Positions 1 through 64,000 of a stretch of 64,000 nt of DNA are shown here, in pieces (positions within the stretch are counted from its first letter, which is position 1; each line of letters begins with the position of its first letter). The position numbers were made by a program, and so were the translations under genes. This stretch comes from an uncultured Clostridia bacterium (GTDB taxonomy: Bacteria > Bacillota > Clostridia > TANB77 > CAG-508). Where the stretch lies: contig OV788638.1 in the NCBI GenBank assembly GCA_928721565.1, positions 204,348-268,347 of the forward strand, given 5' to 3'. The notes below the pieces were generated by a model. It saw only the letters and a list, made by a program, of their open reading frames with translations, was not told the origin of the DNA and did not search any database.

Positions 1-437
1 TCACCAATATCTGCAAATTCTATAATTTCTTGCTCACGATTTCTTATTTCTTCATTAGTTAATCCCATGACCTGACCATGTTGATAAATATTCTCATAAC
101 CTGTTAATTCTTGATTAAATGCTGTTCCTAATTCTAGTAATGAACTTATTTTGCCTTTTGCTTCAATTGTTCCAGAAGTTGGAGTAACTACTCCTGTAAT
201 CATTTTTAATAATGTTGATTTTCCAGCCCCATTTTTTCCTAATACTCCTAACACTTCTCCTTTTTTTACTTCTAAATTAAAATCATGCATGGCTTCAAAA
301 ATTCCATGTCTTTCGACTGTAGGAAATAGTGTTTCTATTATTCTATCTTTCTTTCTAGCAAACATTTTATATCCTTTTGAAAGTCCATCTATTTTCAATA
401 CAACTTCTGATGAAGTTTTGTTTTTTTTATTGTTCAT
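1..437 (-). CDS. ABC transporter ATP-binding protein (teichoic acid/polysaccharide export, TagH/KpsT-like). Only the N-terminal part is in the window; the gene continues beyond position 1.
   Basis: Reverse translation from the ATG at 437 gives [26 protein letters not shown]...[23 protein letters not shown], a Walker A motif. The +strand ORF 151..543 is its antisense shadow. Confidence 0.8.
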
Positions 438-446
438 CTTTCTATT

Positions 447-1442
447 TTATCTCCTTTTCAGTATTTTTAATACTCTATATCTAATATTAAACAATATTTT
501 TCCGATGAATGGCATATTCATTATAACAAAATTTTCCAGATAATATATTGGTGTTTCAGTTTTATATAATTTATGGAATACATTCCACCCCATAAAATTA
601 AAGTTTTTCTTATTTTTTATATTTCTAAAATAATCTAATGCCTTTTCATTTTGTTCTTGTAATTCTTTTGGAAATTTTTCTTTATTATTTACATATGTTC
701 CAAAAACTCCCAGTTTCACATTTATAAACAATTCTCTTACTTGTTCTAATTTTCTAAATCCATGTGATATTTTATCTGTTCCAACTTGGTTATTTCCATG
801 TTGTCTATATTTTATATATTTTTCTGGCATATATGCTAATTTTCCATTTAAAGCTACTATAAGTCCTATCCAATGATCATGTATTAAATACTTAGAATCT
901 GTTGGTATTGGTACTATCTTTTCAATAAATTCTTTTTTTGATAAAACTGTACATCCAGTCACACAATTATATAAATAGTTTACTTTATAACTATCTATGT
1001 ACTTGTTTATCTTTCTGTTTAGCATCATAAAATCTCCAAATGACGGATATATTGTCTTTAAATTTTGATCAACAACTTCTAAATCTCCAAACACCAAATC
1101 TGCATTTTGTTTTGTTAAAGTTTCAATTGATTTTTCTACCTTTATTGGTAGCCATACATCATCTTGATCAGCTAACATATAATAATTACTTTTTACTTTT
1201 TTCAAAAGAAATTCTATTCCTTTTACTACGCCGATATTTTCTTTTTGTAAATATAATTCTATTCTTTCGTCTTTCTTTCTATATTCTTCTAATATTTTAG
1301 GTGTTGAATCTTTTGAACAATCATCTGAAATTATTAATCTTATATTTTTATATGTTTGATTTAATATACTATCCAACTGCTCTTTTAAATATTTTTCTCC
1401 ATTATATGTTGGGAGTAATATATCTATAGTATCATTATTCAT
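447..1442 (-). CDS. Family-2 glycosyltransferase
   Basis: N-terminal DILLPTYNGEKYLKEQLDSILNQTYKNIRLIISDDCSKDST is a GT-A (DxD) fold. It is paralogous to 5622..6599. Confidence 0.75.
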   Translation of the reverse strand: MNNDTIDILLPTYNGEKYLKEQLDSILNQTYKNIRLIISDDCSKDSTPKILEEYRKKDERIELYLQKENIGVVKGIEFLLKKVKSNYYMLADQDDVWLPIKVEKSIETLTKQNADLVFGDLEVVDQNLKTIYPSFGDFMMLNRKINKYIDSYKVNYLYNCVTGCTVLSKKEFIEKIVPIPTDSKYLIHDHWIGLIVALNGKLAYMPEKYIKYRQHGNNQVGTDKISHGFRKLEQVRELFINVKLGVFGTYVNNKEKFPKELQEQNEKALDYFRNIKNKKNFNFMGWNVFHKLYKTETPIYYLENFVIMNMPFIGKILFNIRYRVLKILKRR

Positions 1443-1456
1443 TTTATTTCCTCACT

Positions 1457-2251
1457 TTATAGCACATCTGCAAAATCTTTTTTGCTCTTTTTGAATATAT
1501 AATTTCCCCATACAAATATGATTATAGTTAAACTCCAAAATATAAGTGTATAAATTCCATGTCCACTTATCACTATGTTACTTGTTCCCATAAAACAGTC
1601 TCTAAATCCTGTTACTAGATATGTAAATGGTAAGCATTTCATAGCTCTTGATATCGTATGATGTTCTGCTATCATGCTTAAATCCCATACTACTGGTGTA
1701 AGCCACATTCCTATTTGCATAATAATTCCTAATAAATTTGAAAAGTCTGGTACTAGTGTTGCTACAGCTGATGTGAATCTTGTAATAGCAATTAAAAAAA
1801 TATATACTGAAAAAATCATATATACAAGTTGTAAAATATTAGGTATAAACTTAAAAATAGCACATACTAGTGTTGCAATCACCATCAAAAACACTGCAAC
1901 AAATGCATTTGCAAATAATGATATTATAGGTATTATATCAACTGGGAAAACCACTTTTTTTACCAAATAGCTATATCCCCTTATTGAATTACTTGCACCT
2001 ATTATTCCATCATTTATTGTCATCCACATTGCCATTCCTGGCATAAACCATACAACATATGGAGCACCTTCTGGGCCTGTTTGTTTAAATATGTATTGGA
2101 ATACTATTACATACATCATCATAAATACAAATGGTTGTAAAAAACCCCATACACTTCCTAAGCTTGTATTGGCAAATCTATTTTTAAAATCATTTTTTCC
2201 TAATTGTAATACTAATCTTTTATTTTTCCATAAAGTTTTTATAAATTCCAT
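1457..2251 (-). CDS. ABC-2 type polysaccharide/teichoic-acid export permease (TagG/Wzm-like)
   Basis: Six-TM ABC-2 permease signature with LGSVWGFLQPFVFMMMYVIVF. It lies immediately upstream of the GT2 gene and the ATPase. Confidence 0.75.
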   Translation of the reverse strand: MEFIKTLWKNKRLVLQLGKNDFKNRFANTSLGSVWGFLQPFVFMMMYVIVFQYIFKQTGPEGAPYVVWFMPGMAMWMTINDGIIGASNSIRGYSYLVKKVVFPVDIIPIISLFANAFVAVFLMVIATLVCAIFKFIPNILQLVYMIFSVYIFLIAITRFTSAVATLVPDFSNLLGIIMQIGMWLTPVVWDLSMIAEHHTISRAMKCLPFTYLVTGFRDCFMGTSNIVISGHGIYTLIFWSLTIIIFVWGNYIFKKSKKDFADVL

Positions 2252-2382
2252 ATTTCCTCCATTGTTTTTTATATTTTCTCTTTTATTACATTTTCTCTTG
2301 TTATTCTACTATAAGAGCTATTTAAAGTCAATAATTTAACCTTAAATAGCTCTAAACTTATATATTTTTTTATTCTAAACAT

Positions 2383-3156
2383 TTAAATTTTTTCACATAT
2401 CAAGTTGATTACACTTTCCATAATTTCTTTATTGTCTAATTGATTATTTATATTTTCTGTAATGCAAATTAGCATTTTCTCTCCATCTTCAAAATATTCA
2501 TATGTTTGATATTCATCCATGTCCTCAAATGAATAATCCTGTATCTCTCCTGTAATTTCATCAATTATATAACATTTGCTTGATATTGTTATACTATATA
2601 TTTTTTTACCATTTATAACATTTTCAATTTTCTTATCATACTCATTCTGATTGCTTTTATCTTCTATTTTCAAATATCCATTTTTATCTATACTATATTT
2701 AGATAATGCTACACTCGATAAATATTTCAAAAATTCTGTTCTATCTTTTTCATAAATCCATATTCCTTTTTCTATTGGTTGATTGTTGTTTAAAAGATTA
2801 TCTAATTCTTCTTTTTCTGGTTTTGAATCTTTTATCATTCCAGCAAATGCGACCTTATATTTTATACTACTTTTTATTGTTGCAACTTTTGCATTATTAT
2901 CTCCATATTGTATTTCGTACAAGTCACTTTCACCTTGTTTTCCTGTTTCTTTTATTAATTCTTCTAACTGTTCTTGAGATATTTCTTCTTTTTCATTATT
3001 ATCTTCTTTTATCTCTTCCTTTATCTCTTCTTTTGCCTCTTCATCTTTTAAGATTATATTTTTATTCGACTTTTTCTTCACAAAAATCAAACTCAAAATC
3101 ATTCCTAAAAGCAATATAATTATTAATATTATTAATATCATTTTTTTATATTTCAT
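2383..3156 (-). CDS. Hypothetical protein with an N-terminal membrane anchor and a Glu/Lys-rich linker
   Basis: A TM segment MILIILIIILLLGMILSLIF is followed by an E/K-rich low-complexity stretch and a C-terminal globular region. No recognisable family. Confidence 0.4.
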   Translation of the reverse strand: MKYKKMILIILIIILLLGMILSLIFVKKKSNKNIILKDEEAKEEIKEEIKEDNNEKEEISQEQLEELIKETGKQGESDLYEIQYGDNNAKVATIKSSIKYKVAFAGMIKDSKPEKEELDNLLNNNQPIEKGIWIYEKDRTEFLKYLSSVALSKYSIDKNGYLKIEDKSNQNEYDKKIENVINGKKIYSITISSKCYIIDEITGEIQDYSFEDMDEYQTYEYFEDGEKMLICITENINNQLDNKEIMESVINLICEKI

Positions 3157-3203
3157 ATTTTATAATAAAAGGGTTACAAAATTATAACCCTTTGTTCCTT
3201 TCA

Positions 3204-5612
3204 TTAATTCATATTTCTAAGCATATCTAATGTTGCATTAATATATCTATTTGCAAAATTTTTATTCACAACTGACTGATGTCCTGTAACTCCTTGTTTT
3301 GGTAATTCTATTAATGCTGTTTTAGCTGCTCTATTTGTTGAACCTAAATAAGTTCTTCCCCATGCTATCATATATCCTGTTCCATATCTCCCAACAGACT
3401 TTTTATTATTTTCTGGAAATTGCCTATCATAATATGAACAAATTTCTTCATTGCCTATTAATTGTTGTGTCCATCCATGCAAATCAACTAGAAGTGTTTG
3501 TCCATTTTGTGATTTATTAGCCAACATAAAATTCCTTAACGTTTGTGCTTCATATGCTTGAAATCCAGCTGTTCCATTATAATTTCGGCTAGATGTAAAT
3601 CTTTGATATGAACTTCCTATTTGCCAACATCTATTCATGTCAATTCCTTTATTGTTAGGTGCTTGACTATATAGCGTTGTTCTTCCAGGTCCATTATTAG
3701 TCCATCCATTTGTTAATCCATCTTGATTAATACCTGGGAATATGTATATTGTCCATTTATCTGCCAAATCGTAATCTTTATCATTTAATAATTTATTATA
3801 AAATTGATTTGCAATATCAACTAATTCATATCCATCTCGACTCCATATATCCTCATACCCATGAATTGCAAATGTTGCAAAAAATACATTAGGTCCATTT
3901 CCATATTTTAAATAATTCAAATTATTTCCACCTTGCCCAGAAACCCTTAAACCTGTTTGTCCATATGTTCCTGATTGGTATTCTATTTTAGGTCTAATAT
4001 TTATATTAACTATTTTTTCTAATATCAAATTATTCTGTTTATCAAAGGCCTGAACCTTTAATACTCCTTTTGTGTTTGCTAGTTCGCTTAAATTTAATAT
4101 TGCTTCGAATCCAGGTAATGGATTATATTCTTTTCCTCCATAACCTTTTATTATTTCAAGTACATCATTTCTTGATGTTCTTGTTATCCCAGAATCAATT
4201 TTTTCATCATTAAATAATATCCTAATATTTACATTTTCAATATTAGTCATTAACCAGCCTTTAACCTTTACTTTTTCTGCTCCAACTTTGTTAGCTGGTT
4301 CGTCTATATACATAGTCACTCTGTCATGTGCAATTTTAGGTACTATTTTTATTTCTATTGCTTCTAGTCTTAGTCCTTTTTCTTCAGTTCCTGCAGTTTC
4401 TCCATCATTTGCCCAACCTTGCCATCCAACATCTTGTACTAGTACTCTATATTCAATGCTATATTCCTCTGTGTTTTCGATTTCTATCTTTATAGCCTCT
4501 ATTCTTTTGCTCTGCGATACCGTTCCTGCAATCTCTCCATTGTATTTCCAATCTTGCCAGCCTATATCTTGTACATGTACCCTATATTTTATTCTCATAT
4601 TATCAGTTGCATTAATTAAGTTTAATTTTATTGCTTCTATTCTTAGCAATCTTCCTTCTGTTCCTGCTTTTTCGCCATCTTTTTTCAAATTTTGCCACCC
4701 AATATCTTGCACATGTGCTGAATATGTTACATGAAGTTCTGTATCATAAAATATGTGTGATTCTAAAGTTCCTATTACTTTTCCTTTAGAATTTATTGTG
4801 TCAATTTTTATTATATGTTGACCTGCACTTAAATCTCTTGTATCAATTTCAAAACTATATTGTGGCATTAGATTCTGTTTAACAGTTCCATATCCTACTA
4901 CTCCTTTAATAACATCAGGTCTTTCTGCATATTTTATTCTATCTTCATCTAATTTTATTTGGTCAAAATAAGCTACTATCTTTGTATCTGAAACATCAGC
5001 CATTTTCCAACCAACTACATTTATTTTATCATTTTTATAATACACTGTTCCATCTTGTGCTTGATCCAAGTTCATTAAAACCTTAGCTCTTTTTTCTACT
5101 ATCTTTATTTCTATCGCTTCTAATCTTTTTAATTGTCCTTCTGTTCCTGCTGTCTCTCCATCATATTTCCAATCTTGCCATCCTATATCTTGGATATGTA
5201 CTCTATACATTATTGAATATTCTTCTGTTTCTTCTAATTCTATTTTTATCGCTTCTAATCTTTTAGATTGTCCTTCTGTTCCTGCTAATTCTCCATCATA
5301 TTTCCAGCCTTGCCATCCTATATCTTGTACATGTGTTTTATACTTTATTTTTATACCATCTGGCAAATTAGTTGAATTGATTTTTATTGCTTCTAATCTT
5401 TTAGATTGTCCTTCCGTTCCTGCCAATTCTCCATCATTTTTCCAACCTTGCCATCCGACATCTTGTACATGACAACTATATGTAACTCTAATATTTCCTT
5501 CCTCATACTCATTTCCTTGCACTTTCATCATTATAGCTATTTGCAATACAATTAAAAGCATTAATGCTTTTAACACTTTATACCCCTTATTATTTTTCAC
5601 TAAATATACCAC
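3204..5612 (-). CDS. Secreted ChW-repeat (clostridial hydrophobic W) protein with a C-terminal M14-like zinc carboxypeptidase / gamma-D-Glu-DAP peptidase domain
   Basis: A signal peptide is followed by at least 9 copies of a ~50-aa unit, Y..HVQDIGWQ.WK.DGE.AGT.G.SKRLEAIKI (the ChW consensus). The C-terminus has HGYE ... DLHGW, which resembles the M14 HxxE...H zinc ligands. Confidence 0.65.
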   Translation of the reverse strand: MVYLVKNNKGYKVLKALMLLIVLQIAIMMKVQGNEYEEGNIRVTYSCHVQDVGWQGWKNDGELAGTEGQSKRLEAIKINSTNLPDGIKIKYKTHVQDIGWQGWKYDGELAGTEGQSKRLEAIKIELEETEEYSIMYRVHIQDIGWQDWKYDGETAGTEGQLKRLEAIEIKIVEKRAKVLMNLDQAQDGTVYYKNDKINVVGWKMADVSDTKIVAYFDQIKLDEDRIKYAERPDVIKGVVGYGTVKQNLMPQYSFEIDTRDLSAGQHIIKIDTINSKGKVIGTLESHIFYDTELHVTYSAHVQDIGWQNLKKDGEKAGTEGRLLRIEAIKLNLINATDNMRIKYRVHVQDIGWQDWKYNGEIAGTVSQSKRIEAIKIEIENTEEYSIEYRVLVQDVGWQGWANDGETAGTEEKGLRLEAIEIKIVPKIAHDRVTMYIDEPANKVGAEKVKVKGWLMTNIENVNIRILFNDEKIDSGITRTSRNDVLEIIKGYGGKEYNPLPGFEAILNLSELANTKGVLKVQAFDKQNNLILEKIVNINIRPKIEYQSGTYGQTGLRVSGQGGNNLNYLKYGNGPNVFFATFAIHGYEDIWSRDGYELVDIANQFYNKLLNDKDYDLADKWTIYIFPGINQDGLTNGWTNNGPGRTTLYSQAPNNKGIDMNRCWQIGSSYQRFTSSRNYNGTAGFQAYEAQTLRNFMLANKSQNGQTLLVDLHGWTQQLIGNEEICSYYDRQFPENNKKSVGRYGTGYMIAWGRTYLGSTNRAAKTALIELPKQGVTGHQSVVNKNFANRYINATLDMLRNMN

Positions 5613-5621
5613 CTTATTTAA

Positions 5622-6599
5622 TTATTTTAAAAACACTAAATACGCTAAAACCGGAAAATGAAACAACACAATCTCTCTAACCATCTTTTTACCTTGATTC
5701 TTTCCAGCTAAAATTTTAAAAAACTCACTAAAATTCCAATTAATTTTAGTACTCTTCAAAACATCTGAATAATACCTTTCCGCTTCTTCCATAAACATCT
5801 GATCATCTCTGATAGCCGCATATTCCTTGCACATTTTAATACCACCAAGATAAGCTCTATTAATAGCATCTTTTCTGTATTCTAAAAAAGAGTTATAACT
5901 ATTGCCATGATCATTTTTCCATCTAGCAAGATTCTGATTTAAACTTCTTCCACCAAAAACATTAGTTCCATGTAATCTATAATCGAACAGAGCATCTTCA
6001 ATATAGCATATACCTTTTCCTTCATTCGCAAGAAATGCGGCAAGCCAATCATGTGCAATAACATCTTTTTTAAATGGAATCATTTTTTCTTTAACAGTTT
6101 TGGTAATAATTTGCGAACATCCTATTCCAACACATCTTGAAATAGCCAATTTGCTATTTTCTTTTACTAATGGCACATTTTTGTATTTAAAGTAATCATC
6201 TTGAATAACAACTCCATCTTCGTCAATTTGTCTACAGTTGCAATAGACCATATCAACATTTTCTTCTTTTAATTTAGATAAGCTTTTTTCAACTTTATCT
6301 TTATGCCATATATCATCATGATCTGAAAACATTATATAATCTGCTGTTGATTGTTGTAGTAAAAATTCAAAATTTTTATTATACCCTAAGTTTTTAGGTT
6401 GAATATACAATTCTATCCTTTTATCTTGCATTTTATATTGTTTCAATATTTTCGCAATTTGTGGATTAGTAGAATTGTCATCACTTATGTATATTTTAAT
6501 ATTTTTATATGTTTGGTTTAATATACTTTCTATTTGCTTTTTTAAATATTTTTCATTGGTATTATATGTTGTAACTAAAATATCAACTAATTCTTCCAT
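5622..6599 (-). CDS. Family-2 glycosyltransferase, paralog of 447..1442
   Basis: DILVTTYNTNEKYLKKQIESILNQTYKNIKIYISDDNSTNP; the N-terminal 50 residues align with the other GT2. Confidence 0.75.
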   Translation of the reverse strand: MEELVDILVTTYNTNEKYLKKQIESILNQTYKNIKIYISDDNSTNPQIAKILKQYKMQDKRIELYIQPKNLGYNKNFEFLLQQSTADYIMFSDHDDIWHKDKVEKSLSKLKEENVDMVYCNCRQIDEDGVVIQDDYFKYKNVPLVKENSKLAISRCVGIGCSQIITKTVKEKMIPFKKDVIAHDWLAAFLANEGKGICYIEDALFDYRLHGTNVFGGRSLNQNLARWKNDHGNSYNSFLEYRKDAINRAYLGGIKMCKEYAAIRDDQMFMEEAERYYSDVLKSTKINWNFSEFFKILAGKNQGKKMVREIVLFHFPVLAYLVFLK

Positions 6600-6602
6600 A
6601 TT

Positions 6603-7310
6603 TTATCCCTTTTCTAATTTTTCATTAAAATATAATTTTGTTATTAACCTTAATTCATTTAGTGATTCATCTTTTAAATTAAATGAAAACAATTTTTTAG
6701 GTGGTGCCATAACTATATATTTTATGGCATTCATTGTGCTCTCACTCATTTGCAGGCAACTTTTGTCTTGCCTTCCACATGCAGAACATTTAAATCCATT
6801 ATCTCTTAAGCTAAAGTATATCAATTCTTCTTTTTGCTTACAATTTACACATTCTGTTATCCTTGGTGTAAAACCTAAAAAACATAATATTTTTAATTTA
6901 AATATACTTGTTATTAGTTCTGGATTTTTGTCTGTTTCTGATAATGTATATAATGTGTTTAAAAATAATTGTAAAATTTTATAGCAGTTTTCATTTTCAT
7001 CTGTCACATCTCTAATTATTTTTGTCATTCCTACTGCGTAATTTAGCTTGTCCAAATCTGTTCTTAAATTGTAAAATACTTCTATTGTTTCACAGGAATT
7101 TATGTTATATGTATTTGCTCCTTTATACATTAAATATTCTCCAAAACACAAGAATTGTGTTCCTGCAAGTAAGGCGCTTCTTTGTCTTCTGGCGCCTTTT
7201 GCAACACATGATATTTTACCTAATCCTGGTGTTAACATTGTTAGCATTTTGTCATAATCACCTAAATTATTTTCAGAAATTATTATACCACTCATTTTTA
7301 TTGTTCCCAT
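6603..7310 (-). CDS. recO: DNA repair protein RecO
   Basis: An OB-fold N-terminus (GIIISENNLGDYDKMLTMLTPGLGKISCVAKGARR) is followed by a C4 zinc finger CVNC...CSAC. The gene sits directly downstream of era. Confidence 0.8.
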   Translation of the reverse strand: MGTIKMSGIIISENNLGDYDKMLTMLTPGLGKISCVAKGARRQRSALLAGTQFLCFGEYLMYKGANTYNINSCETIEVFYNLRTDLDKLNYAVGMTKIIRDVTDENENCYKILQLFLNTLYTLSETDKNPELITSIFKLKILCFLGFTPRITECVNCKQKEELIYFSLRDNGFKCSACGRQDKSCLQMSESTMNAIKYIVMAPPKKLFSFNLKDESLNELRLITKLYFNEKLEKG

Positions 7311-7440
7311 TCTGTTCCTCCATTGGCTGTTTTATTTTTTTATCTATTTGTTCTTCTATATTTTGTATTTGTTTTAGTTCTAAAAATGTATTTACATCTC
7401 CTGTGTTTTTAAAGGTATTCCATGCAATTTTTTTAATCAT
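7273..7440 (-). CDS. yqzL: YqzL-family small protein (55 aa), absent from the ORF track
   Basis: Manual translation gives MIKKIAWNTFKNTGDVNTFLELKQIQNIEEQ..., matching the YqzL pattern (W..F..TG.I..YL..K.I). The conserved era-yqzL-recO synteny supports it. Its 3' end overlaps the recO start by about 38 nt. Confidence 0.5.
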   Translation of the reverse strand: MIKKIAWNTFKNTGDVNTFLELKQIQNIEEQIDKKIKQPMEEQNGNNKNEWYNNF

Positions 7441-7498
7441 AAGCTCACTTCCTCTAATTCTATCTTTCGCAATTCGTATACAAATTATGCATTTATCT

Positions 7499-8404
7499 CT
7501 ATTGTAATTTAAATTTTTTTACTATTGTTGAATCATCTTGCCAATCCTCTTTAACTTTTACCCATGTTTTTAAGTTTACTTTTGTTCCAAAATTTGCTTC
7601 CATATCTATTCTAGCTGATTGACCTATTCGTTTCAACATACTGCCATTCTTACCAATTATAATCCCCTTATGAGAATTTCTTAGACAATAAATTGTTGCT
7701 TCTATGTCATACATAGGTTCTCCATTTTGATTTTTTCTGTATTTCATTTTCTCAACTTCAACATATATTCCATGTGGTACTTCATCTTGTAAGAATGTAA
7801 GTGCCTTTTCTCTTATTGTTTCTTCTGCTAGTTGTCTTAATGTTTGATCTGTATACTCCTCTGTATCATAATATGCAGGACCTGGTTTTAGGTTCTTTTC
7901 AATTTCGTCTAAAATTATATTTCTATATTTTGTTTGTAAAGATGATATCGGTATTACAGCTTCAAAATTATATTCTTTTTGGTATATATCTATTAATTTT
8001 AGAAGTTTTTCTCTTTTTATTAAGTCTATTTTGTTTATTATTAGTATGGCTTTTTTATTTGATTCTTTTATTTTTTCAAGAATTCTCATGTCTCCTCTAC
8101 CAATTTCTTCACTTGTAGCTTCTATTACAAATAATATTAAATCTATTTCGTTTATAACTCCAAAAGAAGTTTCTACCATTGTTTCATTTAATTTTGTTTT
8201 TGGCTTATGAATTCCTGGTGTATCTATAAATATTATTTGTGAATTTTCTCTATTAACAATCCCTCTAATTGCTGTTCTTGTTGTTTGAACTTTGTTTGCT
8301 GTTGCTGCTACTTTCTCACCTACTAATAAATTTACTAATGTGGATTTCCCAACATTGGTTCTTCCAAGCATTGCAACAAAGCCTGATTTAAATTCTTTTT
8401 TCAT
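7499..8404 (-). CDS. era: GTPase Era
   Basis: G1 motif GRTNVGKST, followed by G3/G4 motifs and a C-terminal KH domain. Confidence 0.9.
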   Translation of the reverse strand: MKKEFKSGFVAMLGRTNVGKSTLVNLLVGEKVAATANKVQTTRTAIRGIVNRENSQIIFIDTPGIHKPKTKLNETMVETSFGVINEIDLILFVIEATSEEIGRGDMRILEKIKESNKKAILIINKIDLIKREKLLKLIDIYQKEYNFEAVIPISSLQTKYRNIILDEIEKNLKPGPAYYDTEEYTDQTLRQLAEETIREKALTFLQDEVPHGIYVEVEKMKYRKNQNGEPMYDIEATIYCLRNSHKGIIIGKNGSMLKRIGQSARIDMEANFGTKVNLKTWVKVKEDWQDDSTIVKKFKLQ

Positions 8405-8418
8405 TTTGCTTTCCTTTC

Positions 8419-10740
8419 TTAATTTTCAAGTTCCTCTTCTTTTACTGTGTATTCCAATACATTAATTGTTTTAATGATTAACTTTGATGCAATATCATTA
8501 TCATCTTCTAATCTTCCTACTCTAATTACCTTTTTACTATTAAGAGTTATATCTGTGTCTAAAATATTAACTAAAATTCTTGTATCTTTGTCCATTCCAA
8601 CAGGTAATGTCTTATTTTGGTTATCATAATAAACACAATTTGAAAAAGCTATTGCTTTTACTCCTTTTTCAAGGTTCATTTTATATAAATTAACTTTTCC
8701 ACTTTCTGTATCCATTAGTGCATTTTCTATTTCTTTTTCCGGATTTAAATTAAAGACATTGAGCTCATTTGTGTCTATATTTTCTTCTTCTTCAATCCAT
8801 TTATAAACTGCAACTTCTTGTGATAATTTGTTTTTACATATTGCACTTTCAATTATGTCTATTGCATTACTTAATGCTGCTTTATATTCTACTGTTTTCA
8901 TTGGTTTTGCCACTCTTAATATTGCATATTTATTTTTAGGGTGTTCTCTATGAGATTTATTAGCTAGTTTAGTTATTTTTCTAGTGTCTTCTGCTAATCC
9001 TCCAAATATATCTATAACATCTTCTTCTGTAATGTCTTTTTCATTCTGTAAATCTTTCTTTATTCTTCTCATCCATTTTTCTACTTCTTTTGGCTCTGTT
9101 GAATTTGTTTTTATTTTATTCATTATTTCAAGTTGGTTTGTTGTTGTTAGATATACACAGTCCAATTCTTCTTTTGAAAAAATTTGCCTCTGAATCTTGT
9201 CCATGTCTTCTCCAAATTCTTCCATATCTTCTTCATAATCGAATACTTTTGAATGAGGTTTTATATTTATTGGTTCTTCTTCTCCTTCATCTAAAGTTTG
9301 AACTTCATCCTTGTTACTATATTTCCAAAATTCAAATATACTTCTTTTATGACTATCTATCTCATTTATAAATGCTGTTGCATTTTCTATTTTTTTCACT
9401 AAATTTATATTTTTCAATTTTAGTGCATTAATATCCATCTTAGTATTTTTTAGATTATTCTCTTTTTCATTAGTTTCTTTTCCTTTTTGTATTAATTCTT
9501 CTAATGTATATTGTGCTTTAACTTTTTCCTTTATCTCTTCTTTAACAAGTTTTGTTTCCTCCTCTTCTTCTGTTTCTTGTTTTTTCTTTATTTTTGATTT
9601 TTTTCCACTATATTTAAAGAAATATTTTACTTTTCCAAAAAAAGTTTTTTTGCATTCTAGATATGTTGATATTTGTTTTTCTTTACTTAAATATTCTATA
9701 TCTAAATCTTGTGCTTGCCTTTTTAGTTTTAATAATTTTCCTTGTAATGAATTGTTTTGACTTATTGCATTTTTTTCTAAATCAAATAATTTTTGGTATT
9801 CTATATTTAGCCAATCACTTAATTCGTCATATTTCATCAGTTTATCATTATAATAAAATTCTAAACTCCCTTGTTTATCGATTCTTGTTTCGAATTGATA
9901 ATAATTAGATAGTTCTGATTGGATAATAAATAGTGCTTTTACTAATTTAAAAAATTTAGTTGCTTCTATTTTATTTGAAAGTTTTACCTTATATTCTGAT
10001 TTTATTTTTCCATATATTTCTGTTTCTCCTACAATTTGTAGACTGATTTTTCCGCTTTTATCATATACTTCATAAATTGATGGCCAGTCTTTGGTAAATA
10101 ACCACAAATAATTTTCTAGACTTTGTATTTCTGTTTTATTTAATAGTTCTCTACTATAGTCCACATTGCTAATTGGTACAAATATTTTTCCTGCTTTTTT
10201 CTTTTCTATTTGTTTTTTTAATACATAAAAGAAAGTTGAATAATCTTTATCTTCTGTTGGAACAATCATAAAATATTGATCAGTTACTTCTGAATAATAT
10301 ATTTGCCATAGATAATTTCCTGAATATCTTACTTTAAATGGAATCTTTTTATTAATTAGTTGTTGTTCTTGTTCTACTTTTTCAATTTCTTCTATTTTTA
10401 CTTCATCTAACATGCGCAAAAAAGTAGCATACTTTTGTTGTTCATCTTCGTCTTTACTATTTGGTTCTAAGTAATCTGCTAGTGGACTTGATTTTGAATA
10501 TTTTTCTTTTATATCATCTAATCTATTAGTTGGTGATAATAGTATTTGTATCTCTTTTGGTGAAACAAATCTATATTGTCTATACTTTTTTTCATCAAAT
10601 CCAGAATTTGGCCTAAATTTTAAATCTTCAACTAATTTTAAAGTTTTAGGTATTTCATCCAAGTCTAGCCCTATAAATTCTAACTTTTTCTTTATCTCTT
10701 GAGTCTTATTTTTCTTTTCCAAAGTAGTTTCTCCTCTCAA
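8419..10740 (-). CDS. Large (773 aa) cytoplasmic hypothetical protein, K/E-rich, with coiled-coil segments
   Basis: A long ORF with no TM segment and no recognisable catalytic motif. It contains a central poly-K/E stretch (KKKQETEEEEETKLVKEEIKEK). Confidence 0.35.
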   Translation of the reverse strand: MRGETTLEKKNKTQEIKKKLEFIGLDLDEIPKTLKLVEDLKFRPNSGFDEKKYRQYRFVSPKEIQILLSPTNRLDDIKEKYSKSSPLADYLEPNSKDEDEQQKYATFLRMLDEVKIEEIEKVEQEQQLINKKIPFKVRYSGNYLWQIYYSEVTDQYFMIVPTEDKDYSTFFYVLKKQIEKKKAGKIFVPISNVDYSRELLNKTEIQSLENYLWLFTKDWPSIYEVYDKSGKISLQIVGETEIYGKIKSEYKVKLSNKIEATKFFKLVKALFIIQSELSNYYQFETRIDKQGSLEFYYNDKLMKYDELSDWLNIEYQKLFDLEKNAISQNNSLQGKLLKLKRQAQDLDIEYLSKEKQISTYLECKKTFFGKVKYFFKYSGKKSKIKKKQETEEEEETKLVKEEIKEKVKAQYTLEELIQKGKETNEKENNLKNTKMDINALKLKNINLVKKIENATAFINEIDSHKRSIFEFWKYSNKDEVQTLDEGEEEPINIKPHSKVFDYEEDMEEFGEDMDKIQRQIFSKEELDCVYLTTTNQLEIMNKIKTNSTEPKEVEKWMRRIKKDLQNEKDITEEDVIDIFGGLAEDTRKITKLANKSHREHPKNKYAILRVAKPMKTVEYKAALSNAIDIIESAICKNKLSQEVAVYKWIEEEENIDTNELNVFNLNPEKEIENALMDTESGKVNLYKMNLEKGVKAIAFSNCVYYDNQNKTLPVGMDKDTRILVNILDTDITLNSKKVIRVGRLEDDNDIASKLIIKTINVLEYTVKEEELEN

Positions 10741-10873
10741 TCCTTTTCTTCTTATATATTTTACTATGCAAACTTAAAAATATCAAGATTTTTATTGCTA
10801 TTTTTATTTTTTTTCGAATTGCTATTGACAAAATTTAAAATACCTATTATAATAAGTAAAGTTTCTAATTTAT

Positions 10874-10950
10874 GGCGAAGTAGCTCAGTTGGCTAGAGCA
10901 TCCGGTTCATACCCGGCAGGTCGTAGGTTCAAGTCCCACCTTCGCTACCA
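10874..10950 (+). tRNA. tRNA-Met (anticodon CAU; elongator Met or lysidine-Ile2 cannot be told apart)
   Basis: GGCGAAGTAGCTCAGTTGG...CCGGTTCATACCCGG...GGTTCAAGTCCCACCTTCGCTACCA is a full cloverleaf with an encoded CCA. Confidence 0.85.
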
Positions 10951-10952
10951 TA

Positions 10953-11000
10953 TATATATAACATATATAAAAAGAAGATAAAGAAATTATTCTTTATCTT
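10953..11000. terminator. Bidirectional hairpin terminator between tRNA-Met and the XRE gene
   Basis: A 12-bp stem aagaagataaag / ctttatcttctt is followed by ttttttg. Confidence 0.55.
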
Positions 11001-11011
11001 CTTTTTTGACT

Positions 11012-11547
11012 TTATTCGAACAGCAGACTACGTGCTATTTTCCGCCTTTTTTCCATCGGCAACCTTTTTAGAGGCTCTATTATTTTTTTCAGTTCTATTT
11101 CCTCCTCTTGCATTTTGATATAGTCTTGATCAAGTAAACTATCTAAACTAATCTCTAATGCCTCAGATATTCGTTTTAGAACAATTATATTTGGATTTAC
11201 TTCACCTTTTAGGCATCTTTCAGCAGTCCAAATTGGAATACCTGACAATTCAGAAAATTCCCTTGTTGTCATTTTTTTCTCTTTAAGCTCATATTTAATA
11301 TTATTACTTAATATTAGAGCCTCTTTGCTTACGGCCTTTTTGGGTGGCTTACCATAATATTTTTCTAGTGAAATCCCTAATATTGATTCCATTTTCCGGA
11401 TTCTCTCTATTGGTGGATTTCTTAGTGTTACATATTTCCAAAGAGATGTATTACTAATCTCAAGCTCTTTGGCCAACTCTTTTTGTGTCATTCCTTTCTC
11501 TTTTAGCACGCTTTTTAGTTCTTTTCCAAATTCAGTCAATTCTGTCA
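11012..11547 (-). CDS. XRE-family transcriptional regulator with two tandem HTH domains
   Basis: HTH1 is GMTQKELAKELEISNTSLWKYV and HTH2 is MTTREFSELSGIPIWTAERCL. The start is probably the MTELTEF codon at 11547, which has AGGAGG 7 nt upstream; the track gives 11587. Confidence 0.65.
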
Positions 11548-11624
11548 TTTGTTTTCCTCCTGTGTAATCTTCAACTATTTTTTGCAATTATATTATATCA
11601 CTTTTTTATGTTTATTTCAAGTTT

Positions 11625-12140
11625 TTAAAACCTTCTTTTATATCCTCTAGAATTGCAAGAATATGAAGTTGAATTAGTATTTATATTGTTGACCATATTT
11701 GCATCTGATAGTAAAGTATTTGCACCATTTCTGCCATTATTGCAACAACAATCAGGTTCTTCATCATAGCAATTTACAGAATTTCCACTTATACTAGCAA
11801 TAACTTCTCCATTACTATTAATTATTCTAAGATTATTGTTTGTATTCGTATTTTCATTATTATTATTTTCTTCATATGGATTATGACATCTTAGACAACT
11901 ATTATTTCTAAAAAAGCAACAGCTTTTAAATAGGCAATCTAAAAATGCTGATACAAATGCGACAATGCCTAATATTATTGCCAAAATAACTAGTGTTAAA
12001 TTAGATAAAATTATTGCAACTAATAATGCAATTGAAAAAAATATAAATCCTACTAACAGTGGACAACGTACTAATCTGTTAATAAATATTGCTAATACTA
12101 TTGTTACAAGTATTACAGCTAAAAAAATAAGTATATTCAT
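11625..12140 (-). CDS. Hypothetical membrane protein with 2-3 TM helices and a Cys/Asn-rich C-terminal tail
   Basis: The start is probably MNILIF at 12140, with a GGAAAGGA RBS. The tail contains CCFFRNNSCLRCHNPY...EEPDCCCNNGRNG. Confidence 0.4.
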   Translation of the reverse strand: MNILIFLAVILVTIVLAIFINRLVRCPLLVGFIFFSIALLVAIILSNLTLVILAIILGIVAFVSAFLDCLFKSCCFFRNNSCLRCHNPYEENNNNENTNTNNNLRIINSNGEVIASISGNSVNCYDEEPDCCCNNGRNGANTLLSDANMVNNINTNSTSYSCNSRGYKRRF

Positions 12141-12211
12141 ATATATCATCCTTTCCAGATAAATCTGTATGTTTTCGATATATCTTATGAATATACTCAT
12201 TTTTTGGTTAC

Positions 12212-12949
12212 TTATTCATACATTACCTTTAGCAAGTACAGTCCGTTAGGTGGTAATGTTTTTCCTGCATTTTCTCTTTTTTTTATTTTAATTATTTCAG
12301 GAATTTCCTCAGGTTCAATTTTTCCTCTTCCTACATCAACTAATGTACCTGCAATTATTCTTACCATATTGTATAGAAATCCATTTCCGGTAAGTTCTAT
12401 AAAAACTCTATCTCCTTCTTTGTATACTTCTGCTTTGTATATTGTTCTAACACTACTTTTACTACTAGTTCCACTTGCTTTAAATGCTTTAAAATCATGT
12501 TCTCCTTCAAAATACTTTACTGCTTTTTTCATTTTTTCTACATCTAATTTTTGTGGAATATGTGTTTCTAAATTTCTATAAATCGCTGTACCTTCTGGCG
12601 AATTATTTATAACATATCTATATGTTTTTTTCTTACAATTTAATCTACTATGAAATCTTTCATCAACTTCTTCTGCATTTTTTATTACTATTGATCTTTT
12701 TAATTTTGAATTAATTGCTATAGCAAATTTCTCTATTGGTATTTGTGAATTTGTTTTAAAATTAGCAACTTGTCCAAATGCATGAACTCCCGCATCAGTT
12801 CTTCCTGAAGCATTTAATTGAACTTCTTCTCCTGTTATCTGTTTTATTGCTTGTTCTATTGTTCCTTGTATATTTAGTTTAGTAGGCTGTTTTTGCCATC
12901 CGTTAAAGTCTTTTCCGTCATATTCGATTGTTAATTTTATATTTCTCAT
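12212..12949 (-). CDS. truA: tRNA pseudouridine(38-40) synthase TruA
   Basis: RTDAGVHAFGQV active-site motif, with MRNIKLTIEYDGKDFNGWQKQP at the N-terminus. Confidence 0.9.
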   Translation of the reverse strand: MRNIKLTIEYDGKDFNGWQKQPTKLNIQGTIEQAIKQITGEEVQLNASGRTDAGVHAFGQVANFKTNSQIPIEKFAIAINSKLKRSIVIKNAEEVDERFHSRLNCKKKTYRYVINNSPEGTAIYRNLETHIPQKLDVEKMKKAVKYFEGEHDFKAFKASGTSSKSSVRTIYKAEVYKEGDRVFIELTGNGFLYNMVRIIAGTLVDVGRGKIEPEEIPEIIKIKKRENAGKTLPPNGLYLLKVMYE

Positions 12950-12984
12950 TTTTATATCATCCTTTATATTATCAAAAAGATGGC

Positions 12985-13911
12985 CTACTTTGCCACCTTT
13001 TCTTTCTTTTTAAATATTTTTTTGATTTTTTCTTTTATATCTTTTTGATTTGTTTTTACTTTTGATTCATTTAGTCTTTTGGTAACTATATTACTAATAA
13101 GAATCTTTTTTAAGACATCTTCTCTAACATCAGCTATAAGTGTACCATCTTTTGCTACTGATACTTTACCTGTTTCTTCTGAAACTATTATTGCTATACT
13201 ATCTGATTCTTTAGATATTCCAATTCCTGCTCTATGGCGTGTTCCTAATTCTTTTGCAATATCTTGGTCTCCCGCTAGTGGTAACATACAAGCTGCAGCA
13301 GCTATTTTATTATTGCTTATTACAACAGCCCCATCATGTAATGGTGTGTTAGGTACAAATATATTTACTAATAATTGTGGTGAGACTTCTGCATCCATTG
13401 GAATTCCTGTTGCTATTATATCTTTTATTTGAATGTCTCTTTCTATTACTATTAGTGCACCAGTTCTTTTTTGTGCTAATTCATATACAGCAATTACTAC
13501 TTTATATATATCTTCCTTTGTTTTTGTAATTATATCTTTATCAAATCCAAAAAATCTCGAAAATTTGTTAGTTCCTCCAAGTTGTTCTAATGCACGCCTT
13601 ATCTCTGGCTGGAATATAATTATTATAAGTATTACTCCCCAGTCCATTACAGTTGTTAAAATATAATTTAATATATGTAAATTTAATATTCCACTTACTG
13701 CTGTTGCTATTACTAAAAATGCTATTCCTTTTACTAATTGCCATGCTCTAGAGTCCTTTACTATTCTTAACAATTCATATGCTAAAAATATAACTATTAC
13801 TATATCTAGTATTAAAGAAATTAATTTAACTGGATATTCTTGATACATTTTTATATATGTTAATATGTTTTGTTCGTAAAAATTATTTAATACTACTCCT
13901 ATGTTTCCCAT
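12985..13911 (-). CDS. cdaA: Membrane diadenylate cyclase (DAC domain, CdaA-like)
   Basis: Three N-terminal TM helices followed by a DAC domain with the LHDGAVVI (DGA) and GTRHRAGIGIS (RHR) motifs. Confidence 0.75.
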   Translation of the reverse strand: MGNIGVVLNNFYEQNILTYIKMYQEYPVKLISLILDIVIVIFLAYELLRIVKDSRAWQLVKGIAFLVIATAVSGILNLHILNYILTTVMDWGVILIIIIFQPEIRRALEQLGGTNKFSRFFGFDKDIITKTKEDIYKVVIAVYELAQKRTGALIVIERDIQIKDIIATGIPMDAEVSPQLLVNIFVPNTPLHDGAVVISNNKIAAAACMLPLAGDQDIAKELGTRHRAGIGISKESDSIAIIVSEETGKVSVAKDGTLIADVREDVLKKILISNIVTKRLNESKVKTNQKDIKEKIKKIFKKKEKVAK

Positions 13912-13950
13912 ATTAATACCTTTCTCCTCTTATTATATTATTTCGTATAA

Positions 13951-14112
13951 TTATTTTACACTTGTAACTACAAAATATATACATGTTGAGCAAGAAGCTA
14001 AAATCATTAGAACTAATAAAAATACCGCCATAATTTTTGAAATTATTCTACTTTTATCTATTTTAATTTTTACCTTTGCTTGTTCTTGTTTTTCTTTTTT
14101 ATCTTTTTTCAT
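13951..14112 (-). CDS. Small (53 aa) Lys-rich single-TM protein
   Basis: A GGAAG RBS lies 7 nt upstream of the MKKDKKEKQ start. One C-terminal TM helix. The track ORF starts earlier, at 14154. Confidence 0.35.
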   Translation of the reverse strand: MKKDKKEKQEQAKVKIKIDKSRIISKIMAVFLLVLMILASCSTCIYFVVTSVK

Positions 14113-14196
14113 TGTTTGTCTTCCTTTCTTTTGAAATTTATATTTTTTACACAATACTATTATAACATAAAATTTTATTTTTGCAATATGTAAACT

Positions 14197-15453
14197 TTAT
14201 ATTTTATATATTTCAAGAATTCTCTTTTCTGCTTCTGCTATTTTATTTTCATCATTAGCACAAATATATGCCAAGAAATCGTCAGGCATTACTTCATCTC
14301 CAACTTTTTTGTTTAAAACAATTCCTACATCAGGTTCAATTTTATCATCTTTATTAATTCTTCCTGCTCCTAAATAACATGCTAATTTACCAATTTCTTC
14401 TGCATTTATCTCTTTAACTTTTCCTGTCTTTTTAGTTACTACTGCCAAAGTATATTTTGATTTTTTAAATTTAGTTGTGTCTTCTACAAAAGATATATCT
14501 CCTCCCTGATTTTTTACCATCTCTACAAATTTATTATATGCATTTTTATTTTCTATATTTTCTAATATTTTAAGTTTGTTTTCTTCTATGTTCTCCCCTT
14601 TTCCTGCAAGTTGAAGCATATTAGCACCAAGTTCTAAAACCACTTGTTTTAAGTCTTTTGGCATATCGCCTTTTAAAAAATTTATTGCCTCTATTACTTC
14701 TAATGAATTTCCAATTGAATATCCAAGTGGCTCATCCATTGGTGTTAACACACATCTTACTTCTTTTCCTGCAAGTTTTCCTATTCTTATCATCTGTTCC
14801 GCTAATTTTTGTGCATCTTCTTTATTTTTCATAAATGCACCTTTCCCAACAGTTACATCTATAACTATCTTATTTGCTCCACTTGCTATTTTTTTACTCA
14901 TTATGCTTGAAGCTATTAGTGGAATGTTTTCAACACAAGAAATTGTATCTCTTAATGCATATATCTTTTTATCAGCTGGTGCTAAATTCATTGTTTGACC
15001 AATCATACTTATTCCAACTTTTTTAACATCTTCTATAAATTCTTTTATTGTAACATTAGTTCTATAACCTGGTATAGATTCCATTTTGTCTACAGTTCCT
15101 CCTGTAAAGCCTAGCCCTCTTCCTGACATTTTTGCTACAGGTATACCTAATGATGCAATTATTGGTAATAGTATTATTGATACTTTATCTCCTACTCCAC
15201 CAGTGCTATGCTTGTCTACGACATTTTCTCCAAAGCATGATAAATCTAACACTTCTCCAGAATGTGCCATCGCTAAAGTTAAATCTGTTATTTCTCTATC
15301 ATTCATACCATTTATATATATCGCCATTATTAATGCTGATGCTTGGTAATCCTGAATCTTTCCCTCTGTGTATTCTTTTACAAAATATTTTATCTCTTCT
15401 TTGCTTAATTCTTTTGCATCTCTCTTTTTCGCAATGATATCTAATATATTCAT
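14197..15453 (-). CDS. pdp: Pyrimidine-nucleoside (thymidine) phosphorylase
   Basis: HSTGGVGDKVS and SGRGLGFTGGTVDK motifs. Confidence 0.85.
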   Translation of the reverse strand: MNILDIIAKKRDAKELSKEEIKYFVKEYTEGKIQDYQASALIMAIYINGMNDREITDLTLAMAHSGEVLDLSCFGENVVDKHSTGGVGDKVSIILLPIIASLGIPVAKMSGRGLGFTGGTVDKMESIPGYRTNVTIKEFIEDVKKVGISMIGQTMNLAPADKKIYALRDTISCVENIPLIASSIMSKKIASGANKIVIDVTVGKGAFMKNKEDAQKLAEQMIRIGKLAGKEVRCVLTPMDEPLGYSIGNSLEVIEAINFLKGDMPKDLKQVVLELGANMLQLAGKGENIEENKLKILENIENKNAYNKFVEMVKNQGGDISFVEDTTKFKKSKYTLAVVTKKTGKVKEINAEEIGKLACYLGAGRINKDDKIEPDVGIVLNKKVGDEVMPDDFLAYICANDENKIAEAEKRILEIYKI

Positions 15454-15468
15454 TTGTTCCCTCCTATT

Positions 15469-16095
15469 TTACACAAAATGTGTTGTAAAACTTTTTCTAT
15501 GTATTGGGCAAAGCCCATATTCCTTTATTGCTGCAATATGTGCAGCTGTGCCATATCCTTTATGTTTTTCAAATCCATATTGAGGATAAACTTTATCCCA
15601 TTCTCTCATTATTCTATCCCTTGTGACTTTTGCAATAATTGATGCAGCTGCAATTGAATAGCATTTTGCATCTCCTTTTATTATTGATTCATATGGTATT
15701 CCAAGTGTGTCAATATGATTTAAAGCATCTACAATAATCAAATCTGGTCTAACAGTTAATTCTTGTAATGACATTGTTAAACCTTTTTTAGTTGCATTTA
15801 ATATGTTTATTTCATCTATTTCATCTTGTCCAATAATCCCTACTCCATAACTAATTGCTTCTTCTAAAATTTGATCATATAATTTTTCTCTTTTTTTCTC
15901 TGAAACTTTTTTAGAATCATTTACACCTTCTATCATAGAGTTGGCTGGCATTATAACACTTGCAACTACAACTGGGCCGGCAAGTGGTCCTCTACCAGCT
16001 TCATCTATCCCACATATTGTATTAAATCCTTTTTTTCTTAGTTCTTTTTCTTGTTCTTTTAATGTTAGTAATCTTGTTTCTTCTTTTTCCTTCAC
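15469..16095 (-). CDS. rnhB: Ribonuclease HII
   Basis: GIDEAGRGPLAGPVV catalytic motif. Confidence 0.9.
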   Translation of the reverse strand: MKEKEETRLLTLKEQEKELRKKGFNTICGIDEAGRGPLAGPVVVASVIMPANSMIEGVNDSKKVSEKKREKLYDQILEEAISYGVGIIGQDEIDEINILNATKKGLTMSLQELTVRPDLIIVDALNHIDTLGIPYESIIKGDAKCYSIAAASIIAKVTRDRIMREWDKVYPQYGFEKHKGYGTAAHIAAIKEYGLCPIHRKSFTTHFV

Positions 16096-16121
16096 TTTTT
16101 GTTATCCTTTCATGATATATT

Positions 16122-16619
16122 TTAATCATTTTCTAATTGTGTTAATGTATATTGTCCTTCATATCCTTTTGTATTCATAACTTCTGTTGTTGTATTATCA
16201 AAATCATATTTTACAATATAATACCCATATTTTTCTGAATCTGTTTCTTTTACTCCTATATCTTTTAATATAGATTCGTCTAAATAATAACAATTTTCAT
16301 CAATCGAAATTTCTGTTGGTATATTATTTAATATGTCTGTTTCCTGCACAGGTGTTCCTTTTAAATATTCTTGTCTAATTTGTTTTATTTTTTCAAAATC
16401 TTCTTCCTTATTACTATCTAAATTAACTGTTTGAAATCTAATTTCTTCTAAATCTTTTTTTGTCTCTGCTTGTATTAAAAGCATATCAGTTCTTAAATCT
16501 TGTAATTTTGTTTCTGTCATCATTAACATTCCATATTTTCCTATAACTGTTGCTACTATTGCAATTACTACTACAACTACAAGTAGTATTGGTAATGATA
16601 CGCCGTTTTCATTTTTCAT
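16122..16619 (-). CDS. Hypothetical protein, N-terminally anchored, with a pseudopilin-like N-terminus
   Basis: MKNENGVSLPILLVVVVVIAIVATVIG resembles a class III signal but is not canonical: there is no Glu at +5. Confidence 0.3.
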   Translation of the reverse strand: MKNENGVSLPILLVVVVVIAIVATVIGKYGMLMMTETKLQDLRTDMLLIQAETKKDLEEIRFQTVNLDSNKEEDFEKIKQIRQEYLKGTPVQETDILNNIPTEISIDENCYYLDESILKDIGVKETDSEKYGYYIVKYDFDNTTTEVMNTKGYEGQYTLTQLEND

Positions 16620-16813
16620 ATTTTTACATCCTCTCTAGAAACTAGTTCAAAATCCTTAATAATATATTTTGAACTTTATTTCCAACTATATTATATATGT
16701 AGAAACTATTATTTTCAATAAAAAAATGAGTTTTTTACATTTTTTTCACAATTTTTTCACAAATGTAGTGTATCCTATATAAAGTTAATAAATAAAAAGA
16801 GGAGGTCCTTAAA

Positions 16814-18055
16814 ATGGATGAAAATGGAAACAAATTTGAAGTAATATCAAGTAAAACTTCAAAAGCAAATTTTAATCACTCAAGTGGATTCGGAAAAACA
16901 ATAATATTACCATTTTTTAGTGGTGTAGTAGGATGCGCTTTAGTAATAGGAACATGTTTTGGTGTTCCATCAATAAAAGAAAAATTAACAGGAGATACTA
17001 AGTTAAACTCAACAGTTCAAACTTCTACTCCTACAGGAACAACATCTAATTTAGTGTCTATTGCAAATTCTTCAGGAACTGCAGAATTTGCAGCAAATAA
17101 AATTTTACCATCAATAGTTGGTATTGAAGTTTCATACACTGCAACATCAAATTCTATATTTAGTTTTGGAACACCTTCAAGTCAAACTGCTACAGCAACA
17201 GGTTCTGGTATAATCATAAGTGAAGATGGTTATATATTAACAAACAATCATGTTGTAGATACAAGTTCTTCAAGTTCTTATTCATATTATGATATTTCAG
17301 AAGCTACTTCTGTAAAAGTAAAATTAAATAGTTCTAAATATGGTGATGATGCAGTATATGATGCAAAAATTATTGGTAAAGATTCTCAAACAGATTTAGC
17401 AGTTTTAAAAATTGATAAAACAGATTTAACTGCTGCAGAATTTGCTGATTCTGATCAAGCTGTAGTTGGAGAATTTGTTCTAGCAGTCGGTAGTCCTCTT
17501 GGACTAGATACAACAGTTACTCAAGGTATAATTAGTGCTGTTAATAGAGAAGTAGAATCTGAAGGTACAAAATATACTTGTATCCAAACAGATGCTGCAA
17601 TAAATTCTGGTAATAGCGGAGGCGCACTCGTAAATAGTGATGGTAAAGTTATTGGTATAAATACATTAAAATTATCTGGAAGTGGTGTTGAAGGAATTGG
17701 ATTTGCTATTCCTATAAATTCAACTCTTGACGTTACAGATCAATTAAAGAGTCATAATAAAGTATTAAGACCTTATATTGGTATTAGTGGTATTAATTTA
17801 GATGAATCAACAGCTAAAAAATATAATTTAACAGTTGGTGTTTATGTAAAAACTGTTCAAAATTTCTCTCCAGCAGAAAAAGCTGGATTACAAGCTGGTG
17901 ATGTTATAGTTAAAGCTGATGATAAAGACATAACAACTATGGATGAGCTAAATGATATAAAGAATTCTCATCAAATTGGTGATACAATGAAATTAAAAAT
18001 TAATAGAAATGGAGACGAAAAAGAAATTACTTTAACACTTGAAGAAACACCTTAA
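16814..18055 (+). CDS. htrA: HtrA/DegP-family serine protease with a PDZ domain
   Basis: Catalytic triad context TNNHVV, DLAVLKI, GNSGGALVN. A C-terminal PDZ domain. An N-terminal TM anchor. Confidence 0.85.
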   Translation: MDENGNKFEVISSKTSKANFNHSSGFGKTIILPFFSGVVGCALVIGTCFGVPSIKEKLTGDTKLNSTVQTSTPTGTTSNLVSIANSSGTAEFAANKILPSIVGIEVSYTATSNSIFSFGTPSSQTATATGSGIIISEDGYILTNNHVVDTSSSSSYSYYDISEATSVKVKLNSSKYGDDAVYDAKIIGKDSQTDLAVLKIDKTDLTAAEFADSDQAVVGEFVLAVGSPLGLDTTVTQGIISAVNREVESEGTKYTCIQTDAAINSGNSGGALVNSDGKVIGINTLKLSGSGVEGIGFAIPINSTLDVTDQLKSHNKVLRPYIGISGINLDESTAKKYNLTVGVYVKTVQNFSPAEKAGLQAGDVIVKADDKDITTMDELNDIKNSHQIGDTMKLKINRNGDEKEITLTLEETP

Positions 18056-18197
18056 TTTTTTAAATTTTCACTATTAGTTCACACAATGAACAAATTTCAT
18101 TGGTATATTATAAGCATAGTCAGTAAGAACTGATTAATAAACATCCCCTTTTATTTTCAAAAACGGCCTAGTAAATCTAGACCGTTTTTATTTTTTA

Positions 18198-19049
18198 TTA
18201 CATTATTACTACATCCATTTCATTAGTATTATTTTCATTTCCATATGCATATATTATATACAATGCATTATCTTTTCCCATAAAATATTCTGTTACATTA
18301 TTTATATTATATGTGTCACTTGTATAATCTCTTTTATATGTTTGATATCCTAATTTATCAAGTTCATCTGACTTCTCTTGTTGGCTTTTTATCTCTTCTC
18401 TTATCTTTTGATTTGCCTCTTTTTTAGTAATTCCTTTTGTATTAAGCATATCATCAATTGTGTATTCTTTTTGGTTTGTTAAATCATAGTTATATGTCTG
18501 AATGATATCTCTTTGTGGATTCATTCCCTCTTTTAAAGTTGATCTTACAACTAATGATAAAATATTGTTTGCTACATATGCACTATAATCAACTGTATAT
18601 ATAACATTATTGCTTTGAGTATTTATAATGCTTTTGGCCTTTTTTTCAAATGTATCTTTTATTTGAGAATTAAATTCTTCTATTGTATCATTATTAATAT
18701 TAATATATGGTATATTTACTTTTAATTCATAATCATTTAGTTTTGTTTCATTATTTTTATATCCTGTATAAATGATTTCTTTGTTTGATTCTAGTTTTGA
18801 AATTTTATAACTATTATTTTCTAAATAATTAACTTTATTTTCAAATATAGTTTCAAATTCATCTTTATGTTGGTTTTTTTGATTTTCTGTTAATTGTGGT
18901 AATTTAGCGGCTTCTGCAGCATCATTTCCTTTGATTATTTGTACTACTATTGCTGATATAATTGCAATTATACATACAGCTATTATTCCTATATAAAATA
19001 TTTTTAATTTTTTATTTTTTTTGCTTTCGTCTTCTATTACTACATTCAT
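18198..19049 (-). CDS. Membrane-anchored hypothetical protein, possibly with a DUF4163/DUF3298-like (RsiV/PdaC-type) fold
   Basis: One N-terminal TM helix and an extracytoplasmic domain; QTYNYDLTNQKEYTIDDML resembles a DUF3298 segment. The assignment is weak. Confidence 0.35.
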   Translation of the reverse strand: MNVVIEDESKKNKKLKIFYIGIIAVCIIAIISAIVVQIIKGNDAAEAAKLPQLTENQKNQHKDEFETIFENKVNYLENNSYKISKLESNKEIIYTGYKNNETKLNDYELKVNIPYININNDTIEEFNSQIKDTFEKKAKSIINTQSNNVIYTVDYSAYVANNILSLVVRSTLKEGMNPQRDIIQTYNYDLTNQKEYTIDDMLNTKGITKKEANQKIREEIKSQQEKSDELDKLGYQTYKRDYTSDTYNINNVTEYFMGKDNALYIIYAYGNENNTNEMDVVIM

Positions 19050-19106
19050 ATTTTTTCCTCCGTAATTATATTTTAATATCTTTTCATAAAAAATGCAATA
19101 CTTTTA

Positions 19107-19391
19107 TTATCTTTTCATATATTTAAGTTTTGTGGCCATTCCTCCTCTTATATGTCTTTCTGCTTTATTTTCGTCTAGTATTTCTCTGACTTCTTTTGCT
19201 AGTAATGGATTTATTTTTTCAAGTCTTTCGGTTACATCTTTGTGTACTGTGCTTTTACTTATACCAAATAATTTTGCGGCTCCTCTTACTGTATCTTTAG
19301 AATCTATAATATAATGCGCCAAATTTACAGAGCGTTCTTCTATAAATTTTTTCTCCGAAATTGACGAATTGTGAAAATTTACTTTTTTCAT
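19107..19391 (-). CDS. spoIIID: Stage III sporulation transcriptional regulator SpoIIID
   Basis: FGISKSTVHKDVTERLEKINPLLAKEVREILDENKAERHIRGGMATKLKY is near-identical in pattern to Bacillus SpoIIID. Confidence 0.85.
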   Translation of the reverse strand: MKKVNFHNSSISEKKFIEERSVNLAHYIIDSKDTVRGAAKLFGISKSTVHKDVTERLEKINPLLAKEVREILDENKAERHIRGGMATKLKYMKR

Positions 19392-19476
19392 TATGAAACC
19401 CCCATATGAATACTTTTGTTTAATTGTATTCGTATGAGTAACTTATTAGAACATTTATATAAAAGTTGCCTAAGAA

Positions 19477-19515
19477 TGAAGATACTTCATGCTAAACAAA
19501 TAGCATGAAGTATCT
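19477..19515. terminator. 15-bp perfect hairpin downstream of the 81-aa gene and upstream of spoIIID
   Basis: gaagatacttcatgct - aaacaaat - agcatgaagtatctt. There is no clear U-tract, so it may be a terminator or insulator or an operator. Confidence 0.4.
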
Positions 19516-19531
19516 TTCCACCGAAATTATT

Positions 19532-19777
19532 CTAAGCAAATATTTCTTCAGTGTCTTCTGCTAAAAAGCTTTTTGCAAAGCTTTCAATCTGATTCAGAAG
19601 ATCATTGTCAGAAACGTTGCTACTTATTCGGAACTTAAATAATATTATTTGAGAACATTTTTCTCTGATTGATTTCAGTTCCTCTTTTGTTGGTGGTTTT
19701 TTGAGTTTTTCGAAGTTCTCATCAAATTTGAGAACCTCCTCGATAAGTTCCTCCTGTTGCTGTACCCATTCTGTCAT
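19532..19777 (-). CDS. Small acidic hypothetical protein (81 aa) with elevated GC and atypical codon usage
   Basis: An ORF of about 36 % GC in a roughly 27 % GC background, using ctc/ctg/agc codons that are rare elsewhere. It is followed by a strong hairpin. Confidence 0.4.
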   Translation of the reverse strand: MTEWVQQQEELIEEVLKFDENFEKLKKPPTKEELKSIREKCSQIILFKFRISSNVSDNDLLNQIESFAKSFLAEDTEEIFA

Positions 19778-19883
19778 TTTCTTATCCTCCTATATATTTA
19801 TTAACTCATTATTATTATATCATGTTTTTATATTACTTTCAATATTTTTACTATTTTTGTAAATTTTTTCATATTTTTTCCAA

Positions 19884-21668
19884 TCATTTTAATCTTAAAT
19901 AACCTAGCTCTTCCCACATATTATAAGCTAAATTTAATCTAAACAATACTTTAGGCTTTGCTCCTGCTCTATTTTTATCAACAACACATGCATAGTATCT
20001 TACATCTGGATCTTTATATTTTTTCAAATCAAAAAATTCGGTATCAACTTCTTCTAGTGAATACTGATATTTGTCTAAATCCTCATTATGTATTTGTTTA
20101 ATTAAGCATAATGTATCTAATACTTCCTTTACTGTTCTACTTACAGCCAAATCATTAATACTTAAATTAATAGGCAATGTACTGCTCTCTGTTAATTGCA
20201 AAGATGATGCAATAAAAATATTCAAATTTTGTGCTAAATTAGAAAGAATAGTTGCAGTCTTTTTTAACTCTTCTCCATTTCCTATATTTTCTGTGTCTGT
20301 TTTTAATGTATCATAAAACATATATTCAATCTTTTCTTTGTAGTAATAATTTAAAATAACTTTTTCTAATTCATCATTTGTATGGTTTGTAATATTTACA
20401 AAATATATTGAATTTTTTATTTGTTTGTCTATCCATTGGGTAACTGCTACTGTCTTTCTAAAGTCCTCTGATATTTCCATTAGTCTTTTTGCAAATTTAC
20501 TCTGAGTTTCATTTTCATTTTTCAACACATAACCATTTTCATCTACTTTAACATCAATACCAGAATCTGGCTTAAACTTAAACTCTAATAATTCTCCCTC
20601 TGTTTTTATTATATCCTGTCCATGTAACTTTTGAATTTCTTTATTATTTAAAACAGTTGTTATTAGACATAATTTCATTTTTTCTTCTGACATTTCATTA
20701 GATATTATTAAAACTTTTTTATGATGTATAAATGCTAAATGCGCAGCTAAGTTTATAGTAAATCTACTCTTTCCTGAGTTTGATGGCATTGCATATGCCA
20801 TTGTTTCTCCTTTTCTTAATCCTTTAAAAACACTACTTAGTATAGGAAATGGTAGTTCTACTCCTGTTGTTAGACTATTATCTCCTGTTAATAAAAAGTC
20901 TGTAATATGACTGCTCAATACTGCTCTTTTAAATTTTTCCGTAGTTGTTATTTGTACAATTGCATCTTTTACTTCTTCAATTGTCATTTGGTCATATAAT
21001 TCATATTTTAAAATATCTACAATTTTTTCTTGAGTTTCTTTTATTGGGTTTGCTAAATAACTTTTTCTTATCTCAAATAATTTTCTTAATTCTACATATG
21101 TTTTTTCAAAACTATAATTAGCTTTTTTTACTTTTTCTTTTAATTCAGTTTTTTGTTGATATGTTTCTGGGCCTTCTTTTGCAAAATTAAATTCATTTTT
21201 TGCAATTTGTGGTGCATATGCTTGTCCTTCTGTAAATAACACACTTTTATATAAGTTTAATAATTTATCACTTTTAAAATAACAGTCTTCATGTAATATA
21301 TAATACATTGATATAGCCTTTGGATTTTCTAATAAAAGTCCTATATATATTTCTTCTAATTCTTCATCACATAATTCTTTTGGATAAATGCTGTCATCTT
21401 CTTTTTGATTTCTTTCTTCTATGTCTTTAGGAACAATATCTTCTTTAAACAATTCCTCATCTGCTTCTTCTTTAATTTCATCGATAAGAGAAAAATTTTT
21501 TAGTTTTATTTTTCCTTCTTGTCTTAGCTGATTTAATATACTTATCGCTTTTGTATAATCAGCTTTTTCAATCATATTTTTTATTTGTTTAATTTGTTCT
21601 TTGTTTTCTTCTGTAACTTCGATTTTTTCTATTAAATCGATTAAGTTATCTATTCCACTGTTTTTCAT
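19884..21668 (-). CDS. Divergent DnaB-family helicase-like protein (DnaB N-terminal domain plus RecA-like C-terminal domain), 594 aa
   Basis: EELEEIYIGLLLENPKAISMYYILHEDCYF is the DnaB N-domain motif. Walker A is AMPSNSGKS. IFIASSLQLTES resembles H4. The C-terminal YACVVDKNRAGAKPKVLFRL resembles the DnaB IAKNRNGPTG tail. Confidence 0.55.
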   Translation of the reverse strand: MKNSGIDNLIDLIEKIEVTEENKEQIKQIKNMIEKADYTKAISILNQLRQEGKIKLKNFSLIDEIKEEADEELFKEDIVPKDIEERNQKEDDSIYPKELCDEELEEIYIGLLLENPKAISMYYILHEDCYFKSDKLLNLYKSVLFTEGQAYAPQIAKNEFNFAKEGPETYQQKTELKEKVKKANYSFEKTYVELRKLFEIRKSYLANPIKETQEKIVDILKYELYDQMTIEEVKDAIVQITTTEKFKRAVLSSHITDFLLTGDNSLTTGVELPFPILSSVFKGLRKGETMAYAMPSNSGKSRFTINLAAHLAFIHHKKVLIISNEMSEEKMKLCLITTVLNNKEIQKLHGQDIIKTEGELLEFKFKPDSGIDVKVDENGYVLKNENETQSKFAKRLMEISEDFRKTVAVTQWIDKQIKNSIYFVNITNHTNDELEKVILNYYYKEKIEYMFYDTLKTDTENIGNGEELKKTATILSNLAQNLNIFIASSLQLTESSTLPINLSINDLAVSRTVKEVLDTLCLIKQIHNEDLDKYQYSLEEVDTEFFDLKKYKDPDVRYYACVVDKNRAGAKPKVLFRLNLAYNMWEELGYLRLK

Positions 21669-21731
21669 ATATTATTCTTCCTTTCTTCTGTACACATATC
21701 AATTTTAGTATACACATTTTTCTTTCTATTT

Positions 21732-22382
21732 TCAAGATAAATATAAAATATTCTCTAATATTTCTTTTTCTGATGCTACAAGTATTGCTCCGTCTTTTAT
21801 TAATTCATTACATCCTTCACTTTCTGTTCTTGTTATATCTCCTGGAACTGCAAAAACCTCTTTACCTTGTTCTAATGCAAAGTCAGCGGTTATTAATGCT
21901 CCGCTTTTTTTAGTTGCTTCTACAACTAGCACACCATTTGATAACCCACTTATTATTCTATTTCTTTGTGGAAAATATTGTTTTTGTGGCATTGTTCCTA
22001 TTGGGTATTCCGAAATTATGCATCCACCATTTTTTACTATTTTTCTGGCTAACTCAATATTTTCTTTAGGATATATTTTATCAATTCCGCTTCCTAATAC
22101 AGCAATAGTTCCTCCTTCTAATGCTCCAAGATGTGCATATGTATCAATCCCTAATGCCAATCCACTTATTATCACAACTCCTTTTTTATTTAATTCTTTT
22201 GAAATATTATAAGCTATTTTTCTGCCATATATAGTGGATTTTCTAGCTCCAACAATTGCAACACTTTTTTTATATAATAATTCTTTATTTCCTAATATAT
22301 ATATTTTTGCTGGTGGATCATATATTTGTTTCAATTTGTTTGGATATTCTTTTAAGTTTTTTGTTAGTTCTTCTATTCTCAT
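21732..22382 (-). CDS. dprA: DNA processing protein DprA/Smf; short form with the Rossmann domain only
   Basis: VAIVGARKSTIYGRKIAYNISKELNKKGVVIISGLALGIDTYAH...GDITRTESEGCNELIKDGA. At 216 aa it lacks the N-terminal SAM domain and C-terminal DML1 domain of long DprAs. Confidence 0.8.
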   Translation of the reverse strand: MRIEELTKNLKEYPNKLKQIYDPPAKIYILGNKELLYKKSVAIVGARKSTIYGRKIAYNISKELNKKGVVIISGLALGIDTYAHLGALEGGTIAVLGSGIDKIYPKENIELARKIVKNGGCIISEYPIGTMPQKQYFPQRNRIISGLSNGVLVVEATKKSGALITADFALEQGKEVFAVPGDITRTESEGCNELIKDGAILVASEKEILENILYLS

Positions 22383-22454
22383 ATTTTATTTCCTTTCTTA
22401 TAAATGCAAAAGGCACTATAGATAAATAATTTATCTATATGTGCCCCCTTAAAC

Positions 22455-23306
22455 TTATATATTATTTAAATTTGATGTTGCAGCTTTAATTACGTTATTC
22501 ATTAGCATTGCTATAGTCATAGGACCAACTCCTCCAGGAACTGGTGTTATATAACTTGCTTTTTGACTAACATCTATAAAGTCTACATCTCCTACTATTT
22601 TTCCTTCTTCATTTCTGTTAATTCCTATATCTATTACAACTGCTCCTTGTTTTATCATGTCTTTTTTTAGAAATTTTGCTTTTCCAATTGCAACCATAAC
22701 TACATCCGCTTCTTTTGTGTATTTTCTTATTTCTTTTGTCTTTGAATGGCAAACTGTCACTGTTGCATTTTTATTTAAGCAACATTGTATTAGTGGCTTC
22801 CCAACAATATTACTTCTTCCTAGGATAGTAACATTTTTTCCTTCTAAATCAATATTATATGCTTCTAGCATTTTCATTATTCCATATGGTGTGCATGAAA
22901 CAAATGTATCTTGGTTTAAACATAGTTTTCCAACATTTACTGGATTAAACCCATCTACATCTTTTTCTGGTGCAATTGTTCTAAATGCTTCATTTATATC
23001 TAAATGTCCTGGAATAGGACTTTGTAATAATATTCCATGAATTGAATTATCGTTATTTAATTTTTTTATTTGACTTATTAATTCTTCTTGTTTTGTGTTT
23101 TCATCTAATAAGTATTCAACAAATTCAATTCCTATTTGCTCTGCTGCTTTGCTTTTATTTTTTACATAAATTTGTGATGCTTTATTGTTTCCTACCATTA
23201 TTACTGCAAATTTAGGATTAATTCCTTTTTCTTTTAATTCTTCACACTTTATTTTTAGATCTGCTCTAATATCTTTTGATAGTTTTTTGCCGTCTATTAT
23301 CTCCAT
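22455..23306 (-). CDS. folD: Bifunctional methylenetetrahydrofolate dehydrogenase/cyclohydrolase FolD
   Basis: PGGVGPMT motif, N-terminal substrate-binding region and NAD(P) Rossmann fold. Confidence 0.9.
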   Translation of the reverse strand: MEIIDGKKLSKDIRADLKIKCEELKEKGINPKFAVIMVGNNKASQIYVKNKSKAAEQIGIEFVEYLLDENTKQEELISQIKKLNNDNSIHGILLQSPIPGHLDINEAFRTIAPEKDVDGFNPVNVGKLCLNQDTFVSCTPYGIMKMLEAYNIDLEGKNVTILGRSNIVGKPLIQCCLNKNATVTVCHSKTKEIRKYTKEADVVMVAIGKAKFLKKDMIKQGAVVIDIGINRNEEGKIVGDVDFIDVSQKASYITPVPGGVGPMTIAMLMNNVIKAATSNLNNI

Positions 23307-23309
23307 CTT

Positions 23310-23549
23310 TTATTCTCCTGTAATTTTATATTCAATATCTTCCATGTGAGGAAAGATTTCTTTAACTCTTTTCAATGTCAGCATTGTCATTCTTGGCTGT
23401 GGATTTTTAGGATTATCAGTTATTAATTTTTGTGTGTAACAATTTTTAGCTGTTTTAAACAAAACATATCTATTTCTTATATATGTGTAATATATTTGAT
23501 ATCCATTTTTTAAATCTAACCACATGTCTTCAAATGTATAGTTTTCCAT
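23310..23549 (-). CDS. Hypothetical small protein (79 aa)
   Basis: An ORF tightly packed between ligA and folD. No recognisable motif. Confidence 0.35.
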   Translation of the reverse strand: MENYTFEDMWLDLKNGYQIYYTYIRNRYVLFKTAKNCYTQKLITDNPKNPQPRMTMLTLKRVKEIFPHMEDIEYKITGE

Positions 23550-23563
23550 TCTTTCTCCCTTCT

Positions 23564-25591
<2,028 letters not shown>

Positions 25592-25645
25592 CTATTAATA
25601 TCAAAAAAAGAAGACATGCTTTTTTAACATGTCCTCCTTGATTTT

Positions 25646-26305
25646 TTATACATCTGCTTTTGCTAATATTATTGTTCTTGCTTTACTATCATCTGTACAT
25701 GTTGTTAATGATATTTCAATTGCACCTTGTGTATCTCTTGTTATATAATCTGATTCATTTTCTGCTGCCTCAAATTTATTATATATAGTATATGCAAGTC
25801 TCTTGCCTGTAGAATCTGTAATATATATTTTATCTCCTACATTTAATTTTTTATTATTTGAGAAAAATAATCCATTTCTGTAATTGTGTCCTGCTATTGT
25901 TGTATTTCCTGGTTGGTTTAGTCCAACACCATATAATATAACTACAGATGTTTCTAGTGCTTTTGGTGAATATTCATATTGCTCTAATATAGGGCATTTT
26001 AAATTTGTTGCTGGTATCTCTATTGTTCCAGCTACATCAAAACCATTGTATTTTTTCTTTTTGCCATTTGTTGAGTCTGTGCCATCACCTTCATCAACTC
26101 CATCAAATTTAACATCGTTTGTACCATTGTCATTAGAATCTGCAAGTCCATCTCCAAATGAATCAACAAAGTCTTCTGAACTATTTTTAGTTATATATGT
26201 TTCATAATATTTGTATCCTAATACACCTATAATAGCTATTATTGCTATTACAATTACTACTAAAAGTATTGTTAAAAAATTACTATATTTTTTACTCATA
26301 TGCAA
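25646..26305 (-). CDS. Sortase-family transpeptidase (class B-like)
   Basis: An N-terminal TM anchor, the catalytic His context AGHNYRNGLFF and ISLTTCTDD (the TLxTC motif). Confidence 0.75.
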   Translation of the reverse strand: MHMSKKYSNFLTILLVVIVIAIIAIIGVLGYKYYETYITKNSSEDFVDSFGDGLADSNDNGTNDVKFDGVDEGDGTDSTNGKKKKYNGFDVAGTIEIPATNLKCPILEQYEYSPKALETSVVILYGVGLNQPGNTTIAGHNYRNGLFFSNNKKLNVGDKIYITDSTGKRLAYTIYNKFEAAENESDYITRDTQGAIEISLTTCTDDSKARTIILAKADV

Positions 26306-26366
26306 ATACCTCCATTTTTTCCTTATAAATCTATTATAGCATATAATTATAAAAAATGGTAGCCTT

Positions 26367-26714
26367 TTATACTATTTTTTCTCCCAATTGTTTTCCTGCT
26401 AATAAATGGAAGTGTAAATGTCCTACTTCTTGTCCTCCGTCTTTTCCACAGTTCACTATTACTCTATATCCCTTTTCTTTAAATCCCTGCTTTTCAGCAA
26501 TTTCATTTATAACTTTATAAATTTTACTAATTATTTTTTCATCTCCATCTTCCATATCTGCTAATGATGCTATATGTTTTTTAGGTATTACTAGTACATG
26601 TATTGGTGCTGCAGGATTTATATCTTTAAATGCTAATACTTCTTCATCTTCATATACTTTACTTGATGGAATTTCTCCTTTTATTATTTTACAAAATAAA
26701 CAATTCTCATCCAT
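26367..26714 (-). CDS. HIT-family (histidine triad) nucleotide hydrolase
   Basis: HLHFHLL is the HxHxHxx motif. Confidence 0.85.
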   Translation of the reverse strand: MDENCLFCKIIKGEIPSSKVYEDEEVLAFKDINPAAPIHVLVIPKKHIASLADMEDGDEKIISKIYKVINEIAEKQGFKEKGYRVIVNCGKDGGQEVGHLHFHLLAGKQLGEKIV

Positions 26715-26729
26715 ATTTTTTCTCCTTTA

Positions 26730-28484
26730 TTAATCTAATATAGCTTTAATTCTTCTAACACCTGATGAACTAGATTCTTCTTTCTTTATTTTAAAATGGC
26801 CTAATTCAGATGTGTTATGTACATGAGGACCTCCACATAATTCTATTGACTTATCCCCTATTTTATATACAGAAACTATATCTCCATATTTTTCAATAAA
26901 CATTGCTTCTGCTCCAAGTCTTATTGCTTCATCTTTTTTCATTTCTAAGTGTTCTACTGGAATTGCTTCTTTTATCCATTCATTTACTAAATCCTCTGTT
27001 GCTTTTTTCTCTTCGTCTGTCATTTTAGCAGGATGTGAAAAGTCAAATCTCATTCTTTCTGCTGTTATATTACTACCTCTTTGATGAACATGTGAGCCTA
27101 GTACTTGTTTCAATGCTGCATTTAATAAATGTGTTGCTGTATGATATTTTGTTTCCATCTCTCCTGTTGATGCTAATCCTCCTTTGAATTTTTGCTCTGC
27201 TCCAGCTCTTGATTTTTCTTGATGTTCTTTAAATAGTTTTGTAAATCCCTCTTTATCAATTTTCATTCCATTCTCGGCAGCTAATTCTTCAGTAACTTCT
27301 GGTGGAAATCCATATGTATCATATAGCCTAAATACTATTTTTCCTGGTACAATATTTTTATTTTGTTGTTTTACAGTGTCTATTTCTTTTGAAAATTCTT
27401 TTTCACCTTTTACAAGTGTTTTTACAAACTTATCTTTTTCTTCTATTATTACTGTTTTTATTGTTTCTTTATTTGTTTCAAGTGCAGGATACATTTCTTT
27501 TAAGTTTTCCACATTCAAGTCTATTAATGTTACTAATTCATCTAATGATATTTGTAATTTATTCATATGTCTAACCATTCTACGTATTAGTCTTCTTAAT
27601 ACATATCCTCTATCTACATTACTTGGTCTTCCACCATCACATATTATCATCATACTTGAACGTAAATGTTCTGCAACAATTCTTCTACTTGCAATATTAT
27701 CTACTTTTTGTAAATCTACTAGTTTATCCATTATTGGTGCAAATAATTCAGTTTCAAATGGTGTTTCTTTTCCTTGTAATAACATTGCCATTCTTTCTAA
27801 TCCCAATCCTGTATCTACATTATGTTGTTTTAGTTTTGAGTATTCTCCATTTTCATCTTTATAAAATTCCATGAATACATTATTCCAAATTTCAACATAT
27901 TTTCCACATCCACATGATGGATTACATTCTGGTGAACACTTTGGTTTTCCAGTATCATAAAACATTTCTGTATCTGGTCCACATGGTCCTGTTTCCCCTG
28001 CTATCCACCAGTTATCATCTTTTCCAAAATAATATATTCTTTCTTCTGGAATTCCTGCTTTTTTCCAACATTCTGCTGTTAATGTATCTCTAGAACAATC
28101 TTTGTCTCCTTCAAAGCATGTTACAGATATTTTTTCTGCTGGTATTCCTAATTCTTTTGTTAAGAATTCATAACTCATTTGAATTGATTCTTCTCTAAAA
28201 TAATCCCCTAATGACCAGTTTCCAAGCATCTCAAAATATGTTAGATGGCGATTATCTCCAACTTCGTCAATATCATTTGTTCTAACACATTTTTGATAAT
28301 CTGTTAATCTTGTTCCTGCAGGGTGCTTTTCCCCTAGCAAATATGGTTCTAATGGTTGCATACCTGCTGTTGTAAATAATACTGATGGATCATTTTCTGG
28401 AATTAATGATGCTGAAGGTATTACTGCATGTCCATGTTTTTTAAAAAATTCTAAATATTTATTTCTTATTTCTATTGCTTTCAT
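26730..28484 (-). CDS. alaS: Alanine--tRNA ligase, compact form (584 aa) that ends after the editing domain and lacks C-Ala
   Basis: Class II AlaRS N-terminus (HAVIPSASLIPENDPSVLFTTAGM, WWIAGETGPCGPDTEMFYD). The editing motifs HTATHLL and CGGPHV are present. The ORF stops at GVRRIKAILD, which corresponds to about residue 740 of an 876-aa AlaRS. Confidence 0.75.
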   Translation of the reverse strand: MKAIEIRNKYLEFFKKHGHAVIPSASLIPENDPSVLFTTAGMQPLEPYLLGEKHPAGTRLTDYQKCVRTNDIDEVGDNRHLTYFEMLGNWSLGDYFREESIQMSYEFLTKELGIPAEKISVTCFEGDKDCSRDTLTAECWKKAGIPEERIYYFGKDDNWWIAGETGPCGPDTEMFYDTGKPKCSPECNPSCGCGKYVEIWNNVFMEFYKDENGEYSKLKQHNVDTGLGLERMAMLLQGKETPFETELFAPIMDKLVDLQKVDNIASRRIVAEHLRSSMMIICDGGRPSNVDRGYVLRRLIRRMVRHMNKLQISLDELVTLIDLNVENLKEMYPALETNKETIKTVIIEEKDKFVKTLVKGEKEFSKEIDTVKQQNKNIVPGKIVFRLYDTYGFPPEVTEELAAENGMKIDKEGFTKLFKEHQEKSRAGAEQKFKGGLASTGEMETKYHTATHLLNAALKQVLGSHVHQRGSNITAERMRFDFSHPAKMTDEEKKATEDLVNEWIKEAIPVEHLEMKKDEAIRLGAEAMFIEKYGDIVSVYKIGDKSIELCGGPHVHNTSELGHFKIKKEESSSSGVRRIKAILD

Positions 28485-28570
28485 TTCGTTCTATCCTTTC
28501 TCTCTTAAAGTTTCCCATAAATTATACTTCATTTTATGCTTAAAATCAAGTATTTAGAGCAAAAAAAGAA

Positions 28571-28588
28571 GAGAGCCATTTGGCTCTC
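28571..28588 (-). terminator. Rho-independent terminator of the small ORF 28598..28768
   Basis: gagagcc-attt-ggctctc is followed on the minus strand by ttcttttttt. Confidence 0.6.
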
Positions 28589-28597
28589 ATTTACAAC

Positions 28598-28768
28598 TTA
28601 TCTAGAACGTCGATTGGTATAGATTAAATCACCAGCTTCGTTAAATCTGTTAACAATCTTTTCTCCTGTCAAAACATTCCGCCATACAATTCTGGCAATC
28701 ATTTTATTAGGATACAGCAATTTAGCATTCTCATCTTCTACCCATCCTTTTGACATTCCATTGTTCAT
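28598..28768 (-). CDS. Small hypothetical protein (56 aa), absent from the ORF track
   Basis: AGGAGG lies 8 nt upstream of an ATG. The product is MNNGMSKGWVEDENAKLLYPNKMIARIVWRNVLTGEKIVNRFNEAGDLIYTNRRSR. It has its own terminator and about 37 % GC. Confidence 0.4.
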   Translation of the reverse strand: MNNGMSKGWVEDENAKLLYPNKMIARIVWRNVLTGEKIVNRFNEAGDLIYTNRRSR

Positions 28769-28867
28769 AATATAAGTCCTCCTAAATTGTATTTCATACT
28801 ATATTATAACACTTATCTACATAAATCTCAACTTTTATTATAAAAATGCTAAAACCATATATGAAAA

Positions 28868-30307
28868 CTATTTTTTCAACTCTTCAGCAAACATTTTATT
28901 AAGCATTTGTGGATTAGCTTTACCTTTAGTCTCTTTCATAGCTTGTCCAACTAAGAATCCTAAAGCTCTTTCTTTTCCTGCTTTGTAATCTGCAACTGAT
29001 TGTGGATTTGCTTCAATTATTTTTAATACTATTTCTTTTATTGCACCTTCATCAGAAATTTGAATCCATCCTTTTTCTTTAATAATATCTTCTGGATCTC
29101 TTGGATTTTCAAACAATTCCACTAATACTTTTTTACCTATACTTGAACTAATTGTTCCTTTGTCAATTAATTCTACTAACTTAGCTAGTTGCTTAGCATC
29201 AAATGGTATTTCAATTGGATCCATTTCGGTTTCATTTAAAATTCTGGAAATATCTGATATTATCCAATTGTTTACTGCTTTATAGTTTCCACAAATCTCA
29301 GATGCTTTTTCAAATAAATCTGACAAATATTTTGATGATGTTATTATTCCTGCATCTTTTTCAGATAATTTATATTCTGTTAAATATCTTTGTTTTCTGC
29401 TTTCTGGCATTTCTGGCAAACTATTTTTAATATTTTCTATATATTCTTCTGATAGTTTTATTGCTACTAAATCTGGTTCTGGGAAATATCTATAATCTTG
29501 TGCATCTTCTTTATCTCTCATTGAAAATGTTTTTCCTGATACTTCATCCCATCTTAATGTTTCTTGCTCAACTTCTCCACCATTGTCAATAACATCAACT
29601 TGTCTATCTATCTCATATTCAAGTGCTCTTGTAATACTTCTAAATGAGTTCATATTTTTCATTTCTGTACGTGTTCCAAATTTTTCTGAACCTACTGGAC
29701 GAATTGATGTGTTAACATCAGCTCTAAATGAACCTTCTTGCATTTTACAGTCAGATACTTCAATATATTCAAGTATTGATTTTAACTTTTTCAAATATGC
29801 ATCTACTTCTTCTATTGAACGAAAATCTGGTTCTGATACTATTTCTATTAGAGGTACACCTGCTCTATTTAAGTCTACTAATGCTCCTCCTCCAAAGTCA
29901 TCATGGTTTAATTTTCCTGCATCTTCTTCTATGTGAATACGTGTTATTCCTATTTTTTTCTTTCCTTTACTTGTTTCTATTTCTATATATCCATGTTCAC
30001 ATAGTGGTTTGTCAAATTGTGATATTTGATATGCTTTTGGCAAATCTGGATAAAAATAATTTTTTCTATCATTTTTACTGTTTCTTGATATTTCACAATT
30101 TGTTGCTAGTCCTGCTCTTACTGCATATTCTACCACTTTTTCATTTAATTTTGGTAATGTTCCTGGCATTGCCATACATATTGGGCATACTTGTGTGTTT
30201 GGTTCTGCTCCGAATTTTGTTGGACAACTACAGAATATTTTTGTATTTGTTGATAGTTCGGCGTGGACTTCTAATCCCATTACTACTTCATAATCCTCTC
30301 TTGCCAT
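28868..30307 (-). CDS. gatB: Asp/Glu-tRNA amidotransferase subunit B
   Basis: [33 protein letters not shown]. Confidence 0.95.
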   Translation of the reverse strand: MAREDYEVVMGLEVHAELSTNTKIFCSCPTKFGAEPNTQVCPICMAMPGTLPKLNEKVVEYAVRAGLATNCEISRNSKNDRKNYFYPDLPKAYQISQFDKPLCEHGYIEIETSKGKKKIGITRIHIEEDAGKLNHDDFGGGALVDLNRAGVPLIEIVSEPDFRSIEEVDAYLKKLKSILEYIEVSDCKMQEGSFRADVNTSIRPVGSEKFGTRTEMKNMNSFRSITRALEYEIDRQVDVIDNGGEVEQETLRWDEVSGKTFSMRDKEDAQDYRYFPEPDLVAIKLSEEYIENIKNSLPEMPESRKQRYLTEYKLSEKDAGIITSSKYLSDLFEKASEICGNYKAVNNWIISDISRILNETEMDPIEIPFDAKQLAKLVELIDKGTISSSIGKKVLVELFENPRDPEDIIKEKGWIQISDEGAIKEIVLKIIEANPQSVADYKAGKERALGFLVGQAMKETKGKANPQMLNKMFAEELKK

Positions 30308-31785
30308 TATTGTGCACCTCCTTTAAATGTTGGTTTATGTTCTGCTCTAAAGTTTGTTGCTTGCTCATAAGAATATGCCGCTTTAATTATTGTTTCTTCA
30401 CTAAATTTGTTTCCTATAATTTGCATACCAATTGGTAATCCTTGGCTATCTACACCACAAGGTACTGACATTCCTGGAAGTCCTGCTATATTTACAGAAA
30501 CTGTACAAATATCAGCTAAATACATTTCCATAGGATTTGTTGATCTTTCTCCTAATTTAAATGCTGTTGTTGGAGATACTGGTGTTACTATAATATCATA
30601 TTTTTCAAATGCTTTATTAAATTCATTCATTACAAGTGTACGTACTTGTTGTGCTTTTTTATAATATGCATCATAATATCCTGAAGATAATACATAAGTT
30701 CCAAGTATAATTCTTCTTTTTACTTCTGCCCCAAATGCTTCACTTCTAGATTTTTTATAAATTTCTTTTAAAGTTTTTGCTTCTGGTGATCTATATGTGT
30801 ATCTTATTCCGTCATATCTTCCTAAATTTGAGCTTGCTTCTGCACATGCAATTATATAGTATGTTGCTAATGCATAATTTGCAATATCTAATGAAAATTC
30901 TTCTACTTCTGCTCCCATTTTCTTATATTCTTCTATTGCTTTTTCTAATGATGCTTTAACTTCTGGATTTATTCCTTCTCCATAGAATTCTTTTGGAACT
31001 CCTATTTTCAATCCTTTAACATCTTTTTGTAATGCTTTTGTATAATCTTTTTCTCCTACATCTACTGATGTTGTATCCATTTCGTCATGTCCTGCAATTA
31101 CATTTAGTAATTCTGCACAGTCTTGTACATCTTTTGTGAATACTCCAACTTGGTCAAGTGATGATGCAAATGCTACTACACCATATCTTGAAACTAATCC
31201 ATATGTTGGTTTTAAACCTACAACACCACAAAATGATGCTGGTTGACGGATACTTCCACCTGTATCTGTTCCTAATGCCCATGGTACCATATTTGCTGCA
31301 ACTGCTGCTGCAGATCCTCCTGAAGATCCTCCTGGCACTCTTGATAAATCCCATGGATTTCTTGTTTTCTTAAAATATGAATATTCTGTTGAACCTCCCA
31401 TTGCAAATTCATCCATATTTAATTTTCCTAAATCTATCATTTCTTCTTCATTTATTTTGTTCATTACTGTTGCATCATATGGTGCAACAAAGTTTTCTAA
31501 CATTTTTGATGCACATGTTGTTTTTACACCTTTTGTGCAGATTATGTCTTTTATTCCTATTGGTATTCCAGCTAATTTTCCAACTTTTTCTCCTCTATCT
31601 ATTTTAGCTTGGATTTCTTCTGCTTGCTTTATACCTTCTTCTGTTAGCTCTGTTATAAATGCTTGTACTTCTGGCTCTTTTTCTTTTATTCTATCTACAT
31701 AAGCTCTCGTTATTTCTGTTATTGTTAATTCTTTGTTTTTGATTTTTTCTTGTAACTCATGTACTGTTAATTCTGTAATATCCAT
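30307..31785 (-). CDS. gatA: Asp/Glu-tRNA amidotransferase subunit A
   Basis: Amidase signature [13 protein letters not shown]. The start is probably [11 protein letters not shown] at 31785; the track ORF extends to 31818. Confidence 0.9.
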
Positions 31786-31851
31786 GTTCTTCCTCCTTAA
31801 ATTTTGGACCGGGTACATTTTTTTAAAATTTGAGGCCGGTACATTTTTTTG

Positions 31852-32139
31852 TTAATTCAAAACTTTTGGTAGTTTAAACATATGCTGATCTTGTGTTGGA
31901 GCATTTTCTAATAAACTATCTACATCTTCAAATCTCTTTACTTCGTCTTTTCTAAATACATTCTTTGCCTCATTTGCTCCTATTGTTATGTCTAGATTGT
32001 CAACAGGTGCATTGTTTACTATATTGGCAAAATTTAATATGTCTTGTAAATGTAACATATATTTTTCAATCTCATTTTCTTCTAGCTCTAATTGAGCTAA
32101 ATTTGCTATGTGCAATATCTCTTCTTTACTTACTTTCAT
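31852..32139 (-). CDS. gatC: Asp/Glu-tRNA amidotransferase subunit C
   Basis: MKVSKEEILHIANLAQLELEENEIEKY. The start is probably at 32139; the track ORF extends to 32202. Confidence 0.85.
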   Translation of the reverse strand: MKVSKEEILHIANLAQLELEENEIEKYMLHLQDILNFANIVNNAPVDNLDITIGANEAKNVFRKDEVKRFEDVDSLLENAPTQDQHMFKLPKVLN

Positions 32140-32241
32140 AATGACCCTCCTCGCTCTTACTTTTAATGTGCTTATTATATACCGTTTTTTGAAAAAAAAC
32201 AAGTAAAAAGAAAGAACTTTCTAGCTCTTTCTTTAATTTAT

Positions 32242-33198
32242 TTATGCATTTAATATTGGATCAATTTCATTTTTTATATTTTCTTTCATAATATTACAAC
32301 TATGATCAAATTTTGCTTGATCTTCATCATTTAATTTTAATTCCAAAATTTCTTTTACTCCATTTTTATTTATAATTGCTGGAACTCCTATATACATACC
32401 TTTTTGATTATATTCTCCATTTTGATATGTTGATACTGTAAGTATTGCATTTTCATCATTTAAAACAGCTTTTATTAATCTATTTAAAGCCATTCCAATA
32501 CCATAATAGGTTGCTCTTTTCTTTTCAATAATTTCATATGCGGCTTTCCATACTCCATCATGAATTTTCTTTAAATCTTTCATTGGATGATTATTGTCTT
32601 CCATTATGTCTATTATTCTTTTACATCCAACATAGCAATGTTCCCATGGAACTAATGATGAATCTCCATGTTCACCTAGTATATATGCATGTACATTTTT
32701 ACTTGAAACATCTAAATATTCTGCTATTAAATATCTTAATCTTGCTGTGTCTAATACTGTTCCAGAACCTATTACTCTTGATTTTGGTAATCCTGAAACT
32801 TGTGCAACAACATATGACATTAAATCTACTGGATTACTTGCAATTATAAATACTCCATTAAATCCATTTGCCATTACTTGTTCTGTTATTTCTTTTACTA
32901 TTTTTGTGTTTGCTACTGCTAATTCTAGCCTTGATTGTCCAGGTTTTTGTGGTAATCCTGCTGTGATTACTACGATATTAGCATCTTTACATTCTGAATA
33001 ATCTCCTGCTTTTATATCCATTTTTTGAGGTGCATATGGTAGTCCATGTGATAAATCCATTTCTTCACCTTTAGCTTTGTCTTTTAGTACATCTATTAGT
33101 ACAAGTTCATCTACTCCTCCTTGGTTCATCATAGCATATGCCATACTCATTCCTACAAATCCTGTTCCTACTAATACTACTTTTTTGTTTGTGTTCAT
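32242..33198 (-). CDS. ldh: L-lactate dehydrogenase
   Basis: KVVLVGTGFVGMSMAYAM Rossmann motif; catalytic His at EHGDS. Confidence 0.9.
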   Translation of the reverse strand: MNTNKKVVLVGTGFVGMSMAYAMMNQGGVDELVLIDVLKDKAKGEEMDLSHGLPYAPQKMDIKAGDYSECKDANIVVITAGLPQKPGQSRLELAVANTKIVKEITEQVMANGFNGVFIIASNPVDLMSYVVAQVSGLPKSRVIGSGTVLDTARLRYLIAEYLDVSSKNVHAYILGEHGDSSLVPWEHCYVGCKRIIDIMEDNNHPMKDLKKIHDGVWKAAYEIIEKKRATYYGIGMALNRLIKAVLNDENAILTVSTYQNGEYNQKGMYIGVPAIINKNGVKEILELKLNDEDQAKFDHSCNIMKENIKNEIDPILNA

Positions 33199-33338
33199 AA
33201 TTAATCTACTTCCTTTCTCTTTTTGTCGCTAATATTATATCACTTTTTTGAACTTTTAAAACATTTTTTTTATTTCTTTTGCATTTTTTTTTAAAATAAT
33301 GTAAAATATTTTATATGAAAATAGAAAAGGAATAATAT

Positions 33339-34160
33339 ATGGAAAAAAAGTTGAAAGAAGAAAAACAATTTATAGCACCACCAAAGCTAGAATGTTGGGA
33401 GGTACTAGCATATTTTATACTTTATAGTATTGCAGGATATTTAATAGAAACATTATTTGCATTAGTAAGATATGGCGTTTTAGAAAGCAGACAAAGTTTT
33501 TTATATGGCCCATTTTGTAGTATATATGGTGTTGGTGCTATTATAATGATAATTTTTCTAAGATATTTTATGAAAAATAGATTAACATTATTTATTGGTG
33601 GATTTTTTATAGGTTCAATTACAGAATACTTAGTTAGCTTAATTGGTGAATTAATATTACATGTAAAATGGTGGGATTATTCGAATATGCCACTTAATAT
33701 AAATGGCAGAATTTGTCTTTACTATTCTATTTTTTGGGGATTATTAGCAATATTTTTAATGAGAGTTATTCATCCTCGTATTAGAAATTTATTAGCTTTT
33801 ATTCTAAAAAAATTAAGCTTCAAGGTTTTAAAAACAACTATAATTATAATTAGTATTTTTATGGCTATAGATTGCATTATTTCAGCTTATGCAATTAATT
33901 TGTTCACAATTAGAATGATTGCTAATAATGATTTAAATGTCAAAAATAAAACCACTGCTATTGAACTTAATATTAAAATTAATAAAAATAATTTTAGTAA
34001 CAAAATATCAAATATCTTTTTTAATGATAAAATTATGCTAAAAACTTATCCTAATCTTAAAATTCAACAAATTGATGGTTCTATGGTTTATTTTAAAGAT
34101 TTATTACCTGACATAGCTCCTTATTATATTAGATTTCAAGAACAAGATTTTTATAAATAA
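33339..34160 (+). CDS. Polytopic membrane protein of the putative ABC-transporter type IV family (DUF1113/CmpB-like)
   Basis: WDYSNMPLNINGRICLYYSIFWG matches the conserved GRIC...WG core of PF06541. Confidence 0.5.
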   Translation: MEKKLKEEKQFIAPPKLECWEVLAYFILYSIAGYLIETLFALVRYGVLESRQSFLYGPFCSIYGVGAIIMIIFLRYFMKNRLTLFIGGFFIGSITEYLVSLIGELILHVKWWDYSNMPLNINGRICLYYSIFWGLLAIFLMRVIHPRIRNLLAFILKKLSFKVLKTTIIIISIFMAIDCIISAYAINLFTIRMIANNDLNVKNKTTAIELNIKINKNNFSNKISNIFFNDKIMLKTYPNLKIQQIDGSMVYFKDLLPDIAPYYIRFQEQDFYK

Positions 34161-34195
34161 AGTTGTCAAAAAAACTTTTTGACAACTTTTAAATT

Positions 34196-35131
34196 TTATT
34201 TTATAATTTCTTCTACTTTTTTTACTATGTTTTCAACATTCAATCCATATTTTGATTTTACATCAATAGCTTTTCCAGACTCTGTAAATACATCTTCTAC
34301 CCCTACATATGAAATTGGAGCATGTGTTGATTTCTGAGCTATCACTTCTGCAATTGCCCCTCCAAGTCCACCTAAAATTGAGTGATTTTCTAGTGTTACC
34401 ATTCCTTTTACATTTAATGCTAAATTATTAATTAATTTAATGTCTATTGGCTTAATTGAAAATATATTTACAAGTTTTCCATTATAACCTTTTTCTTTTA
34501 ATTTTTCAAATGATTCATATGCCAATTTTGCTGTTGTTCCTTCATATATTAAAGCAAAATCATTTCCATTATCTTCTACTATAATTGATTTTCCAGTTTC
34601 TGCATCTTGTTCTAATTCTACATCTGGTACAACATCTCTTGTTGCTCTAATATATACTGGTCCATCACATTGAATTGCAATTTTTATTGCTTGTTTTAAT
34701 TCTTTTATGTTTGAAGGAACTACTATTTTTATATTTGGAATCATTCTCATAAGTGCTATATCTTCATTAGCATGATGTGACGCTCCATCTGGCCCATTAT
34801 CCATTCCAACATATGTACCTATTAATTTGACATTTGAATTTGCATAAGCTGATTGTCTAACTTGAGTCCACGCTGTTCCTGTTACAAATGTTGCAAAATT
34901 TACATAGAAAGGAATTTGTCCTTCTGCAGCAAGTCCTTCTGCAATAGAGACAGCACTTGCTTCTGCAATTCCTGCCTGTATAAAACGATTTGGGTATTTG
35001 TCCTTAAAAATTAACGTCTTTGTTGATTTTGCCAAATCACTATCAATCACATAAATTCTATTATCATTTTCAGCAAATTCACATAAAAATTCTCCAATCT
35101 TATCTCTTAAACAAACTTCTTTGTATTCCAT
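34196..35131 (-). CDS. Transketolase, C-terminal subunit
   Basis: Pyrimidine-binding and C-terminal transketolase domains. Pairs with 35134..35961. Confidence 0.85.
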   Translation of the reverse strand: MEYKEVCLRDKIGEFLCEFAENDNRIYVIDSDLAKSTKTLIFKDKYPNRFIQAGIAEASAVSIAEGLAAEGQIPFYVNFATFVTGTAWTQVRQSAYANSNVKLIGTYVGMDNGPDGASHHANEDIALMRMIPNIKIVVPSNIKELKQAIKIAIQCDGPVYIRATRDVVPDVELEQDAETGKSIIVEDNGNDFALIYEGTTAKLAYESFEKLKEKGYNGKLVNIFSIKPIDIKLINNLALNVKGMVTLENHSILGGLGGAIAEVIAQKSTHAPISYVGVEDVFTESGKAIDVKSKYGLNVENIVKKVEEIIK

Positions 35132-35133
35132 AT

Positions 35134-35961
35134 TTATATATCCTCCTCTTGTAAATCTTGCATTGCAATTTTATATTCTTCATCTGAAAGTGCTCCACTA
35201 TGCCATTTAGGATTATTCTCCATAAAAGATATTCCTTTACCTTTGATTGTGTTAGAAATTATTACAACAGGCTTATCTTGTACCATATATGCTTCATTTA
35301 ATCCATTTACAACCTGTTTCATATCATTGCCATCTAATTCTATTACATGATAATTAAAAGCTCTTATTTTGCCTGCTAATGGTTCTAAATTCATTGAATC
35401 ATTTACACCATCAAAAGAAGATAGTTTATTATAGTCTATAATTATAATTAAATTATTTAATTTATAGTGTGCTGCTTGCAATAAAGATTCCCAAATTTGT
35501 CCTTCTTGCATTTCTCCGTCGCCTAATATTGCATATACATGGTGGTTATCCTTATTATTTCTTTTTGCAATTGCCATGCCTACAGCAATTGAAAGGCCTT
35601 GACCTAGTAGTCCTGTTGTAGCGTCTACTTCTGGTATAGTTCCAGTATATGGATGTCCTTGAAGTCTTGAATTTATTGTTCTAAATGTTCCTAACTCATC
35701 TTCTTTAATTATTCCTTTTGAACATAAAACTGCATATTGTGCTGGAACTGCATGGCCTTTTGATAATACAACTTTACTACGTGGATTTTCATTAAAATTC
35801 ACATCCATTTCATATATAGCAGTTAACATATCTATTACAGATAAAGATCCTCCTGGGTGTCCTGCTTTTCCTTCATATATCATTTTGATTATTCTTTTTC
35901 TATTTTGATTTGACAATTTCTTTAGTTTTTCTATATCAATCATTTTTTTGATCCTCCTCAT
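35134..35961 (-). CDS. Transketolase, N-terminal (thiamine diphosphate-binding) subunit
   Basis: GHPGGSLS and GDGEMQEG ThDP motifs. Confidence 0.85.
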   Translation of the reverse strand: MRRIKKMIDIEKLKKLSNQNRKRIIKMIYEGKAGHPGGSLSVIDMLTAIYEMDVNFNENPRSKVVLSKGHAVPAQYAVLCSKGIIKEDELGTFRTINSRLQGHPYTGTIPEVDATTGLLGQGLSIAVGMAIAKRNNKDNHHVYAILGDGEMQEGQIWESLLQAAHYKLNNLIIIIDYNKLSSFDGVNDSMNLEPLAGKIRAFNYHVIELDGNDMKQVVNGLNEAYMVQDKPVVIISNTIKGKGISFMENNPKWHSGALSDEEYKIAMQDLQEEDI

Positions 35962-36394
35962 TAATATATCTTATAATGTCTTGTGGTTCTTTAGCATTTT
36001 TCATTATTTCAAAAAATTGTGGCTTTTGAAGTAATTCTGAAACAGCACTTAAAGCTTCTATATGTGAATCAAAATCAGTGTTAGCAAATAAAAGGACATA
36101 ATATACTGGATCATTTTTAGGATTTCCAAAGTTTACTGGTTCTTTTAAAGTTATTAATGTAATTGCATTTTCCTTAACTCCCATGCTTCCTAAGCAATGA
36201 GGTATTGCTATTCCCTTAGCTACAACAACATATGGTCCAAATAATTTTACACTTTTAATTACACAATCAATATATTCTTGTGTTACAATTCCTTTTTCTA
36301 ATAATATATTTCCTGCATGATTAATTGCGTCTTCCCAATCATTACATGACTCATTTATTTTTATATATTCTGCCTTTAATATATCTTTAAGCAT
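35936..36394 (-). CDS. PTS EIIA component (mannitol/fructose/ascorbate type 2)
   Basis: GIAIPH active-site His. A stand-alone 152-aa IIA upstream of the split transketolase. Confidence 0.7.
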   Translation of the reverse strand: MLKDILKAEYIKINESCNDWEDAINHAGNILLEKGIVTQEYIDCVIKSVKLFGPYVVVAKGIAIPHCLGSMGVKENAITLITLKEPVNFGNPKNDPVYYVLLFANTDFDSHIEALSAVSELLQKPQFFEIMKNAKEPQDIIRYINEEDQKND

Positions 36395-36534
36395 TAATAA
36401 TTACCTCTTTCCATTTTTTTATTCTCACTATATATCACAAATAAAAATAATTATCAAGTTTTATAAAAAAATAATTTTTAAATTGATTTTTTTATTTAAA
36501 CAAAATAAAAAGTCCAGTTTACACTGAACTTCTT

Positions 36535-36611
36535 ATGGCTCCTCTTGTTGGACTCGAACCAACGACCTATCGGTTAACAGCCGAGCGCTCTACCAACTGA
36601 GCTAAAGAGGA
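36535..36611 (-). tRNA. tRNA-Asn (GUU)
   Basis: Reverse complement is TCCTCTTTAGCTCAGTTGGTAGAGC...CGGCTGTTAACCG...GGTTCGAGTCCAACAAGAGGAGCCA. Confidence 0.85.
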
Positions 36612-36620
36612 ATATATAAA

Positions 36621-36736
36621 ACTAGCAACAACCTATTTTCCCAGCAGGGTAACCCACAAGTATCTTCGGCACATTGGAGCTTGACTTCTGTGTTCGGGAT
36701 GGGAACAGGTATTTCCTCCATGTAATCGTCACTAGA
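36621..36736 (-). rRNA. rrf: 5S ribosomal RNA
   Basis: Reverse complement matches the Firmicute 5S rRNA: ...CCTGTTCCCATCCCGAACACAGAAGTCAAGCTC... Confidence 0.85.
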
Positions 36737-36910
36737 AAATTAATATCTACTTAATACGAATGTAATTATACTATACCTTTTTTTAAATTGCAATACTTTA
36801 TTAATATTTTTTACATTTTTTTTTAAATTATACACTATATTTACATTCAATAAAAGCACACTCAAAAATACATAGATGAAATTATATTAGAATTCTTTTT
36901 TAAAATTATA

Positions 36911-39778
<2,868 letters not shown>

Positions 39779-40023
39779 GTTTTCTAAAATTAAATCCTAA
39801 TTTTTTCAACTAGTTGTCTAGTTTACCTTATTTCATCTATATATTTTTCAATGTGCTTTCTTTGTAATTATAAACTTCGTATTACTGTGTCAAACTTCGT
39901 CATAATTTTTTCGATATATACAAGTATTATCTCAAAAATTCTTCCTTGTTTTCCTTACATTACTTGTTTATAATTTCCAACAACAATTTTTATTATTGTT
40001 TTGTGCTGTTTTAATAACAGCTT

Positions 40024-40100
40024 TGGTGGGCTCAAATGGAATCGAACCATCGACCTCATGCTTATCAGGCATGCGCTCTAACCATCTGAGCTATGAGCCC
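40024..40100 (-). tRNA. tRNA-Ile (GAU) in the 16S-23S spacer
   Basis: Reverse complement is GGGCTCATAGCTCAGATGGTTAGAGCGCATGCCTGATAAGCATGAGGTCGATGGTTCGATTCCATTTGAGCCCACCA. Confidence 0.85.
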
Positions 40101-40211
40101 ATATTTTAGAGTCTTGTCAAATGTGTTTCATTTGTATGAGCCTACTCTATTTCAAATGTACTAATTAAAGTACATTGAAAAATAAACAATAGATCCTTTA
40201 AATCCTTTTCT

Positions 40212-41750
<1,539 letters not shown>

Positions 41751-41904
41751 TTTGAGTTTTTTGACTCGTTTAAACTTCTTTAATTTTTTAATCTTTTTTG
41801 ATTTACTTTTTGGTACTTTTCTATTTCTAGAAAATCACCGTTTGGTTTATTCTCTAAAGGATTCTATTGTTTACTTTTCAATGTACTTTTTTGTTTGCTC
41901 ACTT

Positions 41905-42245
41905 GGTGTGAACGAAACTTATTTTAGCATACCTTTTCTTTATTGTCAATACTTTTTTAAAAATATTTTTAAAATATTTTTTGTCTCGTTTTTGAGGCAA
42001 AATAAAAAACTAGTAGTTGGTGTTTTTACTATTGTTTTGTTATTACTTTTTACTAATTTCTTGTGTATTATTTTTTAATATTTTTGTCTGTTGTTCGGTA
42101 CATTTATTATCTTAACACCGTTGTCGAAAAATGTCAATACTTTTTTTGAATTTTTTCTTAAAATATTTAACTTTTTTTAAAATTGTTTTTTTCGCTTAGT
42201 GCTCAATTATATTAACATCTTTCTATAAATAAGTCAATACCTTTT
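41905..42245 (-). promoter_or_regulatory. Three tandem sigma-A-type promoters with AT-rich UP regions upstream of the rRNA operon
   Basis: Read on the minus strand: TTGACA-17-TAAAAT (41949..41921), TTGACA-18-TAAGAT (42138..42109) and TTGACT-17-TAATAT (42237..42209). Confidence 0.5.
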
Positions 42246-42257
42246 TTTATAATTTTT

Positions 42258-42503
42258 TTAAATTTCCACTAATATCAAATCATCACTTATGCATTTTATA
42301 TTTTCCCATGGTATTACAATATCATTACTATTAGAAAATAAGCTCATCAAACGATTGTTACTTCCAGGCACAATTATAGAAGTTATCTTACCCGATTTTA
42401 AATCTGCGCAAACATCTTGTACAAATCCCAATCTTTTTCCATCCACTATATTTATAACTTCCTTATGTTTAAAATCTAATCCTTTATCTTCCACAGATAC
42501 CAT
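42258..42503 (-). CDS. ymxH: YlmC/YmxH-family sporulation protein (PRC-barrel)
   Basis: GKRLGFVQDVCADLKSGKITSIIVPG...IPWENI pattern. An 81-aa protein adjacent to sigG. Confidence 0.7.
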   Translation of the reverse strand: MVSVEDKGLDFKHKEVINIVDGKRLGFVQDVCADLKSGKITSIIVPGSNNRLMSLFSNSNDIVIPWENIKCISDDLILVEI

Positions 42504-42559
42504 CTCCTTTTGGCAAAGTATTTTTCCTATATATTGTATGATTTTTTTCTTAAAGTGTT

Positions 42560-42592
42560 AAAAAACAAACCGGCATAATACATACCGGTTAT
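42560..42592 (-). terminator. Probable rho-independent terminator of sigG
   Basis: Hairpin aaccggca-taatacata-ccggtt, followed on the minus strand by a T-run. Confidence 0.4.
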
Positions 42593-42594
42593 AA

Positions 42595-43368
42595 TTATCT
42601 GTAATATCTTTTAATGTTTTCTAATGCATTCTTTTCTAGTCTAGAAACTTGTGCTTGAGAAATTCCGATTTCTTCTGCAACTTCTGTTTGTGTACGTCCC
42701 TCAAAATATCTTTTTGTAATTATTTTCTTTTCTTTATCATTAAGTCTTCTAAGAGCTTCTGAAATTGTCATATTATCCGCCCAGTTTTCATCACTATTTT
42801 TGGCATCTTTAACTTGGTCCATTATATAAATGCTTTCAGATCCATCATTATATATAGGTTCTTGTAATGACACTGGATCTTGAATGGCATCAAAACTAAA
42901 TGCTATTTCTTCTCTTTCTACTCCAAGTTCTTTAGCTATTTCTTCTATTGTAGGTTCTCTTCCTTTTTCTTTATTAAATCGATCTTTAAATTGTATTGCC
43001 TTATATGCTAAATCCCTGACAGACCTACTTACTCTTATAGTATTATTATCTCTTAAATATCTTCTCACTTCTCCAATTATCATTGGTACAGCATAAGTAC
43101 TAAACTGAACATTTTGTGATAAGTCAAAATTATCTATTGATTTTATTAATCCTATACACCCTATTTGAAATAAATCATCTGCATTTTCTCCTCTGCCATA
43201 AAATCTCTGTATTACACTTAATACTAATCTCAAATTACCTCTTATAAATGTAGCTCTTGCTTCTTCATCTCCTTGTTTTATTTTTATAAATAGTTCGTCT
43301 TTTTCTTTATTTGTTAGTACCGGTAGTTGTGATGTATTAACCCCACAGATTTCTACCTTATTAATCAA
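42595..43368 (-). CDS. sigG: Sporulation sigma factor SigG
   Basis: MINKVEICGVNTSQLPVLTNKEK (the SigG-specific N-terminus), regions 2-4 conserved (DLFQIGCIGLIKSIDNFD, ISQAQVSRLEK). Confidence 0.85.
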   Translation of the reverse strand: MINKVEICGVNTSQLPVLTNKEKDELFIKIKQGDEEARATFIRGNLRLVLSVIQRFYGRGENADDLFQIGCIGLIKSIDNFDLSQNVQFSTYAVPMIIGEVRRYLRDNNTIRVSRSVRDLAYKAIQFKDRFNKEKGREPTIEEIAKELGVEREEIAFSFDAIQDPVSLQEPIYNDGSESIYIMDQVKDAKNSDENWADNMTISEALRRLNDKEKKIITKRYFEGRTQTEVAEEIGISQAQVSRLEKNALENIKRYYR

Positions 43369-43425
43369 ATAAAAAACCTCCTTTGGAAATAACGTTATTT
43401 ATATTATTTCCAAAAAAGGTATTAT

Positions 43426-43950
43426 TTATTCTTCTATATAACCTACAAAATTTAAGTTTCTATGATTTTGTTCGTCATCAAGTCCATATCCAACAACAAA
43501 CTTATCTTCTATTGTAAATCCAATATAGTCTGCTTGCACATTTGCAATCCTTCTTGAAGGCTTATCGAGCAAAGAACAAATCTTTAAAGATGCTGGTTTT
43601 TTCTCTATTAAGAAATCTTTCAAAAATGAAAGTGTTCTTCCTGTGTCTACAATATCTTCAATAACGATAACTTCTTTTCCTTCAATTGATTGAGTAATAT
43701 CTTTGTTAAGTTTTACTTTTCCAGTACTTTCATTATTTTCATAACTTGATACTTCTACAAATTCAAATTGTATATTGTTTTTTATTCTTTTTGCAAGTTC
43801 TACTGTAAAAAATATACTTCCTTTCAAAATGCATAAAAACATTAAGTCTTTTCCTTCATAGTCTCTCATTATTTGATGAGCAAGTTCTTCTAATCTTTTG
43901 TTTATTTGTTCTTCATTTATTAGTACTTTTATATCCTTCATTTTTTTCAC
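43426..43950 (-). CDS. hpt: Hypoxanthine phosphoribosyltransferase
   Basis: VIVIEDIVDTGRTLSFL PRPP-binding motif. Confidence 0.9.
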   Translation of the reverse strand: MKKMKDIKVLINEEQINKRLEELAHQIMRDYEGKDLMFLCILKGSIFFTVELAKRIKNNIQFEFVEVSSYENNESTGKVKLNKDITQSIEGKEVIVIEDIVDTGRTLSFLKDFLIEKKPASLKICSLLDKPSRRIANVQADYIGFTIEDKFVVGYGLDDEQNHRNLNFVGYIEE

Positions 43951-43957
43951 CTATTTT

Positions 43958-45664
43958 TTAAAGAGTTTCTTTTCTTGCAAATTCTTTTAATCTTTCTTCA
44001 ACATCTCCTGCAGAAGACATCCTTAAAACTTCATCTGCAAGTTCTTTGCAATCATATTTTTCTAATTCGCTAATCCTTTTTCTAGCTTTTAAAATACTAT
44101 TAGAATTCATTGAGAACTCATCTAGCCCTAATCCTATTAGTAATGGAATATATAGTTCATCTCCAGCCGCTTCTCCACACATCCCACAGAATATTCCTGC
44201 ATCATGTGCCCCATCAATTGCTTGTTTAATTAATTTTATTACTGCTGGATGAAACTTTGTATATAGTTTAGATATCTTTTCATTTCCTCTTTCAGCTGCA
44301 ACTGTATATTGAATTAAATCATTTGTTCCAATACTAAAAAAGTCGCATTCTTTTGCTAACCCATAAGAAATCAATGCTGCTGATGGTATTTCTATCATTA
44401 TACCAACTTTAATATTTCTCTTATAAGCTATTTTTTTACTGTCTAATTCTCTTTTACATTCTTCTAATACTTTTTTAGCATCTCTTAATTCCTCTATGGA
44501 AGATATCATTGGAAACATTATTGATAAATTTCCATATACACTAGCTCTTAATATTGCTCTTAATTGAGTTTTAAATAGTGTTATATTATCCAAACAAAGT
44601 CGAATTGCCCTATATCCTAAAAATGGATTAGCCTCTTTATCTAAATGTAGATATTTTAATTCTTTATCTCCACCTACATCTAATGTTCTTATTATTACTG
44701 GTCTATCTTCCATTTTTTCTGCCACTTCTTTATACGCGTTAAACTGTTCTTCTTCTGTTGGCATGTTTTCACTATCCATATATAAAAATTCACTTCTAAG
44801 TAGCCCCACTCCTTCAGCTGTATTTTTTAGTATTATTTCTACATCTGATGGTGTTCCTATATTGGCAACCAATTCTACTACATATCCATCACTAGTCTTT
44901 GTTACTTTATCTTTATATTTTTCTAGTTCTTCTTTTTCTTTTGTTATTTTTTCTTCTAGTTTTTCTAATTTTTCTTTTTCTTCTTTTGATGGATTTAAAT
45001 ATATTTCTCCTGTTTCACCATTTATCCCAACATAATCTCCATTTCTGAATATTTTAGTTGCATCTTCTACCTTTGTTATTGCAGGAATAGCTCTTGTTCT
45101 TGCCATTATTGAAGTATGTGAATTTGTTCCTCCTAATTCTGTTATTATTCCAGACACATTTTCAAAATCTAATTTAGCAGTATCTGATGTTGTTAATTCT
45201 GTTGCCACAATTATAGTATTAGGATTTAGCTTACTAATATTAACAGTTTCTTTATTTAATAATTTTGCAAGTATTCGATCTTTTATATCTGCAATATCTC
45301 TAGATCTTCCAGACATATATTCATCATCCATATTTTCAAATATTTGTATCACACTATTAAAACCTACTTCTACTGCATATTCTGCACTATATTTTAAGTC
45401 TTTTATTCCATTTTCGGTTTCTTGAATTAATGCAGGATCTTGCAATATCATTAAATATGCTGACATTATTTCTTTTTCAGTTCCAGTAGCTTTATTTACT
45501 ATTTCTTCTGTTTCTTTTGTTACTTCTTCTATTGCTTTTTTCAATCTATCCATTTCAGCATTTGAATTTTCAACTGTTTTCTTTTCAATTTTTCTTTCTT
45601 CATTTTTTAATATCACCGTATTTCCAAAGCCTACTCCTATGGATACACCTTTTCCATTTATCAT
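43958..45664 (-). CDS. ptsI: PTS enzyme I (phosphoenolpyruvate-protein phosphotransferase)
   Basis: GGTNSHTSIMAR (phospho-His) and the PEP-utilising domain. Confidence 0.95.
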   Translation of the reverse strand: MINGKGVSIGVGFGNTVILKNEERKIEKKTVENSNAEMDRLKKAIEEVTKETEEIVNKATGTEKEIMSAYLMILQDPALIQETENGIKDLKYSAEYAVEVGFNSVIQIFENMDDEYMSGRSRDIADIKDRILAKLLNKETVNISKLNPNTIIVATELTTSDTAKLDFENVSGIITELGGTNSHTSIMARTRAIPAITKVEDATKIFRNGDYVGINGETGEIYLNPSKEEKEKLEKLEEKITKEKEELEKYKDKVTKTSDGYVVELVANIGTPSDVEIILKNTAEGVGLLRSEFLYMDSENMPTEEEQFNAYKEVAEKMEDRPVIIRTLDVGGDKELKYLHLDKEANPFLGYRAIRLCLDNITLFKTQLRAILRASVYGNLSIMFPMISSIEELRDAKKVLEECKRELDSKKIAYKRNIKVGIMIEIPSAALISYGLAKECDFFSIGTNDLIQYTVAAERGNEKISKLYTKFHPAVIKLIKQAIDGAHDAGIFCGMCGEAAGDELYIPLLIGLGLDEFSMNSNSILKARKRISELEKYDCKELADEVLRMSSAGDVEERLKEFARKETL

Positions 45665-45693
45665 CTGTTCCCTCCTATATTCTATATAGAAAA

Positions 45694-45966
45694 TTACTCT
45701 CCGAATTTATTTTCAAATCCTTTTAGGATTTCTGACATTGCTGTTTGTTCATCTTCTCCATCACATTCAATTTCAATTTCAGTTTTTGCTTTTATTCCTA
45801 AAGACATTATTCCTAAAATTGATTTTGCACTTGCTGTTTTTCCATTTGCATTTAGATTTATATTACATTTAAATGTAGCTGCTAGTTTTGCTAGTTCTCC
45901 TGCTGGTCTTGCATGTAATCCTGTTTCGTTTTGTAATATTACTTTTTCTTTTATCATTTTGCTCAC
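45694..45966 (-). CDS. ptsH: Phosphocarrier protein HPr
   Basis: GLHARPA (His15 region) and the Ser46 region KSIMGIMSLG. Confidence 0.9.
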   Translation of the reverse strand: MSKMIKEKVILQNETGLHARPAGELAKLAATFKCNINLNANGKTASAKSILGIMSLGIKAKTEIEIECDGEDEQTAMSEILKGFENKFGE

Positions 45967-45978
45967 CCTTTCTATTGC

Positions 45979-47898
45979 TTATTTTGTTTTTTCATATTCT
46001 GGCAAATTGCTTTTTAACATTGCCATTACTCCCATTGATACTAATGATCCTATAATTATTGATACTAAATACCAAATAGGATGTCCAACTGTTGCTATTA
46101 CGAATATTCCTCCATGAGGTGCCATTAATGTACAATTAAATGCCATTGATAACGCACCTGTTACTGCTGAACCTGCAACAAATGCTGGAATTGTTCTTAA
46201 TGGATCTGCTGAAGCAAATGGAATTGCTCCTTCTGATATAAATGATAATCCCATTATATAATTTACATATGCTGCTTGTTTGTCTTTTTTTGCTATTTTC
46301 TTTGGGAAGAATGTTGCAAGTAATGCAACTGCTAATGGTGGTACCATTCCACCAGCCATTACTGCTGCCATTATTTCATATTGTCCTGATGCTAACATTC
46401 CTGTTCCAAATGTATATGCTGCTTTATTTACAGGGCCTCCTAAGTCAATCGCCATCATTCCACCAAGTATTGCACCTAATAATATTTTATTTGCTGTACT
46501 CATTGATGATAAATAATTATTTATCCCTGTATTAATTGCTCCTACATATGGATTTATTAAAAGCATAAATAATCCTATTAGTGCTATTCCAAATACTGGA
46601 TATAATAAAATTGTTTTTATTCCTTCTATGCTTTCTGGTAAATAACTACATAATTTCTTTAATCCTAAAACTATATATCCACCTGCAAAACCTGCAATTA
46701 ATGCTCCTAAAAATCCCGAACTTACAAGTGTTACTGTACTATCTGTTAATGATGCAAATGTAGTTCCTTGTACTGCCAGTATTCCACCAACAAATCCTAC
46801 AGCTAATCCTGGTCTATCAGCTATACTCATTGCAATATATCCAGCTAAGATATATAGCATTACATTGAACGCTGCTCCTCCTACTGTTTTAAAGAATGCT
46901 GCTAGTGGTGTATTCATACCAAAATTTGATGGATCTATACTATAATCATCAAATAAAAACGCTAATGCTATTAAAATTCCTCCACCTACTACAAATGGTA
47001 ACATATGTGTTACACCATTCATTAAGTGTTTATATATTTGTGTTCCAATTCCTTCTTTTTCATTATCATCATCTTGGTTATTCTTATTTTTTGTATGATA
47101 TACTTTTGCATCTGAAGATAAAACATGTTCTATTAATTCCTGTGGTTTGTTTATTCCATCAGCAACTTTTGCTTTTACTAATTTTTTTCCGTCAAATCTT
47201 GATAAATCTATTTTTGTATCTGCCGCTATTATTACAGCTTTAGCATTTTTTATTTCTTCTTTAGTAAATTTGTTCTTTACTCCTGAAGAACCATGTGTTT
47301 CTACTTTTACTTTATGTCCTAATTGTTTTCCCATTTTTTCTAATGCTTCTGCTGCCATATAAGTGTGTGCAATTCCTGTTGGACATGCTGTTATTGCAAG
47401 TATTTCATATCCGTCATTTTCTTTTTTTGTCTCATTCAATTTCATTCTTTCCGCTCTGTCTATACATAGCATAAATTCTGCTGCTGTTTCTGCATTTAAT
47501 AATTCTTCTCTAAATCTTGTGTCCATCAACAATGTTGATAATCTACTTAGTACATCTAAGTGCACATTATCTTTTGTATTTGGTGCTGCAATTAAAAATA
47601 TTAATTTTGCTGGTTGTCCGTCTAATGAGTCAAAGTTAACTCCATTAGGAACTACCATTGCTGCTAATCCTGGTTTTGAAACAGCATCTGTTTTTCCATG
47701 TGGAATTGCTATTCCTTCACCAATTCCAGTTGTTCCTTCTTTTTCTCTTTCTAATACTACTCTTTTGTATTCTTCTTTGTTAACAATGTTTCCATTATTA
47801 GCCATTAAGTCTACCATTTTACTGATAAGTTCTTCTTTGCTATTCGCGGTACCATTTATTTTTATGGAACTCGTGCTTAGTAAATCTGTGATTTTCAT
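45979..47898 (-). CDS. fruA: PTS fructose-specific EIIABC
   Basis: IIA (GIAIPHGKT), IIB (ITACPTGIAHTYMAAEAL) and a C-terminal polytopic IIC domain. Confidence 0.9.
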   Translation of the reverse strand: MKITDLLSTSSIKINGTANSKEELISKMVDLMANNGNIVNKEEYKRVVLEREKEGTTGIGEGIAIPHGKTDAVSKPGLAAMVVPNGVNFDSLDGQPAKLIFLIAAPNTKDNVHLDVLSRLSTLLMDTRFREELLNAETAAEFMLCIDRAERMKLNETKKENDGYEILAITACPTGIAHTYMAAEALEKMGKQLGHKVKVETHGSSGVKNKFTKEEIKNAKAVIIAADTKIDLSRFDGKKLVKAKVADGINKPQELIEHVLSSDAKVYHTKNKNNQDDDNEKEGIGTQIYKHLMNGVTHMLPFVVGGGILIALAFLFDDYSIDPSNFGMNTPLAAFFKTVGGAAFNVMLYILAGYIAMSIADRPGLAVGFVGGILAVQGTTFASLTDSTVTLVSSGFLGALIAGFAGGYIVLGLKKLCSYLPESIEGIKTILLYPVFGIALIGLFMLLINPYVGAINTGINNYLSSMSTANKILLGAILGGMMAIDLGGPVNKAAYTFGTGMLASGQYEIMAAVMAGGMVPPLAVALLATFFPKKIAKKDKQAAYVNYIMGLSFISEGAIPFASADPLRTIPAFVAGSAVTGALSMAFNCTLMAPHGGIFVIATVGHPIWYLVSIIIGSLVSMGVMAMLKSNLPEYEKTK

Positions 47899-47939
47899 TT
47901 TTTTATCATCCTTTCTTTTGTATTGTTCTAATATAGAAC

Positions 47940-48845
47940 TTAATTTATTTCTTTTAATAGGTTAGCTACTTCTTCTGCTGTAGCTAAATTCATTGAAAAT
48001 GCACTTGCACTTCCTGTAGCTATCCCCATTTTAAAAGCTTGTTCAAAGTCCCCATTTTTCTCATATCCTGCTATAAATCCTGCTACCATGGAGTCTCCTG
48101 CCCCAACCGTATTTAGTACTTTTCCTTTTGGAGCATTTAAAAAATATTCTTTATTTTCTGTTGTTACTAATATGGCTCCTTCTCCTCCCAATGATATTAA
48201 AACATTTTGTGCTCCCATATCTTGAAGTTTTTTAGCATGTATTACAATATCTTCTTTGTTTTCTATCTTTTCATTAAATGTTTCTTCTAGTTCTTCTTTA
48301 TTAGGTTTTATTAAAAATGGTCTATATTTTAAAACATTCATTAATAATTCTTTTGTTGCATCAACTATAAATGTTACTTTATTATTTTCTAACTTTTTAC
48401 ATATTATTTCATATATATTATTATTTATACATTTAGGTACGTTTCCTGCTAATATAACTTTGTCTTCACTTTTTATGTTATCTATCTTCTTTAGTAGTTC
48501 TTCAATATCTTTTTCAGTTATATATGGTCCATTACCATTTAATGCTGTTTCTTCTTTTGAACTGATTTTTACATTTATTCTAGTTATTCCTTTTTCTACT
48601 TTTATAAAATCTGTTTTTATTCCTCTTTGTTCAATATTTCTTTTTAATTCTTCTCCAGTAAATCCTGCAATAAATCCCAAAGCCGTACTTTCTATTCCAA
48701 GATTTCTTAGAACTGTTGATACGTTTAGTCCTTTTCCACCTGGAAGTATTTCTTCTGTTTTTGTTCTATTTATTTTTCCAATCGCAAAATTATCTACTTG
48801 TGATATGTAATCTAATGCTGGATTAAATGTTATTGTATATATCAT
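47940..48845 (-). CDS. fruK: 1-phosphofructokinase (PfkB family)
   Basis: MIYTITFNPALDY and a C-terminal GAGDSMVAGF ATP-binding motif. Confidence 0.9.
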   Translation of the reverse strand: MIYTITFNPALDYISQVDNFAIGKINRTKTEEILPGGKGLNVSTVLRNLGIESTALGFIAGFTGEELKRNIEQRGIKTDFIKVEKGITRINVKISSKEETALNGNGPYITEKDIEELLKKIDNIKSEDKVILAGNVPKCINNNIYEIICKKLENNKVTFIVDATKELLMNVLKYRPFLIKPNKEELEETFNEKIENKEDIVIHAKKLQDMGAQNVLISLGGEGAILVTTENKEYFLNAPKGKVLNTVGAGDSMVAGFIAGYEKNGDFEQAFKMGIATGSASAFSMNLATAEEVANLLKEIN

Positions 48846-48974
48846 TCAATTCACCTCATTTTGATACAATATTATCATACTTGTTTTTAATTTACAATAG
48901 AATTTTTTATATTTAATTAAAAAAAAGAACTATAATTTTACATTTTAATTATAGTTCTTTTCTTATTCGATTTT

Positions 48975-49574
48975 TTATGCATTTTGTGATGCATTATTTC
49001 CATCATCAAATGGTATAAATTTATTTACAATGCTTCCTGTATTAACTTCAATATCTGTGTCTGTTTTAAACATTGCAAATGATGTATTAATTTTACTGTC
49101 TACCAATTCTTCAACTTCATCTTGTGTTGCATGTTCTGCTAATACAAGTTCACTTACCAATATTTGTTTAGCATTATATAACATTTTCTTTTCACCTGTT
49201 GATAAACCTTTTTCTTTTTGCTTGAAACTTAAGTTCCTTACAACATCTGCAATTTCATATATATTTCCACTTTTCATTTTGTCCATATTTTCTCTGTAAC
49301 GTTTATTCCAGTTTTTTTCCATCTCTGTTTCGTCTTGTTCTAGCACATTAATTACTTTTTCTGCTTCTGCTTTATCAATTACATTTCTAATGCCATGTTC
49401 TTCTGCTGTTAATATTGGAACCATTACTTTTACTTCTCCAGGCATTTTTAATATATAATATGATTGCTTTTCACCTAATATTTCTTTCTCTTCTATTGCA
49501 TCTATTACCCCAGCTCCATGCATTGGGTATACTACTTTGTCTCCTACATTATACATGTAAGTCACTCCTTCCAA
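48975..49574 (-). CDS. CarD/CdnL-family RNA polymerase-binding transcription factor
   Basis: YNVGDKVVYPMHGAGVIDAIEEKEILGEKQSYYIL is a CarD_CdnL_TRCF N-domain. The start is probably MYNVGD. Confidence 0.75.
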   Translation of the reverse strand: MEGVTYMYNVGDKVVYPMHGAGVIDAIEEKEILGEKQSYYILKMPGEVKVMVPILTAEEHGIRNVIDKAEAEKVINVLEQDETEMEKNWNKRYRENMDKMKSGNIYEIADVVRNLSFKQKEKGLSTGEKKMLYNAKQILVSELVLAEHATQDEVEELVDSKINTSFAMFKTDTDIEVNTGSIVNKFIPFDDGNNASQNA

Positions 49575-49704
49575 GTCCTTATATTTTGGTCTTCAATCAT
49601 GTTTCACTTTATTTTCTCAACCATTTCTATTATAGCACAAAAAATGGCAAAAGTCAAAGTTTTTACCATTTTTTTTAATTTTTTCCTATTATAAAATTAT
49701 GTAT

Positions 49705-50175
49705 TTATTTGTTAGTTGATCCGAAACCTCCTATTCTGATTCCTTCTGCTTTATCATTATCTACAATAAGAAATTTTTGAAACATTGCTTGTGCTATTGC
49801 TTCTCCTTTTTTTATTGTAACATCAGTATCTTTTATATTTATACATTGAATAAATATGTGCCCATCATTGTCAATATTTTCATAATAATCAGCATCTATT
49901 ACTCCTGTGCTGTGTGGAAATAATATTCCTTGCTTTTTAGGTCCTGAACTTCTTGGAACAATTAACAATACTTCATCTTCTTGCATATATGCTTTTAATC
50001 CTGTTTTTATTAATGTTGGTTTCATTCCTGGTTTGAATGCAGGAATAATTGTATCTTCAGCAGCCTCTATGTCATATGCAGCTGATGCTTTTGTTTTTCT
50101 TTCTGGCAAGTTTATGTTCTTGTCTTCATATCCTTTTGCTATTTCAAATCCTCTTATTTTTTCCATTATTATCAT
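49705..50175 (-). CDS. dut: dUTP diphosphatase
   Basis: RSSGPKKQGI, GVIDADYY and RIGGFGSTN dUTPase motifs. Confidence 0.85.
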   Translation of the reverse strand: MIIMEKIRGFEIAKGYEDKNINLPERKTKASAAYDIEAAEDTIIPAFKPGMKPTLIKTGLKAYMQEDEVLLIVPRSSGPKKQGILFPHSTGVIDADYYENIDNDGHIFIQCINIKDTDVTIKKGEAIAQAMFQKFLIVDNDKAEGIRIGGFGSTNK

Positions 50176-50227
50176 TCATCCTTTCTTTTTATATTTTTTC
50201 ATATTCTTATTTAATTGTCAAGCAATA

Positions 50228-50254
50228 GATAAAAATAAAAAATCCCTATAATGT
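50228..50254. repeat. Left copy of the 27-bp direct repeat flanking the IS (tagataaaaataaaaaatccctataat)
   Basis: Identical to 51367..51393. Confidence 0.85.
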
Positions 50255-50255
50255 A

Positions 50256-51364
50256 GGTTTGTCAAACATATGTCACACTTTATTGATGAATCTAGTGTTT
50301 CGTATACCAAATATGATATGTTGGCTCTACAATGCTTGAAATTCCTCATATTTCTCATTTGGACTTTTCCATCCTAATGGTTTCATTGGAAAGTTATTAT
50401 ACTCTCTTGACCAATGCCTTAATTTTTCTTTAAAATCTTCAAAACTTACAAATATTCTCTTGTAATAAAATCTTTCTTGATCCTTTCTATGACTTCTTTC
50501 TACTTTTCCGTTATGCCTTGGTGTCCTTGGTTTTATTAGTTTATGCTCTATTCCCATTTCTTCCATTCTCTTTTCAAACATTGTCTTCTCTTTTGCTTTT
50601 CTCGAATTTAGTCTATTTGTAAATTCAAATCCATTGTCTGTTTGTATACATTCTATTTTATATTTGAATTTCTTTATTATTATTTCTAAAAATTGTGTTG
50701 ATGCATAGGTACTATGTTCTTTGCTAGCCCATAATACTCTCTGCCTTGTATACTCATCTATTGCTGTATATTGATAATATTTCTCTTCTAGCTCTTTCAA
50801 TTCATTTGACATACATTTCTGTGGCACATATTTTACATCTATTTGTATTCTTTCTCCTGGATGACTCATTTTCTGATATGGTTTTGGTTCATATTTTTTC
50901 TTTTTACTTGGTGCTTTTTTATATATTCCTAGTCTTTGCATCACCCTATACAAACTCGTTATTTGCCTTGTATATCCGTTTCTTATCAATTTTATCCACA
51001 ATACCACTAACCCTGCGTCTGGGTTTTGAGCTTTATATTTCTTTATCATTTTTATTTCTTCCTGTGTATGTTGATTTGGGTGTGAATGTGGTCTTCTTGA
51101 TTTATTCACTAATGATTTTCTACTTCCATCATATTTTTCTCTCCATCTATATATTGTTTTTCTATGCTGTTTATATCTTTTCGCTGCTTCTGTCACTCCG
51201 TGTTTTAATGAATATTCTACAACTGATTGCTTAAATATTATATCTTGTGTTATACTATTCATAGGAAATACCTTCTTTCGATATTAGTTTTGTGGTAAAA
51301 ACATTATATCATATTGGTATTTCCTTTTTTTATTCTTTAGTGTGACATATCTATTGTAAACCTA
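50256..51364 (-). mobile_element. IS481-family insertion sequence (about 1.1 kb, single transposase ORF) with roughly 26-bp imperfect terminal inverted repeats
   Basis: IRL is taggtttgtcaaacatatgtcacact. The reverse complement of IRR is taggtttacaatagatatgtcacact. The element is flanked by identical 27-bp direct repeats. Confidence 0.7.
50327..51262 (-). CDS. IS481-family DDE transposase (N-terminal HTH plus rve integrase core)
   Basis: D-D-E triad context IQIDVKYVP / IQTDNGFEF / HNGKVERSHR, with an N-terminal HTH KTIYRWREKYDG. Confidence 0.8.
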   Translation of the reverse strand: MNSITQDIIFKQSVVEYSLKHGVTEAAKRYKQHRKTIYRWREKYDGSRKSLVNKSRRPHSHPNQHTQEEIKMIKKYKAQNPDAGLVVLWIKLIRNGYTRQITSLYRVMQRLGIYKKAPSKKKKYEPKPYQKMSHPGERIQIDVKYVPQKCMSNELKELEEKYYQYTAIDEYTRQRVLWASKEHSTYASTQFLEIIIKKFKYKIECIQTDNGFEFTNRLNSRKAKEKTMFEKRMEEMGIEHKLIKPRTPRHNGKVERSHRKDQERFYYKRIFVSFEDFKEKLRHWSREYNNFPMKPLGWKSPNEKYEEFQAL

Positions 51365-51366
51365 TA

Positions 51367-51393
51367 TAGATAAAAATAAAAAATCCCTATAAT
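51367..51393. repeat. Right copy of the 27-bp direct repeat flanking the IS; it overlaps the left arm of a terminator hairpin
   Basis: Identical to 50228..50254. Confidence 0.85.
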
Positions 51394-51416
51394 TAGGTTT
51401 CCTTAATTATAGGGAT
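51383..51416. terminator. Bidirectional rho-independent terminator
   Basis: A 12-bp perfect stem atccctataatt / aattatagggat with a 10-nt loop and T-runs on both strands. It lies downstream of the gene 51429..52007. Confidence 0.6.
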
Positions 51417-51428
51417 CTTTTTTTATTT

Positions 51429-52007
51429 TTAATTATTTTGTCCTTGTACTGTACACATTGCTGAACTACTAGCAGACAATGTTTGTTCTCCTGCATTAGA
51501 ATAGTTTAATACTGAACCTTTTAAATTCTGTGCAGTACTATCTTCACTTGTTACTGTACATGAAAATATGTCACCTGGTTTAAATGTATATGTATCACTA
51601 CCAGTATTTACAGTTGCATTTCCAACTGCAACTCCTATTTGTGGCAATATTTGTGTATCTGTATATACAACATAAACATTTTCACCTATTTTAGTATAAT
51701 TTGCTTGTGCAGTTTTCTTTCCTGGGTTCTCATCTAAAATTTGTGCCTCAAGTTCAATATCACAATTTTTTCCCGTCTTTGCATTTAATTGGCTTTGAAA
51801 AGTTTGATACTGACTTTTAGTTAATGTACCTGTATTTGCTACCTCTGCTACAAAATCCTCTACCATCTTTTGCGCCTCTTGTTGTGAGACATTATCCACC
51901 CTTGTTTCTAAAGTAATTATCATTCCTGCTGTAAGTACTACAACTACTAATAATACTATTATTACAGATGTTGTTGAATTTCCTGACATAATTATCACTC
52001 CTTTCAT
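51429..52007 (-). CDS. Hypothetical N-terminally anchored secreted protein with a pseudopilin-like N-terminus
   Basis: MSGNSTTSVIIVLLVVVVLTAGMIITLE is followed by a Thr/Ser/Gln-rich domain. Not a canonical prepilin. Confidence 0.35.
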   Translation of the reverse strand: MKGVIIMSGNSTTSVIIVLLVVVVLTAGMIITLETRVDNVSQQEAQKMVEDFVAEVANTGTLTKSQYQTFQSQLNAKTGKNCDIELEAQILDENPGKKTAQANYTKIGENVYVVYTDTQILPQIGVAVGNATVNTGSDTYTFKPGDIFSCTVTSEDSTAQNLKGSVLNYSNAGEQTLSASSSAMCTVQGQNN

Positions 52008-52021
52008 TTTTCTTTATGATA

Positions 52022-52654
52022 TTAATCTTTTGCTAATGTTAATATTCCTATTTGTTTTCTATTTACTCCATTTTTTACTAGTGCCTTTGCACATTCATTT
52101 ACTGTACTTCCAGTTGTATATATATCATCAAATAAGAGAATTTTTTTATCTTTTATTTTATAGCAATTTTTTGCTTTGTATGAATCTTTTGCATTCTCTT
52201 CTCGCTGTGCCTTATTTAATGTACTTTGTGGTACTGTGTTCTTGCATTTATATAATATGTTATCTATTACAGGTACATCGAGTAATAATGCTATTTGTCT
52301 AGCAATTAATTCACTTTGATTATATCCTCTTTCTTTTTTTCTTTCATTACTTATCGGTACTATCATTATTATATCATATATTTTTAATTTTTCAAAACTT
52401 TTTTGCATATTTTTTAAAAAATATGTAATTGTTTGGCAATAATATGGTTTTTCTTTGAATTTAAGATTTAATATTTGTTCTCTTATTAAATCTTTATATT
52501 TAAAAAAGTAATAATGTTTTTCAAAATATTTGCTTGTGTCGTTTTGGTAATCATCTATTTCAAATGAGTATTCTTCTTTTAACTTATTATTACATTTATT
52601 ACATAATGATTTGGTATTTAGTTTTCCACATATGCTACATACTTGTGGATACAT
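52022..52654 (-). CDS. comFC: ComF-family protein (ComFC/GntX; N-terminal zinc ribbon plus phosphoribosyltransferase fold)
   Basis: CSICGKL...CNKCNN zinc ribbon and LLFDDIYTTGSTVNECA PRTase motif. Confidence 0.75.
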   Translation of the reverse strand: MYPQVCSICGKLNTKSLCNKCNNKLKEEYSFEIDDYQNDTSKYFEKHYYFFKYKDLIREQILNLKFKEKPYYCQTITYFLKNMQKSFEKLKIYDIIMIVPISNERKKERGYNQSELIARQIALLLDVPVIDNILYKCKNTVPQSTLNKAQREENAKDSYKAKNCYKIKDKKILLFDDIYTTGSTVNECAKALVKNGVNRKQIGILTLAKD

Positions 52655-52763
52655 TAATTTTATTATTAAAGATAAAATATTATTTCCTCCTTTTTATTTG
52701 TTCTCACCAGATTTAAATTTTTGACTTCAAGTAGAAAATCTCAAAGGGCTAGCGGTTGTAGCT

Positions 52764-52846
52764 TTTTATATAATAGGAAAGTATCACTTTCCTATTATAT
52801 AAAAATAATTATCCACTACATAAAACTTAGTGGATAATTATTAATA
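52764..52846. repeat. Two adjacent perfect 15-bp-stem palindromes between yjjX and comFC
   Basis: tatataataggaaag-tatca-ctttcctattatata and aataattatccacta-cataaaact-tagtggataattatt. Confidence 0.5.
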
Positions 52847-52849
52847 CAT

Positions 52850-53368
52850 TCACCATTTTTCTCCGTTCAAAAGACCCGCAAGAGCCATTCTAACACCTTG
52901 CCTTATGCTTTCTGTCCTTTCTGTTAATCCATGTGTTATAATTTCTAAGCCATCTTTTTCCTTACCAAATATATTAGCAAATACAACATTTATGCTAGTC
53001 GCCTTTGCCTTGTCTATATATTTTGTTGGAATTTCAAATGCTTGGCTTATACCACTGGATCTTTTTCCATGGTTATTTTCAATTAAAACAAATTGTATGT
53101 TATACCAGTTTTGGCTTAATTGAACTATACCACCTTCAACAGCAACTAAAAAATCATACTGTTGTTTTCTCTCTTCTAATAAGCTCTTTAAGTTCTTTAT
53201 CCGGTTTTGGGCACCTATTATAGTTGCCTCATTAATGGGTTGTCTTGGAACTTCTGATGAAGCGCTAACCATTTCAACATTAGTTTCTTCATCAAAATAT
53301 TCCTTAAATGTTTCTTTCACTGCTTGTGTTTTCATTATGTTTTCTGTAGCCACAAAGATATTTATCAT
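52850..53368 (-). CDS. Non-canonical purine NTP phosphatase (inosine/xanthosine triphosphatase, YjjX family)
   Basis: FLVAVEGG...VLIENNHGKRSSGISQAFEIP aligns with YjjX (VAIEAG...VVIENASQRGEARS). Confidence 0.6.
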   Translation of the reverse strand: MINIFVATENIMKTQAVKETFKEYFDEETNVEMVSASSEVPRQPINEATIIGAQNRIKNLKSLLEERKQQYDFLVAVEGGIVQLSQNWYNIQFVLIENNHGKRSSGISQAFEIPTKYIDKAKATSINVVFANIFGKEKDGLEIITHGLTERTESIRQGVRMALAGLLNGEKW

Positions 53369-53568
53369 TATGAGCTCACATCCCTTCTAAATTCATTTTT
53401 AAAGTGACAATTAAATTATACTATAGTTACATATTTATGTCAAGTGCAATAGAATTTTGAATGGACAATATGTAAAAAAGTTATTTTTTTTCGTTTTTTC
53501 TATTGACAAATTATAATAAAGATATTATAATAGTCATTGTCGTAAGACATTGCCAGATTATAACACAT

Positions 53569-53657
53569 GCAGATGTGGCGGAACTGGCAGACGCACAGGA
53601 CTTAAAATCCTGCGGTGGTTAAACACCGTGCCGGTTCGATTCCGGCCATCTGCACCA
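53569..53657 (+). tRNA. tRNA-Leu (UAA), with a long variable arm
   Basis: GCAGATGTGGCGGAACTGGCAGACGC...GGACTTAAAATCC...CCGGTTCGATTCCGGCCATCTGCACCA. Confidence 0.85.
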
Positions 53658-53660
53658 AGA

Positions 53661-53692
53661 AAAAGATTATCATTAGATAATCTTTTTTATTT
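53661..53692 (+). terminator. Terminator after tRNA-Leu (copy 1 of a duplicated roughly 45-bp segment)
   Basis: aagattatc-atta-gataatctt followed by ttttatttt. Confidence 0.6.
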
Positions 53693-53806
53693 TATATAAA
53701 CGTTCGGAATCGAAAAGGAAGTTGCCAAGCTTCGTGCTGGTCTGGAGCCAGCCGAAGCGTAGGTAAAAATAATCCTGCGGATTATTTTTCTGACGCGGCT
53801 TGTCGT

Positions 53807-53825
53807 ATTCCGGCCATCTGCACCA
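53807..53825 (+). repeat. 19-bp perfect copy of the tRNA-Leu 3' end (attccggccatctgcacca), embedded in a roughly 55-bp degenerate copy of the tRNA 3' half
   Basis: Identical to 53639..53657. Upstream, aatcctgcgg also matches the tRNA anticodon and variable-arm region. Confidence 0.8.
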
Positions 53826-54380
53826 ATGACGTATCTGTTCGAACTTTTTAGAACAGATGATATGAAAATCAATCAGTAAAATGGTTGATTTCTTTCTTTT
53901 GCAAAAAATCATCCTAAAATTACAATGAAAGGATGGTGCTTGAAATGAAGATAATTAAGCAAGAACTAGAATTTGAAGAATGTCTAAAACAACGCTCGGA
54001 ATTTATATGTGAATTTTCTAAAGTTACTCCTACTTTTATCAATGGTAGTATAATGTTTTATTTCAATTTTGCTGAAGATAACTCTGCTTTCAGTAGCTGT
54101 TAAGCCAGTAAAATTGCAAGTTAATTTTATAAATTTTAGCTCAGTGAGATAAAGGAAATGGAAACAACAGAACAAAATAAAGTTACATTGTATTTGTTTA
54201 ATAATATAAAAGTTATCTAATACACATTTAGCACAAAAAAATTCAAGTACAAATATAAAAAATACTTGAAAAATCAGCTCAAAAATGATAAGATATTTAT
54301 GTTAATTTCTTTTTAATCCTGTTTTTTAGATTAACATATAACTTCAATAGTAAAATTATTATTTTAAGGAGGAAAAACAA

Positions 54381-54749
54381 ATGTTAAGCGAAAAGAATCT
54401 TCGGGAAATCAAGGAATATGAGGAAGCTGGTATTGATGTTGTTGCCATAGGCAGTCATGGAACACTAGATTACTCTACTAAAGGCATGGGGGGCTGTGAA
54501 TATTGCGACCAGTGTAGTGACTTTAGGTTACTTCCTGATCCTGATCCATTCGATTGGTTCAGGAACGGCGATATGAAGGCAGTATGCCTTGAGGTTAATG
54601 GAGTAATTGAAGGCTCTCTTGAGAGACCTAGCGAATGGACTAATATTCGCAAACCTCTCTACTGCCCTAAACTCGGTCGTGAACTGAGTGAAGAAGAAAA
54701 GAAAACAGCAGCTGAAAGTCTGAAATGGGCAAAAGAAATGATGAAGTGA
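54381..54749 (+). CDS. GC-elevated Cys-rich orphan protein (122 aa); possibly metal or Fe-S binding (CxxCxxC...CP)
   Basis: AGGAGG lies 8 nt upstream of the ATG. About 42 % GC against roughly 27 % background. Motifs GMGGCEYCDQC and later LYCP. It sits inside a segment bracketed by duplicated tRNA-Leu end and terminator sequence. Confidence 0.5.
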   Translation: MLSEKNLREIKEYEEAGIDVVAIGSHGTLDYSTKGMGGCEYCDQCSDFRLLPDPDPFDWFRNGDMKAVCLEVNGVIEGSLERPSEWTNIRKPLYCPKLGRELSEEEKKTAAESLKWAKEMMK

Positions 54750-54956
54750 AGATAACTTTTCACATCGACAAGAGAGATGTTGCTTTATACAACATCTCTT
54801 TTAGTATAAATACTAACATTTCTTAATTATTATGTTAGTATAAAATTTTAAATTTGTATTGCATTTTAGCAAAAATATGAGATACTTTAGTAAATTGATT
54901 AATATTTGTATCAATCGTTAAAGTTGTGAAAAAAGTTGTAGATATCTACGTTGTTC

Positions 54957-55000
54957 GCACCAAGAAAGATTATCATTAGATAATCTTTTTTTATTTTACA
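54957..55000 (+). repeat. Second copy of the tRNA-Leu terminal gcacca plus its terminator hairpin (direct repeat of 53652..53696)
   Basis: gcaccaagaaagattatcattagataatctttttttatttt matches gcaccaagaaaaagattatcattagataatcttttttatttt. Confidence 0.8.
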
Positions 55001-55143
55001 CTATCATTAAAAGTGCTTAATAGCATATATATTACTAGAAAAACGATGGCTTACCTATTAAGTCATCGTTTTTCTAAAATTAAAGTTTTCCAAAAAAAAT
55101 TACACACTTTACTTGACAAAGTCTAAAACTCCCCTTTATAAAT

Positions 55144-56064
55144 TTATCTTATCTTTTCCAAAGTTATTTTTCCTATTTTTCCACTTCTAAAATCATCTAA
55201 AATAATTCTTGAAGTTTTCTCATCATCTACATTCCCACCAGAAATTATTGCACCTCTTCTTTTTCCTATAAGTTGCATAATTTCATATATATTCTCATTT
55301 TCTTCTTGATCTTGTTGTAATATTTCATTAACTTTTTCTTCATCCAAAGAATATCTATCAATTAATTCTTGTCTATATTCTTTTAATAAAAATTTAGTTA
55401 AGTTATACGCCACCTCTGTCAATTCTAAAATTGTGTCTTTTATTGTTCCTGTAAATGCTAAATTAAGTGCTACTTCATTATTTTCAAATTTAGGCCATAG
55501 TACACCGGGAGTGTCCATAAGCTCAATTTCATTATTAATACGAATCCATTGTTTTTGAGTTGTTACTCCTGGTCTATTGGCAACACCAGCGGAATTTTTC
55601 TTTGCAATTCTATTTATAAATGAAGATTTACCTACATTAGGAATTCCAACAACCATAACTCTTATTTTTCTTCCAATTCTGCCCTTGTCAGCATATGATT
55701 GATTCTCTTCTTGCATCGTTCTCTGGATCTGCCTTATTACTTCGTCTACTCCTTTTCCATTATTAGAATTTACTAATACCGCTTTATTTCCCTGTTTTTC
55801 AAAATATGTAGCCCATTTTTTATTATCCTTTTCATCTGATAAATCACATTTATTTAATACTACTATTTTTTTCTTATTTTTAGTTATTTCTTTTATATCT
55901 GGATTTTGACTAGATATTGGTATTCTTGAGTCTAAAATTTCTACAACTATATCTATTAACTTTAAATCTTCCGTAATTTGTCTTCTAGTCTTTGCCATAT
56001 GTCCCGGAAACCAGTTGATGGCGACTTTTGTCACCTCTTCTTTTTCATTATTCATTAATTTCAC
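55144..56064 (-). CDS. rbgA: Ribosome biogenesis GTPase A (RbgA/YlqF)
   Basis: Circularly permuted GTPase: VLNKCDL (G4) precedes GIPNVGKSSFINRIA (G1). Confidence 0.85.
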   Translation of the reverse strand: MKLMNNEKEEVTKVAINWFPGHMAKTRRQITEDLKLIDIVVEILDSRIPISSQNPDIKEITKNKKKIVVLNKCDLSDEKDNKKWATYFEKQGNKAVLVNSNNGKGVDEVIRQIQRTMQEENQSYADKGRIGRKIRVMVVGIPNVGKSSFINRIAKKNSAGVANRPGVTTQKQWIRINNEIELMDTPGVLWPKFENNEVALNLAFTGTIKDTILELTEVAYNLTKFLLKEYRQELIDRYSLDEEKVNEILQQDQEENENIYEIMQLIGKRRGAIISGGNVDDEKTSRIILDDFRSGKIGKITLEKIR

Positions 56065-56125
56065 TTCCTTTATTTTATAATGAAAAATTTAAGCATGCCT
56101 ATATTTATACATGCTTAATTTTATT

Positions 56126-56632
56126 TTAAAAGAATTTATATTCATTCTTATCTTCTCTTTGGTCTTTGGCTTTTAATTCTTCATCATATTTTTGATTCTT
56201 AAAATACCAATCTGTTTTTCCGTCAGATGGGTTAGCCTTTCTTCCCTTATCAGCTAACATATCCATTACGGCAAATAAAGCAAGTATTATTGCAATAGTA
56301 TCAGATAATAAATTCATAGTTAAACTATTATTTAATGATGCTTGTCCTTGAATTATTGGTATTATATTTGAAACAAAATGTTCTCCAAAATAAGCACCAT
56401 ATATTACTAAATACAACAATGATCCTACCATTACTCTTTTTATTATTAATACAATACAAGGTATTGTTGCAAATGCAATTATAACCTCATATGTAAAATT
56501 ATATGCCTCTAATCCTAACATGTCTATTGAATATTGTGTACACAATGCTACTATTGCTCTAAAAATCCAAAACATTATTATGAATAATGCTATTAACCAG
56601 GTTGAAAAATTCTTCATATAATTTTCCTCCAT
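56126..56632 (-). CDS. Hypothetical polytopic membrane protein
   Basis: Four to five predicted TM helices and a charged C-terminal tail. Confidence 0.4.
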   Translation of the reverse strand: MEENYMKNFSTWLIALFIIMFWIFRAIVALCTQYSIDMLGLEAYNFTYEVIIAFATIPCIVLIIKRVMVGSLLYLVIYGAYFGEHFVSNIIPIIQGQASLNNSLTMNLLSDTIAIILALFAVMDMLADKGRKANPSDGKTDWYFKNQKYDEELKAKDQREDKNEYKFF

Positions 56633-56692
56633 TCATAACTATATTATTAAAAAATGGGGTTGTAGAAATTAGATTCCACCCCCCAACATTTC

Positions 56693-56992
56693 TTAGTCTT
56701 CATCTACAAAATTAAATTCGTCTTTATATTTTTCTTTAAATATTTCAAATACTTTATTTAGTATTTCTTCATCTTCAACTCCTACATATGATTCTTCTTC
56801 TGAATCATCATCAGTGTCTTCTAATTTTAATATTACTACTTCTCCTTCATCTTCTTCACCTTCACCAGTTATTGGTAATAATACTACATATTCTTCGTCA
56901 TCTAATTCTACTAAATCTAAAAATTCAAATTGAACCTCATTTCCATCTTCATCATTTAGAATTACTATATTATCTAATTCTTCGTTTTCCAT
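56693..56992 (-). CDS. DUF1292-family acidic protein
   Basis: EVQFEFLDLVELDDEEYVVLLP...EVVILK pattern. Conserved neighbour of ruvX. Confidence 0.7.
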   Translation of the reverse strand: MENEELDNIVILNDEDGNEVQFEFLDLVELDDEEYVVLLPITGEGEEDEGEVVILKLEDTDDDSEEESYVGVEDEEILNKVFEIFKEKYKDEFNFVDED

Positions 56993-57053
56993 TACTTACT
57001 CCTTTCAAATTTTTTATATTTAATATAATACACTATTTTAATAATTTTGGCAA

Positions 57054-57473
57054 CTAATTTTTTATTTTATTTAGATATGTTTCTAAAATATATACTGCAG
57101 ATATAGTATCTACTATATTTCTTTTTTTATTCTTGCCTACATCTAAGAAATTCATCGTTTTATGTGCAGCTACTGTAGTCAATCTCTCATCAATTGTCTC
57201 TATTTTTAGCTTATTGTATTTACATTTTAATTTATGTATAAATTTCTCTGTTATTTCTGTTCTCGCTGATGGAGTTCCATTCATATTTATTGGTTTTCCT
57301 ATAACAATTGTATCAATTTCATATTGTTCTAATATTTCATCTAATCTTTTCAAAATTACTTTATCAGAACCACTGTTATGAATTGTTTCTAATCCTTGCA
57401 CTGTTATATTTAATGCATCTGTTATTGCTATTCCTGTTCTTGCATCTCCATAGTCTATTCCCAATATTCGCAT
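57054..57473 (-). CDS. ruvX: Putative pre-16S rRNA nuclease / Holliday-junction resolvase-like YqgF
   Basis: MRILGIDYGDARTGIAI RNase H-like motif. Confidence 0.9.
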   Translation of the reverse strand: MRILGIDYGDARTGIAITDALNITVQGLETIHNSGSDKVILKRLDEILEQYEIDTIVIGKPINMNGTPSARTEITEKFIHKLKCKYNKLKIETIDERLTTVAAHKTMNFLDVGKNKKRNIVDTISAVYILETYLNKIKN

Positions 57474-57481
57474 ATTTACTC

Positions 57482-57736
57482 CTATTCTTCTAATCCAATA
57501 TATTTTATAACCATACTCTCTAAAAGTTCATCTCTTTCTATTTGTCTTATCTTATTTCTTGCATCTTTGTAACTTGTTATATATGTTGGATCTCCTGATA
57601 GTATATATCCAACTATTTGATTTATAGGATTATATCCTTTTTCCACCAATGCTGCATATACTTCCTTTAGAATTTCTTCTTTTTTGGCATTTTTTTCTTT
57701 TTCAAAACTAAAACTCATTGTTTTATCAAAATCCAT
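57482..57736 (-). CDS. ireB: UPF0297 / IreB-family protein
   Basis: [38 protein letters not shown] matches the DUF965/IreB consensus. Confidence 0.75.
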
Positions 57737-57755
57737 AATTATATTACCTCCTTAT

Positions 57756-58898
57756 TTAAATACATGTAATATCATTTTCATTTTTATCAGCATTATCAAC
57801 ATATTGTTCCAGTTTTTTCAAAACTTCTTCCATTCCTGTTCCTTTGTAATATGTCGTTAATACAAAATTAAGTTTAGCTTTTACAACTTGTGGTGTTTCT
57901 TCCTTTTTCTTCTTTTTAGTTTTTCTATCTATTTGTTCAATTTCTACTTCATCTACATTATCGTTTTGTGGTAATGATATTTCTATTTTTTCTGCTTCAT
58001 TTTTTACATCTGTTATGAATGTAATTACTGATTCAATATCAACTCCTGAAAATACTATTACAAACTTAGGTCCCATGTATCTTATATATAGATAATCTTT
58101 TGATATATTATTTTCTATATATTCACTTATATCCATTATAACTTGATTTCCTAATTTTCTTGAATAATTATCATTTATTTCTTCTATGTTAGTTATTCTA
58201 TACATACATACTGTAGATGTAGTATATTTATCAATTATTTTTTTACCTTCTCCATATAAATATTCTTCTGAATATAGTCCTGTAAATAAGTCTTTTCTTA
58301 CTATTGATTCCAATGTCTTTTGATGTACTACTGTTCTTAATACTGATACTATATTTTCTTTTATTACTTCAAATATTGTAGTATCAATATTGTCAAAATC
58401 ATGTGGAACACCACTTTCTATTATCCAATACCCAATATATACATTTTCTATATATATTGGAAAAAAGATTGCTGACTTTGCTCTTCCGAATTCCATTTCT
58501 TGATATGGTAATCGTTCATTGTCATTATTAACAGTTACATATTTAGGTGTAGCTGTTGCTATACTATCTTTAAAAATTGGAACATCTTGTAATTTACTTA
58601 ATGTATTCCAATGTTTTGGATCAACATTAGAAGCTTTTACTTCATATTCAGCTCCATTAAACACAACTATTGTAGAATATTTTATTTCATATTTTTCAAT
58701 TAGAATATTATTTATTTTTTGAATCTTTTCATCTACTGATGAACATTCTCCTATTGTACTTAAGAAATCTTGTAACACCCTTAAATTATTAGCTTGTCTG
58801 CTTAAATTATTAAATTGTTGTATTTTTTTATGTATCGTTATATTATAAATTAGTAATACAATTATAATTGCAACTAATATTCCAACTATAAATATCAA
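57756..58898 (-). CDS. Membrane-anchored protein with a sensor-like middle region and a degenerate GGDEF domain (RYMGPKF replaces RYGGEEF)
   Basis: N-terminal TM helix; DLFTGLYSEEYL is a GGDEF N-terminal motif; IDxF-like RITNIEEINDNYS; a GG(D/E)EF position reading RYMGPKF; no RxxD I-site. Confidence 0.55.
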   Translation of the reverse strand: MIFIVGILVAIIIVLLIYNITIHKKIQQFNNLSRQANNLRVLQDFLSTIGECSSVDEKIQKINNILIEKYEIKYSTIVVFNGAEYEVKASNVDPKHWNTLSKLQDVPIFKDSIATATPKYVTVNNDNERLPYQEMEFGRAKSAIFFPIYIENVYIGYWIIESGVPHDFDNIDTTIFEVIKENIVSVLRTVVHQKTLESIVRKDLFTGLYSEEYLYGEGKKIIDKYTTSTVCMYRITNIEEINDNYSRKLGNQVIMDISEYIENNISKDYLYIRYMGPKFVIVFSGVDIESVITFITDVKNEAEKIEISLPQNDNVDEVEIEQIDRKTKKKKKEETPQVVKAKLNFVLTTYYKGTGMEEVLKKLEQYVDNADKNENDITCI

Positions 58899-58917
58899 CT
58901 TTCTTCTCCCTCCATTA

Positions 58918-61188
58918 CTAATAATTTTTTTTCATTTGATTTAATGTATTATTCATTCTTGGCGAAAATCCATTACTATTATTATTTCTTATTGATGGTG
59001 GTGCATACTTTTCTTTTTTATTACCACTTTTGTATACCATATTAGCTAAATTCCTTAAACTTTGAATAAATTCTTTAGAGTATCCTTTTAATGATATATC
59101 ACAGGTTACTAATCCATCTAAATATCTTAAATATGATTTAAGATCAAATGGTATTGTAACATGTTTTACTGTTTTTCTATCAAATAATTCTTTTCTAACA
59201 GTCATTGATGCATCATTATATATTGAAATTCCACCTATTAATATTCCTTCACTAATCTCTCTTGTATTTATGAATTTATTTAATACTACTCTTGCTTTTG
59301 ATTCTTCAAACATGCCTTTATCACTTAATTGTCTTAAAAATGCTGTAAGTGGTTGTATTGTTAAAATATCCATTGATTGAACTATATATATTTCTTGAGC
59401 ATATTTAAAATATCTATTTGGTGTTGTAAAATCACAATCCATTAATACAACTGTATGCATTTCTAATAGAGTTTGTACTATTGGCTCAACTGCCTCTAAA
59501 TTTTCATCCTTCTCAAATGGAGATGTGTATATAGTTAAATTTTTATGAGCTTGTATTCCATTTGCTTTACCTATTTTTAAATTTTTCATTATATAATTTG
59601 ATTGATTTCGTAGTTCTTCTTCATTTTTGGTATATATATAATATGCATTTCTGTTTTGTGTTAAATCCAATATCGCTGTATTTATACCGTTTGTTGATAA
59701 TATTTCTGCCACATTGTTTATTAAAAATGATGTTCCATTTTTACTAGTTCCAACAAATGCTGCTAGTTTTTGATTTGAGTTTATTATATTATCTATATTT
59801 AATTCAGGATATTGTTCTATTTCTTCTTTTTTATTAATTTCGTTTGACGTTTTTAAACTATTTAGAACATTTGCATATTGTTCTTCAATTCTGTCATCAT
59901 TATCATTATTTTCAAATCCTGGCAATGTTGTTTCTTCTTCACTATCTTCAAATCCTGGTAGTGTTGTTTCTTCTTCACTGTTTTCGAATCCTGGTAATGT
60001 TACTTCTTCCTCACTATTTTCGAATCCTGGTAAAGTTGTTTCTTCTTTACTGTTTTCAAATCCTGGTAAAATTGTTTCTTCTTCACTGTTTTCGAATCCT
60101 GGTAATGTTGTTTCTTCTTGTTCTTCAACAGGTTTAACCTTTGGCGGTCTTCCTCTTTTTCTTTTTGGTTGTTCTGCTGCTGGTTCTTCTACCTTCTTTT
60201 TTGGTGGTCTTCCTCTTCCACGTTTTACAGGTTTCATTTCTTCTTTTTCTATATTTTCAATCTTTTCTATTTCATCAGGTATTGTTTCTGGAACTACTTT
60301 TGGTCTTTTCTCACTAATTGGCTTAGATGTATCTGCTGGTTTTGTAAGTATTTTTTTCTTCTTTAATCCTATTGTAGAAGGAATAACTACTGGTGCACTT
60401 GGTTTTTTTGTTCTACTATTGTTTAATAGTATTTCGCTTGTTCCCTCTTTTTCTTGTGGCTTTTCTAACCTTACTTTATCAGATATTTTATTACTATATG
60501 AGTTTACTTCTTGATATTTTTTAGATTTTTCTTCTAAAACTGCTCTTACATTAAGTGGCAAGCATTTGCTTATTACTTTTAATTGTGTATCATTGTATTG
60601 GCTTGCTATACTGTCAAAGCTTTCTACATATTTTTCTTCATCATTACCAATTCTTTTGTAATGTGCTAATATATTTTGAATTTCTAATTCACTAACATCA
60701 TTTTCATCATCTTTTTCATATGTTACATCTTCTGTATCTATCTTATAATAGATTTTAGCTTCTTTTTTTGAACGTGGTCTTTTTATTAGTTTGCAAACCT
60801 CACTTGCGCTTCTGTCATTTCCTAATAGTATGTCATATATTCCTATTCCAAATAATTTAACTAATATTTGTTCTGATTTGTTTCTTCTTTCTGTACATAT
60901 TAAAATTATAGGAATATTTTCTCCTTTAGTATTTGAAGCTTCATCACTAATACTATCTAATCTATCAAATAAGAATTTGTCCATTTGTTCATAATCAGTA
61001 TTAACATATTGTTCCAAATCTTCGCTTATTACTATTCTATCATATGTTTTGTCTCTTTGTAATTCTTTTAATATTGCATTAAAGTAATAAACATTTTTGT
61101 ATGATATTATTTGTTTATATTCTGCTTGATATTTTTTTATTATAGCTTGTGATGTATTTTCATTACTTACTGCAAATAAAACTTTCAT
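58918..61188 (-). CDS. 756-aa multidomain protein: N-terminal atypical receiver-like domain, basic AT-hook region, six 12-aa tandem repeats, and a C-terminal ParA/MinD-like domain with a degenerate P-loop (TadZ/CpaE-like ends with a roughly 300-aa insert)
   Basis: Receiver-like MKVLFAVSNE...RIVISEDL...IPIILICTERR...GIYDILLG. AT-hooks KRGRGRPPKKK and KRKRGRPPKVK. Six EETTLPGFENSE repeats. A Walker A-like FVGTSKNGTSF and Walker B-like VVLMDCDFTTP about 110 aa apart. Confidence 0.5.
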   Translation of the reverse strand: MKVLFAVSNENTSQAIIKKYQAEYKQIISYKNVYYFNAILKELQRDKTYDRIVISEDLEQYVNTDYEQMDKFLFDRLDSISDEASNTKGENIPIILICTERRNKSEQILVKLFGIGIYDILLGNDRSASEVCKLIKRPRSKKEAKIYYKIDTEDVTYEKDDENDVSELEIQNILAHYKRIGNDEEKYVESFDSIASQYNDTQLKVISKCLPLNVRAVLEEKSKKYQEVNSYSNKISDKVRLEKPQEKEGTSEILLNNSRTKKPSAPVVIPSTIGLKKKKILTKPADTSKPISEKRPKVVPETIPDEIEKIENIEKEEMKPVKRGRGRPPKKKVEEPAAEQPKRKRGRPPKVKPVEEQEETTLPGFENSEEETILPGFENSKEETTLPGFENSEEEVTLPGFENSEEETTLPGFEDSEEETTLPGFENNDNDDRIEEQYANVLNSLKTSNEINKKEEIEQYPELNIDNIINSNQKLAAFVGTSKNGTSFLINNVAEILSTNGINTAILDLTQNRNAYYIYTKNEEELRNQSNYIMKNLKIGKANGIQAHKNLTIYTSPFEKDENLEAVEPIVQTLLEMHTVVLMDCDFTTPNRYFKYAQEIYIVQSMDILTIQPLTAFLRQLSDKGMFEESKARVVLNKFINTREISEGILIGGISIYNDASMTVRKELFDRKTVKHVTIPFDLKSYLRYLDGLVTCDISLKGYSKEFIQSLRNLANMVYKSGNKKEKYAPPSIRNNNSNGFSPRMNNTLNQMKKNY
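59911..60126. repeat. Six tandem 36-bp coding repeats inside the 756-aa gene
   Basis: ttc[a/g]aatcctggtaatgttgtttcttcttcact[a/g]t[c/t] x6, encoding (E)ETTLPGFENSE. Confidence 0.9.
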
Positions 61189-61191
61189 TTG

Positions 61192-61593
61192 TTACCCCCT
61201 TCCAAACTTCACAACAATTGCAAATGCAAGCGGTAAAATTTGGCATATTACTAATATAGTTACGAATGATATCATCATTACTAAACCTTTTTCTTGTGTG
61301 TCTAATTTTCTGATTCCTATCACATATTGATATATTGCACTTACTGCAATTCCTAAAAAACATAATGGTATACTATATATTCTTATTAAATTCAATATGT
61401 ATGCTGTTAATCCATATGCATCTGAACCATATTTTTGTTTATATTCTTCAAGTGTCTTTGCTGTATTTTCTTTTATTTTTATCAATTGACTCTCATTTTT
61501 TTCATCTATTATATTTTCTGCTGCATATACTTGATTACATCCAAATATCACTATTGTCATTAGCAATATTATTATTGCAACTAGTTTTTTCAT
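61192..61593 (-). CDS. Small membrane protein (134 aa): signal peptide, a roughly 60-aa extracytoplasmic segment and two C-terminal TM helices. First gene of the operon.
   Basis: The start is probably MKKLVAIIILL at 61593, with AGGAAAGGAA upstream. Its 3' end overlaps the 756-aa gene by 4 nt. Confidence 0.45.
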   Translation of the reverse strand: MKKLVAIIILLMTIVIFGCNQVYAAENIIDEKNESQLIKIKENTAKTLEEYKQKYGSDAYGLTAYILNLIRIYSIPLCFLGIAVSAIYQYVIGIRKLDTQEKGLVMMISFVTILVICQILPLAFAIVVKFGRG

Positions 61594-61782
61594 ACCATAT
61601 TCCTTTCCTTTCACTTGTTTCATATATTTCTTACCTATATATCATACAATAGAATTAAAAAAATAGCAAGGAAAATCTTGCTATTTTTTTATTTTTTTGA
61701 CTTTATTTTATTTTTAACATTATTTGACATTTTTTCATATTTATGGTATTATTTTCATATTCAAATGAAAAGGGGTGTTTGT

Positions 61783-61917
61783 ATGAAACAGTTGGGTAAT
61801 ATTATTATATCTGTTTATAAAGATGAAAATAATAAAACTAATTTTCAAATTAAAACAGATAATGAAGACATTTTACCAGTATCCTATGTAATTGAAGATA
61901 CATTGAAAATGTATTAA
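61783..61917 (+). CDS. Small hypothetical protein (44 aa), divergent from the operon
   Basis: AAAGGGGTG RBS then an ATG. The product is MKQLGNIIISVYKDENNKTNFQIKTDNEDILPVSYVIEDTLKMY. A hairpin terminator follows. Confidence 0.3.
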   Translation: MKQLGNIIISVYKDENNKTNFQIKTDNEDILPVSYVIEDTLKMY

Positions 61918-61948
61918 TATAAACTTTATCATTTATCATATATTTAAA

Positions 61949-61987
61949 ATAAAAAACAATATCTACTTTTTTTAGATATTGTTTTTT
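61949..61987. terminator. Bidirectional hairpin terminator
   Basis: aaaaaacaatatcta-cttttttt-agatattgttttttt. Confidence 0.5.
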
Positions 61988-62063
61988 TGGTGCCTCGAAC
62001 GGGAATCGAACCAGTGACACAGGGATTTTCAGTCCCTTGCTCTACCAACTGAGCTATCGAGGC
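61988..62063 (-). tRNA. tRNA-Phe (GAA)
   Basis: Reverse complement is GCCTCGATAGCTCAGTTGGTAGAGCAAGGGACTGAAAATCCCTGTGTCACTGGTTCGATTCCCGTTCGAGGCACCA. Confidence 0.85.
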
Positions 62064-62097
62064 ATTTTATGCCTGATTTAATAATTATACAAAAAAA

Positions 62098-62174
62098 TGG
62101 CGACCTGGAACGGGCTCGAACCGTCGACCTCTAGCGTGACAGGCTAGCGTTCTAACCAACTGAACTACCAGGCC
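62098..62174 (-). tRNA. tRNA-Asp (GUC)
   Basis: Reverse complement is GGCCTGGTAGTTCAGTTGGTTAGAACGCTAGCCTGTCACGCTAGAGGTCGACGGTTCGAGCCCGTTCCAGGTCGCCA. Confidence 0.85.
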
Positions 62175-62182
62175 GTAAAACA

Positions 62183-62258
62183 TGGTGGTCGCTATAGGGC
62201 TCGAACCTATGACCCTCTGCTTGTAAGGCAGATGCTCTCCCAGCTGAGCTAAGCGACC
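62183..62258 (-). tRNA. tRNA-Val (UAC)
   Basis: Reverse complement is GGTCGCTTAGCTCAGCTGGGAGAGCATCTGCCTTACAAGCAGAGGGTCATAGGTTCGAGCCCTATAGCGACCACCA. Confidence 0.85.
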
Positions 62259-62361
62259 ATGTCTTTCGACAAGACTTAGTATACTATGTTTTTTTCATAT
62301 TGTCAATACATTTTTGAAAATTTTTTTATTTTTTTACAATTTCGTTTAAATTTTCCGTTTT

Positions 62362-63042
62362 TTAATTTATTGTTGTGCTTGTTTTTCCAGTTCCAACTAC
62401 ATTTTCTTGCAACGACCTCCATGTATTACATCCTACTATTCCATCTGCTGACAACCCTCTTGAACTTTGATATCGTTTTACTGCATTCACTGTTTGTGTT
62501 CCAAACACTCCATCTAGTCCTCCAGTTCTATAACCCAATGTATTTAAGTCATCTTGTGCTATACACACATAATTTCCTCTGCTTCCCTGTCTTATTAATG
62601 GATATCCTCCGCTACTGCATGCTGGTGTTCCAAATCTTCTATCAAAATGTACCCATGTTGGTGAAAATGAAACAGGTTCAACGTATGTCCAAACTCCAGA
62701 ATTTCTGGCACTGTTTCTTAAAACATTTCTTTGTGAATTTGTCAAGTTCTGTCCAACATCAAATGCAGTTCCAGCATAATGCTGACTTTGGCTTCCATGT
62801 CCACCTTCATATGGTCTCTTAAATGCAAACCCAACATATATTGGTGCACCATATATATATCTTTGACTATTCCATGCTTGCATTGTTCTTTTATCTGTCC
62901 AGAGTATATTACTTTTACTTGAACCTCTAAATTCTCTTACTCTTAAAGTATTATTAGTATTATACGGCATTGCTTCACTTTCTCCTCTAAAGAAAGTTTC
63001 CATTCTATTTGTATCTTGATTATATACTAAAATTTTTGCCAT
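62362..63042 (-). CDS. Peptidase M15 (VanY / D-Ala-D-Ala carboxypeptidase-like, LAS zinc peptidase) with a C-terminal peptidoglycan-binding domain
   Basis: SQHYAGTAFDV is the SxHxxGxAxD zinc motif. VEPVSFSPTWVHFD. The C-terminal PG_binding_1 pattern is LGYRTGGLDGVFGTQTVNAVKRYQSSRGLSADGIVG. Confidence 0.7.
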   Translation of the reverse strand: MAKILVYNQDTNRMETFFRGESEAMPYNTNNTLRVREFRGSSKSNILWTDKRTMQAWNSQRYIYGAPIYVGFAFKRPYEGGHGSQSQHYAGTAFDVGQNLTNSQRNVLRNSARNSGVWTYVEPVSFSPTWVHFDRRFGTPACSSGGYPLIRQGSRGNYVCIAQDDLNTLGYRTGGLDGVFGTQTVNAVKRYQSSRGLSADGIVGCNTWRSLQENVVGTGKTSTTIN

Positions 63043-63098
63043 AAAAAAACTCCTTTCATAATATATCTTTATATATTATGAAAGGAGAATGTTTTTTG

Positions 63099-63848
63099 TT
63101 ATTTTTTCTCAGTACACTTTACTATTACTCTCTGTTTTGCATCATCTGTACATGTTATTAATGTGACCTCTCTTTTTCCATTAGTATATTGCGTTGTATC
63201 AGATCTATCATTTGGGTCAACCGTATGTAAGTCATATACTTCATATTGAACAGTTCTTTGACTTAAATCTTGTATTTCTACTATATCTCCTACTGTTAGT
63301 GAAGGAACGTCGCTAAAAAATACACCTTTTCTTCTATAATTATGTCCAATTATGCAAAGGTTACCTACTTCGTTAGGATTAGCTCCCCAAAATTTATATG
63401 GTGATACTTTCATAACTTCAACATTTGTCGTTTGTGCTAATATTGGATAACTTATATTAATTTTCGGAATTTTTACCACTCCTATGGTTTCATATTCTTT
63501 TCCATCTGAAGCAACATACTTTGAACTGGCTGTGGCCATATTAAGTTGTTGTATATTAGAATTTTCATTTGTTTCGTCCATTTGTTCTGCAACTTCTTGT
63601 GTTATTTTTACTACTAATGCATTAGTATCTGGTCCAACAGTCGTTTTGTCTTTTTTATTCGTCAAGAAAGATAATATATCCCCAGAAATGCCTTCTTGTC
63701 TATTTCTATCATATTCAGAATACACATATAATCCAAACAATGTTATTATCATGAATATTGATATAAAAAACAATAATCTATATATTTTCTTTTTTCTTTT
63801 TAATTCTGGTGTTACATATATTTTTTCAGTGACCAATATTTGATTCAT
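63099..63848 (-). CDS. Sortase-family transpeptidase (second paralog)
   Basis: TM anchor, CIIGHNYRRKGVFF catalytic His and VTLITCTDD (TLxTC). The start is probably MNQILV at 63848; the track ORF extends to 63881. Confidence 0.75.
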   Translation of the reverse strand: MNQILVTEKIYVTPELKRKKKIYRLLFFISIFMIITLFGLYVYSEYDRNRQEGISGDILSFLTNKKDKTTVGPDTNALVVKITQEVAEQMDETNENSNIQQLNMATASSKYVASDGKEYETIGVVKIPKINISYPILAQTTNVEVMKVSPYKFWGANPNEVGNLCIIGHNYRRKGVFFSDVPSLTVGDIVEIQDLSQRTVQYEVYDLHTVDPNDRSDTTQYTNGKREVTLITCTDDAKQRVIVKCTEKK

Positions 63849-63867
63849 ATGTCCTCCTTTCCGAAAA

Positions 63868-64000
63868 TTATTGAGTAACATTCTCTATAGTAATATAATC
63901 AATTAACTTATTTTGTTCTTTATAAAATATTGAAACTTTGTATTTTTGGTCGTCTCCAACTTTTCCCAACATTTCATTAACTCCGTCTTGGTTTGTCTTA
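63868..64000 (-). CDS. C-terminal fragment of an unknown protein; the gene continues beyond the window end
   Basis: An open frame on the minus strand ending ...KVSIFYKEQNKLIDYITIENVTQ* at 63868. No motif is visible. Confidence 0.3.
   Translation of the reverse strand, partial: KTNQDGVNEMLGKVGDDQKYKVSIFYKEQNKLIDYITIENVTQ

Follow-up and report, generated by a model that had tools for sequence, protein, structure and literature searches.

A small mobile gene at the distal end of tRNA-linked islands of uncultured gut Clostridia encodes a four-cysteine protein of a family shared with phages

The gene described here lies in a 64,000-nucleotide stretch of DNA from an uncultured Clostridia bacterium, called the window in what follows. 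It occupies positions 54381 to 54749 of the plus strand, starts with ATG and codes for an acidic protein (pI 4.8) of 122 amino acids; these limits, put forward in an earlier note on this DNA, were confirmed by calling open reading frames (ORFs). The protein contains the invariant residues Cys42, Cys45, Cys69 and Cys95-Pro96, and a loop with the sequence Pro52-Asp-Pro-Asp-Pro-x-Asp-Trp-Phe60. The ribosome-binding site AGGAGG can be read at 54367 to 54372 on the same strand, 8 nt 5' of the ATG; it is perfect, as had already been pointed out, and is conserved in the homologues. Upstream of the ORF, AAGGAGGAA is kept in all six of the homologous upstream regions aligned. The 64-kb window contains no paralogue of the gene. 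The flanking protein genes are ordinary housekeeping genes, all of them on the opposite strand, with a dUTPase, an rve-type IS transposase, a ComF-like phosphoribosyltransferase and an NTPase_I-T protein on one flank of the island to which the gene belongs, and an RbgA-like GTPase (MMR_HSR1), RuvX and IreB on the other.

The integration target of this island is a tRNA-Leu gene with anticodon TAA, located at 53569 to 53657 on the plus strand (ARAGORN; Rfam tRNA, 59.3 bits) and preceded by a perfect TTGACA-17-TATAAT promoter found at 53503-53531 by a sequence scan. A repeat search and reading of the sequence delimit two att-like direct repeats on the plus strand. The left one, at 53652 to 53693, consists of the 3' bases of the tRNA (GCACCAAG) and the terminator hairpin AAAGATTATCATTAGATAATCTTTTTT; the right one, at 54957 to 54996, again combines GCACCAAG with a terminator hairpin and forms the right boundary of the island, where homology to other loci ends. 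The repeats are about 42 nt long, are 94% identical over 32 nt in addition to the shared GCACCAAG, and are spaced by 1303 nt; when the window is compared with itself by blastn, the left repeat gives a match of 93% over 44 nt. The gene had previously been described as cargo of a tRNA-Leu island, and it does lie between these copies of the tRNA-Leu 3' end and terminator.

Several further elements precede the gene on the same strand. A structured element of about 168 nt (53659 to 53826, defined by repeat search and alignments) terminates in 20 nt (53807-53826) that repeat the 3' end of tRNA-Leu perfectly. It is also present at tRNA-Leu(CAA) in two other loci (L030 and L034), and 7 of its 39 pairs are compensatory in the alignments; no Rfam family matches it at E ≤ 1. 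A motif scan of viral contigs for this element was discarded, as it specified 17 bases and chance matches are expected. The conserved left end of the island (53827 to 53900) begins exactly 3' of GCACCAA and is formed by the hairpins ATCTGTTC/GAACAGAT and AATCAATCAG/TGGTTGATT, followed by a T-run. The same left-end sequence is found directly 3' of tRNA-Leu genes with anticodons CAA, TAG and GAG and of tRNA-Arg(CCT) (loci L023, L011, L039, L015, L043 and L031). Two gene remnants follow. The stub at 54134 to 54217 corresponds to the C-terminal end of a gene of around 100 codons, here called p100 (blastx and tblastn, 68% over 28 amino acids, query residues 73-100), and that at 53894 to 54052 is the N-terminal remnant of a 93-amino-acid gene (blastx, 89% over 53 amino acids with an ORF in L121 and L122). 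There is no ORF of more than 79 amino acids between 53660 and 54380, and the island contains neither an integrase nor phage genes. It is thus a 1.3-kb, integrase-less island in which the gene studied here is the only intact one, accompanied by stubs of two small genes. An empty site was not found in metagenome contigs, exact look-up of the flanking GTPase revealed no sister strains, and these searches did not bring up an excised form either. The most plausible reading of the island is that an integrative element once entered at the 3' end of tRNA-Leu(TAA) and has since decayed to this remnant.

The likeness at the DNA level between the window and the loci in other genomes is limited to a discrete block, a 0.7-kb module at 54251 to 54964 (plus strand) comprising a candidate promoter, 5' untranslated region, ORF, probable terminator and a right arm, with 76-98% identity to loci at other tRNA genes in blastn comparisons. 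In a consensus scan, TTGAAA-17-TAAGAT at 54266 to 54294 on the plus strand stands out as a candidate sigma-70 promoter, of the extended -10 type because a TG precedes the -10 box; its equivalent, TTGAAA...TGATAAAAT, is conserved in L023 and L031. Reading of the sequence suggests a probable intrinsic terminator at 54773 to 54802 (plus strand), with a 10-bp stem (AGAGATGTTG/CAACATCTCT), a 7-nt loop and then TTT, which the consensus scan left uncalled because its T-run is short. The non-coding right arm (54806 to 54956, plus strand) contains the palindromes TACTAACAT/ATGTTAGTA, TTGAT/ATCAA and GTAGAT/ATCTAC, is 75-87% identical to six other loci and probably represents an att arm or a set of protein-binding sites. 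It has the common end ..GTTGTAGATAnCTAC-N5-7-GGCACCA, and the module block ends alike at every locus, with ...AAAGTTGTAGATAnCTAC-N5-7-GGCACCA forming a pseudo-tRNA 3' terminus, after which comes a terminator hairpin specific to the locus. The matching block extends over 54251-54962 in L003-L010 and L024 (85% identity), over 54154-54968 in L026 (92%) and over 54148-54868 in L023 (97.8%), with shorter spans in more distant loci. In the flanks of the ORF, non-coding conservation is about that of third codon positions, while the downstream arm is more conserved in divergent pairs (75-77% versus 59-71%).

In other genomes, the module closes variable islands downstream of at least nine different tRNA genes. 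A same-strand upstream tRNA gene is present in at least 11 independent bacterial contexts, namely Leu-TAA, Leu-CAA (two), Leu-TAG (two), Leu-GAG, Arg-ACG, Arg-CCT, Thr-GGT, Asp and Gly-TCC (two, one of them adjoining tmRNA). The distance from tRNA to gene is as short as 190 nt in L031, with first the hairpins and then the promoter-like site in between, and reaches several kilobases elsewhere. The cargo in between includes recombination genes of different types, either tyrosine integrases, as in the L003-L010 islands, or a serine recombinase with a Mob_Pre relaxase and Bro-N, as in L019-L022, which also carry p100 and the gene itself. Other variable cargo consists of Abi_2, KAP NTPases, an SLFN/AlbA_2 protein, a 1300-amino-acid AAA/M41 protein, a PemK toxin, an Apyc1-like metallo-beta-lactamase-fold (MBL) protein, IS elements and many unknowns. 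Strains of a single species carry 0.8, 2.7 or 5 kb of cargo, or tandem islands, and the gene stays put. The chromosomal genes past the module also vary by locus: adenosine deaminase-like, RNase Y, ThiF/RuvAB, HD or RelA_SpoT genes elsewhere, and the RbgA-like GTPase here. The closest relative, L023, is located at tRNA-Leu(CAA) in a different chromosomal neighbourhood, and its 97.8% DNA identity at another tRNA-Leu indicates recent movement.

The fate of p100 is informative with respect to selection on the gene. In the close clade, p100 lies upstream in full length in L025 and L026, is truncated in L003-L010 and L035 and is reduced to a stub in L023 and in the window; the gene studied here is intact in every one of these loci, whatever the state of p100, and selection therefore acts on it specifically. 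The gap between the two genes is 126-164 nt and contains the candidate promoter of the downstream gene, and most members of the family lack p100.

The base composition of the gene sets it apart from its surroundings. Its GC content is 0.431, that of the window as a whole 0.296 and that of the 39 window ORFs of at least 200 amino acids 0.286 ± 0.029, and its GC content at third codon positions (GC3) is 0.366, compared to 0.142 ± 0.049 for the same ORFs, in agreement with the foreign composition reported previously. Codons used by the gene include CGG, AGG, GGG and CTG. One other window ORF has a comparable GC3, a spurious Leu-rich antisense frame. The gene exceeds the surrounding long ORFs in GC and GC3 at each of the 21 loci tested (means of 0.406 versus 0.277 for GC and of 0.308 versus 0.143 for GC3). 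More divergent bacterial members have GC3 values down to 0.17-0.21, and in the phage homologues discussed below the GC content of the gene tracks that of the phage (0.28-0.53). This pattern fits import from a mobile gene pool richer in GC, followed by partial amelioration. The proposal of the earlier note that the gene was horizontally acquired is borne out both by this excess at 21 of 21 loci and by the sharing of the module among islands at other tRNA genes and in other genomes.

Comparison of the window ORF with its homologues gave a median dN/dS of 0.14 over 24 pairs, with values of 0.07-0.24 wherever dS was measurable; for the two pairs with the nearest relatives (L023 and L026), the ratio does not fall below 1. 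Given this median and the many homologues, the ORF is a real protein-coding gene, conserved and under purifying selection. That it might be a chance ORF or a decaying pseudogene, with a GC excess due to another feature such as an RNA, could be suspected from the decayed island, the two adjoining gene stubs and the ratios for L023 and L026. However, more than 100 clusters contain the complete ORF, dN/dS is low in every pair for which dS could be measured, residues are invariant across bacteria and phages, the ribosome-binding site is conserved and the structure model is confident. The spread of homologues, the dN/dS values and the residue invariance effectively refute such an artefact.

More than 260 homologues were found in total, from uncultured gut Clostridia and from gut phages. 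A search of 5.8 billion clustered proteins yielded 145 homologues with 58-94% identity, nearly all of 120-125 amino acids, and neither a Pfam domain nor a telling name is attached to any of them. Another large search, run with the diverse alignment, returned the same close set and added no names. A profile search of 1.84 billion representatives gave 115 cluster representatives at E < 1e-3, with E-values reaching 1e-52 and a common core spanning approximately residues 36-100. The gene is present in 34 species-level genomes, every one a metagenome-assembled genome (MAG) of an uncultured gut Clostridia bacterium, and the core in 64 IMG/VR viral contigs. The hosts are all probably anaerobes. The protein had been called an orphan, a label that these counts do not allow to be kept; the phylogenetic distribution, proposed at the time as a check, shows a widespread family in which the cysteine pattern is kept, except for Cys39. 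Against named families, the window protein has no Pfam match at E ≤ 10 and no NCBIfam or PADLOC match. With 32 diverse members included, searches of Pfam, NCBIfam, PADLOC and PHROGs gave nothing, or weak matches to PHROG families of unknown function. A sequence search of the PDB revealed no relative, and tblastn found no match in annotated phages (50,697 phage records) or plasmids. C2H2 zinc-finger matches in the PDB come from the resemblance of an EKPYxCPxCGKSF motif to KPLYCPKLGREL, with per-domain E-values of 11-75, and homology was rejected. A few longer "fusion" members contain an Aminotran_5 fragment, NUDIX or ASL_C2, once each and with no recurrent partner, and are probably gene-call artefacts. 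No gene neighbour is conserved across the whole family.

Residue conservation was assessed on alignments of 28, 87 and 32 (distant) members and on 263 members aligned to the family profile. Cys42 is present in 262 of 263 members, Cys45 and Cys69 in 263 of 263, Cys95 in 255 of 256 and Pro96 in 250 of 256. Position 39 is a cysteine in just 33 of 120 close homologues, where serine is commoner, and Cys is not among the three commonest residues at this position in the distant (n = 107) and viral (n = 25) sets. The CxxCxxC part of the motif is thus confined to the window sequence and some close relatives, and the conserved spacing is CxxC-x23-C-x25-CP. The full signature reads CxxC-x6-PDPDPxDWF-x3-D-x-K-A-x-C ... 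(L/C)-x-(R)P-x-E ... P-x-(Y/W)-C-P. A core of about 60 residues, CxxC-x6-PDPDPxDWF-x3-D-x-K-x2-C ... P-x2-CP, is shared with phage proteins of 64-90 amino acids; all 29 distinct viral members have an invariant PDPDPxDWF loop, and the window protein carries every core residue of what may be called the PDPDP-DWF Cys4 family. A subfamily of about 25 members has gained an extra, correlated set of ligands at positions 48, 61, 80 and 86-91; at position 48, 12% of members have Cys and 13% have His. The proteins are acidic (median pI around 5) in the close, the distant and the viral group alike. Judged by these features, the proteins, of 60-125 amino acids and with no domain other than the CxxC-x6-PDPDPxDWF...C...PxxCP core, form a previously undescribed family.

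The earlier note had drawn attention to GMGGCEYCDQC and a distal YCP. Both are present as written, and Cys42, Cys45 and Cys95-Pro96 are conserved, but Cys39 is variable. The interpretation given to them, a CxxCxxC...CP motif holding a single [4Fe-4S] cluster, is not supported: the note itself had named lack of metal binding and of conservation of the cysteine pattern in homologues as evidence against it, and the latter is what is found for the first cysteine, Cys39. From the ferredoxin-type motif, to which Cys39-x2-Cys42-x2-Cys45 and the distal Cys95-Pro96 of the window sequence correspond, the family differs by its spacing, by the absence of a Fer4 match (32 diverse members at E ≤ 1) and by the absence of a ferredoxin fold. 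Two checks proposed in the note, profile matching and structure prediction, both speak against it, the latter giving a confident model that does not match ferredoxin. Nor is there a basis for the suggested CGGC-type redox domain. The GGC of GMGGC is not conserved, and neither the window protein nor the 32 diverse members have a conserved CGGC or a Pfam match.

The AlphaFold model of the protein has a pLDDT of 87.3 and a pTM of 0.76 and predicts a compact fold; structure comparison did not reveal a solved fold that matches it. The bacterial form consists of the phage-like core with added N- and C-terminal helices. A HicA-like reading of the N-terminal GSHG was rejected, as the His is unconserved and there is no match to a dsRBD-like fold. 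The four invariant cysteines very likely bind a metal. A single structural zinc is somewhat favoured on the pattern of conservation, and an iron or iron-sulphur centre is unlikely. Gain and loss of whole ligand sets, and interchange of Cys and His, are typical of structural zinc sites; all-Cys sites with a Cys-Pro ligand occur in iron-sulphur proteins too. Zinc ribbons and treble clefs have two CxxC or CxxH knuckles, whereas the family has one CxxC and single Cys ligands, with no structural match to either. Small structural zinc modules of mobile elements nevertheless provide analogies, among them zinc ribbons, treble clefs, Ogr/Delta activators and the N-domain of MqsA; like them, the family has four cysteines, is small and phage- or island-borne, and has gained and lost accessory Cys/His sets. 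The acidic pI argues against a DNA-binding zinc finger, and fits ferredoxin-like carriers and protein-binding inhibitors alike.

The phage homologues are core-only proteins of 64-90 amino acids, and their genes stand, together with genes resembling homing endonucleases, in arrays of small hypothetical ORFs that are often rich in Cys. Five sequence-distinct groups are located inside phage tRNA arrays, on the same strand and with a tRNA gene at no more than 500 nt: an 81-amino-acid group (L058, L082, L084, L099 and L102), a 71-amino-acid group (L088, L092 and L098), L106, L112 and L118. In L092 and L098, the gene follows tRNA-Arg-TCT at 23 nt. In about nine other phage groups, no tRNA is found up to 8 kb away. 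Since three of the five positive groups are mutually related, the enrichment of phage members near tRNA genes is no more than suggestive.

In the explanation we favour, to which we would give a rough probability of 0.45 as a whole, the gene is real, mobile and accessory, and its product is a zinc-stabilised protein-binding factor of the inhibitor or immunity type. The part that concerns what the gene is can be considered highly probable, while the part that concerns how it works is tentative. The gene would be a horizontally spread accessory gene, the sole intact survivor of a 1.3-kb, integrase-less element remnant at the 3' end of tRNA-Leu(TAA). A self-contained module of promoter, strong ribosome-binding site, terminator and right arm with a pseudo-tRNA 3' end would repeatedly form the distal end of variable islands next to numerous tRNA genes of low-GC gut Clostridia. 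The gene would have a promoter of its own and yield a small, acidic protein of the cytoplasm, in which the four cysteines may hold one structural Zn(II) ion that stabilizes a compact domain. The acidic-aromatic PDPDPxDWF loop could bind a protein partner, and where mobile elements, phages and hosts come into conflict the protein would serve as a factor of the inhibitor or immunity type, and not as a redox carrier or a regulator that binds DNA.

If the four cysteines ligated iron instead, in a [4Fe-4S], [2Fe-2S] or rubredoxin-like Fe(Cys)4 centre, the protein could be a small electron carrier or a redox or oxygen sensor of the mobile elements of anaerobes. The near-invariance of the cysteines, one of them in a Cys-Pro pair, the acidity of the protein and the origin of all genome matches from uncultured gut Clostridia MAGs are compatible with this, and so is the presence of widely spaced single Cys ligands (x23 and x25), which are common in cluster proteins. 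We consider it unlikely, since conservation does not extend to the whole CxxCxxC triad, the window protein matches neither Fer4 nor rubredoxin nor any other iron-sulphur family at E ≤ 10, the fold is not ferredoxin-like, and Cys and His are interchanged at the accessory ligand position 48; there are also no redox partner genes nearby, the neighbours being integrases, Abi, KAP NTPase, toxins and unknowns, and the minimal versions occur among small accessory phage ORFs. A function tied to tRNA, in which the protein protects, matures or mimics tRNA or inhibits tRNA-cleaving defence nucleases, is improbable. It would explain the place of the gene both downstream of bacterial tRNAs (the 11 or more contexts with a same-strand upstream tRNA) and inside phage tRNA arrays (the five groups, with 23 nt in L092 and L098), and the tRNA-like 3' terminus of the module would be in keeping with it. 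However, integration at tRNA genes, as seen from the att repeats and from the integrases in L003-L010 and L019, suffices for the bacterial association, the phage association is weakened by the groups that lack a nearby tRNA and by the relatedness of three positive ones, and the protein is acidic, with no known RNA-binding domain.

A role in the maintenance or regulation of the island itself, as a directionality factor, an Ogr/Delta-like zinc-finger transcription factor or an antitoxin to p100, has a small chance of being correct. The constant distal position next to the att arm and the recurrent pairing with p100 in the close clade suggest such a role, and four-Cys zinc proteins include Ogr/Delta and the MqsA N-domain. 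Recombination directionality factors are integrase-specific, but the islands that carry the gene may have tyrosine integrases, a serine recombinase or no recombinase; the protein is acidic and has no helix-turn-helix, the gap and separate predicted promoter distinguish it from p100, which most members lack, and the phage versions are in non-integrative contexts. An IS200/IS605-type origin of the module was considered as well, given that both module ends abut GCACCA; no transposase is present, and site-specific integration fits the data equally well. A more far-reaching reading, which must be regarded as speculative and of low probability, is that the family represents a hitherto unrecognised class of small metal-binding proteins with a new fold that travel with tRNA genes, in phage arrays and, at many tRNA genes of bacteria, in an integrase-less cassette of about 0.7-1.1 kb with tRNA-derived ends. 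Either the proteins would have a tRNA-tied function, for example blocking tRNA-cleaving immune nucleases, or the cassette would be a miniature mobile unit of a new kind, which targets tRNA genes and is moved either in trans or through recombination among these genes.

Our preferred explanation, an accessory gene in a mobile module, can be compared with two described kinds of unit. Morons are independent transcription units added to phage or prophage genomes, and are characterised by a single gene with its own promoter and terminator, a GC content unlike that of the surroundings, horizontal spread between elements and retention in the resident element (Cumby, Davidson and Maxwell 2012, PMC3594210). 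The gene studied here behaves like a moron in being a single gene of deviating GC content that has spread horizontally and is retained, and it may have a promoter and a terminator of its own. It differs in that its carrier is a decayed integrative island at a tRNA gene and not a recognisable prophage, with no phage genes in the 1.3 kb, and in that the module includes, in addition, a conserved non-coding arm that closes with a pseudo-tRNA 3' end; the phage link of the bacterial form consists of distant, core-only homologues in viral contigs. The second kind of unit, the CIME (cis-mobilizable element), is a decayed integrative element whose recombination genes are gone and whose attL and attR persist (Guedon et al. 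2017, PMC5704250). The window island keeps both attL/attR-like repeats at the tRNA-Leu 3' end and has lost integration and transfer genes, and a related, intact-looking element, L019, contains a serine recombinase, a Mob_Pre relaxase, p100 and the gene. The carrier in the window looks like a CIME or a decayed integrative and mobilizable element (IME). The occurrence of the same right-end module with unrelated recombinases at many tRNA genes is more than one decayed lineage would give.

The gene is therefore placed in a known type of mobile accessory unit that carries an undescribed protein family and fold; novelty could lie in the link with tRNA genes and with the tRNA arrays of phages, and in the miniature cassette whose ends derive from tRNA. 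Conserved hypothetical small proteins are very common on mobile elements, and for the present the protein is one of these. If the preferred explanation holds, the proteins would constitute a new family of compact proteins carried by phages and islands, which lacks a solved fold and is absent from Pfam, NCBIfam and PADLOC. Their retention in decaying islands and their presence among phage accessory genes and in tRNA arrays would make them reasonable candidates for defence and counter-defence screens. The main practical result is the correction of the label "orphan ferredoxin-like". The family is common in uncultured low-GC gut Clostridia, and the gene provides a clean marker for the tRNA-linked variable islands of these bacteria.

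Between tRNA-Leu and a perfect 20-nucleotide duplicate of the 3' end of the same tRNA lies a structured element of about 168 nucleotides (window 53659-53826). Further copies were found at two other loci with homologues of the target, the acidic four-cysteine protein of the island (L030 3299-3491 and 5727-5816; L034 734-907), and a partial copy at a third (L042 5759-5900). The element carries the motif GAAAAGGAAGT, and also GACGCGGC. It contains a terminator hairpin, two hairpins in which compensatory changes occur, and a copy of the T-arm in inverted orientation, which co-varies with each host tRNA. RNAalifold, run on three sequences only, gave a closed three-stem fold in which 7 of the 39 pairs are compensatory. 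A search against Rfam returned no match at E ≤ 1. A new small RNA is one possible identity for the element; a miniature non-autonomous integrative element is another.

In phages, homologues of the target consisting of the conserved core only are located inside arrays of tRNA genes; they share the strand of these genes, and a tRNA is 23-470 nucleotides away (viral loci L058, L082, L084, L099, L102, L088, L092, L098, L106, L112 and L118). Other phage groups with a homologue have no tRNA nearby. The position in the phage arrays, combined with the tRNA linkage in bacteria, may reflect a functional or mobility tie of the family to tRNA genes. In the large phage contigs L058, L082, L099 and L102, ARAGORN called tRNAs with anticodon CTA ("tRNA-Pyl"; for example, L082 1745-1816). 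These are probably amber-suppressor tRNAs, hinting at reassignment of the TAG stop codon in these phages, in which our open reading frame calls with translation table 11 may be imperfect.

The recurrent partner gene upstream of the target encodes a protein of about 100 residues, p100, with the sequence pattern ...KVKYLIDMINxMDxKxKLRLAxCMS...FGKYKLVMFxMAKxMEME... and no match in Pfam or PHROG. It is located at L025 4593-4892, L026 4851-5150, L003 7621-7875 and L019 6615-6899. Across loci p100 is progressively truncated, while the target is kept intact; in the window, p100 and a gene for a 93-residue protein survive only as stubs (54134-54217 and 53894-54052, respectively).

When L026 (5184-5899) is compared with the window (54251-54968), third codon positions are 97% identical in the coding region, but both non-coding flanks are just 84%-88% identical; for the target, dN exceeds dS (0.044 versus 0.021). 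This contrast and the excess of dN suggest either that the open reading frame alone is a mosaic or has recently undergone gene conversion, or that the change is diversifying.

At L123, the target homologue has acquired an insertion sequence (IS) with HTH_38 and rve domains (3979-5040) immediately upstream. A different IS transposase, with HTH_28, rve and rve_3 domains, is encoded on the minus strand of the window (50327-51262), 2.3 kb from tRNA-Leu and on its other side. Just past the right end of the island, in the stretch that separates the att repeat from the GTPase gene, is a near-perfect 18-nucleotide inverted repeat (TAGAAAAACGATGGCTTA / TAAGTCATCGTTTTTCTA; 55036-55076), probably a bidirectional terminator; its sole Rfam match, to a miRNA, was far under the gathering threshold and was rejected as chance. 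In a 756-residue protein without a Pfam match (58918-61188, minus strand; repeats around 59840-60140), an acidic TLPGFENSEEE unit occurs about six times in tandem; these repeats and AT-hook-like KRGRGRPPK motifs precede a C-terminal region that by eye resembles ParA/MinD-type ATPases.

Follow-up and report, generated by a model that had tools for sequence, protein, structure and literature searches.

The window, the whole 64,000-nucleotide stretch of DNA that was analysed, carries three tightly spaced and co-oriented genes on its minus strand, positioned as the initial annotation had placed them. Gene 1 (61593..61192), an ORF with an RBS-like aaaggaaagg upstream of its ATG at 61593, encodes 133 aa plus a stop codon (134 aa had been counted before). 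Gene 2 (61188..58918) encodes 756 aa, and gene 3 (58898..57756) encodes 380 aa from a TTG start preceded by GGAGGG. Between genes 1 and 2 there is a 3-nt spacer (TAA-caa-ATG) in place of the 4-nt overlap that had been described, and 19 nt, where 20 had been counted, lie between genes 2 and 3.

Transcription unit and surroundings

Another 19 nt downstream of gene 3, the conserved neighbours ireB (57482-57736), ruvX (57054-57473) and DUF1292 (56693-56992) follow on the same strand, each recognised by Pfam. A consensus scan finds a promoter-like TTGCTA-17-TATGAT (61669-61641, minus strand) about 48 nt upstream of gene 1, overlapped by a terminator-like hairpin (61656-61691, minus strand) that presumably closes the upstream tRNA unit. 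The same scan finds no terminator-like site downstream of gene 3 as far as 54800. Because of this and the short gene 3-to-ireB gap, the transcription unit probably runs on from the trio into ireB-ruvX-DUF1292. Thus, the three-gene operon of the initial annotation stands as a tight co-oriented cluster, but probably not as a self-contained unit.

The base composition of the trio is that of its flanks, and no integrase or repeats flank it. The genome is AT-rich, at about 26% GC. The alaS gene lies elsewhere in the window (26730-28484), as do glycosyltransferase genes. A Pfam scan of 39 distinct ORFs of the window, which include most though not every one of its large ORFs, and tblastn with plasmid Tad proteins turned up no tad, type IV pilus or T4SS genes, in agreement with the earlier remark that tad/flp genes are not nearby. 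Nor does the window show an active cyclase or phosphodiesterase.

The three proteins and their conservation

Gene 1 encodes a small membrane protein, as had been proposed, with a predicted signal peptide (aa 1-24, cleavage after VYA), a charged extracellular helix placed between it and TM1, and two hydrophobic helices in the hydropathy profile, TM1 (roughly aa 60-93) and TM2 (aa 104-130). Alignment shows a conserved cytoplasmic loop, GIRKLDTxEKG (aa 94-103), between the two, so in the predicted topology only about 10 conserved residues face the cytoplasm. The signal peptide, helix pair and short basic loop recall VirB2/TrbC-type T4SS pilins (PF18895, T4SS_pilin), and distant orthologues match most of that profile at 25.8 and 21.9 bits (E 1.1e-5 and 1.9e-4), the best score falling below the gathering threshold of 26.6. 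In contrast to those pilins, the window protein and its close relatives have no PF18895 match (nor does the window protein match any other Pfam family), no VirB4 or other T4SS genes lie near gene 1, and the charged extracellular helix, of about 35 aa, is an addition.

The large gene 2 product begins with a CheY-like pseudo-receiver of five beta-alpha units (aa 1-137; 60778..61188, minus strand, as for all features below). An invariant Glu56 occupies the position of the phospho-acceptor Asp, and the acidic pocket and the conserved Lys after beta5 are absent. The best single-domain match of this receiver is CpaE2. A helical bundle conserved across the family (aa 141-235; 60484..60768; pLDDT 82-87) has no specific fold match and is followed by a disordered linker (aa 236-465; 59794..60483; pLDDT below 50), which measures anywhere between about 100 and about 880 aa in 77 representatives. 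The linker holds AT-hooks, as already recognised in the initial annotation, and there are two of them, KRGRGRPPKKK (aa 322-332; 60193-60225) and KRKRGRPPKVK (aa 342-352; 60133-60165). Two such motifs are present in most closer representatives, with a constant count of 2 among near-identical strains, and are missing from nearly all distant ones. Six in-frame 36-bp tandem repeats (59903..60119), encoding E-E-T-T-LPGFE-N-S, are resolved by Tandem Repeats Finder as period 36, 6.0 copies and 86% matches. Proteins that are 79-100% identical to the query have between 3 and 7 copies, and relatives carry analogous hydrophobic-acidic repeats.

The C-terminal part of gene 2 has a ParA/MinD fold (aa 470-722; 59023..59781), so that the TadZ/CpaE-like ends noted earlier are both recovered, together with the degenerate P-loop, G480-T-S-K483-N-G485-T-S (59728-59751). 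Its pattern, GxxKxGT[ST], is kept family-wide, including in members at about 30% identity. Residues D508, D584/D586 and N637-K638 are conserved; both Walker lysines are missing and the Mg/water-coordinating aspartates are retained. After a disordered spacer comes a conserved, predicted helical C-terminal peptide, FSxxMNxTLxxMKxxY (aa 741-756; 58921..58968), which is weakly amphipathic (hydrophobic moment 0.41, a value reached by 6% of shuffles). One distant family member, P0193, ends in a MinD-like KKQFKRKFKLFGK instead.

In the gene 3 product, an N-terminal TM helix (58833-58898) precedes a GAF-like domain (roughly aa 55-190), modelled at low confidence (pLDDT 55-68), after which comes a degenerate GGDEF domain (roughly aa 195-380) with a Lys-rich insertion (aa 313-334). 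The degeneracy seen before is confirmed, RYMGPKF (58062-58082) aligning to RFGGEEF of a solved cyclase. Neither a catalytic site nor an RxxD I-site is present in gene 3, and the GTP/metal-binding residues are replaced; no known c-di-GMP-binding determinant is therefore left. The c-di-GMP-type signalling fold described earlier thus survives as a fold, with a GAF domain beside it, and the signalling part falls away for want of the c-di-GMP I-site.

Comparison with relatives indicates that all three are real, conserved genes, not chance ORFs, and that their products are under strong purifying selection; they can be described as core genes of a large group of uncultured gut Clostridia. Relatives of the large protein form 578 clusters at 50% identity, and a one-genome-per-species collection yields at least 551 candidate stretches with a relative. 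The RYMGPKF motif is unchanged in every one of 79 species, and mean column identity of the degenerate GGDEF is 76% (23 species). The order small-big-GGDEF-ireB-ruvX-DUF1292 recurs in essentially all 80 related loci, one per species, that were fetched in the synteny check. Universal presence beside ireB in related genomes, combined with annotation to a known pathway, had been named as speaking against a new system; the former is found and the latter is not, source names of relatives all being 'hypothetical protein' or 'GGDEF domain-containing protein'.

At the sequence level, the evolutionary core is the pair of genes 1 and 2. A gene 1 homologue lies directly upstream of the large gene in 79 of 83 loci (tblastn), the spacing is 3 nt wherever both gene ends are readable, and the pair still adjoins ireB at 29-31% identity. 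Two divergent clades carry the degenerate GGDEF gene, and five other distant loci lack it; the second of these clades has the full trio, with RYSGQRL as its motif. In five distant loci, L084, L086, L087, L088 and L091, the pair is immediately preceded by a PBP5/S11 DD-carboxypeptidase gene, the first four backed by tblastn. The pair adjoins miaA-hfq instead of ireB in L087, and glycosyltransferase genes lie upstream of it in L086 and L088.

Relation to TadZ and other ParA/MinD-type systems

Each part of the trio belongs to a known fold, and the combination of the three and its function are undescribed in the libraries searched, which upholds the earlier statement that no described system matches (Pfam, NCBIfam, PADLOC, PHROGs and PDB). 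An ordinary FlhG or MinD, which HMM hits were to have revealed, does not emerge; genes 1 and 2 have no match in Pfam, NCBIfam, PADLOC or PHROGs, nor in PDB sequence and profile searches.

The closest kinship is with TadZ/CpaE, which shares an N-terminal atypical receiver, a C-terminal ParA/MinD-fold domain and replacement of the canonical Walker lysine. TadZ has been described as having an atypical receiver, a Walker-A-like K/RGGXGXS/T motif and a role in polar localisation (bioRxiv 10.64898/2026.07.08.737194). A full-length homologue of the large protein heads Tad-like pilus loci on Clostridium plasmids, matching the N-domain at E 6e-8 and 4e-13 and the C-domain at E down to 8e-8 (tblastn). 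It has Pfam CbiA/ParA, and SAF/CpaB-like, T2SS/T4P-type ATPase and platform genes follow it. Because such a homologue heads Tad-like loci, the sequences indicate homology to TadZ, beyond resemblance. The large protein could then be a TadZ that localises a Tad (Flp) pilus encoded elsewhere in the genome, its position next to ireB being incidental; tad genes are known to be dispersed in Bdellovibrio (bioRxiv 10.64898/2026.07.08.737194). This is nevertheless unlikely. The gene stands outside any tad locus, none being found in the window or in the flanks (up to 8-10 kb each side) of roughly 90 chromosomal loci, and is fixed in the ireB-ruvX housekeeping operon over deep divergence. Its P-loop, GxxKxGT[ST], does not fit the TadZ motif, and it goes undetected by the Pfam models CbiA, AAA_31 and ParA. 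A disordered linker of 100-880 aa, which in the window protein holds AT-hooks and LPGFE repeats, sets it further apart from TadZ, as does the constant pairing with a two-helix membrane protein.

Similarity to MinD/FlhG/FleN lies in the short conserved C-terminal helix after a flexible spacer, comparable to the membrane-targeting sequence of MinD/FlhG, and in the MinD-like end of P0193. However, with both lysines missing there is no deviant Walker A KGGxGK[ST], the C-terminal peptide is polar as well as only weakly amphipathic, a receiver domain and long linker are added, and no MinC/MinE or FlhF partner accompanies the trio. A dedicated chromosome-segregation or nucleoid-occlusion system, replacing Soj/ParA, Noc or MinD in reduced genomes, acting on DNA through its AT-hooks and having no envelope role, would accord with the ParA/MinD fold, two conserved AT-hooks in an AT-rich genome, core-gene status and ruvX downstream. 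It too appears improbable, since distant members have no AT-hooks, the protein that always accompanies it sits in the membrane, no gene for a ParB-like or MinC/MinE-like partner adjoins, and the two Walker lysines that an ATP-driven ParA cycle requires are missing.

PelD, the c-di-GMP receptor of Pel polysaccharide, resembles gene 3 in layout, with a GAF domain and then a catalytically dead GGDEF domain on the cytoplasmic side of a membrane anchor. PelD has four TM helices whereas gene 3 has one, gene 3 lacks the RxxD I-site through which PelD binds c-di-GMP, and no pel genes accompany the trio. The BcsQ-BcsR-BcsE-BcsF set of enterobacterial cellulose secretion has a comparable make-up, with a small membrane protein alongside a protein of MinD/ParA fold and degenerate REC and GGDEF domains. 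The likeness is purely one of analogy, with a sequence relationship no closer than shared superfamilies; in the trio it is the ATPase, not the GGDEF domain, that carries the REC domain, the GGDEF protein has a GAF domain and a TM helix of its own but lacks an I-site, and no cellulose synthase is present. In the Bcs system, the degenerate GGDEF of BcsE binds the MinD/ParA-type BcsQ directly and independently of c-di-GMP, and BcsE with the small membrane protein BcsF recruits BcsQ to the membrane (PMC7439463). On these models, together with the glycosyltransferase genes of the window, L086 and L088, gene 3 might sense c-di-GMP or another nucleotide and switch on secretion of exopolysaccharide or another envelope polymer through the ParA-like protein. 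Such a role is distinctly improbable, as gene 3 lacks the I-site and has its GTP/metal-binding residues replaced, many clades keep the pair without it, no synthase or export genes adjoin the trio, and the window lacks a visible active cyclase or phosphodiesterase. That the trio is a functionless, decaying remnant of a Tad/T4SS cassette from a plasmid or ICE is very unlikely despite the plasmid homologue and the sub-threshold pilin similarity of gene 1, given purifying selection on all three genes (including the invariant RYMGPKF), fixed synteny, wide occurrence, native base composition and clean flanks.

Proposed role at the membrane and nucleoid

The reading preferred here, held tentatively and with slightly less than even confidence, is that the trio forms a membrane-docked, nucleoid-contacting ParA/MinD-type scaffold on the TadZ/CpaE plan, likely organising envelope growth or division. 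The ParA-like domain would still bind nucleotide and dimerise, probably with poor hydrolysis as proposed for TadZ, because both Walker lysines are gone and the Mg/water-coordinating aspartates are kept. The loop of gene 1, the degenerate GGDEF domain or both could hold the large protein at the cytoplasmic face of the membrane, for which recruitment of BcsQ by BcsE and BcsF is a precedent. The AT-hooks may tether it to the AT-rich chromosome; judged from the distant members that have none, this cannot be the universal mechanism of the family. The pseudo-receiver and LPGFE repeats might recruit client proteins, and a small ligand could modulate assembly through the GAF domain.

The ireB neighbourhood could be that of an old operon passed down vertically, not a sign of shared function. 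IreB/ReoM acts downstream of PASTA kinases in the control of peptidoglycan synthesis (PMC7286690). The core status of the pair and its location in the ireB-ruvX-DUF1292 unit, and after a PBP5-type DD-carboxypeptidase gene in distant clades, suggest that its most likely job is to organise the growth or division of the cell envelope in space with respect to the nucleoid, not to assemble pili. The nucleoid- or pole-positioning role suggested in the initial annotation is, from the domains present, plausible.

Organisation and distribution of the locus

All genes of interest in the trio region lie on the minus strand. Three tRNA genes (tRNA-Val/Asp/Phe, 62258-61988) precede gene 1 (61593-61192, 133 aa), encoding a small membrane protein, gene 2 (61188-58918, 756 aa), encoding the large TadZ-like protein, and gene 3 (58898-57756, 380 aa), encoding the degenerate GGDEF protein from a TTG start preceded by GGAGGG. 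These are followed by ireB (57736-57482), ruvX (57473-57054) and a DUF1292 gene (56992-56693), all three assigned by Pfam, and, directly 3' of the last, by a gene for a multi-pass membrane protein of 168 aa (56632-56126) with no match in Pfam or NCBIfam. A GTPase gene (56064-55144), YlqF/RbgA-type from sequence reading, comes next; its orthologue in the metagenomic contig L001 gives MMR_HSR1 and RsgA_GTPase matches. Gaps measure 3 nt between genes 1 and 2, 19 nt between genes 2 and 3, and 19 nt between gene 3 and ireB. The initial annotation had wrongly read the first of these as a 4-nt overlap and had counted the stop codon in giving gene 1 134 aa; the rest of its description was accurate.

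A terminator-like hairpin (61656-61691) lies between the tRNAs and gene 1, and a consensus scan placed a promoter-like site (61669-61641) just 5' of gene 1. From that site down to 54800 the same scan gave no terminator-like site, so the transcription unit, as read from sequence, probably runs on into ireB-ruvX-DUF1292. The gene for the 168-aa membrane protein occupies its position in 70 of 83 loci tested by tblastn and therefore may belong to the same unit. Rfam detected no riboswitch or leader RNA 5' of the trio, only the three tRNAs. GC content (0.24-0.33) and skews of the trio region match those of the flanks; a horizontally acquired island was rejected, composition and synteny both being against it. 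In Firmicutes alaS is often found 5' of ireB; in the window it lies 30 kb away. On the opposite strand, between the tRNAs and gene 1, lies a 44-aa ORF (61783-61917, +) whose conservation is limited to the two closest relatives, L001 and L004; ahead of it stands a strong promoter-like site, TTGACA-17-TATTAT, which has an upstream TG (61724-61752). The region 5' of the tRNAs (62362-63881) encodes a 226-aa protein that combines a peptidoglycan-binding domain with a weak match to M15 peptidases, together with a 260-aa membrane-anchored sortase, and this pair is found 5' of the trio in the closest relatives only.

A one-genome-per-species scan matched at least 600 candidate stretches, at least 551 of which encode a relative of the gene 2 protein, itself encoded here on a contig of 1.55 Mb. 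The 80 best loci of those at least 551 are all from MAGs labelled uncultured Clostridia, Clostridium sp., Eubacteriales or Bacillota, with isolate names pointing to human, rabbit, chicken and other animal samples. Wherever the contig allows, the best 80 of the at least 551 keep the order gene 1, gene 2, gene 3, ireB, ruvX, DUF1292 gene, 168-aa membrane protein gene. By tblastn a gene 1 homologue is directly 5' of gene 2 in 79 of 83 loci, most of the remainder being cut by contig ends, and the 3-nt spacing is constant wherever both ends can be read.

Among more distant loci, a small gene was called 5' of the big gene in all seven that are full-length, and the surroundings vary. Identities of the big protein in these loci are quoted over matched stretches, the same members giving 27-32% over the whole of alignment A1. 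In L084, L086, L088 and L091 (31%, 30%, 33% and 31% identity) a gene for a PBP5-type DD-carboxypeptidase is followed by the small and big genes, ireB, ruvX and the DUF1292 gene, with no degenerate GGDEF gene; the gene after ruvX in L088 has no Pfam entry on record. L085 (37%) has the small and big genes, ireB, ruvX and the DUF1292 gene, and lacks both the degenerate GGDEF gene and the upstream PBP5 gene. In L087, a close relative of a representative at 35%, the PBP5, small and big genes lead into miaA-hfq. L089 (36%) carries the small, big and degenerate GGDEF genes before ireB and ruvX, its GGDEF-type protein being 30% identical to that of the window over TM-GAF-GGDEF (E 5e-45) with the motif RYSGQRL. 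The arrangement originally described, the trio upstream of ireB, recurs in the 80 relatives wherever the contig allows; its third gene is missing from L084, L085, L086, L088 and L091. The gene 1-gene 2 pair is the invariant core, the degenerate GGDEF partner is old but dispensable, and the attachment of the pair to ireB is deep, not absolute.

The gene 2 protein and its relation to TadZ

Neither Pfam nor NCBIfam gave a match above threshold for the gene 2 protein, whole or in halves; the isolated C-terminal part gave only a sub-threshold match to PSY3, a Rad51 paralogue. The PDB, searched by sequence and by profile, yielded no more than noise from the low-complexity linker, PHROGs had no match for this protein, and PADLOC had none for any of the three trio proteins. 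The family is nevertheless large: 6,881 database proteins reach E <= 0.001 in the scored candidate set, and there are 578 clusters at 50% identity. A common plan is seen in 77 full-length representatives, namely a conserved N-block (aa 1-235), a linker of about 100-880 aa without conserved sequence, and a conserved C-block (aa ~465-756). In an AlphaFold model built on 30 diverse members both blocks reach a pLDDT of about 90 and the linker is disordered. From the model and fold comparison the N-domain is receiver-type and the C-block ParA/MinD-like, and Foldseek concurs for the C-block. The best match of the N-domain, among the receiver-only chains listed, is CpaE2. Where CheY has its phospho-acceptor Asp ('VISD') there is an invariant Glu56 ('IVISE'), and neither the acidic pair that follows β1 nor the Lys that follows β5 is present, all by inferred residue equivalence; the domain is therefore predicted to be an atypical, non-phosphorylatable pseudo-receiver.

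The P-loop of gene 2 reads GTSKNGTS and is G-x-x-K-x-G-T-[ST] family-wide, including members only ~30% identical. It fits GxxxxGK[ST] save for a Thr in place of the catalytic Lys; the signature Lys of ParA/MinD proteins is also absent, a Thr standing at that position, and an invariant Lys lies two residues ahead of the second Gly. D508, after β2, and D584 are invariant, and D586, which lies with D584 in Walker B, is at least 90% conserved. Gene 2 has the SIMIBI/ParA fold with the conserved Asp after β2 and in Walker B, but lacks the deviant Walker A motif of MinD/ParA (xKGGxxGK[ST]). Conservation extends to the final 16 residues (FSxxMNxTLxxMKxxY), for which a helix is predicted. The MinD/FlhG subgroup carries an amphipathic membrane-targeting helix at the C-terminus; the conserved terminal helix here (aa 743-755) is polar and only weakly amphipathic, its hydrophobic moment of 0.41 being matched by 6% of shuffles.

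The linker of the window protein carries two canonical AT-hooks, KRGRGRPPKKK and KRKRGRPPKVK, each an R-G-R-P core with basic flanks, which are putative DNA-binding elements. Both these and the degenerate P-loop bear out what the initial annotation had read by eye. Two AT-hook-like motifs occur in most closer representatives and are missing from nearly all distant ones, whose linkers are coiled-coil-like or made of PKVE-type repeats. The window linker also holds six 12-aa repeats, EETTLPGFENS, arising from a 36-bp in-frame tandem repeat (59903-60119). Among proteins 79-100% identical to the query (P0001-P0009 and P0274-P0287 of the database relatives) LPGF copies range from 3 to 7, with AT-hooks constant at 2, and other relatives have analogous hydrophobic-acidic repeats (LPGLD, LLDLD, NLFDL, DFDF). 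A reading of the LPGFE repeats as sliding-clamp or FtsZ-tail-like motifs, based on resemblance, was dropped.

A link to TadZ is provided by Clostridium plasmids. By tblastn, plasmids of C. botulinum and C. beijerinckii encode a relative of gene 2, a hypothetical protein of 546 aa. Its N-terminus matches gene 2 (E 4e-13), and its C-terminal part is assigned to CbiA/ParA by Pfam and aligns with the C-block in many members of the family, at E values as low as 8e-8. Its gene comes first in a cluster with genes for SAF/CpaB-like, T2SS/T4P-family ATPase, polytopic platform and pilin-like proteins and for a cell-wall hydrolase; by its predicted content this cluster is a Tad-like locus. Because the plasmid protein matches both blocks and heads such a locus, the relation of gene 2 to TadZ is one of homology and not mere resemblance. 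In both plasmid loci, L002 (9001-18633 of C. botulinum plasmid p12/29) and L003 (C. beijerinckii), the order is receiver-plus-ParA, SAF/CpaB-like, 277-aa hypothetical, T2SS/T4P-family ATPase, 669-aa polytopic, two small pilin-like and cell-wall hydrolase; both are typed as non-mobilizable, and Pfam recognition of most of the cluster proteins is poor or nil.

Gene 2 shares with TadZ/CpaE the N-terminal atypical receiver and the C-terminal ParA/MinD-like domain. TadZ has also lost the canonical lysine, its motif being K/RGGXGXS/T (bioRxiv 10.64898/2026.07.08.737194), but the Walker-A-like GxxKxGT[ST] of gene 2 has only that loss in common with it. Gene 2 also lies outside any tad/cpa locus: no TadA, TadB/C or Flp neighbours and no Tad-like cluster of the plasmid kind were found in the 64-kb window or within up to 8-10 kb on either side of ~90 chromosomal loci, which extends an earlier remark that tad/flp genes are not nearby. 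The trio is not categorically new, given that all its domains come from known superfamilies and its general layout resembles that of TadZ. The gene 2 family departs from TadZ in both motif and locus and has gained AT-hooks in the eukaryotic style, a disordered linker that bears repeats and serves as a putative hub, and two membrane partners dedicated to it. That gene 2 is a displaced TadZ serving a Tad pilus encoded elsewhere in the genome would agree with the homology, and is unlikely given these departures.

Membrane partners and possible function

The gene 1 protein begins with a cleavable signal peptide (…VYA|AEN); next come a charged helix of ~35 aa and two hydrophobic helices linked by a conserved basic loop, GIRKLDTxEKG. 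It was rejected as a lipoprotein because the Cys of the signal peptide (FGC) is not conserved. The window protein is unmatched in Pfam, but its orthologues in L086 and L088 match PF18895 (T4SS_pilin) over both helices (E 1.1e-5 and 1.9e-4) at 25.8 and 21.9 bits, below the gathering cut-off of 26.6. The PF18895 profile has been applied alongside TrbC/VirB2 for finding VirB2-like pilins, and the similarity is a lead to a VirB2-like topology, not a sign of membership. A PDB profile search with the gene 1 protein gave nothing, a search of 5.8 billion proteins gave only unnamed close relatives, and PHROGs gave one match, to a family of unknown function, over the signal-peptide region.

Gene 3 encodes a single N-terminal TM helix followed by basic residues, for which reason the remainder of the protein is predicted to be cytoplasmic. 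Its GGDEF domain retains the fold and sequence homology to PF00990, and PHROGs gives GGDEF-type matches. On alignment to DgcR, RFGGEEF is replaced by RYMGPKF, the first metal-binding 'IDID' by 'FKII', and the 'GD' of the guanine-binding loop by 'GN'. The degeneracy first noticed in the GGDEF motif (YMGPKF for GGEEF) is therefore genuine and includes loss of the metal-binding Asp. RYMGPKF does not vary among the orthologues (79 of 79), and conservation is high over the protein as a whole. The RxxD I-site is absent five residues N-terminal to the GGDEF position, where a poorly conserved S-K-D-Y is aligned (register inferred from the PDB alignment), which sets gene 3 apart from the PelD/BcsE c-di-GMP receptors. 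Gene 3 thus encodes a TM-GAF(putative)-degenerate GGDEF protein; with motif, metal site and I-site all gone, it is predicted to act neither as a cyclase nor as a canonical c-di-GMP receptor. The scan of window ORFs revealed no active enzyme of the GGDEF, EAL or HD-GYP type; a cdaA-type diadenylate cyclase gene (DAC domain plus CdaA_N) is present at 12985-13911.

The ParA/MinD family organises chromosomes, division sites, flagella, pili and secretion machines, and TadZ is the branch that gave up ATP turnover and became a localisation factor. Here a TadZ-type protein is found outside a pilus locus, in the core gene set of gut Clostridia that form a large and abundant group, all of it uncultured. 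The literature search returned nothing relevant on this gene combination. A parallel for its parts exists in BcsE-BcsQ-BcsF. There a dead GGDEF domain and a small membrane protein together dock a protein of the ParA/MinD type at the membrane, and the binding of this BcsE domain to BcsQ does not depend on c-di-GMP (PMC7439463). IreB/ReoM governs peptidoglycan synthesis downstream of PASTA kinases (PMC7286690). As the pair forms a core in the ireB operon, IreB controls peptidoglycan, and PBP5 precedes the pair in distant clades, the function favoured is the organisation of envelope growth or division relative to the nucleoid, a proposal that is put forward tentatively, somewhat short of probable.

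By this proposal the ParA-like domain would bind nucleotide and dimerise with little turnover, as is thought for TadZ. The gene 1 loop and/or the degenerate GGDEF domain would keep the gene 2 protein on the cytoplasmic side of the membrane; the AT-hooks would contact the AT-rich chromosome, the pseudo-receiver and LPGFE repeats would recruit clients, and the GAF domain would give ligand control. In its most complete form, which is doubtful, the module would be an undescribed spatial organiser in which a catalytically crippled ParA/TadZ-type protein bridges the nucleoid (through AT-hooks) to the membrane (through the VirB2-like partner and the GAF-degenerate GGDEF protein), its hub of pseudo-receiver and tandem LPGFE motifs placing wall-synthesis or division proteins. 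In a large uncultured lineage of gut Clostridia with small genomes it would assume Min/Noc/DivIVA-type roles and be wired to the PASTA-kinase/IreB pathway. If the module does link nucleoid, membrane and the IreB wall pathway, it would reveal the way growth and division are organised in these reduced genomes, and would add to BcsE-BcsQ a second, independent case in which a ParA-like protein docks on a dead GGDEF domain.

A pure chromosome-segregation or nucleoid-occlusion device, which the ParA fold and AT-hooks might suggest, is as improbable as a displaced TadZ, because distant members have no AT-hooks and the partner is a membrane protein. The GGDEF fold and the Bcs parallel could also indicate a second-messenger effector for Bcs/Pel-like polymer secretion; the missing I-site of gene 3 and the clades without the degenerate GGDEF protein make this quite improbable. 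A decaying mobile-element remnant is scarcely credible in view of the strong conservation and fixed synteny. Genes 1 and 2 are labelled hypothetical by annotation pipelines because no Pfam or NCBIfam model covers them. The gene 2 family deserves a profile model and a name, neither of which exists, and would merit them even if its function proves modest.

Other features of the window

The alaS gene (26730-28484) encodes only 584 aa, comprising the catalytic core and the second additional domain, so that the AlaRS may be a short or split one. After alaS come a 115-aa ORF (26367-26714) and then a second sortase gene (25646-26305). The regions 8419-10740 and 3204-5612 hold a 773-aa ORF without any Pfam match and, nearby, an 802-aa protein with six ChW repeats and an M14 carboxypeptidase domain. 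There is probably an rRNA operon at 36400-42500, since 36394-40826 holds no ORFs of at least 110 aa and tRNA-Asn (36536-36611) and tRNA-Ile (40024-40100) lie inside the region. An insertion of ~1.1 kb (50261-51365), carrying an rve-family integrase/transposase ORF (50327-51262), is missing from L001, which is otherwise 99.6-99.9% identical, and looks like a recent IS insertion between a gene for a 192-aa protein and dut.

Follow-up and report, generated by a model that had tools for sequence, protein, structure and literature searches.

We found that a tandem array of six 36-bp units inside one open reading frame of an uncultured Clostridia bacterium (lineage TANB77/CAG-508) varies in unit number, from three to seven, among alleles of the same species, each unit encoding one copy of a short motif with an LPGF core. 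The array lies in a 756-aa ORF (58918..61188 of the 64,000-nt stretch analysed, hereafter the window; minus strand, as are all features of this protein given below) whose product is identical to the database protein P0001. In the reading that we prefer and consider fairly probable, the six 12-residue units form an acidic docking-motif array in the disordered part of a cytoplasmic TadZ/CpaE-like protein, and their copy number sets the valency of that array.

The array is found at 59903-60119 by TRF (period 36, 6.0 copies, 86% matches and 0% indels); its score of 315, against a best score of 102 among 50 block-shuffled copies of the window, establishes the six-repeat array described in an earlier note on this DNA as real. 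In codon register the six head-to-tail in-frame units occupy 59902..60117 (TRF and unit table), corresponding to residues 358-429; the interval 59911-60126 given previously is right, since it is the same array in a cyclically shifted register (NSEEETTLPGFE). Each unit encodes one E-E-x-[T/I]-L-P-G-F-E-[N/D]-x-x motif, the translations being, in order, EETTLPGFENSE, EETILPGFENSK, EETTLPGFENSE, EEVTLPGFENSE, EETTLPGFEDSE and EETTLPGFENND. The LPGF cores start at residues 362, 374, 386, 398, 410 and 422 (one every 12 residues, so that the phase is perfect, as the earlier note had it). To call the units near-identical was a little generous: their pairwise DNA identity is 81-94% (mean 86%), 12 of the 36 unit columns are variable, and units differ from one another at 2-7 of 36 positions; the longest exact repeat inside the array is 38 nt. 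The encoded segment is acidic as described, with 24 D/E and one K among 72 residues (net charge about -23). High-identity head-to-tail units with a length that is a multiple of three are the layout of an in-frame coding VNTR. An ORF on the plus strand (59844-60137, 97 aa) was rejected as an artefact, being the translation of the complement of the repeat.

Unit number differs within the species: metagenome alleles with flanks of 98-99% nucleotide identity carry 3, 4, 5, 6 or 7 units, although most of these alleles are ENA metagenome predictions from short-read assemblies, in which some copy numbers could be assembly collapse. For example, two contigs, L002 and L003, match the window at 98-98.5% identity along 3.5-6 kb but have four and three units, respectively. 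Members of the P0001 cluster have N-domains that are 99-100% identical, yet they span the whole range of 3, 4, 5, 6 or 7 units. The cluster of a sister species (P0006) has alleles of 725, 737, 749, 761 and 773 aa, corresponding to 3-7 units in 12-aa steps, and in a third lineage (the P0018 group) six units are found versus four. Where a lineage has a degenerate array, protein length does not vary (803 aa in each of 31 sequences; 754 aa in each of 11): array instability tracks repeat homogeneity. The earlier note had proposed an array prone to expansion and contraction and a length polymorphism, and had named an identical repeat number in all related strains as the outcome that would refute this; the numbers differ between strains, in the sister species as well, and both proposals are strongly supported. 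All of the 30-odd alleles are full-length and in frame. Because each repeat holds one motif and always keeps the frame, strains differ in the count of motifs and not in whether the protein is made. Outside the array, a further small indel (EEI, 9 bp, 59818..59826) also keeps the frame: conspecific alleles have KKEEIEEIEQ and the window KKEEIEQ.

No Pfam or NCBIfam family matches the 756-aa protein, and 10 distant relatives searched against the same two collections gave nothing except one sub-threshold MipZ match. Searches of PDB sequences (phmmer with each half of the protein, hmmsearch with the family profile) returned only low-complexity noise, a phage collection gave no match, and the literature on AT-hooks with ParA-like proteins in Clostridia contained no description of this family. 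An AF2 model was built with a 60-sequence alignment (single-sequence AlphaFold reached a mean pLDDT of only 38). It predicts a receiver-like (CheY-fold) N-domain at approximately residues 1-150 (60739..61188; pLDDT >90), followed by a family-conserved helical subdomain at residues 167-230 (60499..60690; alignment A1). Residues 234-437 (59878..60489) are predicted to be disordered, almost all with pLDDT <50, and contain the AT-hooks and the array. A conserved helix with the consensus QYTNVLNNLR comes right after the array (residues 431-450, 59839..59898; alignment and AF2), and a ParA/MinD-fold C-domain occupies residues 470-720 (59029..59781; pLDDT >90). The array thus lies between two AT-hook-like RGRP motifs and the C-domain, and the disordered acidic segment that the earlier note had placed there is borne out as a prediction. 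In the AF2 model the array motifs themselves have a pLDDT of 35-45, and no docking is seen.

Both hooks have the R-G-R-P core with basic flanks: KRGRGRPPKKK (K322-K332, 60193..60225) and KRKRGRPPKVK (K342-K352, 60133..60165), the latter ending five residues before the array. At E<=0.01 the Pfam AT_hook model gave no match, and exactly two [RK]GRP hooks per protein are present in 83 out of 83 loci. Judging from their sequence, the hooks would bind the minor groove of AT-rich DNA (the GC content of the genome is ∼27%). The C-domain had been called an ATPase domain. The ParA/MinD fold is there in the prediction, but the P-loop is degenerate (GTSKNGTSF, G480-F488, 59725..59751; family consensus [VI]G[TA][STN]K[NSV]GT[ST]F): it has neither the lysine of a canonical GK[ST] nor the signature lysine, and no sequence model matches the domain.

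The array gene belongs to a module conserved in TANB77/CAG-508 gut Clostridia, with the order 143-aa membrane gene, array gene, GGDEF-like gene, ireB and ruvX; the neighbours recurring across 80 species are the 143-aa membrane protein, the GGDEF-like protein, IreB, RuvX and DUF1292. Upstream, the 143-aa membrane or lipoprotein-like gene (61192..61623, minus strand) is co-conserved with the ORF in 82 out of 83 loci, and downstream, the gene for a 380-aa membrane-anchored protein with a degenerate GGDEF domain (57756..58898, minus strand) in all 83. A sortase gene is found at 63099-63881, with a tRNA cluster between it and the module. The earlier remark that the LPGF core is not a sortase motif is correct: the protein has no LPxTG, LPGF[ED] is internal, and inspection by eye of the N-terminus (MKVLFAVSNEN) and the C-terminus showed no signal peptide and no anchor.

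The closest known system is TadZ/CpaE (e.g. Eubacterium rectale TadZ, PDB 3fkq; the receiver-like domain of CpaE2, PDB 4myr). The array protein resembles these proteins in its predicted fold, which combines an atypical receiver N-domain with a ParA/MinD-like C-domain; in the array protein, however, the two domains are split by a ∼240-residue insertion that holds the two AT-hooks and the LPGF array. No tad/cpa genes adjoin the array gene, neither a secretion ATPase gene nor a pilin gene is part of the conserved module in the 80 species, and no curated Pfam or NCBIfam model, and no PDB sequence in the search with the family profile, ties the protein to TadZ/CpaE. The Tad locus of TANB77 genomes is a different one, and it includes a ParA-like gene of its own (PMC11680825). 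Compared with the ParA/MinD family at large (MinD, Soj/ParA, FlhG, FleN, BcsQ, McdA), the predicted C-domain has the SIMIBI/MinD fold, whereas there is no sequence-level similarity, and the deviant Walker A motif KGGxxGK[ST] is replaced by GTSKNGTS, without the signature and catalytic lysines (MinD positions were mapped by eye from secondary structure). The array protein also adds a receiver-like domain and a motif array, and its contact with DNA would presumably be made by the AT-hooks and not by an ATP-dimer surface.

We compared 80 species-level genomes, with protein identities of 48-80% (83 related loci in the locus counts). All 80 encode 2-8 copies of the core E-E-x-[TIV]-L-P-G-F-E, separated by divergent spacers, and in all 80 the protein has 2-8 [LIMV]PG[FLIMVYW] motifs together with exactly two AT-hooks. 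In a logo of 366 motifs, L is found in 97%, F in 73% and E/D at position +1 in 79%, with acidic flanks; P and G are at 100% each, both being fixed by the search pattern. Motif spacing across the loci is variable (8-72 residues, mode 12-14), and the median pairwise DNA identity of units is 67%, the cores being nonetheless retained. Within the window array, pS is 0.305 and pN 0.099 (values from six 36-nt units only), and all codon changes at L and F are synonymous. No PG-type motif in an acidic context was found in any other of the 2,813 ORFs scanned in 1.26 Mb of clade DNA, nor in any other ORF of the window, of the 83 related loci or of one plasmid locus, and a literature search for 'LPGF' motifs returned unrelated acronyms only. 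Because the core is kept in 80 species while the spacers diverge and the L and F codons change synonymously, the array is, on this comparative evidence, a putative multivalent short linear motif; the conserved core, the divergent spacers and the low pLDDT (<50, residues 353-437) are the pattern of such motif arrays. The earlier note had the repeats vary the length of a linker. The length does vary, but this undersells the array: since the LPGF core is conserved over 80 species and the spacers change, what varies appears to be how many times a peptide motif under selection is present.

In the mechanism that we propose, whole units would be gained or lost through replication slippage or unequal recombination, and the change in copy number would alter the valency of the docking motifs, not expression and not merely spacer length. 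The AT-hooks may tether the protein to the chromosome, which is AT-rich (27% GC), and the motif array may bind several copies of a partner, or several sites on one partner, so that repeat number would tune avidity or the size of an assembly. The first candidate partners would be the folded domains of the protein itself and the two co-conserved neighbouring membrane proteins.

Distant family members have [LI]PG[LIMV]D, [IVL][ND]LF[DN]L or N/Q/Y-rich NPYNQD repeats in place of LPGF, and some are without any; from the sequences, this turnover would seem to suit a generic 'sticker' no less well than a specific lock-and-key motif. Hydrophobic or aromatic residues evenly spaced along an acidic segment would then drive weak multivalent self-association without a specific pocket, the basic AT-hook segment and DNA could join a coacervate- or condensate-like hub, and copy number would tune the assembly threshold. 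What the wider family keeps is repetitive disorder with regular hydrophobic or aromatic residues, and not one motif (LPGF, IPGL, NLFDL or NPYNQD by clade); repeat numbers reach 15 in some members, and the strongly acidic array directly adjoins the basic hooks. We nevertheless consider this explanation possible but rather unlikely: L-P-G-F hardly varies over 80 species, even at P and G, which are not sticker residues (though the search pattern fixes them), and the exact LPGF string recurs throughout, as would rather be expected of a specific docking motif.

It is improbable that the array acts mainly on its own protein, as a DNA mimic that folds onto the AT-hooks or onto the DNA-binding face of the ParA-like domain, in which case DNA binding would be damped more strongly the more units there are. 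Autoinhibition of this kind has a parallel in eukaryotes, in the acidic tails of HMGA and HMGB1; the hooks and the array lie five residues apart and, among family members that have hooks, are conserved together. But charge alone does not explain an invariant L-P-G-F, and some relatives with hooks have non-acidic N/Q/Y-rich regions instead (D/E 7-12%).

A plain acidic linker, or entropic spacer, for which only length and charge matter and in which the LPGF units look alike because of recent duplication, would be in keeping with the predicted disorder, with the free length variation between strains and with the young units of the window strain (81-94% DNA identity). This explanation is quite improbable, and in its pure form is largely refuted by the conservation of the motif in 80 species (at least two motifs in 80 out of 80 genomes) and by L and F codons that change only synonymously; the cores are kept even where the arrays are old and degenerate, with a median unit identity of 67% and spacers of 8-72 residues.

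The copy-number differences themselves could in principle be assembly artefacts (collapses or mis-joins in short-read metagenomes) around a true number that is fixed. De Bruijn assemblers are known to struggle with tandem repeats, L002 and L003 were both assembled by MEGAHIT (k141), and most alleles come from ENA metagenome predictions. However, the allele differences are exact multiples of 12 aa, unit order inside the array and substitutions private to one allele (e.g. VNSE in P0282) tell the alleles apart, several alleles recur on many contigs (the 758-aa allele is found on 13, and there are six different 746-aa sequences), and the same series of 3-7 units is found independently in a second species. 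Moreover, since the units differ at 2-7 of 36 positions, 141-mers are mostly unique. An artefact is therefore very unlikely.

The motif could also mimic the SSB tail, the FtsZ C-terminal peptide or a beta-clamp motif, and draw the partners concerned to the chromosome or titrate them there. The consensus patterns are DDD[IL]PF-COOH for SSB (tail DDDLPF), D-[IV]-P-x-[FY]-L for FtsZ (D-I-P-x-F-L) and QL[SD]LF for the clamp. A loose resemblance exists, in that a stretch of acidic residues precedes L-P-(G)-F; the clade has an SSB-like ORF that ends in SSSDDLPF (L012), and the [IVL][ND]LF variant of the distant relatives resembles QL[SD]LF minus the Q. But none of the three consensus patterns is satisfied when the logo is inspected by eye: there is an extra G, the position is internal (the C-terminal carboxylate of SSB has to be free), and the Q and L residues are missing. 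A universal partner would not predict motif turnover across the family either, and we find such mimicry highly doubtful. Classical phase variation, in which changes of repeat number switch the gene on and off and which the earlier note had also raised, has nothing in its favour beyond the presence of a tandem repeat and is to all intents excluded, because the array is internal to the ORF, its 36-nt unit is 12 codons, and the observed alleles are all full-length and in frame, with neither a frame shift nor a change of promoter spacing.

Coding VNTRs known from bacteria include the Xr repeats of staphylococcal Spa, the SD repeats of Clf and the alpha-C/Rib repeats of streptococci. The LPGF array shares with them near-identical units with a length that is a multiple of three, gain and loss of whole units with the frame kept, and an instability that depends on homogeneity. 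Known VNTRs, however, are mostly in surface or secreted proteins, where selection comes from immunity or adhesion, whereas the array protein is of a cytoplasmic scaffold type without a visible signal peptide, and each of its units carries a conserved docking-type motif. Eukaryotic proteins offer two working analogies only: HMGA, in which AT-hooks are followed by an acidic tail, as R-G-R-P hooks adjoin an acidic tail here, and endocytic adaptors with multivalent DPF/NPF repeats, in which short hydrophobic motifs likewise recur within disordered, acidic sequence and give avidity. There is no homology to either; the array protein is bacterial, it has folded receiver-like and ParA-like domains, and its binding of DNA and of partners is hypothetical.

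Most known bacterial cases of polymorphic coding repeats concern surface proteins; here such a polymorphism is found in a cytoplasmic, probably DNA-associated, scaffold of the ParA/MinD type, whose gene belongs to the core set in hundreds of species of the abundant, uncultured human-gut order TANB77/CAG-508. The protein represents a new family without Pfam or NCBIfam coverage that combines a receiver-like domain, AT-hooks, a motif array and a pseudo-ATPase. The array is a ready strain-typing marker for TANB77/CAG-508 hosts, and its natural allelic series of three to seven motifs is material for testing the effects of valency on a bacterial scaffold, within the practical limit that the hosts are uncultured. 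We suggest, tentatively and well short of calling it likely, that these proteins are a previously undescribed TANB77 family of chromosome-tethered TadZ-like hubs, in which the slippage-prone LPGF array would be a heritable, strain-variable dial of valency. If so, gain and loss of repeats would tune the clustering of oligomeric partners on the nucleoid or the membrane, or the size of a condensate, and the array would be a locus of the contingency type whose target is a scaffold in the cytoplasm and not a surface antigen.

Tandem Repeats Finder places the array at 59903-60119 of the window (period 36, 6.0 copies, 86% matches, no indels) with a score of 315, compared with a best score of 102 in 50 block-shuffled windows. 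The array lies in the coding frame of a 756-aa ORF (58918-61188, minus strand), where the codon register of its six units is 59902-60117; the coordinates in the earlier note, 59911-60126, are correct and describe the identical units read in a shifted register. The translated units are, in order, EETTLPGFENSE, EETILPGFENSK, EETTLPGFENSE, EEVTLPGFENSE, EETTLPGFEDSE and EETTLPGFENND. Units share 81-94% DNA identity, exact internal repeats reach 38 nt, and 24 of the 72 encoded residues are acidic (one is basic). The sole array with a higher score is a period-135 repeat (5104-5471, 2.7 copies, score 466), which is explained by the domain repeats of the 802-aa protein encoded there (3204-5612, minus strand; six ChW, or clostridial hydrophobic W, repeats and a peptidase M14 domain).

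The number of units differs among strains. P0001, a database protein, is identical to the 756-aa ORF, and its nearest relatives vary in length: 3, 4, 5, 6 or 7 units are found in its 90% cluster and the near-identical singletons P0002-P0004, whose N-terminal domains are 99-100% identical to that of the window. First and last units of these alleles are conserved, and internal ones are duplicated or lost. Among conspecific contigs, L001 (99.6% identical across ~13 kb) has six units as in the window; the count is four in L002 and three in L003, each 98-98.5% identical to the window across 3.5-6 kb. A sister-species cluster (P0006 and the near-identical P0008) has alleles of 725, 737, 749, 761 and 773 aa (3-7 units), and a third lineage shows six versus four. 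Lineages with degenerate arrays are length-stable (31 of 31 sequences with 803 aa; 11 of 11 with 754 aa), as homology-dependent slippage or unequal recombination would predict. Most alleles derive from short-read assemblies, the main caveat on the unit counts, and simple repeat collapse could be suspected; however, the alleles carry private substitutions, recur on many contigs and form parallel 3-7 series in two species, all of which argues against collapse. It is very likely that the array is a coding VNTR with 3-7 copies among conspecific strains, and its mutational behaviour matches that of classical coding VNTRs. The earlier suggestion of length polymorphism is thus borne out, among alleles with near-identical flanks or N-terminal domains; phase variation in the sense of an on/off switch by repeat number is ruled out, since all alleles seen keep the frame. 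The same gene has a second, smaller in-frame length polymorphism (59818-59826, minus strand): KKEEIEQ in the window is KKEEIEEIEQ in the conspecific P0002 and P0003, a 9-bp duplication of EEI.

The LPG[F/V] core is present two to seven times in the best 120 database homologues (69-100% identity), with differing spacers. At least 568 of the GTDB species genomes scanned contain a relative, and all of the 80 best loci (48-80% identity) encode 2-8 [LIMV]PG[FLIMVYW] motifs and exactly two AT-hooks per protein. A logo built from 366 motifs gives E-E-E-E-[E/D]-T-[I/V/T]-L(97%)-P(100%)-G(100%)-F(73%)-E/D(79%), the P and G values being set by the search pattern. Motifs are spaced 8 to 72 residues apart (mode 12-14), and median unit-to-unit DNA identity within arrays is only 67%. 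In the window's array, L and F codons differ only synonymously (TTA/CTA/TTG, TTC/TTT), E, P and G codons do not vary, and replacements are confined to unit positions 3, 4 and 10-12 (pS 0.305 versus pN 0.099). Within 1.26 Mb of scanned clade DNA, no further ORF has an acidic-context motif of the LPGF kind. The retention across relatives, the synonymous-only L and F changes and the restriction to this ORF argue that the peptide core is under purifying selection, at least two copies always being retained, which indicates a multivalent short linear motif. We consider this reading, of a selected motif and its valency, likely. The earlier description of an acidic, disordered linker near AT-hooks holds as to acidity, predicted disorder and flanking hooks, but the array is not a mere linker, as the core is conserved while the spacers differ.

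The whole protein, its halves, ten distant relatives and a family profile found no match in Pfam, NCBIfam or PDB sequences. An exhaustive HMMER search gave 578 clusters at 50% identity, with conserved N- and C-terminal parts and a hypervariable middle; among the best 150 listed, the greatest length is 1,434 aa. The AlphaFold model, built with a 60-sequence alignment, shows predicted receiver-like and ParA/MinD-fold domains: residues 1-230 and a C-terminal domain (~470-720) are confident, and residues 234-437 disordered. Two R-G-R-P hooks (KRGRGRPPKKK and KRKRGRPPKVK) lie upstream of the array, 5 residues before it, and a conserved helix (QY.NVLN.L) directly follows it. The P-loop, GTSKNGTSF (family pattern [VI]G[TA][STN]K[NSV]GT[ST]F), lacks the canonical GK[ST] lysine, which makes catalytic ATPase activity doubtful. 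TadZ/CpaE and the ParA/MinD family are closest in architecture, at the fold level only: curated sequence models do not recognize the protein, the gene has no tad-locus context, and the canonical deviant Walker A of ParA/MinD is absent. The protein is not the TadZ of a Tad locus, because TANB77 has a separate one with its own ParA-like gene (PMC11680825).

A 546-aa 'hypothetical protein' of Clostridium botulinum plasmid p12/29 (NZ_KT897275.1; L084 7001-8641) shares both domains, with 27% identity across the N-domain. Its P-loop (SSGKSY) is degenerate, and its short KEVPVE-repeat linker contains neither hooks nor LPGF. Its gene lies two genes upstream of a T2SS/T4P/T4SS-family ATPase, with a giant amidase-family protein on the other side; these domains and this setting support a TadZ-like ancestry. 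Its C-terminal tail, LLNKFFGRRK, resembles a MinD-type amphipathic helix.

The related genomes are all uncultured gut Clostridia MAGs (human, rabbit, chicken, mouse). One, MGYG000000421, encodes a protein 75% identical to the window's and is classified as o__TANB77; f__CAG-508; g__CAG-269 (supplement of PMC13106387). Window GC is 27%. The NCBI contig that carries the P0001 record measures 1.55 Mb, in keeping with published accounts of reduced genomes in TANB77 (PMC11680825).

Essentially all 83 loci retain one gene order: a 143-aa membrane or lipoprotein-like gene, the array gene, a membrane-anchored degenerate-GGDEF gene, ireB, ruvX and DUF1292. In the 143-aa protein (61192-61623, minus strand), a hydrophobic N-terminus is followed by a lipobox-like IFGC, and two hydrophobic segments lie towards the C-terminus; its sole database hint is a weak NCBIfam TrsH/TraH conjugation match (E=0.004, far below cut-off). 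The downstream protein (57756-58898, minus strand) combines an N-terminal transmembrane segment with a GGDEF domain, and is probably not a cyclase, given by inspection a signature of MGPKF instead of GG[DE]EF and no obvious RxxD I-site; in L002 (7107-8249) it is called as two ORFs (261 and 106 aa), from a frameshift, pseudogene or assembly error. Three tRNA genes (61991-62258) part the module from upstream M15/PG-binding (62362-63042) and sortase (63099-63881) genes. Upstream of ~61993, L002 (1-4078, with a NUDIX gene and others) is unalignable to the window, so the tRNA cluster marks a strain-level rearrangement or variable-region boundary. Elsewhere, a ~1.09-kb segment (50261-51352) with an IS-type transposase gene (50327-51262, minus strand; rve integrase core and HTH domains) is absent from L001, otherwise 99.6-99.8% identical, and is thus a strain-specific IS insertion. 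A 773-aa ORF (8419-10740, minus strand) has no Pfam match at E<=0.001.

Through slippage or unequal recombination, strains would come to differ in docking-motif valency. The hooks would tether the protein to the AT-rich chromosome, and the array would engage a partner at several sites or in several copies; the protein's own folded domains, or the two membrane proteins co-conserved with it, are the first to consider as partners. The tether-and-recruit part of this scheme is tentative. The layered statement that joins these steps to an in-frame homogeneous array in 3-7 conspecific copies, with its selected LPGF core and its acidic, disordered setting, beside AT-hooks in a protein that has receiver-like and ParA/MinD-fold domains and belongs to a conserved three-gene module, seems to us somewhat better than even.

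The main rival to the tether-and-recruit model is that the array serves generically as stickers and spacers, or in a condensate. In its favour are the turnover of motifs among distant relatives (IPGL-D, [IVL][ND]LF[DN]L or NPYNQD repeats, depending on the clade) and the charged E/K/R-rich repeat linkers, lacking hooks, of the outgroup (P0219 and P0221). Some distant hook-bearing relatives (P0132, P0135, P0146, P0149, P0155 and P0173) have, in place of LPGF, N/Q/Y-rich NPYNQD/NPYDNN repeats or [IVL][ND]LF[DN][LM] arrays (e.g. SVNLFDLEE), the latter resembling beta-clamp-binding motifs minus Q. A further possibility is that the acidic array may autoinhibit the hooks, by analogy with HMGA/HMGB1. 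Mimicry of an SSB tail, FtsZ peptide or clamp-binding motif has only loose resemblance behind it: in a related species, an SSB-like ORF of 146 aa (L012 587-1024, plus strand) ends in ...SSSDDLPF, which shows the SSB tail of this clade to be the usual DDLPF, similar to the internal EETTLPGFE motif but not identical.

New here are the protein family itself, covered by no curated library, and, putatively, bacterial AT-hooks joined to a ParA-fold pseudo-ATPase and a conserved cytoplasmic docking motif whose array varies between strains. Though the hosts are uncultured, the question of valency is testable because a natural 3-7 allelic series exists.
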